Part shown: piece by piece, positions 1 to 57,206 of the stretch | Layout: the number at the start of each line of letters is the position of its first letter | Numbering within the stretch: the stretch's first letter is position 1 | DNA from: Candidatus Woesearchaeota archaeon | Lineage (GTDB): Archaea > Nanobdellota > Nanobdellia > Woesearchaeales > UBA10216 | Direction: 5' to 3' | Length of the DNA: 57,206 bases | Assembly (NCBI GenBank): GCA_016180105.1 | Contig: JACPBZ010000026.1 | Location: 1 to 57,206 of the forward strand | Translations under genes and position numbers: made by a program | Notes under the pieces: model-generated | Seen by the model: only the letters and a program-made list of their open reading frames with translations | Databases searched by the model: none | Told to the model about the DNA's origin: nothing

Positions 1-672
1 TATTATCTCAATTTGGCCGATTTCAGAAGTGTTTGCCACGTGTGTCCCGCCGTCTGCCTGCGTGTCTACATCGCCGATTTCCACTATTCGTAAATTTTCA
101 ACCTGCGGCGGCACGGCAGCAGCGAGCTTGACCATTCCGGGAATCTTCAGCGCATCCTCCCGGGGCATGAAGTACATTCTGACGGCTTGATTTCTTTTTA
201 TGGCGTTATTTGCCTCTTTTACGCACTCTTCTATCACGTTGCGGTCAAAATTCTCAAGGTTGAAGTCAAATCTTGCTTGTTCTGTTTCAATCTGGTTTCC
301 GGTTATGAGCGCTCCTGTTTTTTTGTTGATGACTGCTGAAAGTATGTGCGCTGCCGTGTGGTATCTCATCAGCTTGTGCCTTCTTTCCCAGTCAAGGGTG
401 CAGTGCGCGTCATCCCCAACTTTCAGTCCTTCCTTGTCAAGGTAGTGGATTAGCTTGCCGTTTTCCTTTTTGACATCGATAACTGTGTATTCGCCGCTGT
501 TGCTTGTTATCTTTCCCCGGTCAGAGGGCTGCCCTCCTCCGTGGTAGCAGAAGATTGTCTTGTCAAGCTCTGTTCTGTTTCCTTCAGTAGCGATTACCTT
601 CGCATCTGCCTCTTTGGTGTAGCAGTCGTCGAAAAACAGCATTTGCGTCATTGCGTGATGCCTTTTTCCCAT
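1..672 (-). CDS. alaX: AlaX-type alanyl-tRNA trans-editing protein (tRNA_SAD family). The C-terminus runs off the window.
   Basis: Own minus-strand translation; the ORF is absent from the track because it has no stop in the window. Sequence: MGKRHHAMTQMLFFDDCYTKEADAKV...LMRYHTAAHILSAVINKKTG...DTQADGGTHVANTSEIGQIEII. The HxxxH and GGTHV motifs are typical of the AlaRS editing/second additional domain. Start is at 672 or at the internal ATG at 651. Confidence 0.75.
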   Translation of the reverse strand, partial: MGKRHHAMTQMLFFDDCYTKEADAKVIATEGNRTELDKTIFCYHGGGQPSDRGKITSNSGEYTVIDVKKENGKLIHYLDKEGLKVGDDAHCTLDWERRHKLMRYHTAAHILSAVINKKTGALITGNQIETEQARFDFNLENFDRNVIEECVKEANNAIKRNQAVRMYFMPREDALKIPGMVKLAAAVPPQVENLRIVEIGDVDTQADGGTHVANTSEIGQIEII

Positions 673-706
673 AATTTTATATAATTATCGTTGCAGCTTT
701 GCTTTA

Positions 707-1582
707 ATGGTCAAGAAGGACGAGCCTGAACTTATGCTTATTGGCGGCCAGGCTGTGATTGAAGGCGTGCTGATGCGCAGCAAGGAAAAGGCTGCTGTAG
801 CCGTTCGCTCTGAATCTGGCAGGATTGTGGATAAGGAGTGGAAGCTTAGGTCGGCAAGGGGCTTTTTTCGTTATCCTGTGCTCAGGGGAGTTTATGTTCT
901 TTATGACACGCTTGTCCTTGGATTCAAGGCTCTTTCCTTTTCCGCGAATGCCGCAGCCGGTGAGGATGAGAAGGGAAAGGATGTCCTTGGCAAGCGTGAG
1001 ATGCTTGTTTCCTTTGCCTTTGCCATTTTCCTGGCGGTTGCCTTGTTTATCGCCGCGCCCTTGTTCCTTACTAAAGCGATTGTTGGCGGCAACGGCATCC
1101 TGTTCAACCTGGTTGACGGCATCTTTCGCCTTCTGGCCTTCCTTGGCTATCTTGTTTTTATTTCGATGTTCAAGGATGTTCGGAGAATCTTTGAGTATCA
1201 CGGCGCCGAGCATATGACTATTCACGCTTATGAGCATCACGAGCGCCTTTTGCCGGATAAAATCAGGAAATATCCAACTATGCACCCGCGCTGCGGCACG
1301 AGCTTCCTGCTGATTGTGATTCTTGTCAGCATATTGGCTTTTTCGGTCGTTAACCCGGAGGGCTTTGTGCCTAAGTTCCTTTCGAGGATTGTGTTGCTGC
1401 CTGTGATAGCAGGTCTCTCGTATGAGCTTCTCCGCTTGGGAGCAAGGTTTGAGAAGAACTTCGTGATGCGGCTTTTCGTGTTTCCTGGCATTCTTCTTCA
1501 GCGTATCACTACCAAGGAGCCTGACAAGGGCCAGATTCTGGTTGCTGTCGCTGCCCTTAAGTCTGTCTTGAGAAAAAGCTAG
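707..1582 (+). CDS. DUF1385-family membrane protein
   Basis: 291-aa ORF. It has an N-terminal GGQAVIEGVLMRS motif, an HGAEH motif and several hydrophobic helices, which is the layout I associate with DUF1385. Confidence 0.65.
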   Translation: MVKKDEPELMLIGGQAVIEGVLMRSKEKAAVAVRSESGRIVDKEWKLRSARGFFRYPVLRGVYVLYDTLVLGFKALSFSANAAAGEDEKGKDVLGKREMLVSFAFAIFLAVALFIAAPLFLTKAIVGGNGILFNLVDGIFRLLAFLGYLVFISMFKDVRRIFEYHGAEHMTIHAYEHHERLLPDKIRKYPTMHPRCGTSFLLIVILVSILAFSVVNPEGFVPKFLSRIVLLPVIAGLSYELLRLGARFEKNFVMRLFVFPGILLQRITTKEPDKGQILVAVAALKSVLRKS

Positions 1583-1755
1583 TGCTTGTTCCTTTCTTCT
1601 TTTTCAGTGTCCTGCTGTGAAACCTCGTCTATGAGGTCCTGCATCTGGCTTGCCTTCTCAATGGTGCCAACCTTGTCGCAGTAGGGGCACCTGTTCGGCA
1701 GCTTGTCTGTCTTTGGAAGGAACTGGTAGTTGCAGCTCGTGCAGTAAAGCTTCAT
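1579..1755 (-). CDS. Small zinc-ribbon protein (58 aa), below the ORF-track cutoff
   Basis: Own translation: MKLYCTSCNYQFLPKTDKLPNRCPYCDKVGTIEKASQMQDLIDEVSQQDTEKEERNKH. It has CxxC...CxxC spacing. Its stop overlaps the convergent DUF1385 stop. A TATTTAAAT box lies about 30 nt upstream on the minus strand (1781-1789). Confidence 0.55.
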   Translation of the reverse strand: MKLYCTSCNYQFLPKTDKLPNRCPYCDKVGTIEKASQMQDLIDEVSQQDTEKEERNKH

Positions 1756-1808
1756 GTTTTTTTTTCTTCGCGACTAAAGTATTTAAATTTTTTCCAAGAA
1801 GGATTTTT

Positions 1809-2387
1809 TCACTTCGTCCTGTTGTGTGCCCTGAGGCTTGGCCTTATCTTTTCTGAGCCGATTCCCTTGTGGAACAATCCTCTCCTTCTTTTTCCTGCTG
1901 AAGTCATTGCGCGGAATGCCCTTCGCCTCGAAGCCGGGTTTGTCGCAAGCCAGCTGAGGCTTTTGTCGTCAAGTATTGATGGGCTTTCCGGGTCGACCAG
2001 GATTATTTCGTACCAGTAATGTTTTCCATCCTGCCCTGCGTAGTAGGAGTTGAGGACTTCCATGTTTGGGAATTTCCTTGCCGCCCTTTCCTCTGCGACC
2101 TGCTGGTAGTTCTTGCTGAGGATCTTGTTTTGTCGTGAGTGTGATGTTTTCCTGACTTTCCTTATCTGTGGTCTTTGCCTTCCGCCCCTGTCAACCCGCT
2201 GCCTTACCATTATCACTCCTTGCTTTGCCTTGTATCCGAGTGAGTGTGCCCTGTCGAGCCTTGTGGGGGCCGGTATCCTGACAGTTGCTCCTTCAGTTCT
2301 CCACTTGATAAGCCTCTCTTTCTGGGCAGCTTCCCATTCTTCTGGCTGCTTCTGCCATTTTTTGCTTAGCTCAGAGTAAAGACTCAT
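1809..2387 (-). CDS. rpl15e: 50S ribosomal protein L15e
   Basis: The C-terminal 192 aa of the 262-aa track ORF, starting MSLYSELSKKWQK...RLDRAHSLGYKAKQGVIMVRQRVDRGGR...YWYEIILVDP, match the L15e pattern. The upstream 70 codons look like a spurious extension. Confidence 0.9.
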   Translation of the reverse strand: MSLYSELSKKWQKQPEEWEAAQKERLIKWRTEGATVRIPAPTRLDRAHSLGYKAKQGVIMVRQRVDRGGRQRPQIRKVRKTSHSRQNKILSKNYQQVAEERAARKFPNMEVLNSYYAGQDGKHYWYEIILVDPESPSILDDKSLSWLATNPASRRRAFRAMTSAGKRRRGLFHKGIGSEKIRPSLRAHNRTK

Positions 2388-2487
2388 GACTGTGGGATTT
2401 TCGGAGTGCTTTATAAGTGTTGCGGTGAAGAATAGTGGTGTGGGATGGCAGTAACTTTTATAAGAAGGGCTTGTTAGTGGTTTTATT

Positions 2488-2805
2488 ATGAACTCCAATG
2501 ACAAGGTTTTGGCTGTGATGACCCACGTTCTTGGAATCTTTACTGGCTTTATCGGGCCTTTGGTTGTTTTTCTGGTCACTAAGAGCAAGCCTGTCAAGCG
2601 CCACGCGCGGAATGCGCTGAACTGGCAGTTGAGCAGGCTGATTTACACCCTGGTTTCCGTGGTGCTTGTCCTTGTCCTGGTTGGTTTTGTTTTCTTGATG
2701 ATTCTTTCTCTTGTCAATCTTGTCTTTTGCATTATCGCTGCCGTGAGGGCTGGCAATGGCGAGGAGTGGGAGTATCCGCTTTCGATAAGGTTCCTGAAGG
2801 CGTAA
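2488..2805 (+). CDS. Small membrane protein, DUF4870-like
   Basis: 105 aa. The motif VLAVMTHVLGIFTGFIGPLVVFL...ARNALNWQLS and two or three TM helices resemble DUF4870. A TTTTATAAG box lies about 30 nt upstream. Confidence 0.55.
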   Translation: MNSNDKVLAVMTHVLGIFTGFIGPLVVFLVTKSKPVKRHARNALNWQLSRLIYTLVSVVLVLVLVGFVFLMILSLVNLVFCIIAAVRAGNGEEWEYPLSIRFLKA

Positions 2806-2886
2806 GCAGGCATCACAATATTTAAATAGAGCTTTGCCTCAAAGTGTTGCTATCCTTCAATAAGTACTAAGACTTGGGTGTGGTAA

Positions 2887-3882
2887 ATGGCTGCTGATTC
2901 CTTTATTGCTTTTGTTGAGAGATTTCCGGAGCACGTTTCAGAGGCTCGTAACCTTGGCCTTGACGTAAAGGTTTCCGGTGTGGACAAGGTTGTTGTTGCC
3001 GGGATTGGCGGCTCTGCCATTTCGGGTGACTTGCTTAAGAGTTACTGCTCGGAAAAGGCTCCTGGCTTGCACGTTCACGTTTCAAGGGGTTATGATGTTC
3101 CTGCTTTCACTGATAACAGGACGCTTGTCCTGGCGATTTCATATTCTGGAAACACTGAGGAGACGCTGTCTGCCGTCAAGTCGGCAATGAGGAAGGGTGC
3201 GAGGATTGTCGCCATTACTTCTGGGGGTAAGCTTATGCAGCAGGCTGAGCAGCTCAACCGGCCTGTTGTGGCCATTCCGGATGGCTTTCAGCCGAGGGCA
3301 GCCATGCCATATCTTTTCTTGCCCCTCCTTAACGTGCTTTTCAATGCAGGGCTTATTGCTGACCCTGCTCAGGAGATTTCTGCGGCTGCAGGTGCCCTGA
3401 AGGCTGCGTCTTCTGCGTATAGGGAGCGGGCGAGGATGCTGGCTGATAAGCTTGCGGGCAAGGTTCCACTGATTTACTCTTCTGAGAAAATGGCTGGGGT
3501 TGCCTACCGCTGGAAATGTGAGTTTAATGAGAATTCGAAGATTCACGCATTTAGCCACGTAATTCCAGAGCTTAACCACAATGAGCTTGTTGGCTACACT
3601 AGGCTGAACGCGAACTATTATGTTATTTTCCTTGAGGATGATTCTGATTTGAGGAGGGTCAAGGAGCGCATTAAGCTCACGAAGGAGCTTATTGGCGCCA
3701 AGGGGGTTCCGTCCACTCAGCTTGTGATAAAGGGTGATAATGTTCTTATGAAACTCCTGTCGGCAGTTTACATTGGCGATCTTGCAAGCGTCTACCTTGC
3801 TAAGCTTACCGGCGTGGACCCTGAGCCGGTGGCCATCATAGAGGATTTGAAGAAGCAGCTTCAGCGAGTGCCTTTTGTCTAG
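2887..3882 (+). CDS. Bifunctional phosphoglucose/phosphomannose isomerase (SIS domain)
   Basis: 331 aa. It has GIGGSAISGDL and ISYSGNTEET SIS motifs and a C-terminal HNELVG region, typical of archaeal PGI/PMI. Confidence 0.8.
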   Translation: MAADSFIAFVERFPEHVSEARNLGLDVKVSGVDKVVVAGIGGSAISGDLLKSYCSEKAPGLHVHVSRGYDVPAFTDNRTLVLAISYSGNTEETLSAVKSAMRKGARIVAITSGGKLMQQAEQLNRPVVAIPDGFQPRAAMPYLFLPLLNVLFNAGLIADPAQEISAAAGALKAASSAYRERARMLADKLAGKVPLIYSSEKMAGVAYRWKCEFNENSKIHAFSHVIPELNHNELVGYTRLNANYYVIFLEDDSDLRRVKERIKLTKELIGAKGVPSTQLVIKGDNVLMKLLSAVYIGDLASVYLAKLTGVDPEPVAIIEDLKKQLQRVPFV

Positions 3883-4118
3883 GCTTTGTAACTTCTCAGG
3901 ATAAGAATCGTTGCAGTTGCAGCAATGGCCGTGAGCAATATCCCAATCAGGAGCATTTTCCTGTCGCTTGCAAAGCCAAAAGGTATGAATCCGAGGAAGC
4001 CCACCACTGAGAACTTGGCGTTGCCTTTTCCCGCTGCAGATGCCAGACTGAGGAATATCGCTATTATCCCGATGAACGTGAGGAGGATTCCGAGCTGCAG
4101 GAGCTGGTTATTTGGCAT
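3879..4118 (-). CDS. Small integral membrane protein (possibly DUF131/TIGR00304-like)
   Basis: 79 aa with three hydrophobic helices. It overlaps the next gene by 11 nt, which suggests a coupled pair. Confidence 0.45.
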   Translation of the reverse strand: MPNNQLLQLGILLTFIGIIAIFLSLASAAGKGNAKFSVVGFLGFIPFGFASDRKMLLIGILLTAIAATATILILRSYKA

Positions 4119-4416
4119 TTTCTGCTGAATAGGCTGTTTGGGGCTTTGGCTTGTATTGCTGCCAGCTTAATCGCCTGCCTTGGTGGGTGGTGACTTCCAC
4201 AAGCCCCGTTCCAGGTATGACCGTAAGCTTTTCTTCAGGGTTTCTTATTACGTATCTTGATTTTCCCTCGAGCATCAGGGGCACTTCTGCAAGCCTTTGG
4301 TCTACAAGAAGCACATAAAGCACTGCGTGGCCATCCAGTCCTGTATCAAAGTCAATTCCAAGATTATTCCCCTCGCCTATCAGCTTACTCAGGTGAATGT
4401 CCAGGCTTGTTACCAT
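4108..4416 (-). CDS. Hypothetical protein
   Basis: 102-aa ORF, translationally coupled to the 79-aa membrane protein. I recognise no motif. Confidence 0.4.
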   Translation of the reverse strand: MVTSLDIHLSKLIGEGNNLGIDFDTGLDGHAVLYVLLVDQRLAEVPLMLEGKSRYVIRNPEEKLTVIPGTGLVEVTTHQGRRLSWQQYKPKPQTAYSAENAK

Positions 4417-4492
4417 TCGTGATCTGGGCTGCTGATTGATTATTTAAATTTTTTTCATAAAATTTTTATGGCGCGCGTCTTCAGTTGCCGCC

Positions 4493-6796
4493 ATGCTAAT
4501 AAAGAGTGTGAAGCTTCATAACATTCGCAGTTACTTGAGCCAGGATGTGGCTATTCCTGAGGGCACTGTTCTTCTCTCAGGCGATATAGGCTCTGGAAAG
4601 TCCACTATTCTTCTTGCGATTGAGTTTGCGCTTTTCGGCATTAATAAGGGACTCCTTTCGGGTGAGGCGTTGCTTCGGAATGGCAAGCAGTCGGGCTTTG
4701 TTGAGCTTGCTTTCTCCTTTGATGGCCGTGATGTTGTGATACGGCGCAGCTTAAAGCGCGTGAAGGATTCCGTGCGGCAGGATGAGGGATTCATTTCTGT
4801 TAACGGCTTGAAGCAGTTCTGCACTGCTGATGAAATCAAGGCGCGCGTTCTGGAAATGCTTGGCTATCCTAAGGAGCTGCTGAGGAAGTCAAAAGGCCTG
4901 ATTTACCGCTTTACTGTTTACACTCCCCAGGAGGATATGAAGCGCATCCTGTTTGAGGACCCTCAGGCAAGGCTTGACACCTTGCGGAGGGTTTTTCAGA
5001 TTGAGAAGTACAAGCTTGTTCGTGAAGGCACTGCGATAGTCCTTCAGGCCCTCCGTGAAAGGCGCCGCGAGCTTGCAGCGAGAATTGAGGACCTTCCCCA
5101 GAAGCAGGAGCAGCTTTCAAAAATTTCGGGTGACTTGGCTGCAATTGATGCCCGGGCGAAAGTGTTGTTGCCTCTGATTGAGAGTTCTGAAACTTCTGTC
5201 AGCGAAAAGAAGGCGCAATTGAGGGCGCTTGAGGAAAAGTCCAGGGAGATCTCTCTGTTGAAAAGCAGGTTTGCGGCATTAATTGCTATTTTTGAGGAAA
5301 AAAGGAGCTTGATGGCGCTGCGGGAAAAGGAAGTCAGCTCTCTGAAAAGTGAAATAGCATTGCTCCAAGAAGGGTTATCTGATAATTCCTCTGCCTTGTC
5401 ACAGCTTTCATTCTCGCTCTCAAGGCTCAAGTCTTTTTCGGATTATCTCCTGGGTGACATTGGTGCTAAAAAGCAGCTTGAGGGGGAATTAGCTTCTGCT
5501 GAGCAGCTTAAGTCCGAGGCGGAATCTGAGCTGGGCAGGAATGAGGCGCTTAAGGCGTCTGCGCAGCAGCTTTTGGAAAAAATATCTGCCCTGTCAAGCT
5601 GCCCTACCTGCCTTCAGCCTGTTGAATCCGGCCACAAGCATAGTGTTTCAGCCGAGCAGGAGAGCAGGATTGCTGGTTTTGCAGTGAACATCGCGTCGGC
5701 TTCTGGAAGAAAGTCATCATCGCTCCAGAGGATAATCTCTCTTAGGACAAGGCTTGTTGATATTCAGTCGAAGGAGAAGATTGTTGCAGTGCTTTCTTCC
5801 GAGCTTAAGCCTTACTTTGAGTTGGCGTCTGTTTTCAATGTCAGCCTGCATTCGCAGCAGGTTCAGCAGTTTGGGAACCAGTCTCAGGTCTTGCAGCAGG
5901 CGATGAGGCCTGTTCTCTCCGTGGCCGAAATGCAGGCGGAGCTTTCCATTCTTTCCTCTGCAAGGAAAGCTTTGGACGCCTCAAGGGAGCGCACGCTGCT
6001 TGCTTCAGAGAAGGAGAAGGTTATTTCGCTCGCGGAGCGTCAGGTGAGCTCGTGGAAGTCAGAGCTTCAGGCTCTTGATTCTGAGAAGGGAATTCTTTTA
6101 GCGTCGATTGAGCGTTTTGGGGATGTTCAGGCAGAGTCAGCGGCTCTTCACTCTGAATTGGACAGGCTTGTTAATGACCATACGGCCTTGATGATGCAAA
6201 AAGCCGCCCTTGAACGGGAAATCGAGAGCCTTTCAGCGGCGGCAAAATCCCTTGCTGGGGAAATCGCGCGAAAGGAGTCTGCAAGGAAGGAGCTTGAAAG
6301 CTCATCCAACCTGGCTTTTTGGCTTGATGAGATGTTTACGGGCCTTGTTTCCGTTATTGAACGGCACGTCATGATGAAAGTTCATCAGGAATTTAATGTC
6401 CTTTTCAGGGATTGGTTCACGATGCTGATGGGCACGGATTCGCTCTCGGCGAGGATTGATGAGGAGTTTACTCCTGTTGTGGAGCAGGATGGCTTTGACA
6501 CCCCGATTGAAAATCTTTCAGGGGGAGAGAAGACGAGTTGCGCGCTCGCATACAGGCTTGCTCTCAATGTGGTCATAAACAATCTCGTTTCCACAATCCG
6601 CACAAAGGATTTGCTCATTCTCGATGAGCCCACTGATGGTTTCAGCTCAGAGCAGCTTGACAAGCTTCGCGATGTGCTGATGCAGATGCAGCTGCCGCAG
6701 GTCATAATCGTGAGCCACGAGGACAAGATTGAGAGTTTTGTCCAGCACGTCATACGCGTCCAGAAGGAGCAGCACGTCAGCAGGGTTGTGGCATAA
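4493..6796 (+). CDS. rad50: Rad50 / SMC-like DNA double-strand break repair ATPase
   Basis: 767 aa. It has Walker A GDIGSGKST, long coiled-coil regions, a central CPTC zinc hook (SSCPTCLQP), the signature LSGGEKT, Walker B LLILDEPT and an IIVSHE H-loop. Confidence 0.9.
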   Translation: MLIKSVKLHNIRSYLSQDVAIPEGTVLLSGDIGSGKSTILLAIEFALFGINKGLLSGEALLRNGKQSGFVELAFSFDGRDVVIRRSLKRVKDSVRQDEGFISVNGLKQFCTADEIKARVLEMLGYPKELLRKSKGLIYRFTVYTPQEDMKRILFEDPQARLDTLRRVFQIEKYKLVREGTAIVLQALRERRRELAARIEDLPQKQEQLSKISGDLAAIDARAKVLLPLIESSETSVSEKKAQLRALEEKSREISLLKSRFAALIAIFEEKRSLMALREKEVSSLKSEIALLQEGLSDNSSALSQLSFSLSRLKSFSDYLLGDIGAKKQLEGELASAEQLKSEAESELGRNEALKASAQQLLEKISALSSCPTCLQPVESGHKHSVSAEQESRIAGFAVNIASASGRKSSSLQRIISLRTRLVDIQSKEKIVAVLSSELKPYFELASVFNVSLHSQQVQQFGNQSQVLQQAMRPVLSVAEMQAELSILSSARKALDASRERTLLASEKEKVISLAERQVSSWKSELQALDSEKGILLASIERFGDVQAESAALHSELDRLVNDHTALMMQKAALEREIESLSAAAKSLAGEIARKESARKELESSSNLAFWLDEMFTGLVSVIERHVMMKVHQEFNVLFRDWFTMLMGTDSLSARIDEEFTPVVEQDGFDTPIENLSGGEKTSCALAYRLALNVVINNLVSTIRTKDLLILDEPTDGFSSEQLDKLRDVLMQMQLPQVIIVSHEDKIESFVQHVIRVQKEQHVSRVVA

Positions 6797-6887
6797 ACTA
6801 AGGCACTAAACTGCTGCAAACGCTGCTAGTCCTGTGAGGATATATGCCAAGTCAGATTTCTCAATCGTAACCAATTCTTTTGTATTT

Positions 6888-7095
6888 GGGATTTAATGTC
6901 GGAATTCCACTATTCTCTGAATAGTGGTTTACGCAGTAAACCGTAATTGATATGTGGAATTCTGAGCACTAAGCAGCATCGGTGTTGACCGATGCGCAGA
7001 CAGCACCGACATCAGTCGATGCGCAGAGACAGCAAAGCTGTCTCTGAACCACCAGTCACTATGGTTATTAAATCCCACCCGTTTCTGACGGGTGG
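6888..7095. ncRNA. Hairpin-dense non-coding element of unknown class, a candidate structured RNA
   Basis: A 10-bp closing pair, gggatttaat (6888-6897) with attaaatccc (7067-7076), encloses five perfect or near-perfect hairpins with 7-10 bp stems: 6907-6927, 6926-6942, 6976-6995, 7003-7022 and 7024-7046. A sixth hairpin (7075-7095) lies just outside the closing pair, overlapping its 3' arm by 2 nt. There is no ORF. The strand is undetermined. Confidence 0.3.
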
Positions 7096-7235
7096 TTCTT
7101 TAGTAAGCCTTTCCCAGCTTTTTCTGTAATTTTCCTGAGATTACGTGAATGTTGTGGTAGTTGTCGAATTTCTTCCACAGTTCAGTTTTTTTTTCGCGTA
7201 AAATATTCGCCGTTGCCGTGAATCTTCCATAAGCC

Positions 7236-7243
7236 TTTTAAAC
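7236..7243 (+). promoter_or_regulatory. TATA box for tRNA-Pro
   Basis: ttttaaac lies 26-33 nt upstream of the tRNA 5' end. Confidence 0.5.
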
Positions 7244-7268
7244 AATCTTCTGCTCCGTTTCCTGCATT

Positions 7269-7340
7269 GGGGCCGTGGTCCAGTTGGTAAGACATACCCT
7301 TGGGGTGGGTATAACCCGGGTTCGAATCCTGGCGGCCCCA
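7269..7340 (+). tRNA. tRNA-Pro (anticodon GGG), intron-less, CCA not encoded
   Basis: Hand-folded cloverleaf. Acceptor ggggccg/cggcccc, anticodon stem taccc/gggta with loop ttGGGgt, T arm ccggg-ttcgaat-cctgg, discriminator a. Confidence 0.85.
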
Positions 7341-7361
7341 CTTGTGAAGCAAGGGCCGCAA

Positions 7362-7460
7362 GGCTACGAGCATCAGCGAGTTTGTCCAGTGACCGGTGGG
7401 TTGCTGGGCTACGAGCATCAGCGAGTTTGTCCAGTGACCGGTGGGTTGCTGGGCTACGAG
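7362..7460. repeat. Perfect 45-bp tandem repeat, 2.2 copies
   Basis: The unit ggctacgagcatcagcgagtttgtccagtgaccggtgggttgctg occurs at 7362-7406 and 7407-7451, with a partial copy at 7452-7460. It starts 21 nt downstream of tRNA-Pro. Confidence 0.95.
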
Positions 7461-7467
7461 TCCACAA

Positions 7468-7474
7468 TTTTTTT
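7468..7474 (+). terminator. Oligo-T terminator (T7)
   Basis: A run of 7 T immediately follows the tandem repeat. Archaeal RNA polymerase terminates at oligo-T. Confidence 0.5.
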
Positions 7475-7498
7475 AGCTGGGATTGTTTTCCCGCTCCC

Positions 7499-7987
7499 AT
7501 GGCTTCACAAAAGCTTACTGACGCGGAAATTGGGAGCGTGCTTTCTCTCATTTTCCCAATGAGTGAAGCATCCTGCCTGGGCTTGTTTTTGGAAGAAAGG
7601 GCATTGCAGCCCTGGTTTAAGCTGTTGAAATCATCGCGAGTTATTGAGATAGGGCCTGGGCTTAACCCAATCGCAAGCTATTTTCCCTGCGGCGAATATG
7701 TTGCTGCAGAAGCCCATACTGGGATAGATGGTTTGACAGTGTTGAGGAGGCAGCCTGAAAGGAGTGCTGTTGTCGTTTCTTTCAATGTTATTGACGATTT
7801 TGTTTTGGGAGCGGGCTATGAACTCTATGGGGAGGCTCTTAATTCCCGTTATGCCTGCGAATTGGCTGAAGAGATAAAACGCGTCATGAATCCCTTTGCG
7901 ATTATCCTCGGGGCAGATGCCACGAAATATCTTGGCCGACCTGACATTCCCGCTTTGAATTTTGGAGGGGTTTACCTTCCCCAGTAA
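7499..7987 (+). CDS. Hypothetical protein (weak SAM-methyltransferase-like VIEIGPGLNP motif)
   Basis: Taken as the last 162 aa of the 201-aa track ORF, from the ATG at 7499. The upstream codons lie in the tandem repeat. Confidence 0.45.
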   Translation: MASQKLTDAEIGSVLSLIFPMSEASCLGLFLEERALQPWFKLLKSSRVIEIGPGLNPIASYFPCGEYVAAEAHTGIDGLTVLRRQPERSAVVVSFNVIDDFVLGAGYELYGEALNSRYACELAEEIKRVMNPFAIILGADATKYLGRPDIPALNFGGVYLPQ

Positions 7988-8046
7988 CTGCCACAAAGTA
8001 TATAAATACCCCTGGCCAGTTTTAATGCTGCTCGGGGTTTTATCAA

Positions 8047-9525
8047 ATGCTTAAGCTGCAAAAGGGTGTGTTCTCACAGTTTGTGATTGCGTCCATAGTC
8101 TTTTTTGCCCTTTCGCTGAGTGCTCACGCCCAGGAAGAATTTGCCAACCAGGACTTTTCCGTCTCCATAACTGCAGTTAACAATTCAATCTTTCTTGATG
8201 GCCAGGCCCTTTTTGACCTTACCATAACAAATTTGAAGAATTTTCAGGATACTTTCAGGATTTCTGTTCCCGATATTGAATGGAGCGTGCAGTCAGACCC
8301 GCTCTACCACTACTTTTCAGGCGTTGATGTGCGCGGCTTCGGCTCCCAGACAGTGAGGCTGCTTCTCAAGCCTACCGTGGCCTTTCCCCCAGGGCTTAGG
8401 GCAGTTAACCTTGACGTGACTTCGGTCAATGGTAAGGAGAGCCAGCAGCTTTCAACATTCGTGAACATCCGCTCAAACTATCAGCTCATTCAGGAATACC
8501 TGGCTGCGGTTAGCAGGCTTGTTGAGATACCGTCGCAAATAGATCCCAGGAATGAGTTTGAGATAAAGGTCAACCTGATTAATCGCAATCCCAAGAACAT
8601 TTCTGAGCTTAGGGTGGTTCTGACAAGCGTGTCAAGCAGCCTGATAAGGGAGGAAATAGTGACTAACCTCCAGCCCTTGGAAAGCAAGGAAGTCTCAACA
8701 AAGGTCAAGCTTGACCCGTTGACCTCACCGACAAAGGATACGCTCAGGGTTGTGATTTTTGTCGGCAACAAGCCGCTTGAGCCAACCATATTTGAGAAAT
8801 TTGAGGTAATAAGCTACTCTGACTTCAAGCCCGTGAAGTCTGATAGAAGGGGCTCTTTTTTCAGGTGGGTCAATGAGACAACGTACGTTAATGATGGCAA
8901 TGTGAAAACCACGAAAGTGGTTGAAACTGAGACTAGCTTCCTGAAGTCGCTGTTTACGAAGTCTGACCCGAAGGCGTTTACCATTAGCAAGGGCGGCAAG
9001 AGGTATGAGGCGTGGGAGCTTTCGCTCCGGCCGCAGGAGACAACCACGGTCAGGGTAGTAGAGAGCTACCGCTCGATATTTTACTTGTTGCTGATTGCGC
9101 TCATTTCCCTGCTCGCTTACCGCTTCTTCCAGAGCCCAGTGCAGCTTGTCAAGGAGGCAAGCGCGATAAGCTACAAGGAAGGTGGCGTTTCCGAGCTTAA
9201 GGTAATCCTTCGCGTCAGGAACAGGTCTTCCCAGCCTTACATCAAGCTTACCGTGATGGACAGGGTTCCGATGATTGCAGAGGTTGAGCACGATGCGATG
9301 GGCACATTGAAGCCCACTACTGTTTTCAACGACGGCCGCGGTTCTGTTGTGAAGTGGGAGCTTGAGAGCCTTGACAAGCACGAGGAGCGCATCCTGGCTT
9401 ACAAGATAAGGTCCAAGCTTAGCATTCTTGGCCAGTTCACCCTGCCCAGGGGCTCGTTGAGGTTCTATACTGAGAAGAACGTGAAGTTCATCGCAAAATC
9501 TAATACAGTCACGATAAAGCCATGA
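8047..9525 (+). CDS. Secreted/membrane-anchored protein with beta-sandwich (CARDB/DUF11-like) repeats
   Basis: 492 aa. It has an N-terminal signal peptide (FFALSLSAHAQ) and an internal TM helix (FYLLLIALISLLAY). I see no catalytic motif. Confidence 0.55.
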   Translation: MLKLQKGVFSQFVIASIVFFALSLSAHAQEEFANQDFSVSITAVNNSIFLDGQALFDLTITNLKNFQDTFRISVPDIEWSVQSDPLYHYFSGVDVRGFGSQTVRLLLKPTVAFPPGLRAVNLDVTSVNGKESQQLSTFVNIRSNYQLIQEYLAAVSRLVEIPSQIDPRNEFEIKVNLINRNPKNISELRVVLTSVSSSLIREEIVTNLQPLESKEVSTKVKLDPLTSPTKDTLRVVIFVGNKPLEPTIFEKFEVISYSDFKPVKSDRRGSFFRWVNETTYVNDGNVKTTKVVETETSFLKSLFTKSDPKAFTISKGGKRYEAWELSLRPQETTTVRVVESYRSIFYLLLIALISLLAYRFFQSPVQLVKEASAISYKEGGVSELKVILRVRNRSSQPYIKLTVMDRVPMIAEVEHDAMGTLKPTTVFNDGRGSVVKWELESLDKHEERILAYKIRSKLSILGQFTLPRGSLRFYTEKNVKFIAKSNTVTIKP

Positions 9526-9539
9526 GATATCGCCATAAT

Positions 9540-9549
9540 CTTTATAAAC
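9540..9549 (+). promoter_or_regulatory. TATA box for tRNA-Tyr
   Basis: ctttataaac lies 24-33 nt upstream of the tRNA 5' end. Confidence 0.5.
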
Positions 9550-9572
9550 GTCCTTCAAACTTCTCACGTTAT

Positions 9573-9728
9573 CCCCGCATAGCTCAACCTGGTCGAGCAC
9601 TCGGCTGTAGATGAGTTCGCTGGCATAACTTTCTCCGTGAGAGATTGGATGAGTGTCAGCCAGCCGTGCCCGAGGGATTCCCGGTTCAAATGGCCTTTTT
9701 TTGCGGCTTGGAAGTCCGGGTGCGGGGA
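9573..9728 (+). tRNA. tRNA-Tyr (anticodon GTA) with two introns
   Basis: Acceptor ccccgca/tgcgggg gives the archaeal C1:G72 Tyr identity pair. D arm gctc-aacctggtc-gagc. Anticodon stem ctcgg/ccgag with loop ctGTAg. A canonical 37/38 intron lies at about 9611-9668. The T arm cccgg-ttcaaa(t) is interrupted by a 24-nt intron at about 9691/2-9714/5, before ccggg. The mature length is 74 nt. Confidence 0.8.
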
Positions 9729-9735
9729 TTTTCTA

Positions 9736-10158
9736 TTACGGCTGTTTGCCGAATTTCTCAAAGCACTCGCTATCGTGAGACAGGTCTTTCTTTGCGCGCC
9801 AGCAGATGGCGTGTGCGGTTTCGTGGTCCATCAGCTTATTGAACTGCCATTTGCCTTGTGCAAATGAGGGGTTGAGGATTATCCTGTTCTTCTCCCTGTC
9901 CCCAACAAGGAAGAGCCCCTTTAACTCAAGGTTCGTGTCGAATCTGATCACGTCAATGCCCTTGAGCCTTGCCTGGTCGTAGCTGGCCAGGTATTGGCGC
10001 AATGCCTGCTCGTTTTTCACGTCTTTTGAAAATTGGACAGTGTAGGCACTGGCGCTTGAGGCCAGCGCCAGGGCTGCCAAGAGCATAAGCATCGCCAGCA
10101 TTCCAGCACGCGGATTTAGTTTGACTTTTACCACCCTGGGAATTCCCCAATTTTTCAA
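9736..10158 (-). CDS. Small secreted putative zinc metalloprotease (HExxH)
   Basis: 140 aa with signal peptide MLAMLMLLAALALASSASA and an HETAH motif near the C-terminus. Confidence 0.5.
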   Translation of the reverse strand: MKNWGIPRVVKVKLNPRAGMLAMLMLLAALALASSASAYTVQFSKDVKNEQALRQYLASYDQARLKGIDVIRFDTNLELKGLFLVGDREKNRIILNPSFAQGKWQFNKLMDHETAHAICWRAKKDLSHDSECFEKFGKQP

Positions 10159-10336
10159 GTATTTAAATCTTCCTATTTTTAATGACTTTTAAGTAGTGAA
10201 TTTTCTGAGCCTGCTGGGCAGTTAACTTTATAAATAAGTGGCTGTTTTTCCTTTTTGAATGGCGGTCAGGGCTCTGGGCAAATACGTATTCTCTACTTCG
10301 AAGTATGGTGGAAGGTAGAGCTATTTGCCGTGAAAG

Positions 10337-10343
10337 CTTAAAT
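10337..10343 (+). promoter_or_regulatory. BRE/TATA for tRNA-Asp
   Basis: gaaagCTTAAAT; the box ends 27 nt upstream of the tRNA 5' end. Confidence 0.5.
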
Positions 10344-10369
10344 CCGACTGGAATATCCCGTAATCATAT

Positions 10370-10478
10370 GCCCTGGTGGTTCAGCCTGGCCTAGAATACA
10401 GCCCTGTCACGGCTGCGACCCGGGTTCAAATGTCACGATCGCCTATTCGCGACGGGCTTGAGAGTCCCGGCCAGGGCG
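10370..10478 (+). tRNA. tRNA-Asp (anticodon GTC) with a T-loop intron
   Basis: Acceptor gccctgg/ccagggc. Anticodon stem cagcc/ggctg with loop ctGTCac. The T stem ccggg + ttcaaa(t) is interrupted by a 34-nt insert at about 10431/2-10464/5, before cccgg. Discriminator g. The mature length is 75 nt. Confidence 0.8.
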
Positions 10479-10519
10479 TTTAGTGCGCCGGCTGGGATTC
10501 CGAGCGATTAGTGAGGTTA

Positions 10520-10536
10520 TCCCGGCCAGGGCGTTT
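10520..10536 (+). repeat. Orphan duplicate of the tRNA-Asp 3' exon
   Basis: tcccggccagggcgttt is identical to 10465-10481, which covers the T-stem 3' strand, the acceptor 3' strand, the discriminator and trailer. A similar intron-end-like gag..t precedes it. Confidence 0.9.
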
Positions 10537-10567
10537 TACGTTCCGCAAGGGCGGAAGTCCAGGGTAT

Positions 10568-10677
10568 GGGCCGGTAGCGCAGCCTGGCAGCGCAACGGAC
10601 TTTTAATCCGTGGGTCGCGGGTTCAAAACAACAGTGCCGATAAGCTCGTCGCTGCCGTGAGTGTCCCGTCCGGCCCG
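10568..10677 (+). tRNA. tRNA-Lys (anticodon TTT) with a T-loop intron
   Basis: Acceptor gggccgg/ccggccc. D arm gcgc-agcctggca-gcgc. Anticodon stem acgga/tccgt with loop ctTTTaa. The T stem gcggg + ttcaaa is interrupted by a 36-nt insert at about 10628/9-10663/4, before cccgt. The mature length is 74 nt. Confidence 0.8.
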
Positions 10678-10702
10678 TTCAAAGTTCAGGAAGGTAATCT
10701 GC

Positions 10703-10942
10703 ATGAAGAAAATCGAACTCAGGAAACACGTGCTTGTTCCGAAGCACGAGAAGCTTTCTGAAAAGGAAAAGGGGGAGGTTCTTGGCCAGTACAGCTCATC
10801 GATTGATGATTTTCCAAGGATACTCAAGCGCGATGCTGCGCTTCAGGGGATTAATGTCAAGCAGGGGGACCTTATCAGGATAACGAGGAAGAGCGTGACA
10901 GCCGGTGAAACAGTCTTTTACCGTGTTGTCGTGCTTTCGTGA
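10703..10942 (+). CDS. rpoH: DNA-directed RNA polymerase subunit H (Rpo5)
   Basis: 79 aa from the ATG at 10703: MKKIELRKHVLVPKHEKLSEKEKGEVL...GDLIRITRKSVTAGETVFYRVV, the canonical RpoH pattern. It is the first gene of the rpo operon. Confidence 0.9.
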   Translation: MKKIELRKHVLVPKHEKLSEKEKGEVLGQYSSSIDDFPRILKRDAALQGINVKQGDLIRITRKSVTAGETVFYRVVVLS

Positions 10943-10955
10943 TTGGTGGCTTGAA

Positions 10956-12449
10956 ATGGAACATTACGCGATTTTGCTGAAGAAGTTTTTTGAGGAGCAG
11001 TCCTTTGTTAAGTCTGACATAGAGTCTTTTAACTATTTTCTGGATAATGAGCTTAACTCGATAATCGATGAGAACAGGGAAATCTTGCCGACCATTATTC
11101 CCCCGAATGTTGATGAGTTCAAGATACGGTTTGATAACGTGAGGATAACCAAGCCTGAAATCACCGAGGCCGATGGTTCGGTGAGGAAGATTTATCCAAT
11201 GGAGGCAAGGCTTAGGAAGCTCACTTACGCTGCGCCGCTCTACATAACCGTGAGCGCTCACATTAATGGTGCCCAGAGGGAATCCTTTGAGACCCAGATT
11301 GGCAGCCTGCCTGTAATGCTCAAGTCGAAGGTTTGCCATCTGAACAAGCTTTCCAGGGAGGAGCTTTTGCAGCACGGCGAGGATCCTGATGACCCCGGCG
11401 GGTATTTCATAATTAATGGTACTGAGAAGGCCCTTGTCAAGGTTGAGGACCTGACTTCGAACAAGATGCTTATTGACAAGGATTCCAATTCCGGAAGCAA
11501 GCTTGTGTGCAAGATTTTTTCGGAAAAGGGTTCTTACAAGATTCCGCATACCATTGAGAGGATGAAGGATGGCATTTTTTATCTTACGTTCACCAGGGTT
11601 AGGAGGGTTCCCCTCATAGCGGTAATAAAGGCGCTTGGCCTCATCAAGGATGAGGAAATAATGAGATTCATTGCAGGCAATGAGTCTTTTGATGAGCTCA
11701 TTGTCAATCTGCTGGATTCTGCTGATATCAAGACTGAGGAGGATGCTATGGATGCGGTTGCGAAGATTTCCGGCATCACTCAGCCCAAGGAAATCAGGCT
11801 CGAGAGGATGAAGGAAATCCTTGATAAGTACCTGTTGCCGCATCTTGGCCTTACCCCTAAGGAAAGGATTTGGAAGGCTTACAACCTGTGCAAGATGGTG
11901 AGGAAGTACATTCTTTCCCTCAGGGGCCAGCTTGCTCCTGATGACAAGGACCATTATATGAACAAGCGCCTCAAGCTTTCCGGCGATTTGCTTGCAGACC
12001 TTTTGAGGGTTAATCTCAAGGTGCTTATTGGCGACTTGCTTTACAATTTCCAGCGCGTTGTCAAGCGTGGGAAATTTCCCACATTGAAGGTTATCATTAG
12101 GGAGAAGCTTCTCACGTCCAGGATTTACAGTTCTATGGCCACTGGTGCCTGGGTTGGTGGACGGAAGGGTGTTAGCCAGAGGATTCAGCGCCTTAATTTC
12201 CTGGAAATGATGTCGCATCTTCAGAGGGTGGTTAGTCCCCTTTCCGCGACGCAGGAAAATTTCCAGGCCCGCGAGTTGCATTGCACTCATCTTGGCAGGC
12301 TTTGCCCGATTGAGACTCCTGAAGGTACCAATATAGGCTTGAAGAAGAATCTTGCCCTTGTAGCTACAGTGAGCTTGGATGCGAATGAGGATGAAACCCT
12401 GAAAGTCATGCGTAATTATGGCTTGCGGGCTGTTGGAAAGCAGGTTTAG
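10956..12449 (+). CDS. rpoB2: DNA-directed RNA polymerase subunit B'' (Rpo2N)
   Basis: The in-frame ATG at 10956 lies after the rpoH stop. The product has N-terminal RpoB homology (FFEEQSFVKSDIESFNYF, GGYFIINGTEKALV, ETPEGTNIGL). Confidence 0.9.
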   Translation: MEHYAILLKKFFEEQSFVKSDIESFNYFLDNELNSIIDENREILPTIIPPNVDEFKIRFDNVRITKPEITEADGSVRKIYPMEARLRKLTYAAPLYITVSAHINGAQRESFETQIGSLPVMLKSKVCHLNKLSREELLQHGEDPDDPGGYFIINGTEKALVKVEDLTSNKMLIDKDSNSGSKLVCKIFSEKGSYKIPHTIERMKDGIFYLTFTRVRRVPLIAVIKALGLIKDEEIMRFIAGNESFDELIVNLLDSADIKTEEDAMDAVAKISGITQPKEIRLERMKEILDKYLLPHLGLTPKERIWKAYNLCKMVRKYILSLRGQLAPDDKDHYMNKRLKLSGDLLADLLRVNLKVLIGDLLYNFQRVVKRGKFPTLKVIIREKLLTSRIYSSMATGAWVGGRKGVSQRIQRLNFLEMMSHLQRVVSPLSATQENFQARELHCTHLGRLCPIETPEGTNIGLKKNLALVATVSLDANEDETLKVMRNYGLRAVGKQV

Positions 12450-12458
12450 GTGTGAAAA

Positions 12459-14258
12459 ATGGCAGACGTTTACCTTAGTGGAAAATTTGTTGGCACGGTT
12501 GAGGATGGCGAGGCTTTCGCCAACTCAATGAAGGAGGAGAGGCGCCGGGGTGCGCTTTCCGAGAATGTCAATGTTTACTATGCTTCAAGGGGTGATGAGG
12601 TCCATATTGAGGCGGCAAAGGGCCGCCTGAGAAGGCCTCTTGTTGTAGTGAGGGACGGCAGGCCCATGCTTACTTCCGAGCACGTTGAGCGCCTTGGAAG
12701 GAATGAGCTCAAGTGGTCTGACCTGGTGAAGCAGGGTGTCGTGGAGTACCTTGATGCGGGTGAGGAGGAGAATGCGCTTGTTGCCTTTTTCGAGGAAGAG
12801 CTTACCCCGCAGCATACGCACCTTGAGCTTACGCCCTTGACTATGTTTGGGCTCGTTACCAGTCTTGTTCCTTACGCCAATTTCAATTCTGCCCAGAAGG
12901 TTAATACTGGCTCAAAGAACCAGAAGCAGGCTATTGGCTTTTATGCCTCTAACTATTTCATCAGGATGGATATGGATGTTAACTTGCTTCATAATCCGCA
13001 GATGCCCGTGGTCAAGTCGATTATGCACGACATTTCAGAGTATGCGAAGCACCCTGCCGGGCAAAACCTTGTCGTCGCGGTAATGAGCTACAAGGGCTAC
13101 AATATGGAGGACGCCATTATCATAAACAGGGGCTCCATTGATCGCGGGATGGGCAGGGGCAGCTATTACAGGCCGATGATTGCAGAGGAGCTTCGCTACT
13201 CCGGCGGCCTTGTTGATGAGGTTTGCATTCCTGCAAAGGACGTGAAGGGTTACAAGAGCGAGAAGGACTACAAGTTCTTGGAAGAGGATGGCATTATTTA
13301 TCCTGAGGCTCAGGTCAGGGAGGGAGATGTCGTGATTGGCAAGACTTCGCCTCCAAGGTTCCTCAGCAGCATGGAGCAGTATTCGCTTTCCGCCGAGACA
13401 AGGAGGGAAAGCTCTGTCTCGATGAAGCACGGTGAGGAGGGCATCATCGATTTTGTCTTGATTACTGAGAACAGCGAGGGCAACAAGCTTGTCCAGGTTA
13501 AGATTAGAGATCAGAGAATTCCAGAGGTTGGCGATAAGTTTAGTTCCAGGCACGGCCAGAAGGGCGTTGTTGGCCTGATTGTGCAGGAGTCTGATATGCC
13601 ATTTACTGCTTCGGGCATCAGGCCTGACCTGATTTTCAGCCCCCACAGTATTCCTACTAGGATGACTATGGCACACTTGATTGAGCTCATAGCTGGGAAG
13701 ACCGGCGCTCTTGCTGGAAGGCCTGTGGATGGCACTGTTTTCGATTCTGAGCCTGAGGAAAGGATTAGGAAGGAGTTGCTCTCGCTTGGCTTCAGGGATA
13801 ATGGCCTTGAGACCGTCTATAATGGCGAGACTGGCGAGCAGTTCCAGGTTGCCATTTTTGTTGGTGACATGTATTATCTCAGGCTTAAGCATATGGTTGC
13901 GAACAAGATTCATTCCCGCGCTCGCGGCCCGATTCAGCTGCTCACAAGGCAGCCTACTGAGGGCAGGGCGAAGGAGGGCGGGTTGCGCCTTGGCGAGATG
14001 GAGAAGGACACTTTTGTCGCCCACGGCGCCTCAATGCTGCTGAAGGAGAGGTTTGACTCTGACCGCACTATTGTGCCTGTGTGCGAGCAGTGCGGCATGG
14101 TTGCGATTTACGATGAGTACAAGCGCAGGAGCTATTGCCAGGTTTGCGGCGAGTCTAATATCAGCTTTATTGAGGTTTCGTATGCCTTCAAGCTGATACT
14201 TGACGAGTTCAAGAGCCTTATGCTTTACCCGCAGTTGAAGTTGAAGACAAAGTATTAG
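12459..14258 (+). CDS. rpoB1: DNA-directed RNA polymerase subunit B' (Rpo2C)
   Basis: 599 aa with GYNMEDAIIIN, SRHGQKGVVG, LRLGEMEKD and a C-terminal Zn ribbon (CEQCG...CQVCG). Confidence 0.92.
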   Translation: MADVYLSGKFVGTVEDGEAFANSMKEERRRGALSENVNVYYASRGDEVHIEAAKGRLRRPLVVVRDGRPMLTSEHVERLGRNELKWSDLVKQGVVEYLDAGEEENALVAFFEEELTPQHTHLELTPLTMFGLVTSLVPYANFNSAQKVNTGSKNQKQAIGFYASNYFIRMDMDVNLLHNPQMPVVKSIMHDISEYAKHPAGQNLVVAVMSYKGYNMEDAIIINRGSIDRGMGRGSYYRPMIAEELRYSGGLVDEVCIPAKDVKGYKSEKDYKFLEEDGIIYPEAQVREGDVVIGKTSPPRFLSSMEQYSLSAETRRESSVSMKHGEEGIIDFVLITENSEGNKLVQVKIRDQRIPEVGDKFSSRHGQKGVVGLIVQESDMPFTASGIRPDLIFSPHSIPTRMTMAHLIELIAGKTGALAGRPVDGTVFDSEPEERIRKELLSLGFRDNGLETVYNGETGEQFQVAIFVGDMYYLRLKHMVANKIHSRARGPIQLLTRQPTEGRAKEGGLRLGEMEKDTFVAHGASMLLKERFDSDRTIVPVCEQCGMVAIYDEYKRRSYCQVCGESNISFIEVSYAFKLILDEFKSLMLYPQLKLKTKY

Positions 14259-14271
14259 GGGAGAAAACAAA

Positions 14272-16741
14272 ATGCAAGACGATGCCGAGCCGTATGTGTA
14301 CAAGAAAGTGAGCGCAGTTACTTTTGGCGTTCTCAGCCCGAAGATGATTAAGAAGATGGCTGCTGCCAAGATTGTCACGCCTGAGCTTTATGACAAGGAG
14401 GGCTACCCTGTTGATGGCGGCCTTATGGATGTGAGGCTTGGCGTGATTGATCCGGGCTTGAGGTGCAAGACTTGCGGCTCAAAGCTTAAGGAGTGCACTG
14501 GGCACTTTGGCTACATCTCGCTTGCGAGGCCGGTAATTCATATCAGCTTTATCTCGGTCATTCTTACATTGCTGAGGTACACGTGCAGGGAGTGTTCCCG
14601 CGTGCTTTTGCCCACCGCAAGGATTGACCAGTATGGCGAGAGGCTTAAGCGCCTTGGCAAGGACAAGGGGCCTGAGGTAATGAGGAAGAAGCTCAAGGAC
14701 CTTATCAGCGCATCAAAGTCTGTTAGCAAGTGCCCGCATTGCAAGGCTAAGCAGAAGAAGATTCTGCTTGAGAAGCCCAGCACTTTCTTTGAGGATGACA
14801 AGCGCATTTCCCCGATTGAGATAAGGAGCAGGCTTGAGAAGCTTCAGGATGCTGATATTGAGCTTTTTGGCCTTAATCCTGGCGCAGTGAGGCCTGAATG
14901 GATGATTCTCACTGTTTTGCCAATTCCTCCTGTCACGATGAGGCCTTCCATTACCCTGGAGACTGGCGAGCGCTCTGAGGATGACCTTACTCACAAGCTT
15001 GGCGATATTGTGAGGATTAACCAGAGGCTATTTGAGAACATCAACGCAGGCGCTCCTGAAATCATAGTTGAGGACCTTTGGGACCTTTTGCAGTATCACG
15101 TTACGACCTTCTTCGATAATGAGGTTGCGCAGCTGCCTCCCGCAAGGCACAGGTCAGGCCAGCCACTCAAGACATTAACTGAGAGGATTAAGAGCAAGGA
15201 GGGCCGCATCAGGCACAACTTGACTGGCAAGAGGACTAACTTTTCCGCAAGGACGGTCATCAGCCCCGACCCAATGCTGGAGCTTAATGAAGTGGGCGTT
15301 CCGGACATAATGGCGATGAAGCTTACTGTTCCTGAGAGGGTTACTGAGTGGAATATGGCTTACCTTAAGGAGTTTGTGAGGAAGGGCCCGAAGAGTTATC
15401 CTGGCGCGAATTATGTCATCCGGCCTGATGGCCGCAAGAAGAGGCTGACTGAGGAAACTATCGAGGCTTCGGTTGAGGAGCTTCAGCCTGGTTACATTGT
15501 TGAGAGGCACTTGATGGATGGTGACATTGCCATCTTCAACAGGCAGCCATCGCTTCACAGGATGAGCATGATGTGCCATCGCGTGAGGGTTTTGCCCTGC
15601 AAGACTTTGCGCCTTAATCCTGCCGTGTGCTTCCCTTACAATGCGGATTTTGATGGCGACGAGATGAACCTTCACATTCCGCAGACTGAGGAGGCCCGCT
15701 CGGAGGCAGAGCTTTTGATGCTGGTTGATACCCAGATGATTTCCCCAAGGTATGGCCTTTCGGTCATAGGCTGCATCCAGGATGCGATATCTGGCAATTA
15801 CCCTTCTTCCCGAGAATTTTAACTTTTCCGGAAGGTCGAAGTCGCGGGAGGAGCCTGAGGTTGTTATCAAGGGCGGCAAGCTCGTGAGCGGCGTTATGGA
15901 CAAGAATAACCTTGGTGAGGGCTCTGGCTTGCTTCTTAGGAACCTGCACAAGAAGTATGGCAGGCAATTCGCCCTGGACACGCTTGGCAAGATGTTCAAG
16001 CTTGGCATTGCCCTCTTAATGAAGCGGGGCTTTACCACTGCGCTTTCCGATACTGACTTGCCTGGTGAGGCAAAGGCTGCAATCAAGGCTGTCTTTGAGA
16101 AAGCCGAGCAGGATGTTGCTGAGCTGATCTCGCAGTATAATTCGGGCCAGCTTGACATATTGCCTGGCCGTACCTTGAAGGAAACTTTGGAGCTGAAGAT
16201 TCTTGAGGTCCTTAATAAGGCTCGTGACGAGACTGGCAAGATTGTCGCAATGAATGTTGAAAGCTACTCGCACACTATTGTTATGGCAATTTCAGGTGCT
16301 CGCGGAACGCCTCTTAACCTTGCACAGATGGCAGGCTGCGTTGGCCAGCAGGCCCTTCGTGGCAAGAGGATTGAAAACGGCTATTACCAGAGGACGCTGT
16401 CCTGCTTCAAGCGTGATGACCTTTCGCCTGAGGCTCGCGGCTTCATCAAGAGCAGCTTCAAGGCTGGCCTGAAGCCCGCGGAATTCTTTTTCCAGTCGAT
16501 AGTTGGCCGTGACGCGCTTATGGACACTGCATTGAGGACTCCAAAGTCGGGATACCTCTATAGGAGGCTTGCTAACGCGCTTCAGGACCTTAAGGTTGAG
16601 TATGACGGCACTGTCCGCGATTCTGGAAAGAGGATTGTGCAGTTTAGTTACGGCGAGGATGGCATTGATGTTTCGAAGTCTGAAGGCGGCGTGCTGAACA
16701 TCAAGAGGGTGGCTTCAGAGGCGCTGGAGAGGGGTGAGTAA
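14272..16741 (+). CDS. rpoA1: DNA-directed RNA polymerase subunit A' (Rpo1N). The reading frame is interrupted near 15802.
   Basis: The two track ORFs (14272-15822 and 15782-16741) carry contiguous Rpo1 homology: the Zn motifs, the [12 protein letters not shown] active site, then GRTLKETLE and GARG. Homology switches frame exactly at aat tac c|ctt ctt (CCC at 15801-15803). Confidence 0.85.
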
Positions 16742-16743
16742 AG

Positions 16744-17877
16744 ATGTCCGCTAATGCTTTGAAGGATTTGAAGGCAGTTCTTCCGAAGGCTGTTTACGAG
16801 ATGGTGGCTGAGGCTCTTCCTGAGAAAATTTCAGAGGCAAGGGCCAAGGAGTTTGCGCAAAAAGTTGCAGCTGAATATAAGGAGATGTCGGTTGAGCCTG
16901 GCGAGTCTGTTGGTCTCGTGGCTGCAGAGTCGATTGGCGAGCCTGGCACGCAGATGACCTTGGACACTTTCCACTTCGCTGGCGTTTCTGAGATGAACGT
17001 TACAATGGGCCTGCCGAGGATTATAGAAATCCTTGATGGCAGGAAGAACTTGACCACTCCTATGATGGAGATATACTTGAAGAAGCCTCATTCAGAGGGA
17101 GAGGACATCAAGAAGGTCGCGCTGCTCGTGAAGGAGACCAAGCTGAAGGACATAGCTCTTGAGTTCTCCATTAATGTTGCGGAGGGCAAGGTTGAGGTTC
17201 AGCTTGACGGCTCGAAAATGAGGGAGCTTGGCATTACTGACACTGTTCTCGAGAAGGCATTGAAGTTTGCTGCCAAGGGTGTTGGCGTTGACATCAAGGG
17301 TGATACTGCGGTCTTGAAGCTTAAGTCCAAGGAGGGCGGCGTGAGCGACGTTTTCAGGCTCAAGGAAAAGGTCAAGGATGCCTTTGTCAGGGGTATTAGG
17401 GGTGTGTCCCAGGTTCTTCCGGTAAGGAAAAACAATGAGTATGTCATCCTGACTTTTGGCTCCAACCTGAAAAAGGTGCTTCAGCTTCCTTTTGTTGACG
17501 AGACTCGCACAACCACGAATGATGTTTTTGAGATAGAGGATACTCTTGGCGTTGAGGCTGCGAGGCAGGCAATTATCGATGAGGTTTTCAAGGTCATTGA
17601 GACCCAGGGCCTTAACGTTGACATACGCCACTTGATGCTCGTTGCTGATGTTATGTGCGCTGATGGAAAGGTCAAGGGCATTACCCGTTATGGTGTCGTG
17701 CGCGACAAGGCAAGCGTCCTGGCACGTGCCAGTTTTGAGACTCCGATAAAGCACATCATCAACGCAAGCCTGTATGGCGACATTGACAAGCTGACGTCGG
17801 TTGTCGAGAACGTGATGCTGAACCAGCCTGTGCCGGTTGGGACAGGCCTTCCAAAGTTAATATCCAAGAGCAAGTGA
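16744..17877 (+). CDS. rpoA2: DNA-directed RNA polymerase subunit A'' (Rpo1C)
   Basis: 377 aa with [28 protein letters not shown] and a C-terminal [15 protein letters not shown]. Confidence 0.92.
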
Positions 17878-17882
17878 TTTTT

Positions 17883-18146
17883 ATGGAACCAATAGCTGAA
17901 TTGAGGAAGCAGGTGCAGGGCGGCAAGCTTGTAATGGGGACTTCGGCAGTCACCAGGCTGCTCAAGAGTGACAGGCTTTCAAGGGTTTTTGCCGCTTCGA
18001 ATTGTCCTGAGGAAGTCGCGAATGAGGTCAGGCAGCTTTGCTCTTCTACAGGGACTGAGCTTGTGCAATTGCCTGTTCCGAATGACGAGCTCGGCGTGCT
18101 GTGCAAGAAGCCTTTTTCGATATCCTTGGTGGGCGTTATCAGGTAA
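17883..18146 (+). CDS. rpl30e: 50S ribosomal protein L30e
   Basis: MEPIAELRKQVQGGKLVMGTSAVTRLLK...ELGVLCKKPFSISLVGV. The position after rpoA'' is conserved in archaea. A GTG at 17874 is an alternative start. Confidence 0.85.
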   Translation: MEPIAELRKQVQGGKLVMGTSAVTRLLKSDRLSRVFAASNCPEEVANEVRQLCSSTGTELVQLPVPNDELGVLCKKPFSISLVGVIR

Positions 18147-18152
18147 TTCGTT

Positions 18153-18572
18153 ATGGCTGCCGGCATAAAATACGATACTGCCCTTCTGAAGCTGATGTCC
18201 TTCTTTGAGTCTTCCACTGGGGCCAAGCTTCACGACTGTTTTGTCGACCAGAATGGGACTCTTGTTTTTGTTGTTCAGCCTGCGCAGTACGGCCTTGCCG
18301 TTGGCAGGGGCGGTTCGAACGTGAGGAGAATTGAGGCTGCCCTGAAGAAGGATATCAAGGTTGTCGAGCATTCATCAGATCTCGTCCAGTTCATTCAGGG
18401 GCTTATTCAGCCGTCAAAGGCGAGGGAAATAGCTGTTGCCGAAAACGTGGTCACGATAACCCCTGAGCCTTCGAGCAGGAGCTTTCTCATCGGCCGCGCG
18501 GGAAAGAACGTGAAGAACTTTGAGGCCATAGTCAAGCGGTATTTCCCGATTAAGGAGCTTAAGGTCCTTTGA
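18153..18572 (+). CDS. nusA: Archaeal NusA-like transcription termination/antitermination protein (two KH domains)
   Basis: 139 aa with GRGGSNVRRIE and GRAGKNVKNFE KH GxxG motifs. The operon position is conserved. Confidence 0.85.
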   Translation: MAAGIKYDTALLKLMSFFESSTGAKLHDCFVDQNGTLVFVVQPAQYGLAVGRGGSNVRRIEAALKKDIKVVEHSSDLVQFIQGLIQPSKAREIAVAENVVTITPEPSSRSFLIGRAGKNVKNFEAIVKRYFPIKELKVL

Positions 18573-18614
18573 TTCAGCAATCTTTATAAACCACCTCTTG
18601 ATGCTCCTCTTGAA

Positions 18615-19052
18615 ATGGCAAGCAAGGCTCGTGGTTTGAATGCTGGAGGCTCCCTTTCGAAGAGGAGGGCTAGGGCGAGGTGGGCTAAGCACTCTTACGT
18701 GGCTCGCGTTCTTAACCTTAGGATGAAGTCAGATCCTCTTGAGGGTTCTTGGCAGGCCAAGGGCATTGTCCTTGAGAAGGTCCAGTTTGAGGCTAAGCAG
18801 CCTAATTCTGCTATGAGGAAGTGTGTTCGCGTTCAGCTTATCAAGAATGGGAGGCAGGTTACTGCCTTTTGCCCTGGGACTGGCGCTTCAAAGCTTATTG
18901 ATGAGCACGATGAGGTTCTCGTGGAGTGCATTGGTGGCAGGAAGGGGCGTTCTTATGGTGACATTCCAGGCGTCAGGTGGAAGGTAATCAAGGTCAATGA
19001 TCAGAGCCTGAACGCTCTTCTCAGGGGCAAGGTTGAGAAGGCAAGGAAGTAG
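18615..19052 (+). CDS. rps12: 30S ribosomal protein S12 (uS12)
   Basis: 145 aa with [28 protein letters not shown]. Confidence 0.92.
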
Positions 19053-19069
19053 TGAAGCTTACTCTGCTA

Positions 19070-19094
19070 TTTTTGTTGTTTACACTTTTTTTTT
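19070..19094 (+). terminator. Oligo-T terminator region after rps12 (T5 and T9)
   Basis: ttttt at 19070-19074 and ttttttttt at 19086-19094 lie between convergent genes. Confidence 0.5.
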
Positions 19095-19108
19095 GAACTA
19101 CGAAGTAT

Positions 19109-19606
19109 TTACGCAGCCATTGCCATTATGACGCCTACCAGGATGGCCCCGAATATTAGCAATACGATGAATCCGACTATTGCTGCGATGACTGCCAGCA
19201 CGAGGCCTACGAGGAAGGCTTTTCCTGTTTCTGCCTTGTAGAATTTCTTTATTGCCAGCGAGTCAACAACGAATCCTGTTATCCAGAACAGGAGGAGCAG
19301 TGCGAGGCCAAGCGCTCCTTGGGCGAGCATTTGAGATGAGAGCTCTGCGCCTGCTGCAGGCATTGCCGATTTTCCGATTGCGCTGCCTACCGTAAGCTGC
19401 AGTACTGTGCGTATTAGGAAGTTTATGACTCCTGCGACGAGCGCTGTTATTAGTGCTGTCTTGAATTTCTTGTCGTGCAGCTTGAATGCTTTCGCGAGAA
19501 GCCATAGTATCAGTGCCGTATAAAGGACTGATATCAGGACTGAAACGCCTATGATTAGAAATCCGGCAGCGCCTGAAGCCATAAGTGCACCCGCGTCGGT
19601 AGCCAT
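19109..19606 (-). CDS. Integral membrane protein, function unknown
   Basis: 165 aa with four or five hydrophobic helices and no recognisable motif. Confidence 0.5.
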   Translation of the reverse strand: MATDAGALMASGAAGFLIIGVSVLISVLYTALILWLLAKAFKLHDKKFKTALITALVAGVINFLIRTVLQLTVGSAIGKSAMPAAGAELSSQMLAQGALGLALLLLFWITGFVVDSLAIKKFYKAETGKAFLVGLVLAVIAAIVGFIVLLIFGAILVGVIMAMAA

Positions 19607-19633
19607 TGAGTGTGTCCTTTAGAGGCTCGTTAT

Positions 19634-22600
19634 TTAAACTTTTTCGTTTTCTTCGAGTTTCTTTTCGTCTTGCCCTGTGGGCTCTATGGTCGCGCCGTGC
19701 TTTTCTTCAAATCTTTTCAGGTTTTCCTCGAATTTGGCGTTGTCCTCGTCGTTTTTCTTAATGGTTGGTTCCTGTTGGGCGTCAGCAGCTTTTTCAGTTA
19801 ATTTCGGTTCACTGTTGCTGTCATCGCGCTTTTCTGGTTTTCCCACGTCGCAAATCGGGTTGCGCCCGATTGCGCATTCCGCCGTCCGCGGAATTGCGCT
19901 GCTGCGATGGGGGTTTCTTCTTTTCACCACCCTATAGCCTGCCGCGAAGGTTCCTACTGCGGCAAGTGTTCCTATGAGGAGTGCTGCTGCAGTGTTGCCG
20001 CTGCCTGAGTCTGTCTCGTATATCTCTATGTTCAGCGAGACTTCTTCCTCTATTGCGGATTTGCCTTTTATTTCGAGCCCTTCAACGCTCCTGCCAGTGA
20101 TTATTATTTTTCCGGCTCGGAATCCTGTTTTTCTTGGCTCCTTTACTGCGTAGCCCTGGATTGGGTTTCCCTGGGGGTCTTTTCCTTCGGGCTTCAGCCT
20201 TATCGTTATGGTAAGGCTTTCCGATGGCGCCAGGACTGCAGCCTGGCCATTTTCGATTGTTATGTAGGAATCAAGGGGAGGTGCGGCCTTTACTTCCAGG
20301 TTGCGCAGTTCGCAGCTTCCTGTGTTGGTGATTTTGGCAGCCACTTCAGACCTGTTTATGAATGATGGCCTGTCCTGGACTTCTGCCTTGATGTTGTATG
20401 TGCATTCTTGTTTTTCTCCGGTTGTGGGAGGCGCTTTCGTTTCTTCCTCTGTTTTTTGGTTGGCAGTTTCGCTTTCTGTTGCTTCTCCTTCGCTTCCTCC
20501 TGAGGCTGCTGTTGCGGTGTCGGCTGTTGCGGCTGTGCTTGCTTGTTCAGTTGTCGAGTTTGCTGTGCTGTTGGTCGTGTTTGTTGAAGTCTGGTTTACT
20601 GTGGCGTTTGTTGCGCTGGTCTGGTTCGCTGTTTGGTTGGTTGTAGTGTTTGCTTGGGCTGCCTGGCTCGTGGCGTTTCCGAAGATTCCGAAGAGGCTTA
20701 GGTGGGTTGTGTTGCCTTCCACGTAGTTCAGCGCCGTGTTGACTGTTGAGTTTAGCTGCTCCCACAGCGTGGCGGTTTCATTGTAGAAGTACAGCGCAAT
20801 TGATGATTCTGTCACGTTCGCGGCGCTTACTTCGTCATCCGTGTAGTTGAGTGTTATTGTGGCAATCGAGATGTTTCCTTTTATTGCCTCGTCAGCCTCT
20901 ATCTCGATGTATCGCTTTAGCTCGTTTCTCGTCTTTGTTGTGTTTTTTATGTCTTCCTTGTGCTCTGACACTACTATGCTTCCTGTTGTTGTCTCTGCAT
21001 TGCCCCTGAGCTCAATTCTTGTGGTGTTTGTCGGCTTTAGTGCTGCGTTCGTGCTTGAGTTGAGTGTCAGTTTTTCCACTGCTGATTTTTCTGCCTCGGC
21101 AGCGACTCCAGTAGCGGCTTTCGCCTTTTGTGTGTTGTTGTGCTTGTCTTTTGCCGTTATCGCTATTATGTATGCGCCTTTTAGCGTGAGGGCGCTGGCT
21201 GTTCCGGCATAGGTGTCTGTTGATGTGTTCTGTAGTGTTAGGTTGAGTACGGTTGTGTCATCTTTCGTCAAGCTTGCCGTGACAGTGGTTGCTGATTTGT
21301 CTGTCACGTTGGCTGATACTGTCAGTGTTCCGCCTGTTATTGATGCTGATGCGCTGTTTATGCTGGGTGGCTCGCTGTCGTATGTGCAGCTTGTCGTGAA
21401 CTCTGAATAATTCCCGCCGTAGGCGTCTGTGCTTAGTCCTGTCTTGCCGTGGCAGTTGTTGCTGTCGTTGACCTGTGAGCAGGTTTTTTGGTTTTTGTCG
21501 TTGCATTCGCCATAGCCTGTGCAGCTGAATGATGGGGTGCAGTAGTCGCAAGCTGCCGTCTCATTGGCGGGTATTGTGCAGTCGCTCTGGAGTCCCGTGT
21601 CCTGGCAGCAGCTGTTTGAGTAAGCGTAGTCTACCACCAATGTGTCATTGTTGCGGCAGCTGCTGTTTGTGCTTGTCCATTGCGGCGTGCAGTAGTTGCA
21701 GCTTTCGCTTGTCCCGTTGTCGCCTGGCAGGTCTTCGGTTGAGCCGCAGCTGTTCGCATCGGTGTAGTATTTTGTCTTTGTGTCGTTTGTGCCGCAGGCT
21801 GTGTGGCTTGCCTGCCAGTTTTCATCGCACGTTGTTATCTTGTAGCTGAGTTTTGCGTTTTTTACTGCAGGTGTTTCTGTCTTGTTGGAGTAAAGCGTTG
21901 CCCTTAGCGTGATCTTGGTGGCTTGTCCTGGGATTGCAGTCTGCCACGTGCTTCCCGAGTCTGTTGAATGCTCGTACGTGACTCTCTGCCCGTTGAGGCT
22001 TTCGTCTGTTGCCAGGCCGAGGAGCTGTGCTGTGGTGCCGAAGCTTGTTTCCTTTGTTGCTATTGCAGCTGACTCTGGATATTCCTCTTTTTCGTGGGTT
22101 ATTCTTACGCTCTTCAGTATGGGCGTTGTCTTCTTGTCGTCAGTTTCAAGTGTTGCCTTGTATTGGATGTAGCCGTTTTGCACTCCTGTTATGTCTTGTG
22201 CGCTTTCCGTGTAGCTGTTTTCTTCTGGCTGCCAGTCAGCGTTCTCAAGTTCCTCTTCAGTTGCGGCTGTCCTTATTTTCAGCTTGATTGATGTTTTTGC
22301 TGGTTTGTCAGCTTCAAGATACAACTTTTTCAGTGTTCCATCGTACTTGTAAGCTGCTGACTTGAATTCCAGTTTTTTCTCGTAATCGCCGTTGTTTTTT
22401 TGCTTTATTGCTATGTGGCTGTCGTTCTTGAGTTCGGTTGTAATCTTCTGCAGCAGCAATTTTGCCTCTCCATTCGCAACGCTTATCAGGCCGAGGTTGT
22501 AGTCGTAATCCGCTGGGGTGTCGAATGTCCACTGGAGCTGCCTTGTTTCGTAAACTGCGTAGCCTGTCAAGGGCGCTGTTTGGGTTGAGAATGGGCTTAG

Positions 22601-22678
22601 CCTGTCTAGGATTATCAGGGAGACAAGCAAAATCAGCGAAATCACCAGGAGTTTTTTTGCTTCCTCAGACCATTTCAT
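19634..22678 (-). CDS. Large membrane-anchored surface (glyco)protein
   Basis: 1014 aa. It has an N-terminal signal/anchor, a Cys-rich block with repeated C-[DN]-Y-C-T-P modules, and a segment ending THLSLFGIFG that resembles the archaeal PGF-pre-PGF domain. It also has a Thr/Asn low-complexity linker full of N-x-S/T sequons, a C-terminal TM helix and a charged tail. Confidence 0.7.
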   Translation of the reverse strand: MKWSEEAKKLLVISLILLVSLIILDRLSPFSTQTAPLTGYAVYETRQLQWTFDTPADYDYNLGLISVANGEAKLLLQKITTELKNDSHIAIKQKNNGDYEKKLEFKSAAYKYDGTLKKLYLEADKPAKTSIKLKIRTAATEEELENADWQPEENSYTESAQDITGVQNGYIQYKATLETDDKKTTPILKSVRITHEKEEYPESAAIATKETSFGTTAQLLGLATDESLNGQRVTYEHSTDSGSTWQTAIPGQATKITLRATLYSNKTETPAVKNAKLSYKITTCDENWQASHTACGTNDTKTKYYTDANSCGSTEDLPGDNGTSESCNYCTPQWTSTNSSCRNNDTLVVDYAYSNSCCQDTGLQSDCTIPANETAACDYCTPSFSCTGYGECNDKNQKTCSQVNDSNNCHGKTGLSTDAYGGNYSEFTTSCTYDSEPPSINSASASITGGTLTVSANVTDKSATTVTASLTKDDTTVLNLTLQNTSTDTYAGTASALTLKGAYIIAITAKDKHNNTQKAKAATGVAAEAEKSAVEKLTLNSSTNAALKPTNTTRIELRGNAETTTGSIVVSEHKEDIKNTTKTRNELKRYIEIEADEAIKGNISIATITLNYTDDEVSAANVTESSIALYFYNETATLWEQLNSTVNTALNYVEGNTTHLSLFGIFGNATSQAAQANTTTNQTANQTSATNATVNQTSTNTTNSTANSTTEQASTAATADTATAASGGSEGEATESETANQKTEEETKAPPTTGEKQECTYNIKAEVQDRPSFINRSEVAAKITNTGSCELRNLEVKAAPPLDSYITIENGQAAVLAPSESLTITIRLKPEGKDPQGNPIQGYAVKEPRKTGFRAGKIIITGRSVEGLEIKGKSAIEEEVSLNIEIYETDSGSGNTAAALLIGTLAAVGTFAAGYRVVKRRNPHRSSAIPRTAECAIGRNPICDVGKPEKRDDSNSEPKLTEKAADAQQEPTIKKNDEDNAKFEENLKRFEEKHGATIEPTGQDEKKLEENEKV

Positions 22679-22790
22679 TCATTGCACCTTTTTGGATGAG
22701 TGGGCATCTTTTCTGCAGCTTCTGAATAAAAAGCTTTGTGACAACCGCCATAGAAAGTTATTTATACGGATTTTTCCAGGTTTGGCTGCG

Positions 22791-23508
22791 ATGGTGCTTG
22801 AGCTTCTCATTAATCCCGGGAAGGCTGAGCGTGAGCCTTGGGAGCTGTTCTTTGTGGGGCTTGTTTACAGTTCGGTTGCAATCTTCCTTAGCCTGTACAT
22901 TTTCAAGCAGTATGTTGGCATTGTCATGGTTTTCCTTACCACGATTGCCTGCACTTACCTCATTCAGGGCACTTTGAGGAGGGAGGAAAAGAAGGACCTC
23001 CATTCAGGAGGAAACGATAAGGTGCATTAATTCTGTGGGCGTGGAAGGCTGCCTCTCTGCCCCGACTGAGTCCTTTGTGAAGATTTTCCTGAACAATATC
23101 AAGGTGCTTTTTTTTGTCCTTATCTTTGCCTTTTTCTATGGGGCAGGCTCTATTTTCATTCTTGCCTGGAATGCGACTGTTGTTGCTGCCGCCATTGGGA
23201 TTTTTGTCAGGAATAGCTTGAGCAGCGTTGCTGCTTCCCTGGGTTTTTCTTCTGTTTCAGCGTATTTTTCCTCTTACTCCCTTGGCCTTCTGCGTTACCT
23301 CACGCACGGCTGGCTTGAAATCCTGGCTTATTTTATTGCTGCCCTTGCCGGCGGCATCATATCTGTTGCGGTTGCAAGGCACACCTTCAATAGCCGGGGT
23401 TTCAGGAAGGTCCTTTTGGATTCTGTTGACCTGGTGGCACTCTCCCTTGGGGCGCTTTTCCTGGCTGCGATTGTCGAAGTTTTTGTTACGCCAATGCTTT
23501 TTGGTTAG
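22791..23508 (+). CDS. SpoIIM/DUF95-like membrane protein. The reading frame is interrupted between 22978 and 23035.
   Basis: The N-terminal piece (MVLELLINPGKAEREPWELFFVGL...) and the second ORF (FVKIFLNNIKVLFF...NATVV...LTHGWLEILAYF) together resemble one stage II sporulation protein M family protein, but they lie in different frames. Confidence 0.5.
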
Positions 23509-23612
23509 GGTGTTGTCACTTATCTCCACGAAGTTTTTGGGCTTTAAATAGCAAAATATTTAAGTGAACGTTTTCAGAGTTAAGTCCTTAAAGTAAGGCT
23601 TGGCTGAGTCAA

Positions 23613-25238
23613 ATGTCGAAAAAATGGCGTGGTTCTAAGTGGCTTCCAGCAGTAATGCTTGCCTTTTTGTTGTTGGCCTTGCCTGTTTCTGCTGAAATCA
23701 GGGTTGAAACTGACAAGGGGGTCTATAACTTTGGGGACAGTATAGTCGCCAGTTACGAGTTTTCGAGAGACCAGGATTTTTCTGGCCTTATGAAGTTGTC
23801 CCTTTATTGCAGCGGTTTTGAGCTTGAATTTTACACTTTGCCAACAAACATTTACGCTGGCGAGCGCCAGCAGGTGACAGTTCCTCCCTTGAGCGTTTCG
23901 CCAGCCATGCTTGGAAAGTGCTATGTGGCTGCCAATGCAACTTCGTATGACCGGCTGATTAATGAGAGCAGCACGTCCAACTTTTTCAATGTCACAAGCC
24001 TCATTTCTGTTGCTGTTGAGGTAGCTTACCAGTCCTACCTTCCTGGCAGCATAGTTGAAGTTTCAGGTAGGGTTGGCAAGAGTCATTCCCTTCCCGCGAG
24101 TGCTGTTATGGAGTTTCTCGGCACTAACTACGCTTCTCCTGTTACTGATAACGTGTTTGCTTACAGCGTCAAGCTCCCGAAGAACATAAAGTCAGGAAAT
24201 CACTCTCTCTCCTTTCTTGTCAACGATTCTTATGGCAATTCAGGCTCTGCCTCCGCACAGTTTTCGGTTGAGGCGGTTCCCACTCGGTTGGTAAACTTCC
24301 TGGATAAGCAGGTCGTCAGGCCCTCTGAGTCGTTTTCAGTCACTGTTTCGGCCTACGACCAGGCTGATGATGCGCTTTCCGGTGAAGTTGGCGTTTCCGT
24401 GACAGACTCGTCAGGGATTGTGGTTATGATTGGCTCCGGCATTACGGGTTCGAATATGATTCTCGCATTCCAGAGCCATCAGAAGCCTGGCAGTTACACC
24501 TTGTCTTCATCGGCGCTTGGCCTTTCCGCGGCAAGCCAGGTTGTTGTTGAGGAAGTTGAGGACGCCTCTGTCAGCCTTGGCAGCAACACTGTTGTCTTGA
24601 AAAATACTGGAAACGTGAACTATGTTCGCCAGTTTAACATCACCCTGTCTGGGGAACGGAGTTATGTTGTCGTGCAGGATGTTGACCTTGCTCCTGGCGA
24701 GGCTTTTGAGGTTGATCTTTCAAGCGCTGTGCGCGAAGGCACTTACAATGTTGCATTTCCAACCGTGGCCAATTCGTCTGTGGTTGAAAATGCGTTTATT
24801 GAGGACAACAGGCCTCTTCTTAAGAAGACTTCTGATTTCCTTGGCATCACGGGCAGGGCGGTTACCAAGCTGGAGTCCGGCACTGGCAAGGTACAGGCAA
24901 AGTTCGCGCCCCTCCTGTTGTTTCTTATAGTGGCCGTGACGGCATTTTATTTTGTTAAAAACAGGAGGAGAGGTGGCGGAAAAGGCAACGATTTCAATAG
25001 CGACAATTTTGGAAGCGGCAGCGGTGGTGGCAGCGATACTGCCGTCAGTAGTGCGAAGGCGCCCAGCCCTCCGGTGCAGTCTTCCGTGCCATCCGAGGAG
25101 GACAGGGTGAGGCAGATTATTGAGGAGAAGCGCAGGCAGATTCAGGAAAGGTATCCGCAGCAGCCCAAGAGCCTCCGCGACGACCCGGCAGCGCAGAAGT
25201 TTGTCAGGGATATGATGAAGGAGAAGAAGTTCAGGTAG
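23613..25238 (+). CDS. Membrane-anchored surface protein with Ig-like repeats
   Basis: 541 aa with a signal peptide (VMLAFLLLALPVSAE), a C-terminal TM helix (LLLFLIVAVTAFYFV), and a Gly/Ser-rich then basic cytoplasmic tail. Confidence 0.6.
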   Translation: MSKKWRGSKWLPAVMLAFLLLALPVSAEIRVETDKGVYNFGDSIVASYEFSRDQDFSGLMKLSLYCSGFELEFYTLPTNIYAGERQQVTVPPLSVSPAMLGKCYVAANATSYDRLINESSTSNFFNVTSLISVAVEVAYQSYLPGSIVEVSGRVGKSHSLPASAVMEFLGTNYASPVTDNVFAYSVKLPKNIKSGNHSLSFLVNDSYGNSGSASAQFSVEAVPTRLVNFLDKQVVRPSESFSVTVSAYDQADDALSGEVGVSVTDSSGIVVMIGSGITGSNMILAFQSHQKPGSYTLSSSALGLSAASQVVVEEVEDASVSLGSNTVVLKNTGNVNYVRQFNITLSGERSYVVVQDVDLAPGEAFEVDLSSAVREGTYNVAFPTVANSSVVENAFIEDNRPLLKKTSDFLGITGRAVTKLESGTGKVQAKFAPLLLFLIVAVTAFYFVKNRRRGGGKGNDFNSDNFGSGSGGGSDTAVSSAKAPSPPVQSSVPSEEDRVRQIIEEKRRQIQERYPQQPKSLRDDPAAQKFVRDMMKEKKFR

Positions 25239-25278
25239 TTCAGCAACCATTTTAAATCTCGTTTCTATTCGCTTTTTT

Positions 25279-27920
25279 ATGGCGGCTGTTAGCGATTCTG
25301 GAATAATGAGGAAGGAAGTTCCAAACGACTCCAGTGAGATACTTGGCGTTCTTAATCCCACTGTGAAGCAGTGGTTTTTTTCCCGTTTCAAGGAGTTCAG
25401 CCTGCCTCAGCTTTTTGGAGTGATGGAAATCCACGGCAGGAGTAACATCCTCGTTTCAGCGCCAACTGGCGCGACTAAGACATTGACAGCTTTTCTTAGT
25501 ATCCTGAACGAGCTTGTTGACAGCAGCGAGAAGGGCATTCTTGAGGACAGGATTTACTGCGTTTATGTTTCGCCCTTGAAGGCCCTTAACAATGACATTG
25601 GCAAGAATTTGAGGGAGCCTCTTGAGGAGATGGAGAAGATTGCGGGAAGGAAGCTGGGCATTCGCATAGGCGTGCGCACTGGTGACACGACAGCTTCCGA
25701 GAAGTCCAGGATGCTTGCAAAGCCGCCGCATATCCTGATTACCACGCCTGAGTCGCTGGCCATTGTGCTTTCCGCCTCTAAATTTGTTGCTCACTTGGGA
25801 AATGTTGAGTGGTGCATTATTGATGAGGTTCACGCCCTGGCTGAGAACAAGCGCGGTGTTCACCTTTCGCTGAGCCTTGAGCGCCTTCAGAGGCTGTCTC
25901 CCGGGATGGCCCGCATTGGCTTGTCAGCGACAATTGCGCCCTTGGAGGAGATTGCCAAGTTCCTTGTGGGCTTGGAAGATTTTTCTTCCGGCAGGTATCG
26001 CAGCTGCAGGATTTGTGATGTTCAGTTTGTCAAGAAAATGGACTTGAAGGTCATCAGCCCGGTGCCTGACCTGATTGATGCTAGCCGGGCTCAGATGCAG
26101 GATTCGATGTATGTTTTGATTGACGGCCTTATCCAGAGCCACAGGACAACTCTTATCTTCACTAATACGAGGTCGGCGACAGAGCGTGTCATTAATCATC
26201 TCAAGGAGAGGTTCCCGAAAAATTATGCGGCAGCCGAGCCCTCCATTGGCGCGCACCACGGCTCTCTCAGCAAGGAGCACCGTTATGGTATTGAGTCGGC
26301 CTTGCGGTCTGGGAAGCTGAAGTGCGTTGTCAGCAGCACGAGCCTGGAGTTGGGTATTGATATTGGCTACATTGACCTTGTGATTTTGCTTGGGAGCCCG
26401 AAGTCGGTCGCAAGGGCCATTCAGAGGATTGGCCGCTCTGGTCACAAGCTTCACGAAGTTTCAATGGGCAGGATAATTGTCCTGGATAGGGATGACCTGA
26501 TTGAGTGCGCTGTCCTCCTGAAGTCAGCCATCGAGAAGGACATTGACAGGATTCACATTCCCTCTAACTGCCTTGATGTTCTTGCCCAGCAGGTTTTTGG
26601 GATTGCCATCGCTGACACTATGAGCGTCAATGACCTTTATGGTCTTGTGCGCGGTAGCTATTGCTATAGGGATTTGTCATTCAAGGATTTGAAGGAAGTC
26701 CTGGATTATCTTAGTGGAAAGTTTATCTCCCTTGAGGACCGCCACATTTACGCCAAGATATGGCACGATGAGTTGACTGGAATGATTGGCCGCCGGGGAA
26801 GGCTTAGCCGCGTTATCTACATGACGAACATCGGCACCATTTGACAGTGAAAATTGCCGGCACTGAGGAGGTTGTTGGGAAGGTTGACGAGTCTTTCCTT
26901 GAGAGGCTTAAGAAAAGCGATGTTTTTGTGCTGGGCGGGGATAAGTACCAGTTCGGCCACGCCAAGGGAATGGTTGCTTATGTGCACAGCTCGGTTGACA
27001 GGCAGCCTACCATTCCTTCCTGGTTTTCCGAGATGCTGCCGTTGAGCTTTGACCTTGCGATGAGCATCGGCAAGTTCAGGAGGCTGATGGAGGAAAAGTT
27101 CAATCACAATCGCAGCAAGGCGGAAATTCTTGAATTCATAAACGGCTACCTCTATGTTGACAGCAACGCCGCTGAGTCGATTTACGACTATTTCAGGGAG
27201 CAGTTTCTCTTCCTGGAGATTCCTCACGACAAGAAGATATTGGTTGAGTCGTATTCTGAGCAAGGGCGCCATTATGCTGTTTTTCATACTCTTTTCGGGA
27301 GGAGGGTGAATGATTGCCTTTCTCGCGCCGTGGCTTTCGCGATTTCCCGGACGCAGCATCACGATGTTGAGGTTGGCATTACTGACAACGGTTTTTTCGT
27401 TGGCTGCCCAAGGGCTTTTAATGCAATGGCGGCATTCAAGCTTCTTAATTCGGAAAAGCTTTCCCAGGTGCTTTCAGCCGCCATTGAGCAGTCAGAAATC
27501 CTTCGGAGGCGCTTCAGGCACTGCGCTGCGCGCTCGTTGATGATCCTGCGCGAATATCTTGGTCACAGGAAAAGGGTTGGCAGGCAGCAGGTGTCTTCCC
27601 AGATACTGATTAATGCCGTGCGCCGGATTAGTCCTGATTTTTGCATCCTTAAGGAAGCCAGGAGGGAAGTTCTCGAGGACCTGATGGACCTGCCTTCCAC
27701 GTCGTTGGTTATTAAGCTCATTGAGGATGGAAAGATAAAGCTTAAGCAGGTTAATGGCTCAATGCCTTCGCCTTTCGCATTCAACATTGTCCTTGAGTCC
27801 CACACTGACATGATGCGTATGGAAGACAAGGTTGAGTTCCTCAAGAGGATGCATCAGAAAATTCTTGATCGGATTGGTGTTCGAAGCCGGAAGGAGGCTG
27901 CGGAAGCCTCGGCAGCCTAA
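25279..27920 (+). CDS. lhr: Lhr-family DEAD/DEAH-box helicase. It is either split or frameshifted at 26839-26844.
   Basis: ORF1 has the helicase motifs APTGATKT, DEVH, SAT and QRIGRSGH. ORF2 has the Lhr C-terminal (DEAD_assoc-like) region. Homology continues from NIGTI directly into (L)TVKIAGTEEVVGKVDESF with a 1-nt frame change at aTTTga. Confidence 0.8.
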
Positions 27921-27965
27921 AGCAAAAACTATATATACCCTTTAAGGCATTTTTCGTGCCATCCA

Positions 27966-28292
27966 ATGAAGAAGCACAGGGCTAAGGCGCATTCTGCACG
28001 TTCTGGCGGTAAGCAGGTTAAGGCCAAGAGGCCAACAACGCACGGCAGGACTGTTTCTAAGAGGGCAGCAAGGCCGCAAAAAATGCGTGCTGCAGCTAAA
28101 CCGGGGCAGGCATTTCATTCACCATCCCAGAAGGCTGCCGATGAGGTTCCAACGCTTGAGCAGGTTACCATTACTTGTGCCAACTGCGGGAGGCCTTTCA
28201 AGCTTTTCAAGCTCAAGGGCCTCAGCCTTGAGGGCACCATTTGCCAAAGGTGCAGCCTTGGCGAGATGGAGCTTCCGGAAAGCTTTGGGTAG
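27966..28292 (+). CDS. Basic protein with a C-terminal zinc ribbon
   Basis: 108 aa with a Lys/Arg-rich N-terminus and CANCG...CQRC. Confidence 0.45.
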   Translation: MKKHRAKAHSARSGGKQVKAKRPTTHGRTVSKRAARPQKMRAAAKPGQAFHSPSQKAADEVPTLEQVTITCANCGRPFKLFKLKGLSLEGTICQRCSLGEMELPESFG

Positions 28293-28335
28293 CTGCGCAG
28301 CAACCAATAAATAGCCTTTATTCGCATCTTCTTTT

Positions 28336-29088
28336 ATGGATACTGTTGAGGTGCTTCCCGGGATTGAAATAGCAGACTTGGCGCTCTATCTTAAAAAAGA
28401 GAACGTGGTTGTCATTGGAGATGTCCATCTGGGCTATGAGGATGCGATGTCGAAGCAGGGCATTTTCCTGCCAAGATTCCAGTTTAGGGACACCGTTGAC
28501 AGGTTGGAGAAAATTTTATCCTCGTTGCGGCCGCAGGGGATAAGTGTCGGTGAAAAGCTTGAAGCAGTGGTCATAAACGGAGATTTAAAGCACGAGTTTG
28601 GCAGCATTTCAGACCAGGAATGGCGCGATATTCTTAAGCTCATTGACCTGTTACTGGAGCACGCGCAGCAAGTCATAATAGTCAGGGGCAACCACGACAT
28701 CAAGCTTTCCCCCATTGCAAGGAAAAGGAGCATTGTGGTTGTCGAGAACATTTCCATCAATGACACGTTCATTTGCCACGGCCACGAAGTTCCTGCCAGC
28801 AAGGAATTCAGAGAATCGAAAATCGTCATTGTGGGCAACGAGCATCCCGCAATTTCGGTGAGGGAGGGGCCGAGGAGCGAGCTTTACAAGTGCTTCCTGC
28901 TTGGTAGATGGGATGGCAAGAAAATGGTGGTGATGCCATCATTCAATCAGATAACGATAGGCACCGACATCCTCAAGGAGAAGTTCATCAGTCCGTTCAT
29001 GCAGCAGAATCTCGGAAGCTTTGAGGTCTTTGCCGTTGCCGACAAGCCTTACCATCTCGGGAAGGTAGCTGAAGCAAAAGGTTTATGA
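28336..29088 (+). CDS. Metallophosphoesterase, SbcD/Mre11-related (MPE, TIGR00024-like)
   Basis: 250 aa with the calcineurin-like motifs GDVHLG, NGDLKHEF, VRGNHD and CHGH. Confidence 0.7.
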   Translation: MDTVEVLPGIEIADLALYLKKENVVVIGDVHLGYEDAMSKQGIFLPRFQFRDTVDRLEKILSSLRPQGISVGEKLEAVVINGDLKHEFGSISDQEWRDILKLIDLLLEHAQQVIIVRGNHDIKLSPIARKRSIVVVENISINDTFICHGHEVPASKEFRESKIVIVGNEHPAISVREGPRSELYKCFLLGRWDGKKMVVMPSFNQITIGTDILKEKFISPFMQQNLGSFEVFAVADKPYHLGKVAEAKGL

Positions 29089-29304
29089 ATAAGTTTGACT
29101 AAGTTAAGCTTAGTATGGTTCAAGCCTTGGTTGAAATTGGATGGAATTAGGTCTGATCCGACGTATCAGGGAATAAATCCAAAACATAAGCAGTCACTTA
29201 CGGCCGTGTATCGGGAAGCACGTTCTTGTTAGATCTAGTTCGGATTTCTTGCGAGTACCGGTTAGCAGTCCCAGAAGACGACAAAAATGTGGATATTTAG
29301 GCGA

Positions 29305-29338
29305 GTAGAACCTGCACTTACAGTTCACCGCCGTAACA
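29305..29338. repeat. Island-boundary repeat D, related to the flanks of repeat B
   Basis: gtagaacct-gc-acttacagttcaccgccgtaaca compares with gtcgaacct-[16 nt]-acttgcagttcagcgccgtcaca at 32537-32584. Confidence 0.7.
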
Positions 29339-29387
29339 TGGCAAGTTTTGGGCCATTTGGCTTAAGACGTTTAAAGAACAAATTGGC

Positions 29388-29660
29388 CTACTTGTCTAAG
29401 ATTATGCTTTGAGGTTGCCATCCTCTGGGAATTTTGTATCTGGTCTTTAGAAGAGTTACTGAGCTTATTCTCGCAATTACGAACGTTCTTTCTTCATTTC
29501 TCAAATGACAAAACGCAGTGATTGCGCTTTTCCAGATTTTATAGACGTCGATTACCCTTGTTGTGTGTTCATTGTTATGAGGACTGTAGTATGTTATCTT
29601 CAAACTCTTTTTATGTTCGAACGCTTTCTTCAGCAGGTTCACAATTTCGGATTTTTTCAT
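29388..29660 (-). CDS. Short stand-alone WYL-domain-like protein
   Basis: 90 aa. KSLKITYYSPHNNEHTTRVIDVYKIWKSAITAFCHLRNEERTFVIARISSV follows the WYL-domain core pattern (x-I-x-Y ... R-x-I-x-P/V ... C ... R-x-F-x-x-x-R-I). Confidence 0.55.
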   Translation of the reverse strand: MKKSEIVNLLKKAFEHKKSLKITYYSPHNNEHTTRVIDVYKIWKSAITAFCHLRNEERTFVIARISSVTLLKTRYKIPRGWQPQSIILDK

Positions 29661-29672
29661 CTGAAAAACCAG

Positions 29673-29801
29673 TTAATGCGGCCCCAGGCATCGGCATTCC
29701 TTTATGTGTGTCCAAAACTTCTTCTCGTCAGGCTTCATTTTGCAGCCGCAGCACGGGCATCTGTCTGACATTTCGAGTTCCTCTTTGTTTAGTTTACCCA
29801 T
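29673..29801 (-). CDS. 42-aa Cys-rich (putative metal-binding) micro-protein, unannotated
   Basis: Own translation: MGKLNKEELEMSDRCPCCGCKMKPDEKKFWTHIKECRCLGPH. An AGGAGG motif overlaps the HEPN stop, 4-5 nt before the ATG. The ORF is sandwiched 8 nt and 12 nt from its neighbours. Confidence 0.5.
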   Translation of the reverse strand: MGKLNKEELEMSDRCPCCGCKMKPDEKKFWTHIKECRCLGPH

Positions 29802-29809
29802 AGCTCCTC

Positions 29810-30370
29810 CTACTCAAATACTTCTCCAAGCCTTTTGACAAACTGCTTTGCGCTGCTTAACAAATCTTCAGCCAAATCTCTAGATATTTCTCCTACTTCG
29901 TAAGCTGCTGTTCTTCTTGTTTGTCTTCCTTTCGCAAGCATATCCACATATTCCTCTTTCAGCGACCTGGCTTTGTCAAGCATGTCCACAAGGCGCTCTT
30001 CCAGAATGCCCTCATGCACATAGTAGTAATACAAAGCCCAAACTGCCGCTTCATGCGGCCTTACCTTGTAGCCAATCCTGGCCAAGGCGGCCATAGCCGC
30101 ATGATACATCGCATAATATGCCGCTTCAATAACTGACTCGTAGCACCTGAACTTAGGGTTCAGACTGTGAACCTTCTTTAGCTTTTCATCTTCCGAAATG
30201 TTCCATAGCAGGTTGGCTACTACGAGGTTGAAGCCTGCCTTCTCCATGTGTTTTCCCGCAAGATGCTTGATTGTGATGTCTTTCTCGAGTGCTGGTTGCT
30301 CTCCACGCTGCGTCCTCTTGTAGTATTCTATTTTTCCTTTCAGTACTGCAAGGCTATATTTTAAGGTCAT
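29810..30370 (-). CDS. HEPN domain protein (putative toxin of the MNT-HEPN module)
   Basis: 186 aa, helical. AAYYAMYHAAMAALARIGYKVRPHEA and a C-terminal RQTRRTAAYE fit the PF05168-type HEPN pattern. It overlaps the upstream nucleotidyltransferase gene by 17 nt. Confidence 0.65.
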   Translation of the reverse strand: MTLKYSLAVLKGKIEYYKRTQRGEQPALEKDITIKHLAGKHMEKAGFNLVVANLLWNISEDEKLKKVHSLNPKFRCYESVIEAAYYAMYHAAMAALARIGYKVRPHEAAVWALYYYYVHEGILEERLVDMLDKARSLKEEYVDMLAKGRQTRRTAAYEVGEISRDLAEDLLSSAKQFVKRLGEVFE

Positions 30371-30986
30371 TTTCCACTTCCCTCACGTATTCAAAGAACT
30401 TTTCGCACCCGTAAATGACAACGTGATACCTTAAAGCTTCCTTCCCAACGTTGACGTCCTTGGAAGTGAGCATGCTTTGGAAAAGCTTCTTATCCATAAC
30501 GACGGCATTCAGCTCCACAGCATGTGCCATAGACAATGTGTTAGCTACTCTGGAAACTGTTTCCCTTTTCCTATCTTCAACAACAACCAGCAGGTCAACA
30601 TCGCTCTTTTCCCTCGCTGTGCCTTTTGCGTAGCTGCCAAAAACAGCCACAAAATGAAGGGTATTTGATTGTTTAGACTCATCAAGAAGCTTATCCAGAA
30701 TTCCCTTCAAAGTTTTATTATGTGAAAACAACTCTTTAGCCTTTGCAGCCTCACGCTGGCAAAGCAAAAGAATGGTGTTATACTCAGAAAGGTTAAGGGA
30801 GCATAAAGAAGAAGTGCCAACAACCCTCTTATTTAGGACACCATCTGCAACCATTGACATGACTTTATTGTAGATGAAGCTGTAACCTTTCCGGCCCAGT
30901 CTCCGGGCTATCTCATTGATGCTGTACTCAGCCAAAATGTTCTCATCATACAGCCCCACTATCTGCCGCTCAAGTTCGCCCGCCAT
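30354..30986 (-). CDS. wHTH-fused minimal nucleotidyltransferase (MNT, putative antitoxin)
   Basis: 210 aa with an N-terminal winged-helix-like region and the NTase motif VAVFGSYAKGTAREKSDVDLLVVV. Confidence 0.7.
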   Translation of the reverse strand: MAGELERQIVGLYDENILAEYSINEIARRLGRKGYSFIYNKVMSMVADGVLNKRVVGTSSLCSLNLSEYNTILLLCQREAAKAKELFSHNKTLKGILDKLLDESKQSNTLHFVAVFGSYAKGTAREKSDVDLLVVVEDRKRETVSRVANTLSMAHAVELNAVVMDKKLFQSMLTSKDVNVGKEALRYHVVIYGCEKFFEYVREVENDLKI

Positions 30987-31163
30987 AATTATTCCTCTTT
31001 TAAGATAACATTATCCCAAAAATAGGGTAACTGCTATATAAACTTTTTGGTGCCACAAAATGCATCAGCAGTCAGACTTCGGACAAGCTTTTTATATCCT
31101 TTCTCCGAGAGTGTGTGTAAAAGAAGCAGGACATTAGTCTTTTTATGGCTGTCAAGTTTGGTC

Positions 31164-31201
31164 GCGACGTCGCACTACTATACGCCGTCCTGTCCCGGCG
31201 T
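31164..31201. repeat. Island repeat A (38 bp, identical to repeat C)
   Basis: gcgacgtcgcactactatacgccgtcctgtcccggcgt. It contains a GCGAC|GTCGC palindrome and an ACGCCG-n8-CGGCGT hairpin. Confidence 0.9.
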
Positions 31202-31240
31202 CCTTCTCAAAACCAGAAACTTTATATAGTTGTAACATCA

Positions 31241-31261
31241 ATTAGTAGAAATATTACTAAT
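31241..31261. promoter_or_regulatory. Inverted repeat (attagta-n7-tactaat) upstream of abiEi, a candidate operator
   Basis: A perfect 7-bp inverted repeat lies 12 nt upstream of the ATG and downstream of a TTTATATA box (31221-31228). Confidence 0.35.
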
Positions 31262-31272
31262 TGGTGTTAATT

Positions 31273-31773
31273 ATGGAAGGGCTTTCAAGGAAGGAAATGG
31301 AAATTGTGTCATGGCTTGAATTTTACAACAAGTATTTCTTTTCTTCATCAGAAATAGACAGATTTGCAAAAAGCAGAACTCAGCGTTACAATTTTATCAA
31401 AAATTTGTTGAAAAAGAAACGAATTGTCAAGCTAAGCCGGGGCAGGTACTACCTGATAACTACAAAAGCCAAATCTGGAAGCTGGGCGGAACATTCCTTC
31501 ATTTTGGCAGATGAAACGTGCAGTGGTAAGGATTACGTCATCGGTGGGTGGGCAGCAGCCAACTACTGGCATCTTACTGATCAAATCCCCATGCAAATTG
31601 ATGTTTATACTACAAAACGGCAGGGTGTATTAAGAGTGCTCAATACACGCATTGTCTTTCATAGGACAACTGAACGAAGGGTGAATAGCGTTGTTGTAGG
31701 ACGCATCAGCAATCATCCCTTTAGGATTGAAAAAAAAGAGGATGCTAAAAAATGGCTGAAATCAACAAGATAA
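31273..31773 (+). CDS. AbiEi-family type IV antitoxin (transcriptional regulator)
   Basis: 166 aa from the ATG at 31273. The N-terminal wHTH with KRIVKLSRGRYYLI matches the AbiEi_4 signature. It overlaps the next gene by 22 nt. Confidence 0.65.
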   Translation: MEGLSRKEMEIVSWLEFYNKYFFSSSEIDRFAKSRTQRYNFIKNLLKKKRIVKLSRGRYYLITTKAKSGSWAEHSFILADETCSGKDYVIGGWAAANYWHLTDQIPMQIDVYTTKRQGVLRVLNTRIVFHRTTERRVNSVVVGRISNHPFRIEKKEDAKKWLKSTR

Positions 31774-32534
31774 GCCCCAGAGAATTTGCAGATATTGCTT
31801 CACGGCATCCATTTAACAATATCCTGCTCACTAAAGACTATTATGTCACCGTGTTTCTCTACTTATGCAAAGAGATTGATGGCTTGTATTTCAAAGGAGG
31901 GACCGCTCTGCAAAAAATATTTCTTAATCACAGTCGGCTAAGCGAGGATATCGATTATACTGTCACCATAGATGTGGAAGAGGCAAAAAGAGAAATAACC
32001 GAAGCGATAAAAGCGAGTCAATTTGCAACCAGCATAACCAAGGATAAGGATGTTGAAGGATTTACTCGTCTAGTTATTCACTACAAGGGTTTTGGTGATG
32101 AGGATGGAACAGTGTTTATTGACCTGAATAAGCGAGCCAGGCTCCTCCTTAAGCCTGAACGACACGAGATTAAACATTTTTATCCTGACAATATCCCAGC
32201 GTTTTCTGTCAATACTCTCGCACGAGACGAAATGTTTGCAGAAAAAGTTGCTGCCGCGGTTGGCAGGAACCGCCCAAGGGACTACTACGATGTTTACACG
32301 ATGATTAAAGCCAACCTGCCTATCAATCTTGACATAGTCAAACAGAAATGCAGGCAATCGGGCACTGAATTCAATGTTCCAAGAATGTTCAGCAAAGCCG
32401 ATAAGCTCAAAGTGAGATGGGACAGGGATATGATCCCCCTTCTGGCTGAAGAAGTTCCGTTCGTGGAAGTGATGAGAACACTGGCCAGGCACTTCAAGCT
32501 CAAGGAAGTAAAAGATACTAAAAGGGAAAGGTAG
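31752..32534 (+). CDS. AbiEii/AbiGii-family nucleotidyltransferase toxin (DUF1814)
   Basis: 260 aa with FKGGTALQKIFLNHSRLSEDIDYT, the hallmark motif of this family. Confidence 0.75.
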   Translation: MAEINKISPREFADIASRHPFNNILLTKDYYVTVFLYLCKEIDGLYFKGGTALQKIFLNHSRLSEDIDYTVTIDVEEAKREITEAIKASQFATSITKDKDVEGFTRLVIHYKGFGDEDGTVFIDLNKRARLLLKPERHEIKHFYPDNIPAFSVNTLARDEMFAEKVAAAVGRNRPRDYYDVYTMIKANLPINLDIVKQKCRQSGTEFNVPRMFSKADKLKVRWDRDMIPLLAEEVPFVEVMRTLARHFKLKEVKDTKRER

Positions 32535-32536
32535 TT

Positions 32537-32584
32537 GTCGAACCTCCTGTCCCGGCGTTATACTTGCAGTTCAGCGCCGTCACA
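32537..32584. repeat. Island repeat B, a hybrid of the A/C core and D-type flanks
   Basis: gtcgaacct + cctgtcccggcgttat + acttgcagttcagcgccgtcaca. It can fold as an imperfect long hairpin (cctgt..ccggcg / gcgccg..acagg). Confidence 0.8.
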
Positions 32585-32645
32585 GGATTGCAATCGGACA
32601 GTCAACTAAAAGAATGCTGCCTTATTTGGTCATTTGGAATTCATC

Positions 32646-33140
32646 TTATTTTATGTATGCGGGATTTTCAAGAATATTCCGTTCTTGATCTTTTCGGTTA
32701 TACGTCGTTCTTGAACAGTCCACAGGTCTGTCGAAACTTGTCAAATAGATTTCAGCAATCGCCAAAGGTCCGTGGACTAATGTTTCGTCAAGATAAAAGC
32801 AAACATTAGGTGTAATATTTTTCTGTCCACCTATAGGAATATATCCTATTGACGGCGCATCCATGTCCGGATACTTTTCATCCGTCTTCTTAGCTTTAAG
32901 TTCCAGACTCCCCTCTTTACTGTCAATATCAGAATTTCCAGTTACATTGTCCATCCATAAAAAATAGCGTGAACCACCCAATTCATAAACTATTCCAACC
33001 CCTTGATCAACTGTCTCCACAGCTCTTATTTGGCCAGTCACTTCAGGGGCTGCTTGAGCACAGGCAGATGTTATAAGAGCCGCAAGCCCACCCATTAATG
33101 CTACCCCTCTCACTTTCGAACTTAAAGACATTTCAATCAA
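32646..33140 (-). CDS. Secreted protein of unknown function
   Basis: 164 aa with an N-terminal signal peptide (VALMGGLAALITSACAQA). It lies inside the AT-rich island. Confidence 0.5.
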   Translation of the reverse strand: MIEMSLSSKVRGVALMGGLAALITSACAQAAPEVTGQIRAVETVDQGVGIVYELGGSRYFLWMDNVTGNSDIDSKEGSLELKAKKTDEKYPDMDAPSIGYIPIGGQKNITPNVCFYLDETLVHGPLAIAEIYLTSFDRPVDCSRTTYNRKDQERNILENPAYIK

Positions 33141-33260
33141 GATTCAGAAATTCGAACACCTATTTAAATTTATCTATTTTTACCACTTAATAGACGTAAA
33201 TTAAGAGCTTGCTTAACCTTTTTAATTTCCTGACAAAGGTCATATATCTTCAGAAATGGT

Positions 33261-33298
33261 GCGACGTCGCACTACTATACGCCGTCCTGTCCCGGCGT
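33261..33298. repeat. Island repeat C (38 bp, identical to repeat A)
   Basis: It has the same 38-mer as 31164-31201 and lies 12 nt from the stop of the flanking core gene. Confidence 0.9.
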
Positions 33299-33309
33299 TA
33301 AACTGCCTT

Positions 33310-33864
33310 TTACATTATCTTCTTTAGTATGTCTGACTTTGTTATGACGCCTTTCGGCTTTCCGTTTTCGGCGACTATCACGAGGGGTGAGTGCCTCAGG
33401 AGTTCGGCAACGGCGGTGAGTGACGTTGACTTTGAGACTATTGGCGGGGCTTCTTCCATTATGTCGGCCACTTGCAGCCTGTTTGGGTTTTTTCCTTCCG
33501 CTATCTTCTCTATTATGTTGCTTTCGGATATCAGCCCGGTTATTGAGCTGCTGTCCGTGACCGGCAGCTGAGATATGTTGTTTGCCTTCATTTTTTTTAC
33601 GGCTTCGGTCACTATGTCCGTCTTGTCAACAGAGATTATCTTGTGCGTTATGAGCTGCTCTGCCTTTGGCTCGTTCTTGTCTTCGAGGCCGTGAAGCGCC
33701 TCAAGCAGCTTTTTGGCATTGCTGTAAGTCGGGTCGACTCTTCCAGATTCTATTTTCGCAATGAGGCTCTGGGATACTCCGGCCAGCTTTGCAAGCGCGG
33801 TTTGGGTTAGGTTGTGCTTTTTTCTCAGGCGTTTTACTTCCGGAAGGTCCTCGAATTGGTTCAT
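33310..33864 (-). CDS. XRE-type HTH plus CBS-pair domain regulator
   Basis: 184 aa with an N-terminal HTH (LTQTALAKLAGVSQSLIAKIESGR) followed by two CBS-like repeats. Confidence 0.7.
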   Translation of the reverse strand: MNQFEDLPEVKRLRKKHNLTQTALAKLAGVSQSLIAKIESGRVDPTYSNAKKLLEALHGLEDKNEPKAEQLITHKIISVDKTDIVTEAVKKMKANNISQLPVTDSSSITGLISESNIIEKIAEGKNPNRLQVADIMEEAPPIVSKSTSLTAVAELLRHSPLVIVAENGKPKGVITKSDILKKIM

Positions 33865-33941
33865 GCCGTGGTCACTGCTGCCGGGATATAAAATACTTTC
33901 TATTTAGAATAAAAAAAGGAAAATTTTATTCCTTTAAGAAT

Positions 33942-34367
33942 TTACACGAATGATCCTTCTTCTGTGGCGGACTCCTCTATGAGGTCTTGCGCCTTGCCCG
34001 TGTATTGCTGCCCTACTGTTTGCCTTCCGCAGTATGGGCACGAGCTGACGTCAGCCTCGCGTTTTCTTGAGAACTTGAAGTGGCAGCTTCGGCAGTAGTA
34101 GCCTGTCGTGTCGCCTGCCGCGCCTATGATGGCTTCCCCTTCCTGGCCCGCCGTTGCCTCGGCTGTTGAGCCATTTCCGGATTGCCTGAACTGTGCTTGC
34201 CTTAGCCTTGCGGAAGACGATTGTGTTGTGCCTGGTTTTATTCCGCTTCGTTCCTTTTCCACGCACACCTGGCATATTAGCTTTGTTCCGCTGAGGTTGT
34301 ATCGCATCGTGCTGACTTGGGTTCTCGAGCCGCAGTTTCCGCACGTTAGCATCCCGCTCAGTGGCAT
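33942..34367 (-). CDS. Double zinc-ribbon protein
   Basis: 141 aa with CGNCG...CQVC and CRSC...CPYCG. Confidence 0.45.
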   Translation of the reverse strand: MPLSGMLTCGNCGSRTQVSTMRYNLSGTKLICQVCVEKERSGIKPGTTQSSSARLRQAQFRQSGNGSTAEATAGQEGEAIIGAAGDTTGYYCRSCHFKFSRKREADVSSCPYCGRQTVGQQYTGKAQDLIEESATEEGSFV

Positions 34368-34658
34368 GGCTTTTTTAGGCGCTTTTGTATTTTTAAAGTT
34401 TGTTATGCTTTCAGCAGTTTGCTTTTCCCGACGGCTGCGGCAGCGGTTATGCGCCTGCGTTGTTTTCGGATCTCTATTTAGAAACCTTTATATATCGCCT
34501 TTTCGTTCTTCCTGAAACGAGTGAAAGAAGAACCTGAGCTAGATTCTTCGTTTACTGGCTTTGCGCCAGCGGAAAAGGATTGATTAAATGAGCATAAACA
34601 AGACAAGCAATAGGATAGTAGCCGTTATTTCTGCGGCAGTTGAACAGGGGTGATTAGT

Positions 34659-35420
34659 ATGCAGCAGCCAATGCCTCATCAGATTATGGGTTATGATCGT
34701 GCCATTACTATGTTCAGTCCGGATGGCCGGCTTTTGCAGGTTGAGTATGCCAAGAAGACTGTTAGGCAGGGTTCCACGGCGATTGGAATGGTTTGCAAGG
34801 ATGGTGTTGTTCTTATTGCGGACAAGCGCATTGTGGACAGCCTTGTGATTGCAGAGGCTGTTGAGAAGATTTTTCCGATTGATGACCATATCGCGTCCAC
34901 TGCTTCGGGCATTCTTTCTGATGCACGTGTTTTGGTTGAGCGTGCCCAGTTGAGGGCTCAGCAGCACCACGTTACTTATGATTCGCCTGTTGACATCCTT
35001 ACCATTGTCAAGGATATTTCGAATCTTAAGCAGTTTTGCACCCAGTCTGGTGGCTTGAGGCCGTTTGGCGTTTCCTTGCTTATTGCAGGTGTTGATGAGA
35101 CTGGTCCTAAGCTGTTTGAGACTGACCCGACGGGCATTTACTTCCAGTATAAGGCTACTGTCATAGGTGAGGGCGAGCCTGAAATTGAGGAAGTGCTTAG
35201 GAAGGAGTACAGGGATGACTTGACGATGGAGGAGGCGATTAAGCTGTGCCTCAGGAGCCTTTACAAGGTGATTGAGAAGGATTTTAACTATGATAGGATT
35301 GCTGGCTCTTACATCACGACCTCAGAGAGGAGGTTTGTGAAGCTCAAGAGGGCTGAGATTGAGAAGTATATGGAGGAAGTGAAGCGGTCTGCTTCCAAGA
35401 AGAAGGAGGATAAGCCTTAA
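34659..35420 (+). CDS. psmA: Proteasome subunit alpha
   Basis: GYDRAITMFSPDGRLLQVEYA and the alpha-subunit fold pattern. A GGGGTGA Shine-Dalgarno lies upstream of the ATG at 34659. Confidence 0.92.
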   Translation: MQQPMPHQIMGYDRAITMFSPDGRLLQVEYAKKTVRQGSTAIGMVCKDGVVLIADKRIVDSLVIAEAVEKIFPIDDHIASTASGILSDARVLVERAQLRAQQHHVTYDSPVDILTIVKDISNLKQFCTQSGGLRPFGVSLLIAGVDETGPKLFETDPTGIYFQYKATVIGEGEPEIEEVLRKEYRDDLTMEEAIKLCLRSLYKVIEKDFNYDRIAGSYITTSERRFVKLKRAEIEKYMEEVKRSASKKKEDKP

Positions 35421-35429
35421 GGGGTCGCG

Positions 35430-36152
35430 ATGGAAGCCTTCAAGGACAATTTTGTCAAGGAGAGGGTTCATTTTAACCTTGCCAGGCTCAAGGCTGGCGG
35501 CGAGAATTTCGAGGTTGTTATCCATCCTGATCAGGCAATGGCGTTCAAGTCGGGCCAGGGTGACATCAGGGATGTCCTGGTTTATGATCACATATTCGCT
35601 GATGCCAAGAGGGGCATGGCTGCTTCGGAGCACGTTATGATGAGCGTGTTCAAGACAACTGAGAGGGTTGAGGTCGCGAAGCAGATTATCCTGAAGGGCG
35701 AGATTCAGCTGACCGTCGAGTATAGGGATAGGCTGAGGGATGAGAAGAGGAAGGCAATCCTGAACATCATCCATCGTAACGCCATTGACCCGAGGTCGGG
35801 CCTGCCGCATCCGCCTAATAGGATTGAGGCCGCTTTTGATGAGGCCAAGGTGAGGATTGATGAGCACCGGAAGGCCGAGGACCAGGTCCAGGACATTGTC
35901 AAGCAGCTTATGCCTGTGCTGCCAATCAAGTTTGAGGTGCGCAGGGTTGAGCTTCACGTTCCAGCAAGGTATGCTGCCCAGTCGTATGCTATAATGAAGG
36001 GCTTTGGAAGCCTTGTGAAGGATAACTGGCAGAATGACGGCAGCCTGGTTGCTGTTGTTGAGGTTCCCGCTGGGTTGCAGCAGGACCTTTATTCGGCCTT
36101 GAACAGGCTGACTCACGGAGAGGTTGAAAGCAAGGTTGTAGGAAAGGTTTAA
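35430..36152 (+). CDS. SBDS-family ribosome maturation protein
   Basis: 240 aa with ARLKAGGENFEVVIHPDQA...IRDVLVYDHIFADAKRG. It sits in the conserved archaeal exosome superoperon position. Confidence 0.85.
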   Translation: MEAFKDNFVKERVHFNLARLKAGGENFEVVIHPDQAMAFKSGQGDIRDVLVYDHIFADAKRGMAASEHVMMSVFKTTERVEVAKQIILKGEIQLTVEYRDRLRDEKRKAILNIIHRNAIDPRSGLPHPPNRIEAAFDEAKVRIDEHRKAEDQVQDIVKQLMPVLPIKFEVRRVELHVPARYAAQSYAIMKGFGSLVKDNWQNDGSLVAVVEVPAGLQQDLYSALNRLTHGEVESKVVGKV

Positions 36153-36165
36153 GGGTGATTTGAAA

Positions 36166-36867
36166 ATGGGAGAATTGTTGGTTTCAGACAAGAGCATTGT
36201 TGTTCCGGGAGAGGAGGTTGCTGTCGGGATGGATTTCCTTCCGACAGAAGGCGTTTATCGCGATGGTGACAAGCTTGTTGCCTCGAGGCTTGGCCTTTTT
36301 TCAGTTGACGGCAGGCTGGTCAAGCTTATTCCGCTTTCTGGCAAGTACTTGCCAAAGAAGGGTGATGTGATTATTGGCAAGGTTGTTGATGTCCTGATTT
36401 CTGGCTGGCGTGTTGACATTAACTCGGCATATACTGCTATGCTTTCGATGAAGGATGCAACTTCGGAATTCATTGCCAGGGGCGCTGATCTTACGAGGTA
36501 TTTCACATTTGGCGATTACATAGTTACCAACATAGTCAATGTGACTTCCCAGAATCTTGTTGACCTTACGATGAAGGGGCCTGGCTTGAAGAAGCTTTCC
36601 GAGGGTATGATAATTAAGGTTGCTCCGAATAAGGTTCCGAGGATTATCGGGAAGCAGGGAAGTATGGTGAGTATGATCAAGGATGCGACCGGCTGCCGCG
36701 TAACGGTTGGTCAGAATGGCATTGTGTGGCTTCAGGGTGAGCCGAGCCAGGAGTTTGTGGCTGTTTCTGCCATAAGGAAGATTGAGCAGGAGAGTCACAT
36801 TTCTGGCTTGACTGACAGGATTAAGGCTTTCCTGGATGAGGAAGTTGGAAAGATTAAGGGAGGATGA
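36166..36867 (+). CDS. rrp4: Exosome complex RNA-binding protein Rrp4 (S1 + KH)
   Basis: VVPGEEV, S1-like GDVIIGKVVDV...WRVDI and KH IIGKQGSMVSMIK. Confidence 0.88.
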   Translation: MGELLVSDKSIVVPGEEVAVGMDFLPTEGVYRDGDKLVASRLGLFSVDGRLVKLIPLSGKYLPKKGDVIIGKVVDVLISGWRVDINSAYTAMLSMKDATSEFIARGADLTRYFTFGDYIVTNIVNVTSQNLVDLTMKGPGLKKLSEGMIIKVAPNKVPRIIGKQGSMVSMIKDATGCRVTVGQNGIVWLQGEPSQEFVAVSAIRKIEQESHISGLTDRIKAFLDEEVGKIKGG

Positions 36868-37604
36868 GTTTTATGTCGTACGATAAGAGAGTTGATGGTC
36901 GAAGGCCTGATGAGACGAGGCCTATTGTTGCAAAGGCGGGCATAATCAAGAGGGCTGATGGCTCTGCAATGTTTCAGATGGGCAATACTGTTGCTTATGC
37001 TGCGGTTTACGGGCCGAGGGACCTTTTTCCCCGGTTTATGCAAAATCCGCAAAGGGGTGTTTTGCGCTGCCGCTATAATATGATGCCTTTTTCCGGCGCT
37101 GGCGAGAGGGTAAAGCCTGGCGGTTCAAGGCGAAGCAAGGAAATTTCAATGGTTACCGAGAAGGCGCTTTTGCCTGTCCTTAACCTTGAGGATTTTCCAA
37201 ATGCTGTTGTTGATGTTTTTATTGAGCTTCCGCAGACTGACGCTGGCACCAGGTGCGCGGGCATTTGCGCTGCCTCAATTGCCCTTGCTGACGCTGGCCT
37301 TTCAATGAGGGATATGGTGGCTGCTGTTTCCGTGGGCAAGGTTGATAATATGGTTGCGGTTGACCTCAACTACGCTGAGGAGTCTTACGAGGGCGGTGAC
37401 GTGGCTGACATTCCTGTGGCTTTTATTCCGAGGACTGGGCAGGTTTCCCTTCTTCAGATGGATGGGCTTATTGATGCTGAGAGCCTTAAGAGGGCTCTCG
37501 AGCTTGGAAAGAAGGCGTGCTCTGAGATTTATGAAATCCAGAAAAAGGCGCTTAAGGAGAAGTTTGCTTCCGGAGCCGGCGTTAACGGCAACGGTGAACG
37601 GTAG
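36864..37604 (+). CDS. rrp41: Exosome complex exonuclease Rrp41 (RNase PH)
   Basis: 246 aa with RVDGRRPDETRP...GSAMFQMGNT...YGP. Its ATG overlaps the rrp4 stop (ATGA). Confidence 0.9.
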   Translation: MSFMSYDKRVDGRRPDETRPIVAKAGIIKRADGSAMFQMGNTVAYAAVYGPRDLFPRFMQNPQRGVLRCRYNMMPFSGAGERVKPGGSRRSKEISMVTEKALLPVLNLEDFPNAVVDVFIELPQTDAGTRCAGICAASIALADAGLSMRDMVAAVSVGKVDNMVAVDLNYAEESYEGGDVADIPVAFIPRTGQVSLLQMDGLIDAESLKRALELGKKACSEIYEIQKKALKEKFASGAGVNGNGER

Positions 37605-37613
37605 GGGATTGAA

Positions 37614-38384
37614 ATGAATGAGCTTTTGAAATCGAACATTTTGAAGTGGCTTAAGACAGGCAAGCGCTATGACGGCCGCGGCTTGGAGGATTTCCGCCCG
37701 ATAGTGGTCGAGCGGGGAGTTACAAAGAACGCAGAAGGCTCTGCGAGGGTCAGGATTGGCGATACTGAAGTTATTGCTGGAGTCAAGCTTTCAGTAGAGA
37801 AGCCTTACCCAGACACGCCAAAGAATGGCAATTTGATGGTTGGTGCCGAGCTTTTGCCCCTTTCAAATCCCGAGTTTGAGGCAGGGCCTCCAAATGAGGA
37901 GGCGATTGAGGTTGCAAGGGTGGTTGACCGCGGCCTTCGCGAGTCCAATGCCTTGGATACGAAAAAGCTTTGCCTTGAGGAAGGAGAGAAGGTGTGGTCT
38001 GTCAGCATTGACATTTGCACCATAAACGTGGATGGCAATCTGCTTGATGCTTCAGCCCTTGCGGCCGTTGCTGCCATTCAGGATGCGCGTTTTCCCGGAT
38101 ATGACGGGAAAACTGTCGACTACAAGCACCTTACTGAAAAAAGGCTTCCGATGGCCCGCACTCCGATATCGATTACCGTCAATAAGCTTGGGGAGTTCAT
38201 CTTTGTTGACCCGTCTACCGATGAGGAGATGATCGTTGATGCCCGGCTCACGGTTGCCATGACTGAGGGCAAGATTTGTGCCTTGCAGAAGGGCGGCTCC
38301 ACGCCCCTCACTATCGATGAGATTGGCAGGATGATTGACCTGGCCAAGGCAAAGGCTGGTGAGCTTTCAGTTAAGCTTAAATAA
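37614..38384 (+). CDS. rrp42: Exosome complex component Rrp42
   Basis: 256 aa with RYDGRGLEDFRP...GSARVRIGDTEV, an RNase PH-like inactive subunit pattern. Confidence 0.88.
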   Translation: MNELLKSNILKWLKTGKRYDGRGLEDFRPIVVERGVTKNAEGSARVRIGDTEVIAGVKLSVEKPYPDTPKNGNLMVGAELLPLSNPEFEAGPPNEEAIEVARVVDRGLRESNALDTKKLCLEEGEKVWSVSIDICTINVDGNLLDASALAAVAAIQDARFPGYDGKTVDYKHLTEKRLPMARTPISITVNKLGEFIFVDPSTDEEMIVDARLTVAMTEGKICALQKGGSTPLTIDEIGRMIDLAKAKAGELSVKLK

Positions 38385-38423
38385 TGGCTGTCTGTCACCA
38401 GCTTCAAGCGAGGTAATGTTTTA

Positions 38424-38648
38424 ATGGCTGTAAAGGAAGCTACTGAACAAAAATTCACCAAGTATGAGATTGCGAGGATGATTGGTGCCCGTGCCCTTCA
38501 GATATCTATGGGTGCTCCATTTCTTGTGAAGCTTTCCGAGGAAGAGATAAAGGCGTTGCGGTACAATCCAATCGAGATAGCGAAGCTTGAGTTTGAGAAA
38601 GGCGTGATACCTATAACCGTAAAGCGCCCTGAGAATGCGGCTAAGTAG
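38424..38648 (+). CDS. rpoK: DNA-directed RNA polymerase subunit K (Rpo6)
   Basis: 74 aa with [21 protein letters not shown]. Confidence 0.88.
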
Positions 38649-39258
38649 CTTTTTTTCCCTTGTATCTTCCCCTTTCCTCGACTTTTCCAAGCCTGATTAG
38701 CACTTCTTTCCAGCCGCCGTTGCTTTGTTTATACGCGGTCATTGCGGCGGCAAAGCATTTTTCTGCTATTCTGCTGTGGCTGCTTTTGAGGGCTTGCCTG
38801 AAGAGGTGGAGGTCAACTGCCTTGTCTTCGTCCTTGTTTGAAAACAGGCTTAGCCCGAAGTCGATGAGGTATGCTCTTCCATCGCGGTTGCCGTGAATAA
38901 TGTTCGAAGTTGTCAGGTCGCCGTGAGTTATGTTGTTGTTGTGCATTGTTCCGATGCTTTTTCCGATGTTAGCGGCCAGTAATTTGCAGTTGCTGTCGTT
39001 AAGGGTGTCGCGCACTTTTTTCCCGTCGATCAGCTGCAGGGTTATGGTTGTGGTTTTTTCGTCTGCATCAAGCACTTTTGGCACGGGCACTCCCAGTTGC
39101 TGGAGAGCTTCGATTACTTTAACTTCCCTTCTCATTCGGTGCAGCCTCAGCTTCTCATCAATTTCGTTTATTCTGTATTTCTTGGGTTGCCGCTGCTTGA
39201 CGACCGTTTTAGCGTCGGTATAGACAACTGCCTCGGCTCCTCTTGAAAGAATTTTCAT
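38641..39258 (-). CDS. bud32: Bud32/PRPK-type KEOPS kinase, stand-alone
   Basis: 205 aa with [12 protein letters not shown], and [10 protein letters not shown]...LIDFGLS. Its 3' end overlaps rpoK convergently by 8 nt. Confidence 0.85.
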
Positions 39259-39294
39259 GAATCAGGAGAAATTCGCTGCTGTTTTAATTGGTTT

Positions 39295-42090
39295 CTATCT
39301 GCTGCTTATCCAGCTCAGTGCTTTTATTATCTGTCCTGTGACTGCTGTGAGAGCCTCTCCTCCGCCTCCTCCACTGCCTGAACTGGCGTCGCTGCCCCCG
39401 CCCTCGCTTCCGCTGTCTGGGCTGTCGTGGCCGCCTTCTGCTCCTCCGCTGCTTTCGCCGCTAGGATAGCTTCCTCTTTCACCTCCATCATTGCCTTCCC
39501 CGCCTGATGGATATGGCCCTTCGCGGGGGTAGTCTTGTTCGTTGCGGAAGCCGTCGCTTTCTGGCTGTTGTGATGGGAACTGCTCCCTGGGCATTTCCCC
39601 GGGAAATTCCTTGAATGTGCCTTCTGGTTCGCGTCTTGCTGGCTCTCCGAATGGTTGTCTTTCCATTCGCTGGGGCCCCCGCCTTTCAGCGGGAAATGAT
39701 GACTGCCCAAACTCGCGGTTGTCGCCTTCAAAGTTTTTCCCTTCAGCTCCTGGTGGTGGGGTGCGCTCTGACATTTTTTGCCTGCAATCGTCGTCTGATA
39801 GCCCTGTGCAGGGGTTTTCGAATTCTCGCCCTTCCCTGCCTTCAAACCTGTCTCCTTCGCCTCTTGAGTCGAATTTGGCTTTGCAGTCTTCTTCGCTCAG
39901 TTCCTGGCAGTCTGGTGGAATGCCTCTTTCACCGCCCATCCCGTCTTCGAATCGTCTTCCTTCGCCAGGCTCCCCGAATCTGTCTCTTGGCTTCTGCTGG
40001 CATTCATTCTCGGATAGCCCTTCGCAATCCATTCGGTTTTGGTCCTGTTCTTGCCTTTCGCGTTCAAACCTTTCATTCAGTCCTTTCATGCACTCTTCCC
40101 TTTCCAGTCCTTCGCATTCTGGCGGCTTGAACCTTTCAAACATTTTCTTTTCGCAGTCCTCCCTCGCGAGGCCTTCGCATTCGTTTCCGAAGCCTTCTCC
40201 GTCTCTTCCTCCAAATCCTTGGAATTCACCGCTACCGGTGTTTCCGCCTCTTTCCCTTATGATTGCTTCGCATTCCTCTTTTGTGGTTGCTTCCTGGCAT
40301 TCGACTGGCCCGAATTTTTTCATCATTATGAGTTCGCATTGGGAAGGTTCAAGTCCTGCGCATTCCGCGGGCACTCCTCCTGGGACGCCTCTTCCCGCAA
40401 ATGCTTCCCGGCACTTGTCAGGGTTTTCAGCGCATTCTGGGGGCATTCCGGTTTGCTCTCGCATTTTTTTCCTGCACTCTTCAGGGCTCAGTCCTACGCA
40501 GTTTATCGGCGGCCCTTGCCCTTGGCTTGGTGGTTGTTTTCTTATTTCCTCAAAGCATTCGTCCGTGCTTAATCCTTCGCATTGCGGTGGCGTGCCGTGA
40601 AGTTCCATCATTACCACGAAACAGTCCTTGCCGGTCACGCCTTTTTCCTTGCATTCCGGAGGCTCTTCCCTGGCTGGGCCTTGTCCTTCATTTCCGGGCC
40701 CGCGCTTCATCATTTCCTTGAAGCAGTCGTCATTGCTCAGCCCTTCGCATTCCGGGGGCGTGCCGAATTTGGAAGTCATTATGTCAAAGCATTGCCTTGG
40801 TTCTGTTGCTCCGGCATCCTGGCACTCTTTTGGCATTGCATTTTGCATCGCATCCGGCCTTTCGTGGCGCATCAGCTTCATGCACTCCCTTGTGTCCAAT
40901 CCTTCGCATTGCGGTGGCGTTCCGTACTTGCTGAACATCAGCTCTGCGCACTCAATTGGCTGCTGCACGCCGGCCTCCACGCATTCAGGCGGAAAATTGG
41001 GCTTCTCGTTCGGAGGGTTGCGTTTCACGAATTCCATGCATTCCTCGTCGCTGAGGCCCTCGCATTGAACTGGCGTTCCGTAGAGGTCCTTCATTATCAC
41101 GAAGCATTCCTTGAAGTCGCTCACGCTGGCGCATTCCGGCGGCCTGAATTTCTCAAACATCTGCTGTTCTTTCTGCCTTAAGGTGTCAAGCACAGTTGCC
41201 TTGCCCTCCTCGCCAACAAATTCGGGCAGGAAGTCTTCAATGCTTTCAGAGCTGAGTTCGGCGCAGGCATCGTGGTCGTTCTCATACTCGCACCGTATGG
41301 CCAGGGCCTTTTTCACTTCGCAGCTTTGGCTGTGCTTCCCCACCGGTATCTGGCTGCAGTCACATTGCTTCGGGTCAACTATGCATTGCCCAACCGTGTC
41401 AAGAATCTGGCTTCTTGCGTTGTCTTCCCTTGACTTGAACTCGCCTTCAACCCTTTCCTTGAGCCATTGCGGGGCTTTTTCAATTTGGCAGAGCTCATCT
41501 TGCTTCATTATGTCGAAGTCCTGCTTTGCAATGGCATCGCAGTACGACAGCCTGCTTTTTGAGACAAGCAGGGCCACCCTGACTTTTTCCTCTTCGCTGA
41601 GCTGTGCGTCAATGGCTTTCTCGACGCCTTCCCAGCCCTGGTCCGGCAGTTTTTCCTGCAGTCCCGCCAGGAGCTTTGTAGCCCTTCTTACTTTCTCATT
41701 TGTCTCCTTTTCAAGTTCCGGCGCAAGGTCTGTTTGGGCCTGCTCGGAGGCCTTGGTTGCAAGCTCAAGGGCGTCAATAGCGGCTTCCGGCTTTTTCTTG
41801 TCCATCATTACCGCAGCTTCTGCTATTCTTTCCTCTTTTATCTCGAACGCTTTCTTGTTTTTGTCCTCGCCTTTCGCTAGCGAGAGCTGGATATCATCAA
41901 CGACCTTGTCAAATATGTAAAGCGGGCTGTCGGGAGTTACGCCGCCAGCGCTATCTTCTGCAACAATTTCTTCCTCAAGCAGGACTTCTTCCTCTTCCTC
42001 CTGGGCGGCAGCAAAAACTGACAGAAGCGCAAACGCAACGACAGCAAATGTTGTGATGCTTGCTCTAAGAAACTCTCCCTCTTTTCTCAT
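39295..42090 (-). CDS. Secreted Cys-rich repeat protein (N-terminal DUF5667-like helical region, about 12 C-E-G-L-x3-C repeats, Gly/Glu/Ser-rich tail)
   Basis: The start is taken at MRKEGEFLRASITTFAVVAFALLSVFAAAQ (42090), which has a signal peptide. TPDSPLYIFDKV is a DUF5667-like motif. There are four repeats of about 52 aa of the form PPEC...C...GTPPQCEGLSxxEC, followed by shorter CEGL repeats. Confidence 0.65.
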   Translation of the reverse strand: MRKEGEFLRASITTFAVVAFALLSVFAAAQEEEEEVLLEEEIVAEDSAGGVTPDSPLYIFDKVVDDIQLSLAKGEDKNKKAFEIKEERIAEAAVMMDKKKPEAAIDALELATKASEQAQTDLAPELEKETNEKVRRATKLLAGLQEKLPDQGWEGVEKAIDAQLSEEEKVRVALLVSKSRLSYCDAIAKQDFDIMKQDELCQIEKAPQWLKERVEGEFKSREDNARSQILDTVGQCIVDPKQCDCSQIPVGKHSQSCEVKKALAIRCEYENDHDACAELSSESIEDFLPEFVGEEGKATVLDTLRQKEQQMFEKFRPPECASVSDFKECFVIMKDLYGTPVQCEGLSDEECMEFVKRNPPNEKPNFPPECVEAGVQQPIECAELMFSKYGTPPQCEGLDTRECMKLMRHERPDAMQNAMPKECQDAGATEPRQCFDIMTSKFGTPPECEGLSNDDCFKEMMKRGPGNEGQGPAREEPPECKEKGVTGKDCFVVMMELHGTPPQCEGLSTDECFEEIRKQPPSQGQGPPINCVGLSPEECRKKMREQTGMPPECAENPDKCREAFAGRGVPGGVPAECAGLEPSQCELIMMKKFGPVECQEATTKEECEAIIRERGGNTGSGEFQGFGGRDGEGFGNECEGLAREDCEKKMFERFKPPECEGLEREECMKGLNERFERERQEQDQNRMDCEGLSENECQQKPRDRFGEPGEGRRFEDGMGGERGIPPDCQELSEEDCKAKFDSRGEGDRFEGREGREFENPCTGLSDDDCRQKMSERTPPPGAEGKNFEGDNREFGQSSFPAERRGPQRMERQPFGEPARREPEGTFKEFPGEMPREQFPSQQPESDGFRNEQDYPREGPYPSGGEGNDGGERGSYPSGESSGGAEGGHDSPDSGSEGGGSDASSGSGGGGGEALTAVTGQIIKALSWISSR

Positions 42091-42168
42091 TATGGTCGTG
42101 TTTTCCCAGCTGCAATATTTAAACCTTTTGAAAAAGCTTTTAAGCAAGAACGTTCCAGGGTCAAGTTT

Positions 42169-43335
42169 ATGAAAAAAGAGGTGGCGGCAGACCTTTTTTT
42201 CCTGGCTGTTGCCTTGGTGATTTTTGCTGTTCTCGTGGGAGGGCAGGTTCCGGCTCCAAAGCCGGTCGTTGAGGCAAAGTGCCACGATACGGGCAGCTTC
42301 AGTGTTTCGAACCTGGAAGACCGGGCTAAATCTGTTGCCGTAAAGAAGAGTGGCGGGTCATCTTCTGCTGTTTCCGGTTCCTGGCGGGAAATGTCAACTG
42401 GATTGTACAAGTTCACTTCTGACGATATGGCAGTCGTTGACGTGAAGGGTGGCTACTACACTGCAGTTGTTGACAAGAAGAGCTATGGAATGACCTGCCC
42501 CGCATTTGAATTCAGTTGCAAGCTTATCAACATCACTGTTAATAGCTGTTACAAGCGCAATGACTCTTTTGTCGCCAAGTATACGGCATACAGCTACCGC
42601 TACGATAAGAAGAACGAGTTCAGGTTTGAAAAGCCTTTTATGCTGGGTTATGAGGCGGTTGCCAATGTCGATGGCAGGAAGAAGGAGCTTGAGCATTCCC
42701 CAATTGCGGTCAGCCCTGAGTTCAAGACTATTAACATTAGCCGTATTAAGATGGTCGGCTCGAACACTTACACGTTGCGCTGGACAACCCCTCTCAACAT
42801 TACGAAGTTTGTGGTGCGCTATGACGACTGCGAAACGGCAAAATACGCCTTTTACGACTCTTTTGAGTGCACTGACAGGCCTTTCTGCGCTCGTGACGGC
42901 GATTGCCTGCAGTCAGAGCGCTGTGATGACAATCGTTGCATTCCAATCAGCTGCGCAGCCTGCCAGTACGTTGCCAACCACACCTGCGCGGATTACGACT
43001 GCTGCACCGATAATGACTGTGATGAGGGCTTTGTCTGCGGCACCGGCAGCAGGTGTGAGCCATTGTCGTGCGGGTTCAATGAGTACGTTTCAGGCCACGG
43101 CTGTGAGCCCTTGGAATGCGGCGAGGATGAGTACGTTTTCAATGGTAGCTGCAGCAAGCTGAACTGCGCCCAGGATGAGCTCGCAATTAATCACGCGTGC
43201 AAAAAAATTGAATGTCAGGACAGCGAGGTTGCCAGGGACGGCGTCTGCCAGAAGCTGAAGTGCGGCTTCCTGAAGAAGGCAAAGAATCACGGCTGCGTGA
43301 GCTTTTTCTCATTCAAGGCAGGTAGAAACACTTAA
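42169..43335 (+). CDS. Membrane-anchored Cys-rich protein
   Basis: 388 aa with an N-terminal anchor (LFFLAVALVIFAVLVGG). The C-terminal third has repeated C-x-x-x-E-Y-V-x-x-H-x-C-E-P-L-x-C modules. Confidence 0.6.
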   Translation: MKKEVAADLFFLAVALVIFAVLVGGQVPAPKPVVEAKCHDTGSFSVSNLEDRAKSVAVKKSGGSSSAVSGSWREMSTGLYKFTSDDMAVVDVKGGYYTAVVDKKSYGMTCPAFEFSCKLINITVNSCYKRNDSFVAKYTAYSYRYDKKNEFRFEKPFMLGYEAVANVDGRKKELEHSPIAVSPEFKTINISRIKMVGSNTYTLRWTTPLNITKFVVRYDDCETAKYAFYDSFECTDRPFCARDGDCLQSERCDDNRCIPISCAACQYVANHTCADYDCCTDNDCDEGFVCGTGSRCEPLSCGFNEYVSGHGCEPLECGEDEYVFNGSCSKLNCAQDELAINHACKKIECQDSEVARDGVCQKLKCGFLKKAKNHGCVSFFSFKAGRNT

Positions 43336-43338
43336 AAA
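43331..43338 (+). promoter_or_regulatory. TATA box for tRNA-Gln
   Basis: cttaaaaa lies 25-32 nt upstream of the tRNA 5' end. Confidence 0.45.
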
Positions 43339-43362
43339 GAACCTGTCGGTTCTCATCTTCAT

Positions 43363-43477
43363 AGCCCTGTAGTGTAGCGGTCAAGCACGGCAGGCTCTGG
43401 CCCTGCAAACCCTGGTTCGAATGTTGGCGCATGGCGGCAACACGCCAAGCGTTAGCGCGGATGTCCGGGCGGGGCTA
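43363..43477 (+). tRNA. tRNA-Gln (anticodon CTG) with a T-loop intron
   Basis: Acceptor agccctg/cggggct gives the archaeal A1:U72. Anticodon stem gcagg/cctgc with loop ctCTGgc. The T stem cctgg + ttcgaa(t) is interrupted by a 42-nt insert at about 43422/3-43463/4, before ccggg. The mature length is 73 nt. A T6 run follows. Confidence 0.8.
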
Positions 43478-43903
43478 TTTTTTCTTCAGCCAATCAATTA
43501 ACTCTTTTGAAACCTTATCCCAGAATTCTGCTATTTCTTGCGCTTGGTCGGGGCGCACAATTCCTCCTCTATACTCCTCATCATGTCTTATCCTTCTAAA
43601 CATGTCAATTTTTCGAAGTTCAAAATTTAGCTTTACATTAGCACCTTCTAGTATGCGTATGCTTGCCTCATGTGAGCGGGGTTCATAGCCACTCTTCCAC
43701 CATGCAGCATCTCCCAGTTGTCTGAATGCGTCATAAAATGACTTGAAAATGTTTGCCGCGGTTTCTTCTTTGATTGGTATACTTTTTCCAAAATTGGCGT
43801 TACGAACTGCAGCACCTATTAATGATTCTGCCCTAAGTAGATCAGGTGTTCGTTTCCATAATTCCTTTCTTTCAAGGTAGGATTTTATTTCTTCCTCGTT
43901 CAT
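43475..43903 (-). CDS. HEPN domain protein (second MNT-HEPN module)
   Basis: 142 aa with FRRIRHDEEY (an R-x-x-x-H...Y HEPN-type motif). Its stop codon overlaps the last 3 nt of tRNA-Gln. Confidence 0.65.
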   Translation of the reverse strand: MNEEEIKSYLERKELWKRTPDLLRAESLIGAAVRNANFGKSIPIKEETAANIFKSFYDAFRQLGDAAWWKSGYEPRSHEASIRILEGANVKLNFELRKIDMFRRIRHDEEYRGGIVRPDQAQEIAEFWDKVSKELIDWLKKK

Positions 43904-44481
43904 AATCTCACCTCCAAGACTCCAGAAAGAACTATGCCGTTTGCTAGGTTTGTGAACAGATTTAAGTCAATACTCTTTCTATTAAAAGTTAGAATATGGA
44001 TTTTTCGGTCGATGGCTTTTTCATAAGCGTCAATTCCATCTGGCCTCACAGATGTTACACTCACATCTTCGGTTGTTTCAATAGCTATATCTATGTCTGA
44101 ATCAGACCTGTCCTGTCCCCATCTGTAACTTCCGAAAAGGATAATGGTTTTGGGATGGTTGAGTGATTCATCTAGGAATTCAACTAGTCCGCTTTCATAA
44201 ACTACGTTGAGGTTGTGAACTATTTTTCTTTTAATAAATTGATAGCTTTCAGTTTTAGCCTTTATCCTGAAAACTACGCCCTGATTTACGGTTACAATTT
44301 CGTTCTCTTCAAGAACCCCTAAAAATCGGTTCATAGTACTCTTCGATATGCCTGCCGCTGAGGCAAGTTCAGTAAGACTGAACTCGGTTTCAGGAAAGTT
44401 ATATAGAACTGAAAGTACATCTCGGAGTTTGTTTCTTTCCAGCCATAAGAGTTCTTTTTTTGAAACGCTTGTTCTTTTCAT
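43900..44481 (-). CDS. wHTH-fused minimal nucleotidyltransferase (second MNT)
   Basis: 193 aa with an N-terminal wHTH (LTELASAAGISKSTMNRFLGVLEE) and the NTase motif ILFGSYRWGQDRSDSDIDIAI. It overlaps the HEPN gene by 4 nt. Confidence 0.7.
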   Translation of the reverse strand: MKRTSVSKKELLWLERNKLRDVLSVLYNFPETEFSLTELASAAGISKSTMNRFLGVLEENEIVTVNQGVVFRIKAKTESYQFIKRKIVHNLNVVYESGLVEFLDESLNHPKTIILFGSYRWGQDRSDSDIDIAIETTEDVSVTSVRPDGIDAYEKAIDRKIHILTFNRKSIDLNLFTNLANGIVLSGVLEVRL

Positions 44482-44505
44482 AGAACGAGTGTTCTATCTG
44501 TGGAA

Positions 44506-44966
44506 CTATTTAAATCTTTTGTAAGTGCACTGCACAAGTCCTGACTTGAATTTCTTGATGCCGTCTAGTTTTAGCCAGTGTTGCTTTTTGATTCCTGTGA
44601 AAAGTGGTATTCCCTTCCCAAGTATTACTGGGTGGATTGAAATGACATACTCGTCAATTAAGTCTGCGTTGAGTAGGTCTTTAGCAGTTTCTTTGTTAGT
44701 TCTACTCCGTCTTTGGCAAATTCAACTCTTGAATCTGGCTTGTTATTCTTTCTTGAGAGAACGTAGGTCTTCTTCCCAGTATGCGGCCACGAATCAAAGC
44801 TAAGGCTAAGTTCGTATGTTTTTCTTCCCATTATGATGGCATCAACACTTTTGTAGAATTTGGAGTAGCCGTAGTCGCCATCGCTAAATAGCCAGTCTAT
44901 CTCTCCTTTTGGCCCTGCAATGTATCCATCAAGGCTGCAGGCTATGAATAAGTTGACTTTGCGCAT
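44506..44966 (-). pseudogene. RibD_C/dihydrofolate-reductase-like gene, frameshifted
   Basis: The N-terminal ORF (MRKVNLFIACSLDGYIAGPKGEIDWL...) stops at 44658. Family homology continues in another frame (DLLNADLIDEYVISIHPVILGKGIPLF... to 44506). The switch is at the TTT run 44680-44682. Confidence 0.65.
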
Positions 44967-44996
44967 TAGGATATAAGAGAAGGTAGAAATATAAAA

Positions 44997-45221
44997 CTAG
45001 CGTTTGCTTCGCATCCTTCTCTCAGAAATTTCCTTGGTTGGCGGGTTCCTGTTCTGCTTGAGGAAGCGGTCAATCCTGTCCTGGTCAGCCTGCTTTTGCT
45101 TGTTCTGCTCCTCATTGAGGTCAGGCATGGCTATGTCCACGGTTGCCGGCTTGTCCTTCTGGAACTTCGCATACCTCAGCGCTTTTGCGCTGATTTTCTT
45201 TTCCTTCTTTCTTTTGCCCAT
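44997..45221 (-). CDS. Small highly basic protein (74 aa), function unknown
   Basis: MGKRKKEKKISAKALRYAKFQKDK.... The remainder of the 184-aa track ORF overlaps ccdA out of frame and is discounted. Confidence 0.35.
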   Translation of the reverse strand: MGKRKKEKKISAKALRYAKFQKDKPATVDIAMPDLNEEQNKQKQADQDRIDRFLKQNRNPPTKEISERRMRSKR

Positions 45222-45265
45222 TTTCGGTTTTCGAATTAGCTTCCCATTTATAAAACTTTTTCCTT

Positions 45266-45982
45266 CTATGGACCCATCAGGCTTCCAGCGAACGCCAGGT
45301 TGGCAATCTTGGCAAGGTTGTTGGTGAATACAAGTATGCCAAGGATTATCAGGATGATGCCTGCAACTATGCTTACGTATTTCATCACGTTCTGGTATTT
45401 GCTTATCGCTGCCGCTGCCTGTGACGTGAATAGCCCTACAATGAGAAATGGCAATCCCAGGCCCAGCGCGTAAGAAAACAGCATCCCGAAGGCTATTGTC
45501 GGTTGTGTCAGCGCAAGGGTCAGTATTGCTCCAAGGATTGCCCCTACACACGGCGTCCAGCCCACCGCAAATGCGGCCCCGAAAATGAACGATGCGAAAT
45601 GGCTTGGTTTTAGCCCTTTCAGCTTCAGCTTGTGCTCCTGCTGCAGGAACTGCGGCTTTATGATGCCGAGAAGCACAAGGCCGAACAGGATTATCACTAC
45701 GCCTCCAATTTTTCCCAGCAAGTCCCTGAGCGTGTACGAGATGTTCAGGAGCACGCTGTTGATTAGCGCTCCCAGCAAGGCAAACACTAGGGTGAAGCCC
45801 AGGACGAACAGCAGCGTGTTGAGGAAAATTGCGGCTTTGGCTTTTTTCGCGTCTTTTTTCGTTTCTGCAGCTGTGGTGCCTGAAAGGTATGCCACGAATG
45901 CTGGCACCAGTGGAAGGACGCAGGGTGACAGGAAGGATGCCAGGCCGGCAGCGAATGCAACAAGGAGTGTGACTTCGCTCAT
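45266..45982 (-). CDS. ccdA: CcdA/DsbD-family thiol:disulfide transmembrane electron transporter
   Basis: 238 aa with six TM helices and the conserved LSPCVLPLVP and WTPCVG Cys motifs. Confidence 0.85.
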   Translation of the reverse strand: MSEVTLLVAFAAGLASFLSPCVLPLVPAFVAYLSGTTAAETKKDAKKAKAAIFLNTLLFVLGFTLVFALLGALINSVLLNISYTLRDLLGKIGGVVIILFGLVLLGIIKPQFLQQEHKLKLKGLKPSHFASFIFGAAFAVGWTPCVGAILGAILTLALTQPTIAFGMLFSYALGLGLPFLIVGLFTSQAAAAISKYQNVMKYVSIVAGIILIILGILVFTNNLAKIANLAFAGSLMGP

Positions 45983-46071
45983 TCCTCCACCGCCTTTTTC
46001 AGCGCTTCAGCTGCACCGCATCCAGCTATGGCAAGTAGCAGTAGAAGTACGATTGCTGCCTCTGTTTTCAT
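45979..46071 (-). CDS. 30-aa signal/lipobox-like micro-ORF coupled to ccdA
   Basis: Own translation: MKTEAAIVLLLLLAIAGCGAAEALKKAVEE. Its TGA overlaps the ccdA ATG (ATGA). Confidence 0.3.
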   Translation of the reverse strand: MKTEAAIVLLLLLAIAGCGAAEALKKAVEE

Positions 46072-46276
46072 GATGCGGAAAGAATCTTGATCGTATTTAT
46101 TCTTTTTGCTTTACTTCGGCTTCTTGTGCTTTGCGCAAGTGGTGCACATCTTCTATCACCTCGATAGGTGCCTTTATTTTTCTTCTTTAAATCGTTTTCG
46201 TTTGAAACTGCAATCTTCAGGATTGGCCTGCGTGCTGTCAAAAACTTTAAATAACTGTTGCCGTGAAATTTGGCTT

Positions 46277-46753
46277 ATGCCTTTGAGACAGCCTGAGTCA
46301 ATGGATGAGTGCGTTTACTTCACTCAGCGCTCCCTCGACGGTGGGAAGGGCAGCGTGAAAGTGTGGGTTTTCAAGCAGACCTGCCCTAAGTGCAAGAAGG
46401 CAACTATGGGCAAGCCCAAGGACAGCAAGGGCAAGGTCAAGACTCGCGCAGCGGAATACGTTTGCCCGGGCTGCGGCCATTCTGTTGAGAAGAAGGCTTA
46501 CGAGGACTCCCTCACGGCAAACGCAGAGTACCGCTGCCCGGCTTGCGGCAGTGATGGGGAAGCTCAAACGCCTTTCAAGAGGAAGAATGTTGAGGGCATT
46601 CCCACTCTTCGGTTTAATTGCTCCAAGTGCAGCGCCAACATAGACGTCACGAAGAAGCTGAAGGAGAAGCCCACTTTGACATCAGTCGAAGGGGCCCCGT
46701 CGCAGCAGCGACGTGGGAAGGGAAATGGCGCAGAGTCGCTTGACGATGGCTAG
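46277..46753 (+). CDS. Multi-zinc-ribbon protein
   Basis: The start is taken at MPLRQPES (46277). The product has CPKC...CPGCG...CPACG...CSKC. Confidence 0.45.
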   Translation: MPLRQPESMDECVYFTQRSLDGGKGSVKVWVFKQTCPKCKKATMGKPKDSKGKVKTRAAEYVCPGCGHSVEKKAYEDSLTANAEYRCPACGSDGEAQTPFKRKNVEGIPTLRFNCSKCSANIDVTKKLKEKPTLTSVEGAPSQQRRGKGNGAESLDDG

Positions 46754-46805
46754 TGAGTATATCGATTAAGCTTAAATACGTGTTTCATGTTCTCCTTTTT
46801 TTTAG

Positions 46806-47393
46806 ATGGGCTGCATTTCAGTTAGGCTGCTTAAGCCTCAGGATGCTGAGGTCGCCGGTGGGATAGTGGGCGTAGCGCACAGTATTTTTGAGGACCTCGG
46901 TGCTTACGAAGGTGCTGCTTGGATTTCTGGGGATTTCATTCCATCCCTCAAGAGGCGCATTGAGCTAGGCGAAGTTGTAGTGGGCGCCGAAGCCTGTGGC
47001 GGGCTTGTTGGGGTTTATGAGTTGCCTGTTTTTTTGAGGAGAGGGCAAGTAATCGAAAACCCTGGGGAAAGCTGGGGTTGGTTGGCAACTTCTGTTCACG
47101 GCCAGGGAATCGGCTCTGCATTGATGGAGCGGTTGGCGGCTGTTTTTGGCTATGCGGCCAATGTTGCGCACACGGAAGAGCTTATTCATACGGAGCAGGC
47201 AACAAACAGCATGAATAAGCGGTTTTTTGTGAGAAATGGCTATACGGTGATTGATGAAAAAGACAGGGTTCGTCACGTGTTTTATCTTTGCCAGCGTTCA
47301 TTTCCCGCTTCGGACGGGCATCAGCTTTCTGCTCTTGAGCGGGAAATAGCCCGGGCAATTTTGGAGCCTTCGCTTCAGAGGCAAACTATTTAA
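46806..47393 (+). CDS. GNAT-family N-acetyltransferase (putative)
   Basis: 195 aa with an HGQGIGSALMERL acetyl-CoA-binding motif A and a downstream FFVRNGY. Confidence 0.55.
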   Translation: MGCISVRLLKPQDAEVAGGIVGVAHSIFEDLGAYEGAAWISGDFIPSLKRRIELGEVVVGAEACGGLVGVYELPVFLRRGQVIENPGESWGWLATSVHGQGIGSALMERLAAVFGYAANVAHTEELIHTEQATNSMNKRFFVRNGYTVIDEKDRVRHVFYLCQRSFPASDGHQLSALEREIARAILEPSLQRQTI

Positions 47394-47417
47394 ACAATTC
47401 CGGTTCCTTTTTTCTTT

Positions 47418-49512
47418 ATGGCAAAAAAAGCTGAGCTGGCTTCAGGGGAGAAAATCCTTGTGACGGCGGCATTGCCGTATGCCAACGGCCCCATTCATCT
47501 TGGGCATCTGGTTGAGTACGTCCAGGCAGATGTGTTCGTGAGGTTCCTTAGGCTTTCAGGAAAGGATGTGGTTTTTCTCTGCGCTGATGACACCCACGGG
47601 ACTCCCATTGAGATTGCGGCCTCGAAGCAGAACATTACTCCTGAGCAGCTCATTGCGAAGTATTATGAGGAGCATCAGGCTGATTTTGCGGCGTTTGGCA
47701 TCAGGTTTGACGTTTACCATTCAACAAACAGCCCTGAGAACAAGCATTACAGCGACCTTTTCTTTAGGAAGCTGACTGATAAGCGCCTGATTTACGAGAG
47801 GCTGATTAAGCTGACATACTGCGATAGTTGCAAGCGCTTCCTTCCTGACCGGTATGTCAGGGGCAAATGCCCGAAGTGTGGTGCTGATGACCAGTATGGC
47901 GACCAGTGCGAGAAGTGCAATGCGACTTACCAGCCTGTTGACCTTGTTGAGCCGAAGTGCGCGATTTGCGGCTCTCTTCCGGTCAGGAAGCAGTCTGTGC
48001 ATTACTTCTTCAAGCTAAGCGATTTCTCGGCCAAGTTGACGGAGTGGCTTGACGCGAATCATATCCAGGATGATGTCCGGCATTTTGTCGAGGGCTGGAT
48101 AAGGTCAGGCCTTCAGGATTGGGATATTTCCCGCGATGGCCCATACTTCGGCTTCAGGATTCCGGGTGAGACGAACAAGTACTATTATGTTTGGCTTGAC
48201 GCTCCCATTGGCTATATCGCCGCGACTGAGAAGTACGTGAAGGATGCTGGCGGAAGCAATGCCGTTGACGCTTACTGGCAGAATCCCAACGCGAGAATTA
48301 TCCACTTTATCGGCAAGGACATTACGCAGTTCCACTTGCTTTTCTGGCCTGCAATCCTTATGGGAGCCGGCTTCAGGCTGCCGTCGGACATCATTGTCCA
48401 CGGTCACCTTACTATCAATGGCGAGAAGATGTCAAAGTCCCGTGGCAATTTTCTTGTGGCTCGCGATTACCTTGCTGCGCCAGCGCACGATCCTGAATTC
48501 CTCAGGTTTTATTACGCTTCCCATCTCGTGAAACAGCGACCTTGTTGGGAACTTGGCAAATTTTGTGCACCGCACCTTGGTGTTCATCAATAACAACTTT
48601 GATTCCAGGCTTGGCAGCCTGGGCAGTGATGAGAAGTTCTTTTTGCAGCAGCTGCAGCCAAAATACGATTCTATTGTCCGGCATTACTCCGAGTACGATT
48701 TCAAGGATGCCGTGAAGGAGCTTCTTGAGCTTAGCAGTACGGGAAACAGGTATTTTCAGGAAAACCAGCCCTGGCAGCTAGTGAAGGCTGACAGGAAAAA
48801 ATGCCATAAAATCGTGACTGTTGCAGCGAACATAGTTAAGGACCTTATGCTGCTTTGCTATCCGATTTTGCCCGGTTATTCGGAGAAGGTTTTGAGGCTT
48901 TTTGGCTTTAGCGATTTTGCAAGGCTTGGCCTTGGCGAGCTTGGCAAGGCTGTTTCGGTGGAACGGATTGGCCAGTCAAGGATTATCTTCGCGCCCATTG
49001 AGGAAACAATTTCGATTGCGGAAATTTTTCCGGCCGTTCTTAGGGTGGGCCGGGTTGAAAGTGTTGAGGACCATCCGAATGCGGACAAGCTTTACGTCCT
49101 GAAGGTCAATCTCGGCGGCAGCGGTGGTAAGCCTAAGATAATCCAGCTGGTTGCTGGTTTGCGGCAGCATTACGGGAGAGATGAGCTTCTTGGAAGGAAA
49201 ATAGTTGTTGTCTCGAACCTGAAGCACGCGAAGCTTCGCGGCTATGAGAGCGAAGGGATGCTTCTCGCGGCAGATGATGGGAAGAAAGTTGTTCTTGTTT
49301 CGCCTGTGGATTCCCAGCCTGGAGACTTGGTGTTTCCAGAGGGCTCTGATGCTGATAAGATTGCATCATCCAGGAAGCAGCTGGCCATTGACGGGTTTTA
49401 CAGGCTTGGCTTGAAAGTGAGGGATGAGAGGGTGATGTTCGGGCTTAAGTCTTTGAGGACTGCAAGGGAAGTCATCCCTGTTGATGCTGCCGATGATGCC
49501 GTGGTTAGGTAA
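47418..49512 (+). CDS. metG: Methionine--tRNA ligase with a C-terminal tRNA-binding (Trbp111/EMAPII-like) domain. The reading frame is interrupted near 48531.
   Basis: ORF1 has PYANGPIHLGH, the Zn knuckles CPKCG...CEKC...CAIC and KMSKSRGN. ORF2 starts within the conserved LVGNLANFVHR helix and ends with the VEDHPNADKLYVLKV OB-fold. The frame switch is at the AAA run 48531-48533. Confidence 0.85.
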
Positions 49513-49572
49513 ATTTTTCTTCAAAAAGTTTCACCAAAAACTATTTAAACTTGTTTGGCAAGTTTGAAGTTC

Positions 49573-50169
49573 ATGGGGAAGGGCAACAAGGACGCTGTCA
49601 GTGTTGGGAATTCTGTGGGGAATGGTGCCAAGGTTGATGTTGTGACTGGTGAGCTGTGCCCTGTGTGCAGTCAAAAATCCCTTGCATTGTCTGAGAGGGA
49701 GCAGGAGATTCCGTATTTTGGCAAGGTCCTGATTTTTTCGATGACCTGCAACGGCTGCAAGTTTCACAAGGCTGATGTGGAGTGCGTTGAGGAGCGCGAG
49801 CCCGCAAGGTATTCGATTGAGGTGTCCGGTTCAGAGGATATGGCGATTCGCGTGGTGAAGTCGGGCCAGGCCAGCGTGAAGATTCCTTACGTTGCTGATA
49901 TTGAGCCTGGAGAAGCCTCAAACGGTTACGTCACGAATATAGAGGGCCTTCTTCAGCGGGTCAAGCATCAGGTTGAGGTCATCAGGGATACTGATGAGGA
50001 TGATGCTGCTGTCCAGAAGGCCAAGAGCCTGATTAAGAAAATCAACAGGTGCGTGTGGGGCGAGGAGAAGCTCAAGATAATCATTGAGGATGCTACTGGC
50101 AACAGCGCGATAATAAGCGACAAGGTGGTTGTGCAGAAGCTTGCCGGGAAAGTGAAGTCTGCACAGTAA
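49573..50169 (+). CDS. ZPR1-type zinc finger protein
   Basis: CPVCSQKSL...EIPYFGKVLIFSMTCNGCKF followed by a ZPR1 beta-domain pattern. Confidence 0.75.
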   Translation: MGKGNKDAVSVGNSVGNGAKVDVVTGELCPVCSQKSLALSEREQEIPYFGKVLIFSMTCNGCKFHKADVECVEEREPARYSIEVSGSEDMAIRVVKSGQASVKIPYVADIEPGEASNGYVTNIEGLLQRVKHQVEVIRDTDEDDAAVQKAKSLIKKINRCVWGEEKLKIIIEDATGNSAIISDKVVVQKLAGKVKSAQ

Positions 50170-50201
50170 GTTATTAAATCCTTGGCTGTTCCTTGTTTTC
50201 T

Positions 50202-50897
50202 ATGCCTGTGTTTGGAGTCATTGGTGCAATGGATGCGGAGATTAAGCTTCTTCTTAAGAGCGCAAGTGGGATTGAACGGAAAAGATATGCTTCTATGGAT
50301 TTTTATTCAGGGCAGCTTGGAGGCAAAAGCGTCGTAATTGTCAAATGCGGCGTTGGCAAGGTCAATGCGGCTGCGTGTGCGCAGTCGCTGATTTCAGTTT
50401 TTGGAGTTGGGCAGGTTCTGTTTACCGGTGTTGCCGGGGCTGTTTCAGGTCGGCTTGGGATTGGCGATGTTGTTGTTTCTGAGGATTGCGTCCAGCACGA
50501 CGTTGATGCGACAGCTTTGGGCTATAAGCCTGGCCAGATTTGCTTTACTGATTTCCGCTTTTTTAAGGCTGACAGGAAACTTGTCAACGCGGTTTGCTCT
50601 GCAGCAAGGAGCCTTGGCATTAGATGTGCCAAGGGTCGCATCCTGACGGGGGATAAGTTTGTGACTGGCGCAGCTGAGTTAAGCAAGCTTAGGGAAGCCT
50701 TTGGCGGCGACTGCATTGAGATGGAGGGCGCGGCAGTGGCCCACGTTTGCTCACTGAATAAAGTGCCTTTTGTGATTATCCGTTCAATATCAGACAAGGC
50801 AGACCATTCTGCGCCGGTTGATTTTCGGAAGTTCGTGGAGAAATCCGCTGCAGTTTCTTCTTCCATTGTTCAGGATGTGCTGAGGAGGGTTGGCTGA
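50202..50897 (+). CDS. mtnN: 5'-methylthioadenosine/S-adenosylhomocysteine nucleosidase
   Basis: GVIGAMDAEI, KCGVGKVNAA, IEMEGAAVAHVC and IRSISDKAD motifs. Confidence 0.85.
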   Translation: MPVFGVIGAMDAEIKLLLKSASGIERKRYASMDFYSGQLGGKSVVIVKCGVGKVNAAACAQSLISVFGVGQVLFTGVAGAVSGRLGIGDVVVSEDCVQHDVDATALGYKPGQICFTDFRFFKADRKLVNAVCSAARSLGIRCAKGRILTGDKFVTGAAELSKLREAFGGDCIEMEGAAVAHVCSLNKVPFVIIRSISDKADHSAPVDFRKFVEKSAAVSSSIVQDVLRRVG

Positions 50898-50899
50898 AA

Positions 50900-51283
50900 A
50901 TTGACCTTGTTGCGGGCATTGAAAGCAGGGGCTTTATCTTTGGGGGCGCTTTGGCCAGCAGGCTTCACGTGGGCTTTGTCCCAATCAGGAAGGAAGGCAA
51001 GCTTCCTTCAGCAACTGAGCGGGAGAGTTATGTGCTTGAATACGGCACTGCAGCCATTGAGGTCCACGTTGATGCGATACAACGGGGGGCAAGTGTGCTG
51101 CTTGTTGATGACCTTGTCGCCACAGGGGGAACCCTTGTTGCCGCAGTCAGCCTTATCAGGCGGCTTGGTGGGAAGGTAGCTGAATGTGCTGTTGTCATAG
51201 AGCTTCCGGGTCTTCACGGAAGGGAAAAGCTTGAGAAGCTTGGGTGCGGTGTTTTCTCGCTTGCCGTGTTTGAAGGGGACTAG
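50900..51283 (+). pseudogene. apt: Adenine phosphoribosyltransferase lacking its N-terminal 55 residues or so
   Basis: Homology (IDLVAGIESRGFIFGGALA...GFVPIRKEGKLP...VLLVDDLVATGGT) begins 3 nt after the mtnN stop. There is no in-frame ATG/GTG before the TTG at 50951, and the hood region (PGIxFxD) is absent. Confidence 0.7.
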
Positions 51284-51960
51284 GCATTGTCCTCGATAAG
51301 CTCCTGCATTGACGCGTATGCCCGCATGGCATCCTTCTTTTGGAATATCAGGGTGAGTTCGGTTGCTGTCGTCACCATCTCGAATATGTTTATGTTGTCC
51401 CAGTAAAGCTTTCTAGTGACTGCAAACAGTATGCCTGGCGTGTAGAGGAAATCCTTTTCGAGGGCCATTGACACGGAGACCAGGCTTCTTTCTGTTGTCG
51501 TCACGTTTTCCTGGCCGATTGCCGCGATTGCTTTTTTTTCGTTTTTGTCGTCAGCAATTATGGAGACTTCGTGGTTTCCGTGGATTACGTTGAATGTGTC
51601 GCCTGCCTCGTAGTTCACTGTCCTGTGGAGGTTTTCCAGCCTCCTGAAAAGCTGTGGGGTTCTTTTCATTGAGAGGTAAGCAAGCCCTGTTTTAAGTATT
51701 AGCTGGGCATGGGGGCTGAGCCTGACTTCCCTGACGTCCTTTTCGTGGAGGCTTTCGCCGTGTCTCCGGAGAGCCATTATTACCGCGGCGGTTTTCACTT
51801 CCTTGCCGAGGTGTTGCCGCACGTTGGGCATTATGTTCTCCGCGAGCGCGGCGTAGTTCACGATTCCCTGCCTCAAGCCTTCCTGAAATAGCGGCTTTTC
51901 AGCCACGAGCTTTTTGACAACTGCGCTTACCGTTACCATAAGCGGGAAACTAAATAACAT
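51280..51960 (-). CDS. Putative amino-acid-metabolism regulator with an ACT-like domain (COG2150-like)
   Basis: 226 aa, divergent from lysC. The assignment is by general resemblance only. Confidence 0.4.
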   Translation of the reverse strand: MLFSFPLMVTVSAVVKKLVAEKPLFQEGLRQGIVNYAALAENIMPNVRQHLGKEVKTAAVIMALRRHGESLHEKDVREVRLSPHAQLILKTGLAYLSMKRTPQLFRRLENLHRTVNYEAGDTFNVIHGNHEVSIIADDKNEKKAIAAIGQENVTTTERSLVSVSMALEKDFLYTPGILFAVTRKLYWDNINIFEMVTTATELTLIFQKKDAMRAYASMQELIEDNA

Positions 51961-52079
51961 CTTTATTTAAATTTTGTTATCCAAATAACATTAAGTTTAA
52001 CTATGCCCTGCCGTTGGTTCCAAAATAAGCTTTATATATTGTCGAAAGTTGGGACTTTTTTCAGGGTTGGGTGCAATCG

Positions 52080-53477
52080 ATGATAGTGATGAAGTTTGGC
52101 GGGACGTCTGTAGGCAGTGCTGAAAGCATAACTGCCATTGTCGGGATAGTTGCGTCCTTCTCCAAGTCGGGCAAGAGCCCGTTTGTTGTTGTTTCTGCTG
52201 TTTCCGGAGTCACTGATCTTCTCCTTGCCTCAGCGAGAAAAGCGCTTGAGAAGGGGGTATTGGTGGGTGAATTGGTCAAGGGAATCAGGGATAAGCATAG
52301 CCTGCTTGCCAGGCAGCTCGGGGTCCCTGAAGAGGTTTATTTTGCAGAGTTGACGGAGCTTGAGCACGTTCTGTTTGGCGTTTCGCTCGTGCGGGAGCTT
52401 ACTCCTCGTACCACTGACCGTATCGCGTCTTTTGGCGAAAGGGTTTCTGCAAGGATTGTGGCAGCTTTTGCCAGGAATAATGGGCTTAATGCGCGGGCGT
52501 TTGATGCTTATGATCTCGGGATGGTTACGGATGGCTCTTTTGGAAATGCTGAAATCCTTCCCGCTACCCAGGCCCTTATCAGGAAAGCCGTGAAAGGCAT
52601 TCCCCGGGGGGTAATTCCGGTCGTCACTGGCTTTATTGGCCGGACTGGGGATGGCGACATAACAACGCTTGGAAGGGGAGGAAGTGACTACTCTGCCTCA
52701 ATTTACGGCGCTGCCCTTGGGGCCGAGGAAATCCAGATTTGGACAGACGTGGATGGCGTGATGACTGCTGACCCGAGGATGGTTCCGGACGCGAGGACTG
52801 TTGGCGTCGTCTCTTTTGAGGAGGCTAGCGAACTTGCTTATTTTGGGGCGAAGGTGCTTCATCCAAAGACGATTATCCCCGCAATGGAGAAGGACATTCC
52901 TGTTAGGGTGCTGAACACGTTCAATCCTTCAGGAAAGGGGACAACGATTTTGAGGACTGTTTCCCGGGATGGAAGCATTACGGCAATTACCTCCAAGAAG
53001 AATATTCTTGTGATTAACATCAACTCGGCAAGGATGCTCCTCGCTTATGGCTTTATGGAGAAGGTCTTCAGCCTCTTCAGCGAGTACAGGATTTCTGTTG
53101 ACATGATTGCCACTTCAGAGGTTAACGTGACAGTGACCCTTGAGAGAAAGTATGATGTTTCGGGGCTTGTTGAAAGGCTGAAGGAATTCGCGAACGTGAC
53201 TGTCCTTCCTGGAAGGGCATCAATCAGCGTGGTGGGCGAGGGTGCAAGGTCAAGGCCTGGAACAGGCGCAAGGATTTTTTCCGTTCTTGGCCGGGAGGGA
53301 ATTAATGTTGAAATGACTTCGCAGAGCTACAATGACGTTGGCGTCAGTGTTGTTGTCAGGGAGGAGTCCCTCAATGAGGCTGTTTTGGCGCTGCACGGCG
53401 AATTTTTTGGTGGCGTTCAGGGAAAGAGGGCCGTGAAGGCCGCGCATCGAGGCAAGGTCAAATTTACCAGGGGGTGA
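52080..53477 (+). CDS. lysC: Aspartate kinase
   Basis: MIVMKFGGTSVG, TLGRGGSDYSA, and C-terminal ACT repeats. Confidence 0.9.
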   Translation: MIVMKFGGTSVGSAESITAIVGIVASFSKSGKSPFVVVSAVSGVTDLLLASARKALEKGVLVGELVKGIRDKHSLLARQLGVPEEVYFAELTELEHVLFGVSLVRELTPRTTDRIASFGERVSARIVAAFARNNGLNARAFDAYDLGMVTDGSFGNAEILPATQALIRKAVKGIPRGVIPVVTGFIGRTGDGDITTLGRGGSDYSASIYGAALGAEEIQIWTDVDGVMTADPRMVPDARTVGVVSFEEASELAYFGAKVLHPKTIIPAMEKDIPVRVLNTFNPSGKGTTILRTVSRDGSITAITSKKNILVININSARMLLAYGFMEKVFSLFSEYRISVDMIATSEVNVTVTLERKYDVSGLVERLKEFANVTVLPGRASISVVGEGARSRPGTGARIFSVLGREGINVEMTSQSYNDVGVSVVVREESLNEAVLALHGEFFGGVQGKRAVKAAHRGKVKFTRG

Positions 53478-53483
53478 AGTTTT

Positions 53484-54374
53484 ATGGCAAATATCAGGAT
53501 TGAGGGTGCAATAACTGCAATGGTGACTCCGTTCACGCCATCGGGTGAGCTTGACCTTGATGGCTTGAAGAGGAATGTCAGGTTTCAGGTTGAAAGCGGC
53601 ATTTCCGGCTTGGTGCCATTGGGAACAACTGGTGAGAGCCCTACCATAAGCGACGCTGAGCGGGAGGCTGTGATTAAGACTGTTGTTGCGGCTGCTGGAG
53701 GAAAGGTTCCTGTGATAGTTGGCACTGGCACTAATTCGACTGAGCACTCGATTGAGCTGTCAAGGCAGGCTGAGGAGCTTGGCGCTGACGCTGTTCTTGT
53801 TGTTTCGCCTTACTACAACAAGCCTACCCAGGAGGGCCTTTACAGGCACTTCAAGGCAATTGCCGAGTCAATTGGCATTCCTGTTGTTGTTTACAACATT
53901 CAGGGAAGGACTGGCGTGAATATTGAGACTTCTACCTTGGCGAGGCTTGCCCAGGTGCCAAACATAATCGCTGTCAAGGAGGCTTCCGGAAATCTTGCCC
54001 AGATGATGGATGTGCTGGAGCAGCTTCCCAAGACGTTTAGCGTGGTTAGCGGCGATGACAACCTCACGCTGCCCCTGATGGCGCTGGGCGGGAGGGGGGT
54101 CATTTCGGTGGTGAGCAATTTGCTTCCGAGGCAGGTTAGCGACCTTTGTGCTGCAGCTTCAAGGGGAGATTTTTCCACAGCGCGAAAAATTCATTTCGAG
54201 TTACTGCCCATATTCAAGGCCGCTTTCATAGAGACAAACCCGATTCCGATAAAGGCCGCAATGGGCATTGCCGGCCTTCCGTCTGGGCCGGTTAGGCTGC
54301 CCCTGTGCGAGATGCAGCCGGCAAATCTTGAAAAGCTCAAGGCTGTCTTGGGCAAGATGAGGTTGGTAAAATGA
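53484..54374 (+). CDS. dapA: 4-hydroxy-tetrahydrodipicolinate synthase
   Basis: 296 aa with GTTGESPT, YNKP and the VKEASG active-site Lys region. Confidence 0.9.
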   Translation: MANIRIEGAITAMVTPFTPSGELDLDGLKRNVRFQVESGISGLVPLGTTGESPTISDAEREAVIKTVVAAAGGKVPVIVGTGTNSTEHSIELSRQAEELGADAVLVVSPYYNKPTQEGLYRHFKAIAESIGIPVVVYNIQGRTGVNIETSTLARLAQVPNIIAVKEASGNLAQMMDVLEQLPKTFSVVSGDDNLTLPLMALGGRGVISVVSNLLPRQVSDLCAAASRGDFSTARKIHFELLPIFKAAFIETNPIPIKAAMGIAGLPSGPVRLPLCEMQPANLEKLKAVLGKMRLVK

Positions 54375-55120
54375 AGATAGCGCTGATTGGCTATGGTAAG
54401 ATGGGAAAGGAAGTTGAAAGAGCTGCGAAAATGCGCGGCCACTCAGTCTGCGCCATTATTGACCCTTCAAATGCTGGTGCAACGCATAAGGATGTTGGTG
54501 ACGGAAGTTGCCTCAAGGATGCTGAAGTGGTTATTGATTTCACTGTTCCTGCTGCCGTTCTCGGCAACATAAAAAAAGTCTCGGCCGCGAAAAAGAACCT
54601 GGTCATTGGAACGACAGGATGGTACGATGGGATGACTGAGGCGAAGCAGCTTGTCGGCCAGGCTGGGACTGGGCTGATATACAGCTCGAATTTTTCAGTT
54701 GGGGTGAACGTTTTTTACAGGGTTGTGGAGGCGGCTGCACGGCTGGTTAACAAGGTTCCTGAATATGACGTGTTTGGCTATGAGCTTCATCACAACCAAA
54801 AGCTTGACAGTCCTTCCGGGACTGCGAAGAGCATTGCTGAGCTGCTTGTGAAGAACATCGGCAGGAAGAAGCAGGTGCAGTATGACAGGCTTGATAGGAG
54901 AATAAATTCGGATGAGATTCACTTTGCGAGTGTTCGCTCAGGCTGGATTCCAGGCACTCACGTCGTGGGTTTTGACAGCGAGGCTGACACGATTGAGCTG
55001 AAGCACACAGCCAGAAGCAGGTCTGGCTTTGCCCTGGGTGCCGTTATGGCGGCTGAGTGGCTTAAGGGAAGGAAGGGATTTTTCACGATGAATGATTTCA
55101 TAAGCGACTTTTTCAGGTGA
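54371..55120 (+). CDS. dapB: 4-hydroxy-tetrahydrodipicolinate reductase
   Basis: 249 aa with MKIALIGYGKMG and E(L)HHNQKLDSPSGTA. Confidence 0.88.
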   Translation: MKIALIGYGKMGKEVERAAKMRGHSVCAIIDPSNAGATHKDVGDGSCLKDAEVVIDFTVPAAVLGNIKKVSAAKKNLVIGTTGWYDGMTEAKQLVGQAGTGLIYSSNFSVGVNVFYRVVEAAARLVNKVPEYDVFGYELHHNQKLDSPSGTAKSIAELLVKNIGRKKQVQYDRLDRRINSDEIHFASVRSGWIPGTHVVGFDSEADTIELKHTARSRSGFALGAVMAAEWLKGRKGFFTMNDFISDFFR

Positions 55121-55195
55121 TTGTTGGCAAAAGCCATAAGCAGCAGCAATATTTTAATACTAGTGATAGCGGCTGTCGACGAAGAAGTGAGAAAA

Positions 55196-56266
55196 ATGCA
55201 AAAGCTGAAGGTTGGGGTTTTGGGCGCTACCGGGATGGTTGGCCAGCGCTTTGTGCAGCTTCTTGAAGGACATCCCTGGTTTGAGGTAGCCTATGTTGCC
55301 GCTTCAGAGGCTTCTGCCGGGAAAAGTTATGCTGCGGCCGTTGAGGGCAGGTGGCACAACGCAACAAAAATTCCAGAACTGGTTGGAAAGCTCATAGTAG
55401 GCAATGTTGCTGATGTTGATGCAGCATTGAAGTCCTGCAGCTTTGTCTTTTCAGCGCTTGAGACCGATGCTGCGAAAATTTTCGAGGAGAAGTATGCCGA
55501 AGCCGGGCTTCCGGTTGTTTCAAATGCTTCTGCCCATAGGCACACCCGGGATGTTCCAATGGTGATGCCTGAAATCAATCCTGAGCACCTTGACATAATA
55601 CCGCAGCAGCGTAAGAGCCGAGGCTGGAAAAAGGGCTTCATTGTCGTCAAGCCTAACTGCTCAATCCAGTCTTATATGGCTCCGCTTTTCGCATTGAGGA
55701 AATTTGGAATTAAGCAGGTTATCGTGACCACGATGCAGGCAATCAGTGGGGCTGGCCATCCTGGCGTTGCCTCCCTTGACATCATTGACAATGTTATTCC
55801 TCTCATAAAGGGCGAGGAGGAAAAGACAGAGACCGAGCCTTTGAAGATTTTCGGCAAGGTATCAGGCAGTGAGATAGTTTATGATGGCAGCATTAAAATC
55901 TCTGCCCACTGCAACCGTGTTCCCGTAATTGATGGCCATATGGCTTGCGTTTCTGTTTCGTTTGAAAAGAAGCCTTCAAGGCAGCAGGTGATGGATGCCT
56001 GGAAAAATTTCAAGGCTGCTCCCCAAGAGCTCAAGCTGCCTATGGCCCCTGCACAGCCCATTATTTACACTGATGACGCTGCCAGGCCGCAGACAAGGCT
56101 TGACCGCGATAATGACAAGGGTATGGCAACTACCGTGGGCCGCCTGAGGGACTGCAATGTCCTTGACTACCGGTTCGTGGGCTTGTCTCATAACATTATT
56201 CGCGGTGCTGCTGGCGGCGCCATACTCACGGCAGAGCTTCTGAAGGCGAAGGGGATGCTTCAGTGA
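55196..56266 (+). CDS. asd: Aspartate-semialdehyde dehydrogenase
   Basis: The start is taken at MQKLKVGVLGATGMVGQRF. The product has the active-site NCSI and a C-terminal RGAAGGA. Confidence 0.88.
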   Translation: MQKLKVGVLGATGMVGQRFVQLLEGHPWFEVAYVAASEASAGKSYAAAVEGRWHNATKIPELVGKLIVGNVADVDAALKSCSFVFSALETDAAKIFEEKYAEAGLPVVSNASAHRHTRDVPMVMPEINPEHLDIIPQQRKSRGWKKGFIVVKPNCSIQSYMAPLFALRKFGIKQVIVTTMQAISGAGHPGVASLDIIDNVIPLIKGEEEKTETEPLKIFGKVSGSEIVYDGSIKISAHCNRVPVIDGHMACVSVSFEKKPSRQQVMDAWKNFKAAPQELKLPMAPAQPIIYTDDAARPQTRLDRDNDKGMATTVGRLRDCNVLDYRFVGLSHNIIRGAAGGAILTAELLKAKGMLQ

Positions 56267-56272
56267 GCCTTG

Positions 56273-57206
56273 ATGCAAATCCCGCCTTACCTGTTTGCCG
56301 AGATTAGCAAGAAGATTGAGGTCGCGAAAAAGTCTGGCGTTGACGTCATTAGCCTGGGCATTGGCGACCCTGACCTTCCAACGCCAAGGCACGTAATCGA
56401 GGAGCTTGGGCGCGCAGCCAATGACCCGAAGAACCACCAGTATCCTGATTATGAGGGCCTTTTGTCATTCAGGGAAGCTGTGGCTTCCTGGTATAAGAGG
56501 AGGCATAATGTCAGCCTTGACCCGGTCAGCGAGGTTCTGACGCTGATTGGCTCGAAGGAGGGCAGCCTGCATCTTTCCCTTGCGTTCATTGACCCTGGCG
56601 ATTGCGCCCTTGTCCCAAATCCGTGTTATACGCCTTACAGGACTGGCACTATCTTGGCAAATGGCCGGGTGTGTGACCTTCCGCTTCTTGAGGCGAACAA
56701 TTTCCTGCCGGACCTTAATCATTTTTCGAAATGCTCGTCGTGCATTCACAAGAAGCCAAAAGTTCTTTACCTGAGCTATCCAAATAATCCTACGAGCGCG
56801 GTTGCCAGCAGGGATTTCTACAAGGAAGTGGTTGACTTTGCGAAGGACAAGGGCGTGATTGTTTGCTCGGATAATCCTTACAGTGAGATTGCATTTGATG
56901 GCTACAAGCCCCTGAGCTTCCTTGAGGTTCCCGGTGCAAAGGATGTTGGCGTGGAGTTTAATTCGCTTTCAAAGCCTTATAACATGACTGGCTGGAGGGT
57001 TGGAATGGCGGTCGGGAATTCCGAGCTTGTCTCTGCAATGGCTACTGTTAAGAACAATGTTGATTCCGGGGTTTTCAACGCAGTCCAGTATGCGGGTATT
57101 GCAGCGCTTAACACTCCTGATTCGCACATAGATAACCTTAACAGGATTTACCAGAAGAGGCGGGACCTTGTTTTTGAGACTCTGACCTCTGTGGGAATCC
57201 GCGTGA
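56273..57206 (+). CDS. dapL: LL-diaminopimelate aminotransferase (class I/II aminotransferase), 3' partial
   Basis: Own translation; the ORF has no stop in the window. Sequence: MQIPPYLFAEISKKIEVAKKSGVDVISLGIGDPD...YPNNPT...NSLSKPYNMTGWRVG. It completes the DAP operon. Confidence 0.75.
   Translation, partial: MQIPPYLFAEISKKIEVAKKSGVDVISLGIGDPDLPTPRHVIEELGRAANDPKNHQYPDYEGLLSFREAVASWYKRRHNVSLDPVSEVLTLIGSKEGSLHLSLAFIDPGDCALVPNPCYTPYRTGTILANGRVCDLPLLEANNFLPDLNHFSKCSSCIHKKPKVLYLSYPNNPTSAVASRDFYKEVVDFAKDKGVIVCSDNPYSEIAFDGYKPLSFLEVPGAKDVGVEFNSLSKPYNMTGWRVGMAVGNSELVSAMATVKNNVDSGVFNAVQYAGIAALNTPDSHIDNLNRIYQKRRDLVFETLTSVGIRV

Follow-up and report, generated by a model that had tools for sequence, protein, structure and literature searches.

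The AbiE system is a type IV toxin-antitoxin (TA) system acting in abortive infection, in which the nucleotidyltransferase toxin AbiEii is curbed by the autorepressor AbiEi, while MNT-HEPN pairs are type VII TA systems that combine an RNase toxin with an adenylylating antitoxin. Among mobile elements, the cis-mobilizable elements (CIMEs) of Streptococcus carry cargo genes and att sites, lack a recombination module, accrete in tandem, and use an integrase provided by another element; they are bacterial, derive from ICEs, and have a known helper. In the tRNA-targeting tycheposons of Prochlorococcus, successive integrations displace older elements and leave partial tRNAs (bioRxiv 10.1101/2020.12.28.424599), and in archaeal integrons both CALINs (attC clusters without an integrase) and TA cassettes are common (PMC9668308).

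To compare a locus of a DPANN archaeon with these systems, we analyzed positions 29089 to 33309 of a 57,206-nucleotide stretch of DNA (the window) from Candidatus Woesearchaeota archaeon (GCA_016180105.1, JACPBZ010000026.1). This 4.2-kb AT-rich patch is a mosaic of small TA and abortive-infection modules. Taken as a whole, it is probably a mosaic of mobile modules, the right part of which was assembled by recombination at tRNA-Ser-type att cores. Its GC content is 42.2% (0.422) versus 49.9% (0.499) in the rest of the window (z = -6.1), the minimum among all 4.2-kb windows of the 57-kb stretch, and it shares the most deviant 2-kb windows in tetranucleotide composition with a second island at 43-45 kb. 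Windowed GC and k-mer composition thus set the interval apart from its flanks, in agreement with the preliminary description, which had proposed an AT-richer accessory island between core genes.

Gene order in three related Woesearchaeota points the same way. All three keep the order Lhr - MPE - [variable] - HTH-CBS - Zn-ribbon - proteasome alpha - SBDS - exosome, with either DUF362 or a DUF2683/RelE-like pair plus an inositol phosphatase in the variable position. Since MPE and HTH-CBS remain neighbors with different genes between them, the site is a variable slot prone to turnover, and not a stretch of conserved core synteny. A proposed search for an empty site yielded none among the relatives examined, in which the slot was always otherwise occupied. 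The features of the island are as follows:

29089-29140, plus strand: conserved sequence downstream of the MPE gene, left junction.
29141-29387, no strand: non-coding DNA without ORF or family match, containing repeat D (motif-2 block at about 29313-29339, no tRNA-type core).
29388-29660, minus strand: WYL-domain protein (Pfam WYL, E = 2.7e-11).
29673-29801, minus strand: 42-amino acid Cys-rich peptide (Cys4 zinc ribbon), no family.
29810-30370, minus strand: HEPN protein (Pfam/PADLOC, E = 1.4e-4; 22.5 bits, barely above the cut-off of 22).
30354-30986, minus strand: wHTH-MNT nucleotidyltransferase (Pfam NTP_transf_2, 7.3e-11).
29823-31051, minus strand: two-gene MNT-HEPN module with its own TATA promoter.
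31078-31201, plus strand: A element, with BRE/TATA at 31085-31099, a short ORF starting at 31145, the 38-nt repeat, and a core end at 31189-31200.
31201-32558, plus strand: putative AbiE element, with 79-86% nucleotide identity to L132, L133/134, L135/136, and L144.
31221-31228 and 31233-31269: TATA box and 15-bp inverted-repeat operator of the AbiE P' arm.
31273-31773, plus strand: abiEi, from its best start (PADLOC AbiEi, 4.9e-18).
31752-32534, plus strand: abiEii (PADLOC AbiEii, 2.1e-37; Pfam AbiEii, 7.6e-30).
32535-32558, plus strand: AbiE right end, P arm plus core (site B).
32559-33298, minus strand: third unit, comprising a motif-2 block (32559-32600; its minus strand holds CCTGTGACGGCG, a degenerate core in inverted orientation), the gene of the orphan secreted protein, and 38-nt repeat C with its core (33261-33298).
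32646-33140, minus strand: secreted signal-peptide protein of 164 amino acids.
31189-31200, 32546-32557, and 33286-33297: cores of repeats A, B, and C.
33299-33309, no strand: right junction, followed by the HTH-CBS stop at 33310.

The predicted gene content (a MNT/HEPN/peptide/WYL operon, an AbiEi/AbiEii pair, and an orphan secreted protein) was recovered by HMM searches, except for the peptide and the orphan, which match no family. The abiEi and abiEii ORFs overlap by 22 nt and encode a wHTH antitoxin followed by a DUF1814 nucleotidyltransferase, a predicted arrangement that fits the AbiE type IV TA layout. The HEPN and MNT ORFs overlap by 17 nt in a single operon, as expected for the type VII TA pair that they appear to resemble, and are followed downstream on the same strand by the zinc peptide and the WYL gene, the latter a sensor-regulator by family. 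As in known AbiE and HepT-MntA systems, HMMs match AbiEi, AbiEii, NTP_transf_2/Polbeta, and HEPN in overlapping gene pairs, and the abiE promoter contains an inverted-repeat operator, as expected for an autorepressing AbiEi. In contrast to those systems, the host is an archaeon; furthermore, unlike known HepT-MntA systems, the island MNT has an N-terminal winged helix and its operon is extended by the zinc peptide and a stand-alone WYL protein. The 164-amino acid secreted protein is a true orphan, as only itself was found below 1e-10 among 1.8 billion representatives.

The MNT-HEPN genes constitute a separate two-gene module that is also present at other loci of other genomes. The module shows 78% nucleotide identity to the unrelated loci L141/L142 and L143, and the homology of the L141 and L143 modules to the window ends at 29823/29865; neither of these two loci has the peptide, the WYL gene, or a core near the module. 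The nearest protein homologs share 68-83% identity, with others falling to about 40%.

At the left junction, the relative L001 has 83% nucleotide identity to the window up to 29139. Positions 29115-29141 carry the first 8-9 codons (MVQALVEI) of a truncated DUF2683-type antitoxin gene, identified by tblastn and alignment to L001, whose counterpart protein has a Pfam DUF2683 match. Given that 29089-29140 is homologous to a relative, novel DNA begins at about 29141; the first 300 bp, initially described as non-coding, are so only in 29141-29387. The left end of the first unit, where D lies, has no core. On the right, in alignments with L001, L002, and L004, homology to the core genome sets in again about 8 nt past core C, at the HTH-CBS stop codon.

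The preliminary description had also proposed three cassettes, each bounded by related repeats (D, A, B, and C). The 38 nt of repeat A (31164-31201) recur without mismatch and in the same orientation in repeat C (33261-33298), and B (32545-32560) has only 14-16 nt of them. D, in contrast, lacks the 38-nt repeat and carries another motif, a 27-nt block matching 23/27 positions of 32563-32589, just right of B; this motif-2 block occurs on either side of the core, varying by genome. Thus, composition, gene content, and the accessory island between core genes stand, as does the relatedness of A, B, and C, but D is no member of that repeat family and, with MNT-HEPN a separate module, the cassettes are not equivalent.

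What A, B, and C share is a core of 12-13 nt, CCTGTCCCGGCG(T), with three exact copies in the window. Allowing up to two mismatches there are five matches in the window, a number reached by 0/100 shuffles (mean 0.85). In 192 kb of Woesearchaeota DNA, CC[TA]GTCCCGGCG has 11 exact copies against about 0.05 expected from simple arithmetic, and all of them lie in cassette-bearing loci, in one orientation per locus. Transposon or MITE-like insertions, with the repeats as target-site duplications or terminal repeats, could give short repeat-flanked units without an integrase; nevertheless, the flanking repeat is the same in different genomes and loci and is therefore not a target duplication, the unit ends lack terminal inverted repeats, and the window contains no transposase, which leaves this explanation hardly credible.

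The core matches the T-stem 3' strand, the acceptor 3' strand, and the discriminator base of tRNA-Ser in relatives, corresponding to the final 12-13 nt of the tRNA-Ser genes in L020, L135, and L144. The tRNA-Ser(CGA) of L020 (4370-4501; ARAGORN with introns) ends in CCCTGTCCCGGCG, as does the intronless tRNA-Ser(CGA) of L144 (971-1056); the homologous tRNA-Ser genes of L135, L076, and L145 were read by eye. The tRNAs of this lineage have T-loop introns, and their 3' exon is exactly the core. Similarity of repeat D to tRNA-Ser genes was not above that of shuffles. The boundary repeats A, B, and C therefore appear to be copies of the tRNA-Ser 3' end, the usual scar of site-specific integration. 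An earlier statement that no integrase, transposase, or tRNA gene lies inside or next to the island holds for the whole 57-kb window, in which neither a tRNA-Ser gene nor the acceptor 5' strand GCCGGGA in tRNA context was found, but it had missed these tRNA-derived ends.

An integron-type cassette array, that is, a CALIN with IntI encoded elsewhere, deserves consideration here, as archaeal integrons have been reported, some of them in Nanoarchaeota/DPANN. As in CALINs, including archaeal ones (PMC9668308), small single-function units, mostly TA or defense, are arrayed with a short recombination-site-like repeat at their ends and no integrase nearby; moreover, site B is an imperfect 41-nt palindrome and the GTTAAAC that comes after C agrees with the R' consensus GTTRRRY. 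Yet the shared part is a 12-14-nt identical core equal to the tRNA-Ser 3' end, rather than a folded, variable attC of 57-141 nt. Inspection by eye for 57-141-nt dyads and a crossover after the G of GTTRRRY found the consensus at 1/7 junctions (others include GTCCTTC, GTTATAC, GTGCTTC, and GTTTTTC), and the pairing in A and C is limited to a stem of 6 bp around an 8-nt loop, with no long R''-L''/L'-R' dyad. The units bring TATA promoters of their own and are oriented in both directions, the AbiE element is fused to real tRNA-Ser genes, and no IntI or attI was found upstream of the array in the 57-kb window. An integron origin is accordingly very improbable.

The A element recurs in L076, where 133 nt including the promoter are conserved at 80%, and in L020, where 79 nt are conserved at 84%; in both it lies near tRNA-Ser and next to TA genes, and together with the window they provide the only three independent copies known. 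It could be a functional small gene (a promoter-driven small RNA, a split or trans-spliced tRNA-Ser 3' piece, or a peptide of 20-41 amino acids), with B and C as decayed duplicates. The archaeal BRE/TATA conserved between the window and L076, a T5 run after the core in L076, two compensating 1-nt indels that keep the ORF MAVKxG...AVLSRR open in three genomes, and the T-loop introns whose 3' exon is exactly the core would agree with this. On the other hand, shuffles fold as well as the element (z = -0.3 to -0.9), compensatory pairs are absent, Rfam returns no match, L020 keeps the element without its promoter part, and the peptide C-terminus differs in each copy. As complete tRNA-Ser genes lie near the element in L020 and L076, a split gene is not needed, and a small gene would leave unexplained why AbiE homology begins at the core in four genomes. 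We consider this alternative quite improbable, and a role of the A element as left att site for AbiE is more plausible.

The homology of the AbiE unit to four other genomes (L132, L133, L135, and L144) starts at 31187-31190, the core start, and ends at about 32515, with a core variant at the junction in L145. The DNA upstream differs per genome, being a tRNA-Ser, another cassette, a NusA flank, or an A element. In L144 the unit directly abuts an intact tRNA-Ser(CGA), and its attR is 25/26 identical to site B (32533-32558); in L145 it lies 20 nt past a tRNA-Ser(UGA), and in L135 470 nt past a tRNA-Ser, behind another cassette. Hence an intact target tRNA, absent from the window, lies at the end of the element in L144, with L135 and L145 coming near to this arrangement. 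In L133 the unit is remote from any tRNA, yet core-bounded. Right ends in L144 and L133 consist of a P arm plus core, as at site B, whose right flank resembles the sequence after the right-hand AbiE core in L133. Between the window and L133, identity is 86% for the element but 72-80% for the RNA polymerase genes of these two genomes, and the best AbiEii matches reach 81-89% amino acid identity versus 78% for the core MPE protein.

Homology starting at the core in four genomes with variable contexts, together with attachment to tRNA-Ser, suggests that the AbiE unit is an integrative element of 1.4-2 kb (1.36 kb in the window, 2.0 kb in L144) without its own integrase, conserved as a discrete unit in at least six genomes. 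These comparisons show where the element ends and that, in other genomes, it is attached to tRNA-Ser genes: the same element recurs in different genomes with its homology ending at the att core. In the window it has att cores on both sides within a tandem array (A, AbiE, B, secreted gene, C), as expected of an integrase-less att-flanked element. Lacking an integrase, it must depend for its movement on an enzyme whose gene lies elsewhere. No integrase domain was found in the island ORFs, the other window ORFs checked, or the related loci (about ten), in which no helper element was seen either, so the enzymatic step is one that we infer entirely. Scanning viral contigs for the predicted attP junction gave no match, nor did we recover the sequence of an excised circle or of an empty site.

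We propose that at least the right two-thirds of the island would have formed through site-specific recombination at the 12-13-nt attachment core. The AbiE unit, with its own promoter, operator, and attP-like ends, would form part of a tandem array (unit - core - AbiE - core - secreted gene - core - HTH-CBS), in which the left neighbor of AbiE would end in the promoter-bearing A element and the right unit in its 38-nt copy. Such arrays could arise by successive integration into one att site. With no tRNA gene in the array, either an A-type core would have been the target, or the array would have formed beside a tRNA-Ser and then moved; its arrival may have truncated the older DUF2683 antitoxin gene. 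MNT-HEPN would have reached its unit by another, separate route: since these modules occur elsewhere without cores, the att model leaves this part unexplained. Although the assembly of the island had been described as unclear, the identity of the core with the tRNA-Ser 3' end and the attachment of AbiE to real tRNA-Ser genes largely explain its route as site-specific recombination at tRNA-type att cores, presumably by an enzyme acting in trans.

Alternatively, the array was built beside a tRNA-Ser elsewhere, was taken up as DNA and entered the slot en bloc through homologous or illegitimate recombination, or the local tRNA-Ser was deleted; the cores would then be fossils, with no att recombination at this locus. 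This would agree with an island without a tRNA, with a left junction that is a coreless truncation inside an older gene, with MNT-HEPN modules that move without cores, and with AbiE and the motif-2 sequence to its right being adjacent in L133 too, which suggests that composite pieces co-travel. Against it, conserved host sequence at the right junction begins within about 8 nt of a core. Moreover, A and C, which flank 2,097 bp, are identical over all 38 nt although the non-coding DNA around them has otherwise diverged, which resembles the outcome of a recent crossover between two A-type sites in situ, and the L133 unit is core-bounded far from a tRNA. We regard en bloc arrival as rather unlikely and favor recombination at the att cores.

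Read as a product of recombination at att cores, the island is of a known kind, and what is new is a miniature archaeal member. It resembles tRNA-targeting integrative elements, such as the tyrosine-recombinase elements of archaea and bacteria, and tycheposon islands in that tRNA 3'-end direct repeats bound its units, partial-tRNA scars are stacked, the cargo consists of defense/TA genes, and an element lies on the cognate tRNA in other genomes. It differs from them in that its units measure 0.7-2 kb and have no integrase of their own, excisionase, or replication gene, the array is not beside a tRNA here, and the host is a DPANN archaeon. Like CIMEs, its units combine cargo and att sites, lack recombination genes, and lie in tandem with related elements; unlike CIMEs, they are smaller, no helper or integrase is seen here, and the AbiE unit is conserved across genomes.

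Finally, it is conceivable, albeit doubtful, that Woesearchaeota possess a form of cassette exchange analogous to integrons but mechanistically separate, based on integrase-less units, a portable A-element landing pad, and one recombinase acting in trans. If true, very small promoter-bearing units (AbiE, TA pairs, and orphan genes) would each end in a 12-nt mimic of the tRNA-Ser acceptor/T-stem, and the conserved, promoter-bearing A element of about 125 nt would be a portable, tRNA-independent landing pad, so that array growth would not be tied to any genomic position. The units would then be shuffled between genomes by one chromosomal recombinase working in trans, perhaps an Xer-like enzyme of the host.

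Most genes of the window belong to the archaeal core (they encode RNA polymerase, ribosomal proteins, Lhr, proteasome alpha, SBDS, and the exosome), and homologs of the metallophosphoesterase (MPE) flanking the island come almost exclusively from Candidatus Woesearchaeota and Nanoarchaeota, with a top amino acid identity of 78%. Public unitigs identical to the window derive from groundwater runs SRR121133xx-SRR121134xx (including SRR12113383-85 and SRR12113431), and an exact look-up of the MPE protein returned no record. A preliminary description had singled out positions 29089-33309, between the MPE and HTH-CBS genes, as a compositionally distinct island. This observation is real, and the island reading is broadly right: GC content is 0.422 in this segment and 0.499 in the rest (z = -6.1 for 4.2-kb windows), all other 4.2-kb windows have a GC content of at least 0.463, and tetranucleotide deviation is strongest in the island and at 43-45 kb. 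The island is compositionally foreign.

To define the gene content of the island, each gene call was checked by HMMs, which backed the accessory functions previously proposed for WYL, HEPN, MNT, AbiEi, and AbiEii. The features of the island are as follows.

29388-29660, minus strand: WYL protein (HMM)
29823-31051: MNT-HEPN pair with its promoter; winged-helix nucleotidyltransferase (MNT; HMM) and HEPN protein (marginal HMM match scoring 22.5 bits, with the cut-off at 22)
Within the island: 42-amino acid Cys-rich peptide, without family
31078-31201: A element, ending in repeat A (31164-31201)
31201-32558: AbiE unit, encoding AbiEi and AbiEii (HMM)
32545-32560: repeat B
Segment ending in repeat C: 164-amino acid secreted orphan protein, without family
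33261-33298: repeat C

When 1.8 billion representatives were searched exhaustively, the orphan protein had no match below 1e-10 other than itself.

Comparative analysis with three related loci (L001, L002, and L004; MPE identity 74-78%) revealed a common gene order of Lhr, small variable genes, MPE, a slot, HTH-CBS, Zn-ribbon protein, proteasome alpha, SBDS, Rrp4/41/42, and Rpb6. L002 and L004 each have a DUF362 gene in the slot, and L001 has genes for a DUF2683 protein, a RelE-like 95-amino acid protein, and an inositol phosphatase; none of the three has an empty site between MPE and HTH-CBS. Nucleotide homology between the window and these relatives ends at 29139 on the left and restarts at ~33306 on the right. 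The final conserved stretch on the left encodes the opening 8-9 codons (MVQALVEI) of the L001 DUF2683 gene; therefore, the incoming DNA truncated an older occupant, which was probably of the TA type. The island thus occupies a variable slot, and this slot is a turnover hot spot. TA pairs also occupy variable slots near the same core genes of relatives (L004, 8656-9490; L001, 10768-11320; L144, 3260-3891; L145, 254-391 and 2488-3077), and include UPF0175/DUF3368, DUF2683/RelE-like, RHH/PIN, MazE, and PIN types. TA turnover at such positions seems to be general across Woesearchaeota.

Each unit of the island had been described as bounded by related repeats D, A, B, and C. This holds for the last three, which share a core. 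A and C form a perfect 38-nt direct repeat with a spacing of 2,097 bp, and B has 14-16 nt in common with both. The 13-mer CCTGTCCCGGCGT has three exact copies in the window; allowing up to two mismatches, five copies were observed against a mean of 0.85 in shuffled sequence, and none of 100 shuffles reached five. D lacks this repeat; what it has in common with the DNA immediately to the right of B is another block of 27 nt (23/27). Viewed on the minus strand, this block is an inverted, degenerate version of the core (CCTGTGACGGCG, 10/12), and B is thereby turned into an imperfect palindrome. In loci L133, L135, and L145, blocks related to it lie on differing sides of the core.

To trace the origin of the repeat, one genome from each prokaryotic species was searched with an 18-mer taken from it. 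Matches were mostly chance occurrences in high-GC bacteria; real ones were found only in two Woesearchaeota loci, L020 and L076, where similarity reaches far past the 18-mer and several further copies of the 14-nt core occur in a single orientation per locus. One copy in L020 is the 3' end (...CGGGGTTCAAATCCCTGTCCCGGCG) of an intron-containing tRNA-Ser(CGA) gene at 4370-4501 (ARAGORN with introns). Therefore, the attachment-core sequence of A, B, and C (CCTGTCCCGGCG) corresponds to the T-stem 3' strand, acceptor 3' strand, and discriminator of tRNA-Ser. Genes with the same end are present in four loci:

L135: labelled Thr by ARAGORN, which placed the intron inside the anticodon; the CUCGAAA loop and long variable arm indicate Ser(CGA)
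L076: Ser(GGA)-like, T-loop intron, read by eye
L144: Ser(CGA), intron-less, ARAGORN call
L145: Ser(UGA)-like, two introns, read by eye

The exact 12-mer CC[TA]GTCCCGGCG has 11 copies in 192 kb of Woesearchaeota DNA (~0.05 expected by our own arithmetic), all of them in cassette-bearing loci. Based on these matches, A, B, and C are identified as copies of a tRNA-Ser 3' end. No tRNA is present at the island locus itself: in region D, local alignment to the L020 and L076 tRNA-Ser genes scored no better than shuffles, and ARAGORN with introns found none. The earlier statement that no integrase, transposase, or tRNA gene lies in or next to the island stood up in the 57-kb window, yet its A, B, and C repeats are tRNA-Ser-end copies.

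The tRNA genes of this lineage have T-loop introns (window 43363-43484 and 10568-~10700; L076, 4450-4578; L145, 9237-9418), such as the 41-nt insert in tRNA-Gln at 43423-43463 relative to L001. Default ARAGORN missed these tRNAs or gave a wrong 3' end, and the tRNA-Ser genes of relatives were wholly missed unless intron mode was on. A probable tRNA-Lys has an Rfam score of only 30 bits; directly upstream of it is a tandem direct repeat (AAACGCCCTGGCCGGGA; 10465-10526, minus strand) with two copies 55 nt apart. Directly downstream of the L076 tRNA-Ser lies a "minihelix" (4382-4463, minus strand) composed of the core, 19 nt, a perfect inverted core (GCCGGGACTGGG), 23 nt, and the core again. The L076 cassettes begin past this minihelix, not at the tRNA, and L144 has it in truncated form (3057-3105).

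The AbiE unit provides the clearest view of a single unit. AbiEii homologs reach 81-89% identity, nearer than any homolog of the core MPE protein, and the abiEi-abiEii neighborhoods differ between contigs in five contexts:

L133/134: after RNA polymerase-L7Ae-NusA
L135/136: behind a large surface protein and tRNA-Ser
L132: contig end, beginning inside the core
L144: directly on tRNA-Ser(CGA)
L145: 20 nt past tRNA-Ser(UGA)

BLASTN of the island against these loci gave 79-86% identity from 31187-31190, the first bases of the core, to ~32515. When the junctions were aligned, the DNA left of the core proved unrelated from genome to genome, and to the right lay a conserved arm (TCCTTCTCAAAA-N-TTTATATAGTTGTAACAT...) that contains an inverted repeat of 15 bp (31233-31269; TAACATCAATTAGTA / TACTAATTGGTGTTA, 14/15) as well as the abiE TATA box. 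This inverted repeat lies between the TATA box and the abiEi start in all copies of the element, and is probably the operator of an AbiEi autorepressor. The right end of the L144 element (GTCGAACCTCCTGTCCCGGCGT) is identical at 25 of 26 positions to window 32533-32558 (site B), and is followed by host DNA resembling the hairpin downstream of the L076 tRNA-Ser; L133 has the same arrangement with CCTGTCCCGGTG. These right ends therefore suggest an attP consisting of a P arm (GTCGAACCT), the core, and a P' arm (TCCTTCTC...), with crossover inside the 12-13-nt core. The element measures 1.36 kb in the window and 2.0 kb in L144, where it has an additional 158-amino acid ORF, and carries no recombinase gene. 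Its identity between the window and L133 is 86%, compared with 72-80% for the RNA polymerase genes of these two genomes, which argues for horizontal movement. As judged from the junctions, the AbiE unit is bounded by core sites both here and in other genomes, including at genuine tRNA-Ser genes, and it, at least, is a miniature integrase-less integrative element shared among Woesearchaeota. The AbiEii-family toxin MenT3 of Mycobacterium tuberculosis modifies the acceptor end of tRNA-Ser, the same part of the tRNA as the core of the AbiE element; this overlap may be a coincidence.

Since archaeal integrons have been reported in this phylum (PMC9668308), the reading of the island as an integron or CALIN was weighed seriously. 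This reading fails: instead of folded attCs, the sites consist of a tRNA end whose core is identical, one of seven junctions has a GTTRRRY boundary, and the units are mixed in orientation and carry promoters of their own. A fossil array transferred en bloc, a functional small RNA or piece of a split tRNA, and a transposon or MITE were also weighed and considered less likely than att-type assembly.

The remaining segments point to a mosaic. The A element, which serves as the left core for the AbiE element in the window, matches L076 at 80% identity over 133 nt (a BRE/TATA box and a T5 run past the core are included) and L020 at 84% over 79 nt. In both loci it lies 0.8-1.8 kb from tRNA-Ser, and its neighbors are small genes of TA or unknown type: L076 has a MazE/ParE pair, an HNH protein, and DUF167 there, and L020 has a Fic protein and an ORF resembling Zn-ribbon/AbrB proteins, both identified by eye from translations. 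Its final 38 nt are repeated perfectly at C, the distal end of the secreted-orphan unit. The A element behaves as the putative distal end (P arm and core) of another unit family. A structured RNA was rejected as the main reading of the 38-mer and the A element, as predicted folds were no better than those of shuffles, the three copies showed no compensatory changes, and there was no Rfam match. A short ORF in the A element is open thanks to two compensating indels and has a different C-terminus in every copy. An SSV-type split integrase, with promoter and N-terminal codons in the A element and the remainder past the tRNA core, was not supported, as the reading frames that follow the tRNA cores of L020 and L135 stop within ~10 codons.

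Modules with 78% identity to the MNT-HEPN pair are found in L141/142 and L143, in unrelated surroundings; neither the peptide nor the WYL gene accompanies them, and their loci contain no core. The pair is a separate module. Together, these comparisons indicate that the island is a mosaic of modules occurring independently elsewhere.

A second AT-rich insertion in the window (43363-44530, GC ~0.39) encodes a HEPN protein (43475-43903, minus strand) and a wHTH-MNT protein (43900-44481, minus strand), a pair unrelated to that of the island (~28% identical). It lies exactly between tRNA-Gln and a DHFR/RibD_C-like gene, which are adjacent in L001; no tRNA-Gln 3'-end repeat was found on its far side. 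In addition, several essential genes are seemingly split by frameshifts into two overlapping ORFs (25279-27920, 14272-16741, 47418-49512, and 44530-44966): Lhr (521 + 359 amino acids, a single 888-907 in relatives), RpoA' (516 + 319, 865 in L133), MetRS (391 + 319), and the DHFR-like ORF (102, 171 in L001). Either assembly indels or genuine changes could account for these cases.

Searches of the window and of the related loci retrieved turned up no integrase. Candidate recombinases of 348-350 amino acids in L135 and L132 were rejected, being mutually unrelated (one a PKD-domain protein, the other without family). The 141-amino acid HTH-CBS neighbor, a conserved core gene in all relatives, was also rejected: its "recombinase zinc ribbon" match is sub-threshold (23.6 against 25.3 bits) and it has no catalytic domain.

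We propose that a site-specific recombinase encoded elsewhere would insert units at the core, and that the array would be built by repeated integration. The perfect A/C repeat may mark a recent crossover between two A-type sites, importing a 2.1-kb segment with AbiE and the secreted gene. This model predicts an AbiE circle or tandem junction of ...GTCGAACCT-CCTGTCCCGGCG-TCCTTCTCAAAA..., an AbiE-free site of A left flank-core-TATACTTGCAG, and a site lacking the 2,097-bp segment of A left flank-38-mer-TAAACTGCC. In Logan contigs identical to the window, unitigs break inside the 38-nt repeat and alternative structures were not found. Four of five viral-contig scans had no matches, the other gave five that lacked flanking similarity and were judged chance, and all three matches of a metagenome scan were chance. 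The assembly route, previously described as unclear, is largely resolved because the boundary repeats correspond to tRNA-Ser-type attachment cores; the lack of a tRNA at this locus, the core-less left end, and the route of the MNT-HEPN pair stand outside this explanation.

Integrase-less att-flanked elements, like the AbiE unit, are known in bacteria as CIMEs. Accretion of islands at tRNAs is a standard model, described for example for tycheposons (bioRxiv 10.1101/2020.12.28.424599). The island does not represent a novel type of system but is a new archaeal member of the well-known class of tRNA-att genomic islands with elements that are non-autonomous or decayed. It would gain significance if its units turned out to be actively exchanged as cassettes, using a landing pad independent of tRNA genes and a recombinase dedicated to them that acts in trans. 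For annotation, the absence of a tRNA and an integrase is compatible with att-mediated assembly, default tRNA finders miss intron-rich archaeal tRNAs, and the cores also account for breaks in assemblies at these positions.

The genomes of DPANN archaea are tiny, cultured genetics is lacking, and to our knowledge the gain and loss of defense genes in these organisms is poorly understood. The island and seven related loci show that abortive-infection and TA modules move in Woesearchaeota as discrete 1-2 kb units whose ends are copies of a tRNA-Ser end, with the AbiE unit better conserved than the RNA polymerase genes between two genomes, and that such units can accumulate away from any tRNA. The core and its arms offer a concrete sequence tag with which to search DPANN metagenomes for mobile cargo and for the missing recombinase.

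Follow-up and report, generated by a model that had tools for sequence, protein, structure and literature searches.

MNT-HEPN pairs are considered one of the most abundant kinds of toxin-antitoxin (TA) module and are strongly enriched in archaea. In the type VII system HepT/MntA (PADLOC PDC-M05) a minimal nucleotidyltransferase (NTase) and a HEPN protein are encoded by adjacent, overlapping genes, and MntA polyadenylylates HepT (PMC7641770); PDC-M05 is itself enriched in archaea (PMC12988326). A small WYL protein is encoded beside a HEPN protein in type VI-D CRISPR systems, where WYL1, which combines RHH, WYL and dimerisation domains, binds ssRNA and raises the activity of the RNA-guided effector Cas13d, a HEPN RNase (PMC5935466, PMC6547453). 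In defence loci the WYL fold is also found in BrxR, CapW, PafBC and DriD, which have an HTH-WYL-WCX architecture, and DriD, CapW and PafBC were solved bound to ssDNA or are triggered by ssDNA (PMC11804915). Moreover, Makarova et al. in 2014 described WYL fusions to AbiGII/AbiEii-like (DUF1814) NTases (PMC4012209). Neither that paper nor the 2013 HEPN survey mentions an MNT-HEPN linkage or a HEPN-WYL fusion, and the term ‘WYL’ has zero instances in the latter. Our literature search found no published account of an MNT-HEPN-WYL module, which bears out the first-pass annotation, to which no described MNT-HEPN module with its own WYL protein plus a metal-binding micro-protein was known.

We analysed a 57,206-nt stretch of DNA from a Candidatus Woesearchaeota archaeon (the window), which carries four ORFs on the minus strand between positions 29388 and 30986, in the order MNT, HEPN, 42-codon ORF and WYL. 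The first encodes a 210-aa wHTH-MNT (30354..30986), a minimal Pol-beta-type NTase that is the presumed antitoxin and autorepressor, and shares a 17-nt overlap, also present in the homologous locus L001, with the gene for a 186-aa HEPN protein of AF0298/UPF0332 (HEPN-T) type, the presumed toxin (29810..30370). The HEPN stop codon TAG overlaps an AGGAGG motif, the ATG of the 42-codon ORF follows 8 nt further on (29673..29801; 6 Cys and 2 His, a candidate zinc-finger micro-protein), and the ORF of a 90-aa solo WYL domain protein (29388..29660) starts 12 nt past its TAA. These coordinates and overlaps, as well as the translation of the 42-codon ORF, agree exactly with the first-pass annotation, which had read the four genes as one operon. 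The operon-like packing stands as well. A BRE/TATA box with a conserved operator, situated upstream of MNT, is the only promoter-like element, and no intergenic promoter-like box was seen in the four-gene locus; against a single transcript, a TTTTT run between the 42-codon ORF and the WYL gene (about 29665) could serve as a partial terminator in archaea. Some essential genes are split in this assembly, so single-base errors are possible, yet, measured against their homologues, the four operon ORFs are full length. The MNT-HEPN-WYL gene order is also seen in unrelated assemblies, so chance packing alone does not account for the arrangement. We lean towards reading the locus as a mosaic archaeal TA/defence cassette, probably co-transcribed, with three functional layers (MNT-HEPN, WYL and micro-protein). 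The system is probably a tripartite TA/defence module.

The cassette promoter and candidate operator (31004..31048, minus strand) consist of the BRE/TATA element AAAAAGTTTATATA at 31035-31048 and the inverted half-sites GTTACC...GGATAATGTTATC at 31004-31031, a candidate operator for the wHTH-MNT. Their positions are invariant or nearly so in six homologous cassettes, while the flanks further upstream are unrelated, and a near-identical box faces the divergent AbiEi gene. The wHTH-MNT, as presumed antitoxin, probably represses its own BRE/TATA promoter through this conserved GTTATC/GATAAC candidate operator. The NTase half of the first-pass call held: profile searches of the MNT gave NTP_transf_2 (7.3e-11) and Polbeta (1.1e-10), the PADLOC profiles PDC-M05A (6e-11) and PDC-S09 (1e-11), and NCBIfam MntA_antitoxin at 1.4e-9, which is below the family cut-off; its core matches Shewanella MntA (PDB 5yep) at 1e-3, and the motif G[SG]-x9-13-D-x-D is present as GS...DVD in FGSYAKGTAREKSDVDLLVV. 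The wHTH half is seen weakly, with an HTH at E ~0.25 and the PDC-M05A profile extending over residues 20-170. The protein is full length against the 209-210-aa homologues of L013-17, L078 and L079.

The HEPN assignment was likewise supported, by a marginal PF05168 match (1.4e-4, 22.5 bits against a cut-off of 22), by PDB 2hsb (AF0298, UPF0332) at 9.1e-5, by PADLOC PDC-M05B at 5.6e-4 and by one homologue named ‘UPF0332’ in JGI; homologues at 66-88% identity are 186-187 aa long. Thus a HEPN partner is encoded directly adjacent to the MNT, as in HepT/MntA, and the two window proteins match PDC-M05A and PDC-M05B. The pair differs from HepT/MntA in that its MNT has an N-terminal (w)HTH, its HEPN is of AF0298/UPF0332 type and lacks the canonical Rx4-6H RNase motif, and a micro-ORF and a WYL gene follow. 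In place of the motif the HEPN has R-x4-Y (...GRQTRRTAAYEV...), so its RNase activity is not assured. In the AF0298-type HEPN-T family the H is typically missing, and an alternative conserved His has been proposed (PMC3710099). The R-x4-Y of the window protein fits this family, and His is present in its segments AMYHAA and RPHEAA. The AF0298-type HEPN would be the toxin, presumably acting on RNA, and by analogy with MntA/HepT the MNT would probably neutralise it by nucleotidylylation, AMPylation being the mode carried over from that system.

The assignment of the fourth ORF to the WYL domain was confirmed both in sequence and in structure. Residues 5-69 match PF13280 at 2.7e-11 (43.8 bits against a cut-off of 21.8), and the AlphaFold (AF2) model (pLDDT 85.6) has a helix at residues 3-16 followed by a five-stranded Sm-like barrel, for which the top Foldseek matches are the WYL domains of BrxR, PafBC, CapW and DriD (TM 0.72-0.77); the R-x-F-x-x-x-R-I signature is shared with these proteins. 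Unlike them, the 90-aa protein gave no HTH or WCX match in the profile search, whereas P0051, a typical WYL transcription factor from the same search, has HTH_11, WYL and WCX. Hence it cannot be a stand-alone DNA-binding regulator, and its earlier description as a ligand-sensing regulator of the locus, in the sense of BrxR or CapW, is not directly applicable. Homologues of 130 aa from DPANN archaea carry a Lys-rich helical N-terminal extension of 40 aa, in which Pfam finds neither RHH nor HTH. The subfamily is narrow, with 8 clusters at E <= 1e-10 among 1.84 billion representatives, and no close 90-aa relatives were found in JGI metagenomes or IMG/VR.

In other genomes the WYL gene keeps similar company. 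At ~15 of 22 distinct archaeal loci, mostly DPANN, members of the WYL subfamily lie 1-15 nt behind a toxin gene or adjoin such a module. On the same strand, the gene follows HEPN at 6 nt in L001-4 and L006 and at 15 nt in L081, AbiEii at 1-2 nt in L007/8 and L026, and a DUF6036-like NTase at 4 nt in L018; the homologues that are 70-73% identical to the window protein follow HEPN genes. In L114-117 WYL, with or without a Cys protein, is directly upstream of MNT-HEPN and in L028 directly upstream of AbiEi/AbiEii, and it is convergent or divergent with MNT-HEPN, AbiE or NTase genes in L019, L020, L024, L025 and L027, flanking MNT-HEPN in L020, L025 and L027. No TA module is adjacent in L009, L021 and L022. 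Moreover, P0038, present on 15 contigs in two near-identical forms, is a HEPN-WYL fusion (HEPN 7.5e-10; WYL part 46% identical, 2e-26), and L080 has a truncated AbiEii-WYL fusion. A solo WYL is thus recurrently linked to MNT-HEPN, even as one fused protein, and recurrent synteny together with P0038 establishes WYL as a real companion of MNT-HEPN. The link also reaches beyond MNT-HEPN: the same WYL accompanies AbiEi/AbiEii and other NTase modules. The WYL subfamily would then be a portable third component, attached to HEPN, AbiEii and other NTases, mainly in DPANN. The AbiEii-WYL operons L007 and L026 and the L080 fusion resemble the fusions of 2014 in tying WYL to a Pol-beta-fold TA NTase, whereas in the window WYL is a separate polypeptide behind HEPN.

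WYL1 offers the best functional analogy. The genetic coupling of WYL and HEPN that characterises it is seen in the operons of the window, L001-4, L006 and L081 and in the P0038 fusion. The PDB profile search gave no sequence match of the window WYL to WYL1, and the window protein, a bare barrel beside a TA-type HEPN, has neither the RHH N-terminal domain nor the C-terminal dimerisation domain. Since it is without a DNA-binding domain, we infer that this 3′-end gene product acts at the protein and RNA level: its Sm-like barrel may bind single-stranded nucleic acid, most likely ssRNA and possibly ssDNA, and, by analogy with WYL1/Cas13d, may tune the toxin by presenting substrate, by potentiating it or by gating its release. 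Alternatively, the WYL protein could belong to the antitoxin or transcription side and control the cassette as a ligand-binding co- or anti-repressor with the wHTH-MNT, or through the Lys-rich extension in DPANN. BrxR and CapW have such a role for BREX and CBASS. The closest structural relatives of the window WYL are all transcription factors, many defence systems have a WYL regulator encoded alongside (PMC9122601), an operator is conserved in the cassette, and the 40-aa helical extension could bind DNA. We nevertheless consider this unlikely, given that the window protein is a bare WYL barrel, that Pfam yields neither RHH nor HTH for the DPANN extension, that P0038 joins WYL to the HEPN toxin and not to a DNA-binding domain, and that the operator is also kept in cassettes without a WYL gene.

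Comparison by blastn showed that the locus is a mosaic, in which an MNT-HEPN block brings along its own conserved promoter and operator. The window segment 31047-29823 matches L013-17, L078 and L079 at 70-83%, and the WYL block, 29635-29389, matches L001-6 at 72-75%. Between them lies a 187-nt joint (29636..29822, minus strand) that contains the last HEPN codons, the Shine-Dalgarno sequence (SD), the 42-codon ORF and the first WYL codons, and that is unique by blastn except for a match to nt 1-21 of L005. The closest MNT-HEPN relatives (66-88% identity; L013-17, L078 and L079) are two-gene cassettes without WYL or peptide, so WYL is dispensable for this MNT-HEPN module. The window MNT-HEPN is only ~25% identical to the L001-type pair, a different MNT-HEPN type, the WYL protein is 70-73% identical across loci, and in L005 the 3′ end of the former HEPN gene survives as a pseudogene. 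This reverses the proposal of the first-pass annotation that the extra genes are add-ons to a basic module: WYL is the conserved resident, and the upstream MNT-HEPN block was swapped.

The upstream boundary of the cassette is a 38-nt repeat (31164..31201, core ACGCCGGGACAGGA on the minus strand), which is repeated perfectly at 33261-33298 and in part at 32545-32564; three exact repeat cores were observed against 0.25 expected. The core also lies 50-70 nt past the WYL stop codon in L001-L005, and in L001 it coincides with a tRNA 3′ end, a hint at att-type sites. A third core copy upstream of the L001 operon was rejected, as the sole candidate deviates at 3 positions and could have arisen by chance, and so was a reading of the repeats as integron attC sites, for their length is 20-38 nt and their folding is weak (z-scores -1.5, -2.6 and +1.8). 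The islet ORFs that were scanned included no recognisable integrase, and an Rfam search from 27 to 36 kb detected neither tRNA genes nor genes for other RNAs. Could the adjacency then be meaningless, with small independent cassettes (MNT-HEPN, WYL, AbiE and a 164-aa gene) brought together in a variable islet through site-specific recombination? The block boundaries at 29823 and 29635, the low GC content of the islet, the repeated core motifs at cassette borders and an MNT-HEPN that has its own promoter and stands alone elsewhere fit such a process, and TA modules of this sort abound in DPANN and euryarchaeal genomes (PMC12988326). We regard it as quite improbable, because same-strand gaps of 1-6 nt behind toxin genes recur across several unrelated module types, because WYL is fused to HEPN on 15 contigs and to AbiEii in L080, and because the WYL gene in the window has no promoter box of its own.

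Within the joint, the 42-codon ORF is preceded by the best SD of the operon, the AGGAGG 4 nt before its ATG, and an in-frame TGA 5 codons ahead of the ATG rules out a longer reading frame. Its product has one exact CPCCG (residues 15-19) that fits C(P)XCG and a second Cys pair, CRCLG (36-40), outside the motif. An archaeal host, a length of <70 aa, a CPXCG knuckle and an additional pair of Cys are features that it has in common with the one-domain C(P)XCG zinc-finger micro-proteins of Haloferax volcanii and with Brz of Halobacterium (PMC11241148, PMC6562870, PMC2253796). It differs from them in its second motif, in its position inside a TA operon and in being without a sequence homologue, and its zinc finger is predicted. 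The single-sequence AF2 model (pLDDT 71) has a knuckle at residues 14-21 and a helix at 26-36, and all 12 of 12 Foldseek matches are beta-beta-alpha zinc fingers, none significant (E >= 2). Conservation of the ORF in homologous loci, which the first-pass annotation had made a condition for its four-gene module, was not found: a word-index search of 5.8 billion protein sequences gave no homologue, nor did scans with degenerate patterns over GTDB genomes and JGI metagenomes, and tblastn and a Cys-pattern regex run on 120 fetched loci gave a 21-nt trace in L005 (SRR6488987) as the sole exception. This trace, nt 1-21 at the contig end, encodes RCLGPH*, the six final residues and the stop; its 3 differences are all synonymous, and the sequence after the stop is decayed.

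Hence the 42-codon ORF may be no gene at all, but a chance ORF or a degraded zinc-ribbon remnant in the joint left by the MNT-HEPN replacement. It sits exactly in the unique junction, the homologue searches were empty apart from L005, Cys-rich 42-aa stretches occur in 14 of the 981 six-frame window ORFs, and no similarity to the Cys protein of DPANN loci is detectable. We hold this for a possible but less credible account, in view of the strongest SD of the operon, of the zinc-finger-like model, and of L005, where, despite the decay downstream, the final six codons and the stop have changed only synonymously. Moreover, of the 981 window ORFs only 4 contain the CP.CG pattern, this one and 3 real genes. 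Gene callers often overlook short ORFs, as happened here. The peptide is probably translated, is restricted to this lineage and does not define the system; judged from sequence comparison, its gene is almost unique to this genome, and the WYL pairing recurs in other archaea. In the layered reading that we favour, the zinc-finger micro-protein, encoded in a recombination joint, would be the third, putatively zinc-binding, layer. After the TAA and 4 codons the WYL ORF continues in the frame of the peptide ORF, and read-through or fusion is unlikely because the TAA is kept in L005 and followed by decayed sequence. A zinc-ribbon-WYL fusion had also been suggested by the 130-aa WYL homologues and was discarded, as their extra 40 residues form a Lys-rich helix without Cys.

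In 12 DPANN loci the WYL gene is followed by a gene for a ~95-aa Cys-rich protein (HCWKCKK...CPICKKLG). The idea that the peptide is a reduced form of this partner was rejected on Smith-Waterman comparison with shuffled sequences (P 0.04-0.8), and the peptide was not among the window ORFs listed by a search with an HMM of the ~95-aa family. A wider and rather speculative proposal, to which we give little weight, is that a solo WYL and its usual partner, a small zinc-binding protein, form a portable two-part sensor for AF0298-type HEPN, AbiEii/NTases, zeta-like kinases and NYN RNases, a new tri- or quadripartite TA/defence class in which the window zinc finger would be a non-homologous replacement of the ~95-aa Cys protein. 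The two small Cys-rich proteins, easily overlooked by gene callers, are candidate components of archaeal/DPANN conflict systems. The recurrent, sometimes fused third gene, which encodes a WYL barrel only, offers a testable handle on the trigger of MNT-HEPN. If the proposed role is true, the principle of WYL1-Cas13d, a WYL protein tuning a HEPN RNase, would extend from CRISPR to simple TA modules, and a WYL domain would be able to function without any DNA-binding domain.

Two further TA pairs are present in the window. The divergent neighbour of the cassette is an AbiEi/AbiEii type IV TA pair (31261..32534, plus strand; AbiEii PF08843 7.6e-30, AbiEi_4 7.7e-4), 50% identical to the pairs of L028 and L080, which are themselves directly linked to the same WYL subfamily. 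The second MNT-HEPN pair (43475-44481) was confirmed to be without either extra gene; its 142-aa member, which has no Pfam match, is homologous to HEPN partners elsewhere.

The four ORFs that the first-pass annotation read as one operon (29388-30986) are arranged in tandem on the minus strand, with positions and spacings exactly as described there: MNT, the nucleotidyltransferase and presumed antitoxin (30354-30986, 210 aa), HEPN, the presumed toxin (29810-30370, 186 aa, 17-nt overlap with MNT), a 42-codon Cys-rich peptide ORF (29673-29801) whose ATG is 8 nt past the HEPN stop, and WYL (29388-29660, 90 aa), which starts 12 nt beyond the peptide ORF. The window is archaeal chromosome, and its genes include those for Rad50, an Lhr helicase and the split subunits B′, A′ and A′′ of RNA polymerase. 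Because RNA polymerase A′ (14272-15822 and 15782-16741), Lhr (25279-26844 and 26841-27920) and methionyl-tRNA synthetase (47418-48593 and 48553-49512) are each split between two ORFs that overlap or abut, which suggests frameshift errors or pseudogenes, the assembly may hold indel errors; despite this, all four ORFs of the operon are full length relative to homologues.

Profile and fold searches upheld the proposed NTase, HEPN and WYL assignments. MNT matched NTP_transf_2 (7.3e-11) and Polbeta (1.1e-10) in Pfam at residues 98-154, and the PADLOC profiles PDC-M05A (6e-11) and PDC-S09 (1e-11), the NCBIfam MntA antitoxin model was matched under its cut-off (1.4e-9), and the NTase core aligned with Shewanella MntA (PDB 5yep, 1e-3); the winged-helix part of the proposed wHTH-MNT label fared less well, with weak HTH matches in the N-terminal 75 residues. 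HEPN was marginal for PF05168 (22.5 bits, cut-off 22), and was also matched by PDC-M05B profiles and, as top PDB match, by 2hsb (AF0298, UPF0332 protein; 9.1e-5). Its sequence has R-x4-Y in place of R-x4-6-H, which fits the published description of the AF0298-type HEPN-T family, where the motif His is absent and an alternative conserved His has been proposed (Anantharaman et al. 2013, PMC3710099). The 90-aa protein matched WYL (2.7e-11) and has neither an HTH nor a WCX domain; its AlphaFold model (21 homologues, pLDDT 85.6) consists of one helix and five strands, and the top PDB matches in Foldseek were the WYL domains of BrxR, PafBC, CapW and DriD (TM 0.72-0.77).

This WYL subfamily is narrow, with eight clusters at E ≤1e-10 in an exhaustive phmmer search of 1.84 billion representative proteins, and its genome matches were in DPANN archaea (Pace-, Woese- and Nanoarchaeota) and one Methanosarcinales MAG. 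Among 22 distinct archaeal loci, approximately 15 have an NTase- or HEPN-type toxin-antitoxin (TA) module adjoining the WYL gene, a raw count from TA-rich genomes, and the WYL companion of MNT-HEPN proposed in the first-pass annotation is borne out. In the homologous loci fetched from other assemblies (L numbers), WYL follows the toxin gene in the same orientation at a distance of 1-15 nt, the toxin being HEPN (L001-4, L006, L081, as in the window), AbiEii (L007/8, L026) or a DUF6036/NTP_transf_5-like NTase (L018), or it lies directly upstream of MNT-HEPN (L114-117) or AbiEi/AbiEii (L028), or is convergent or divergent with a TA module (L019, L020, L024, L025, L027). The window's own AbiEi/AbiEii pair (31261-32534), the divergent neighbour of MNT, shares 50% identity with the AbiE pairs that are linked to WYL in L028 and L080. 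Mere stacking of cassettes is an alternative reading of such adjacency; the strongest evidence for a WYL link is a fusion, P0038 (287 aa), in which a PF05168 HEPN domain (7.5e-10) is joined to a WYL domain with 46% identity to that of the window (2e-26), and which with its near-identical sister P0184 (287 aa) occurs on 15 contigs from independent sources. Moreover, L080 holds a truncated AbiEii-WYL fusion, and other close relatives are fused to a zeta-toxin-like AAA_33 kinase, an NYN fragment and a 3′-5′ exonuclease (P0039, 650 aa; P0036, 115 aa; P0050, 275 aa). Judged from gene order and fusions, the WYL link is genuine and extends past MNT-HEPN. The second MNT-HEPN pair of the window (43475-44481) abuts a tRNA-Gln (43364-43436). 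Its proteins have 35% and 30% identity to the MNT-HEPN pair of L025, to which a 103-aa WYL gene from this subfamily lies in convergent orientation.

WYL fusions to AbiGII-like DUF1814 NTases were listed by Makarova et al. (2014, PMC4012209), the term WYL is absent from the 2013 HEPN survey, and in the literature searched no paper brings HepT/MntA and WYL together or reports a three-part TA system that includes WYL. An MNT-HEPN (and AbiE) module that is conserved and has WYL as third component is apparently undescribed, though its parts are known; the earlier interpretation is partly supported.

Comparison of the window DNA with homologous loci set the boundaries of two blocks, both on the minus strand. 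Block A (31047-29823) runs from the promoter to ∼10 nt short of the HEPN stop, and shares 70-83% identity with seven further loci (L013-17, L078, L079), all of them two-gene MNT-HEPN cassettes without WYL gene or peptide ORF, whose HEPN proteins are 66-88% identical to that of the window. Across these cassettes the BRE/TATA box (31035-31048) is almost invariant and a GTTATC/GATAAC half-site set (31004-31031) is shared, and beyond these the upstream sequences are unrelated to each other; hence the MNT-HEPN module comes with a promoter of its own and, in the half-sites, a probable operator for the MNT wHTH. Block B (29635-29389) is exactly the WYL gene, whose identity to those of L001-L006 is 72-75% at the DNA level and 70-73% at the protein level. 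In L001-4 and L006 it lies 6 nt behind a different MNT-HEPN pair, which aligns poorly with that of the window (∼25% identity by eye). The 187-nt joint between the blocks (29636-29822) contains the peptide ORF, and its sole match is the first 21 nt of L005. L005 begins ...RCLGPH-TAA with three nucleotide differences from the window, all synonymous, and the peptide C-terminus is apparently under purifying selection there; after the TAA come a frame-broken 3′-end remnant of an L001-type HEPN gene (alignment score 35, shuffled-sequence maximum 23) and the closest WYL homologue. In our reading, the ancestor would be an L001-type MNT-HEPN-WYL operon whose MNT-HEPN was later displaced by a segment with the peptide gene at its end. 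On this reading WYL is the resident gene, which reverses the earlier view of WYL as an add-on. In L079 a different 169-aa gene (1424-1933, no Pfam match) begins 6 nt past the HEPN stop, and the 3′ end of the cassette therefore seems a hotspot for acquiring third genes.

The peptide ORF has the best Shine-Dalgarno sequence of the operon, an AGGAGG that overlaps the HEPN stop and is separated by 4 nt from the ATG, and it is not extendable because an in-frame TGA lies five codons 5′ of that ATG. It shares its reading frame with WYL (start-to-start 141 nt, 29660-29801), and the spacer holds only TAA and four codons (LVFQ), with a TTTTT run that could be an archaeal terminator. Its exact C-P-x-C-G knuckle is found elsewhere in the window (981 six-frame ORFs) only in three real genes; its density of Cys and His (six and two) is shared by 14 of the 981, and is therefore modest evidence alone for a real gene. 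A single-sequence AlphaFold model (pLDDT 71) forms a knuckle over residues 14-21 and a helix spanning 26-36, and all 12 Foldseek matches were beta-beta-alpha zinc fingers (such as GAGA, NEMO, UBZ and C2H2), none significant (E ≥2). Its predicted features are in keeping with the archaeal C(P)XCG zinc-finger micro-proteins, a known class (PMC11241148, PMC6562870). The protein search, pattern-based scanning of GTDB genomes and of JGI metagenomes, and the fetched loci yielded no homologue beyond the 21 nt of L005, and both the nearest MNT-HEPN loci and the nearest MNT-HEPN-WYL loci lack the ORF. Hence the peptide is not, on these searches, callable a conserved component; it is the weakest element of the original claim, and a spurious ORF is the alternative.

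A conserved Cys-rich protein of ∼92-100 aa (HCWKCKK...CPICKKLG; ERPKWPLQRLKGMYFAMHCWKCKKFELP...NNCPICKKLG), matching no Pfam family, follows the WYL gene (here 130 aa) by 0-18 nt in 12 DPANN loci, and lies directly downstream in L007, L011, L018, L019, L021, L022, L024, L028, L080, L081, L082 and L114-117. This uncharacterised protein is apparently an obligate partner of the 130-aa WYL, and the MNT/HEPN/WYL/small-Cys-protein quartet thus recurs (L081, L114-117). The window peptide has no detectable homology to this protein and is at most its functional analogue.

For function, we infer that the wHTH-MNT would repress its own promoter and would neutralise HEPN through nucleotidylylation, as MntA does HepT (PMC7641770). 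The AF0298-type HEPN would be the toxin and act on RNA, and may use an alternative active site or work non-catalytically (PMC3710099). The solo WYL, which has no DNA-binding domain, would use its Sm-like barrel to bind single-stranded nucleic acid, and would act directly on the toxin to modulate it. The nearest precedent is WYL1, an ssRNA-binding protein that stimulates the HEPN RNase Cas13d (PMC5935466, PMC6547453); the structural neighbours of the solo WYL, namely DriD, CapW and PafBC, sense ssDNA. Alternatively, WYL may act as a co-repressor. The zinc-finger peptide would be an optional extra specific to the window lineage.

A 38-nt perfect direct repeat (31164-31201 and 33261-33298, with a third 20-nt copy at 32545-32564) lies ∼180 nt upstream of MNT, and its copies flank the AbiE pair together with a 164-aa ORF. 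The repeat core, ACGCCGGGACAGGA, is present three times where 0.25 would be expected, and also lies 50-70 nt past the WYL stop in L001-L005 (L001 6337-6350 and 6487-6500; L005 442-453). In L001 it is identical to the 3′ end of a tRNA with an intron, which Rfam detects (43 bits) and ARAGORN missed, and tandem ∼46-nt repeats (CTCACTCTGTTCGGGAGTTGCCTTCGCTATGCTCGGCAACTGTC...) fill 6350-6487 between the partial and full copies of this end. The repeats are not attC-like; they resemble att sites or cassette borders of tRNA origin. A near-identical BRE/TATA box of 25 nt (AAACTTTATATAG...GTTAC; 31027-31051 and 31212-31236) is present in both of the divergent promoters, those of MNT and AbiEi, and a 15-nt perfect-like palindrome (31233-31269) overlaps the AbiEi start and is likely the AbiEi operator.
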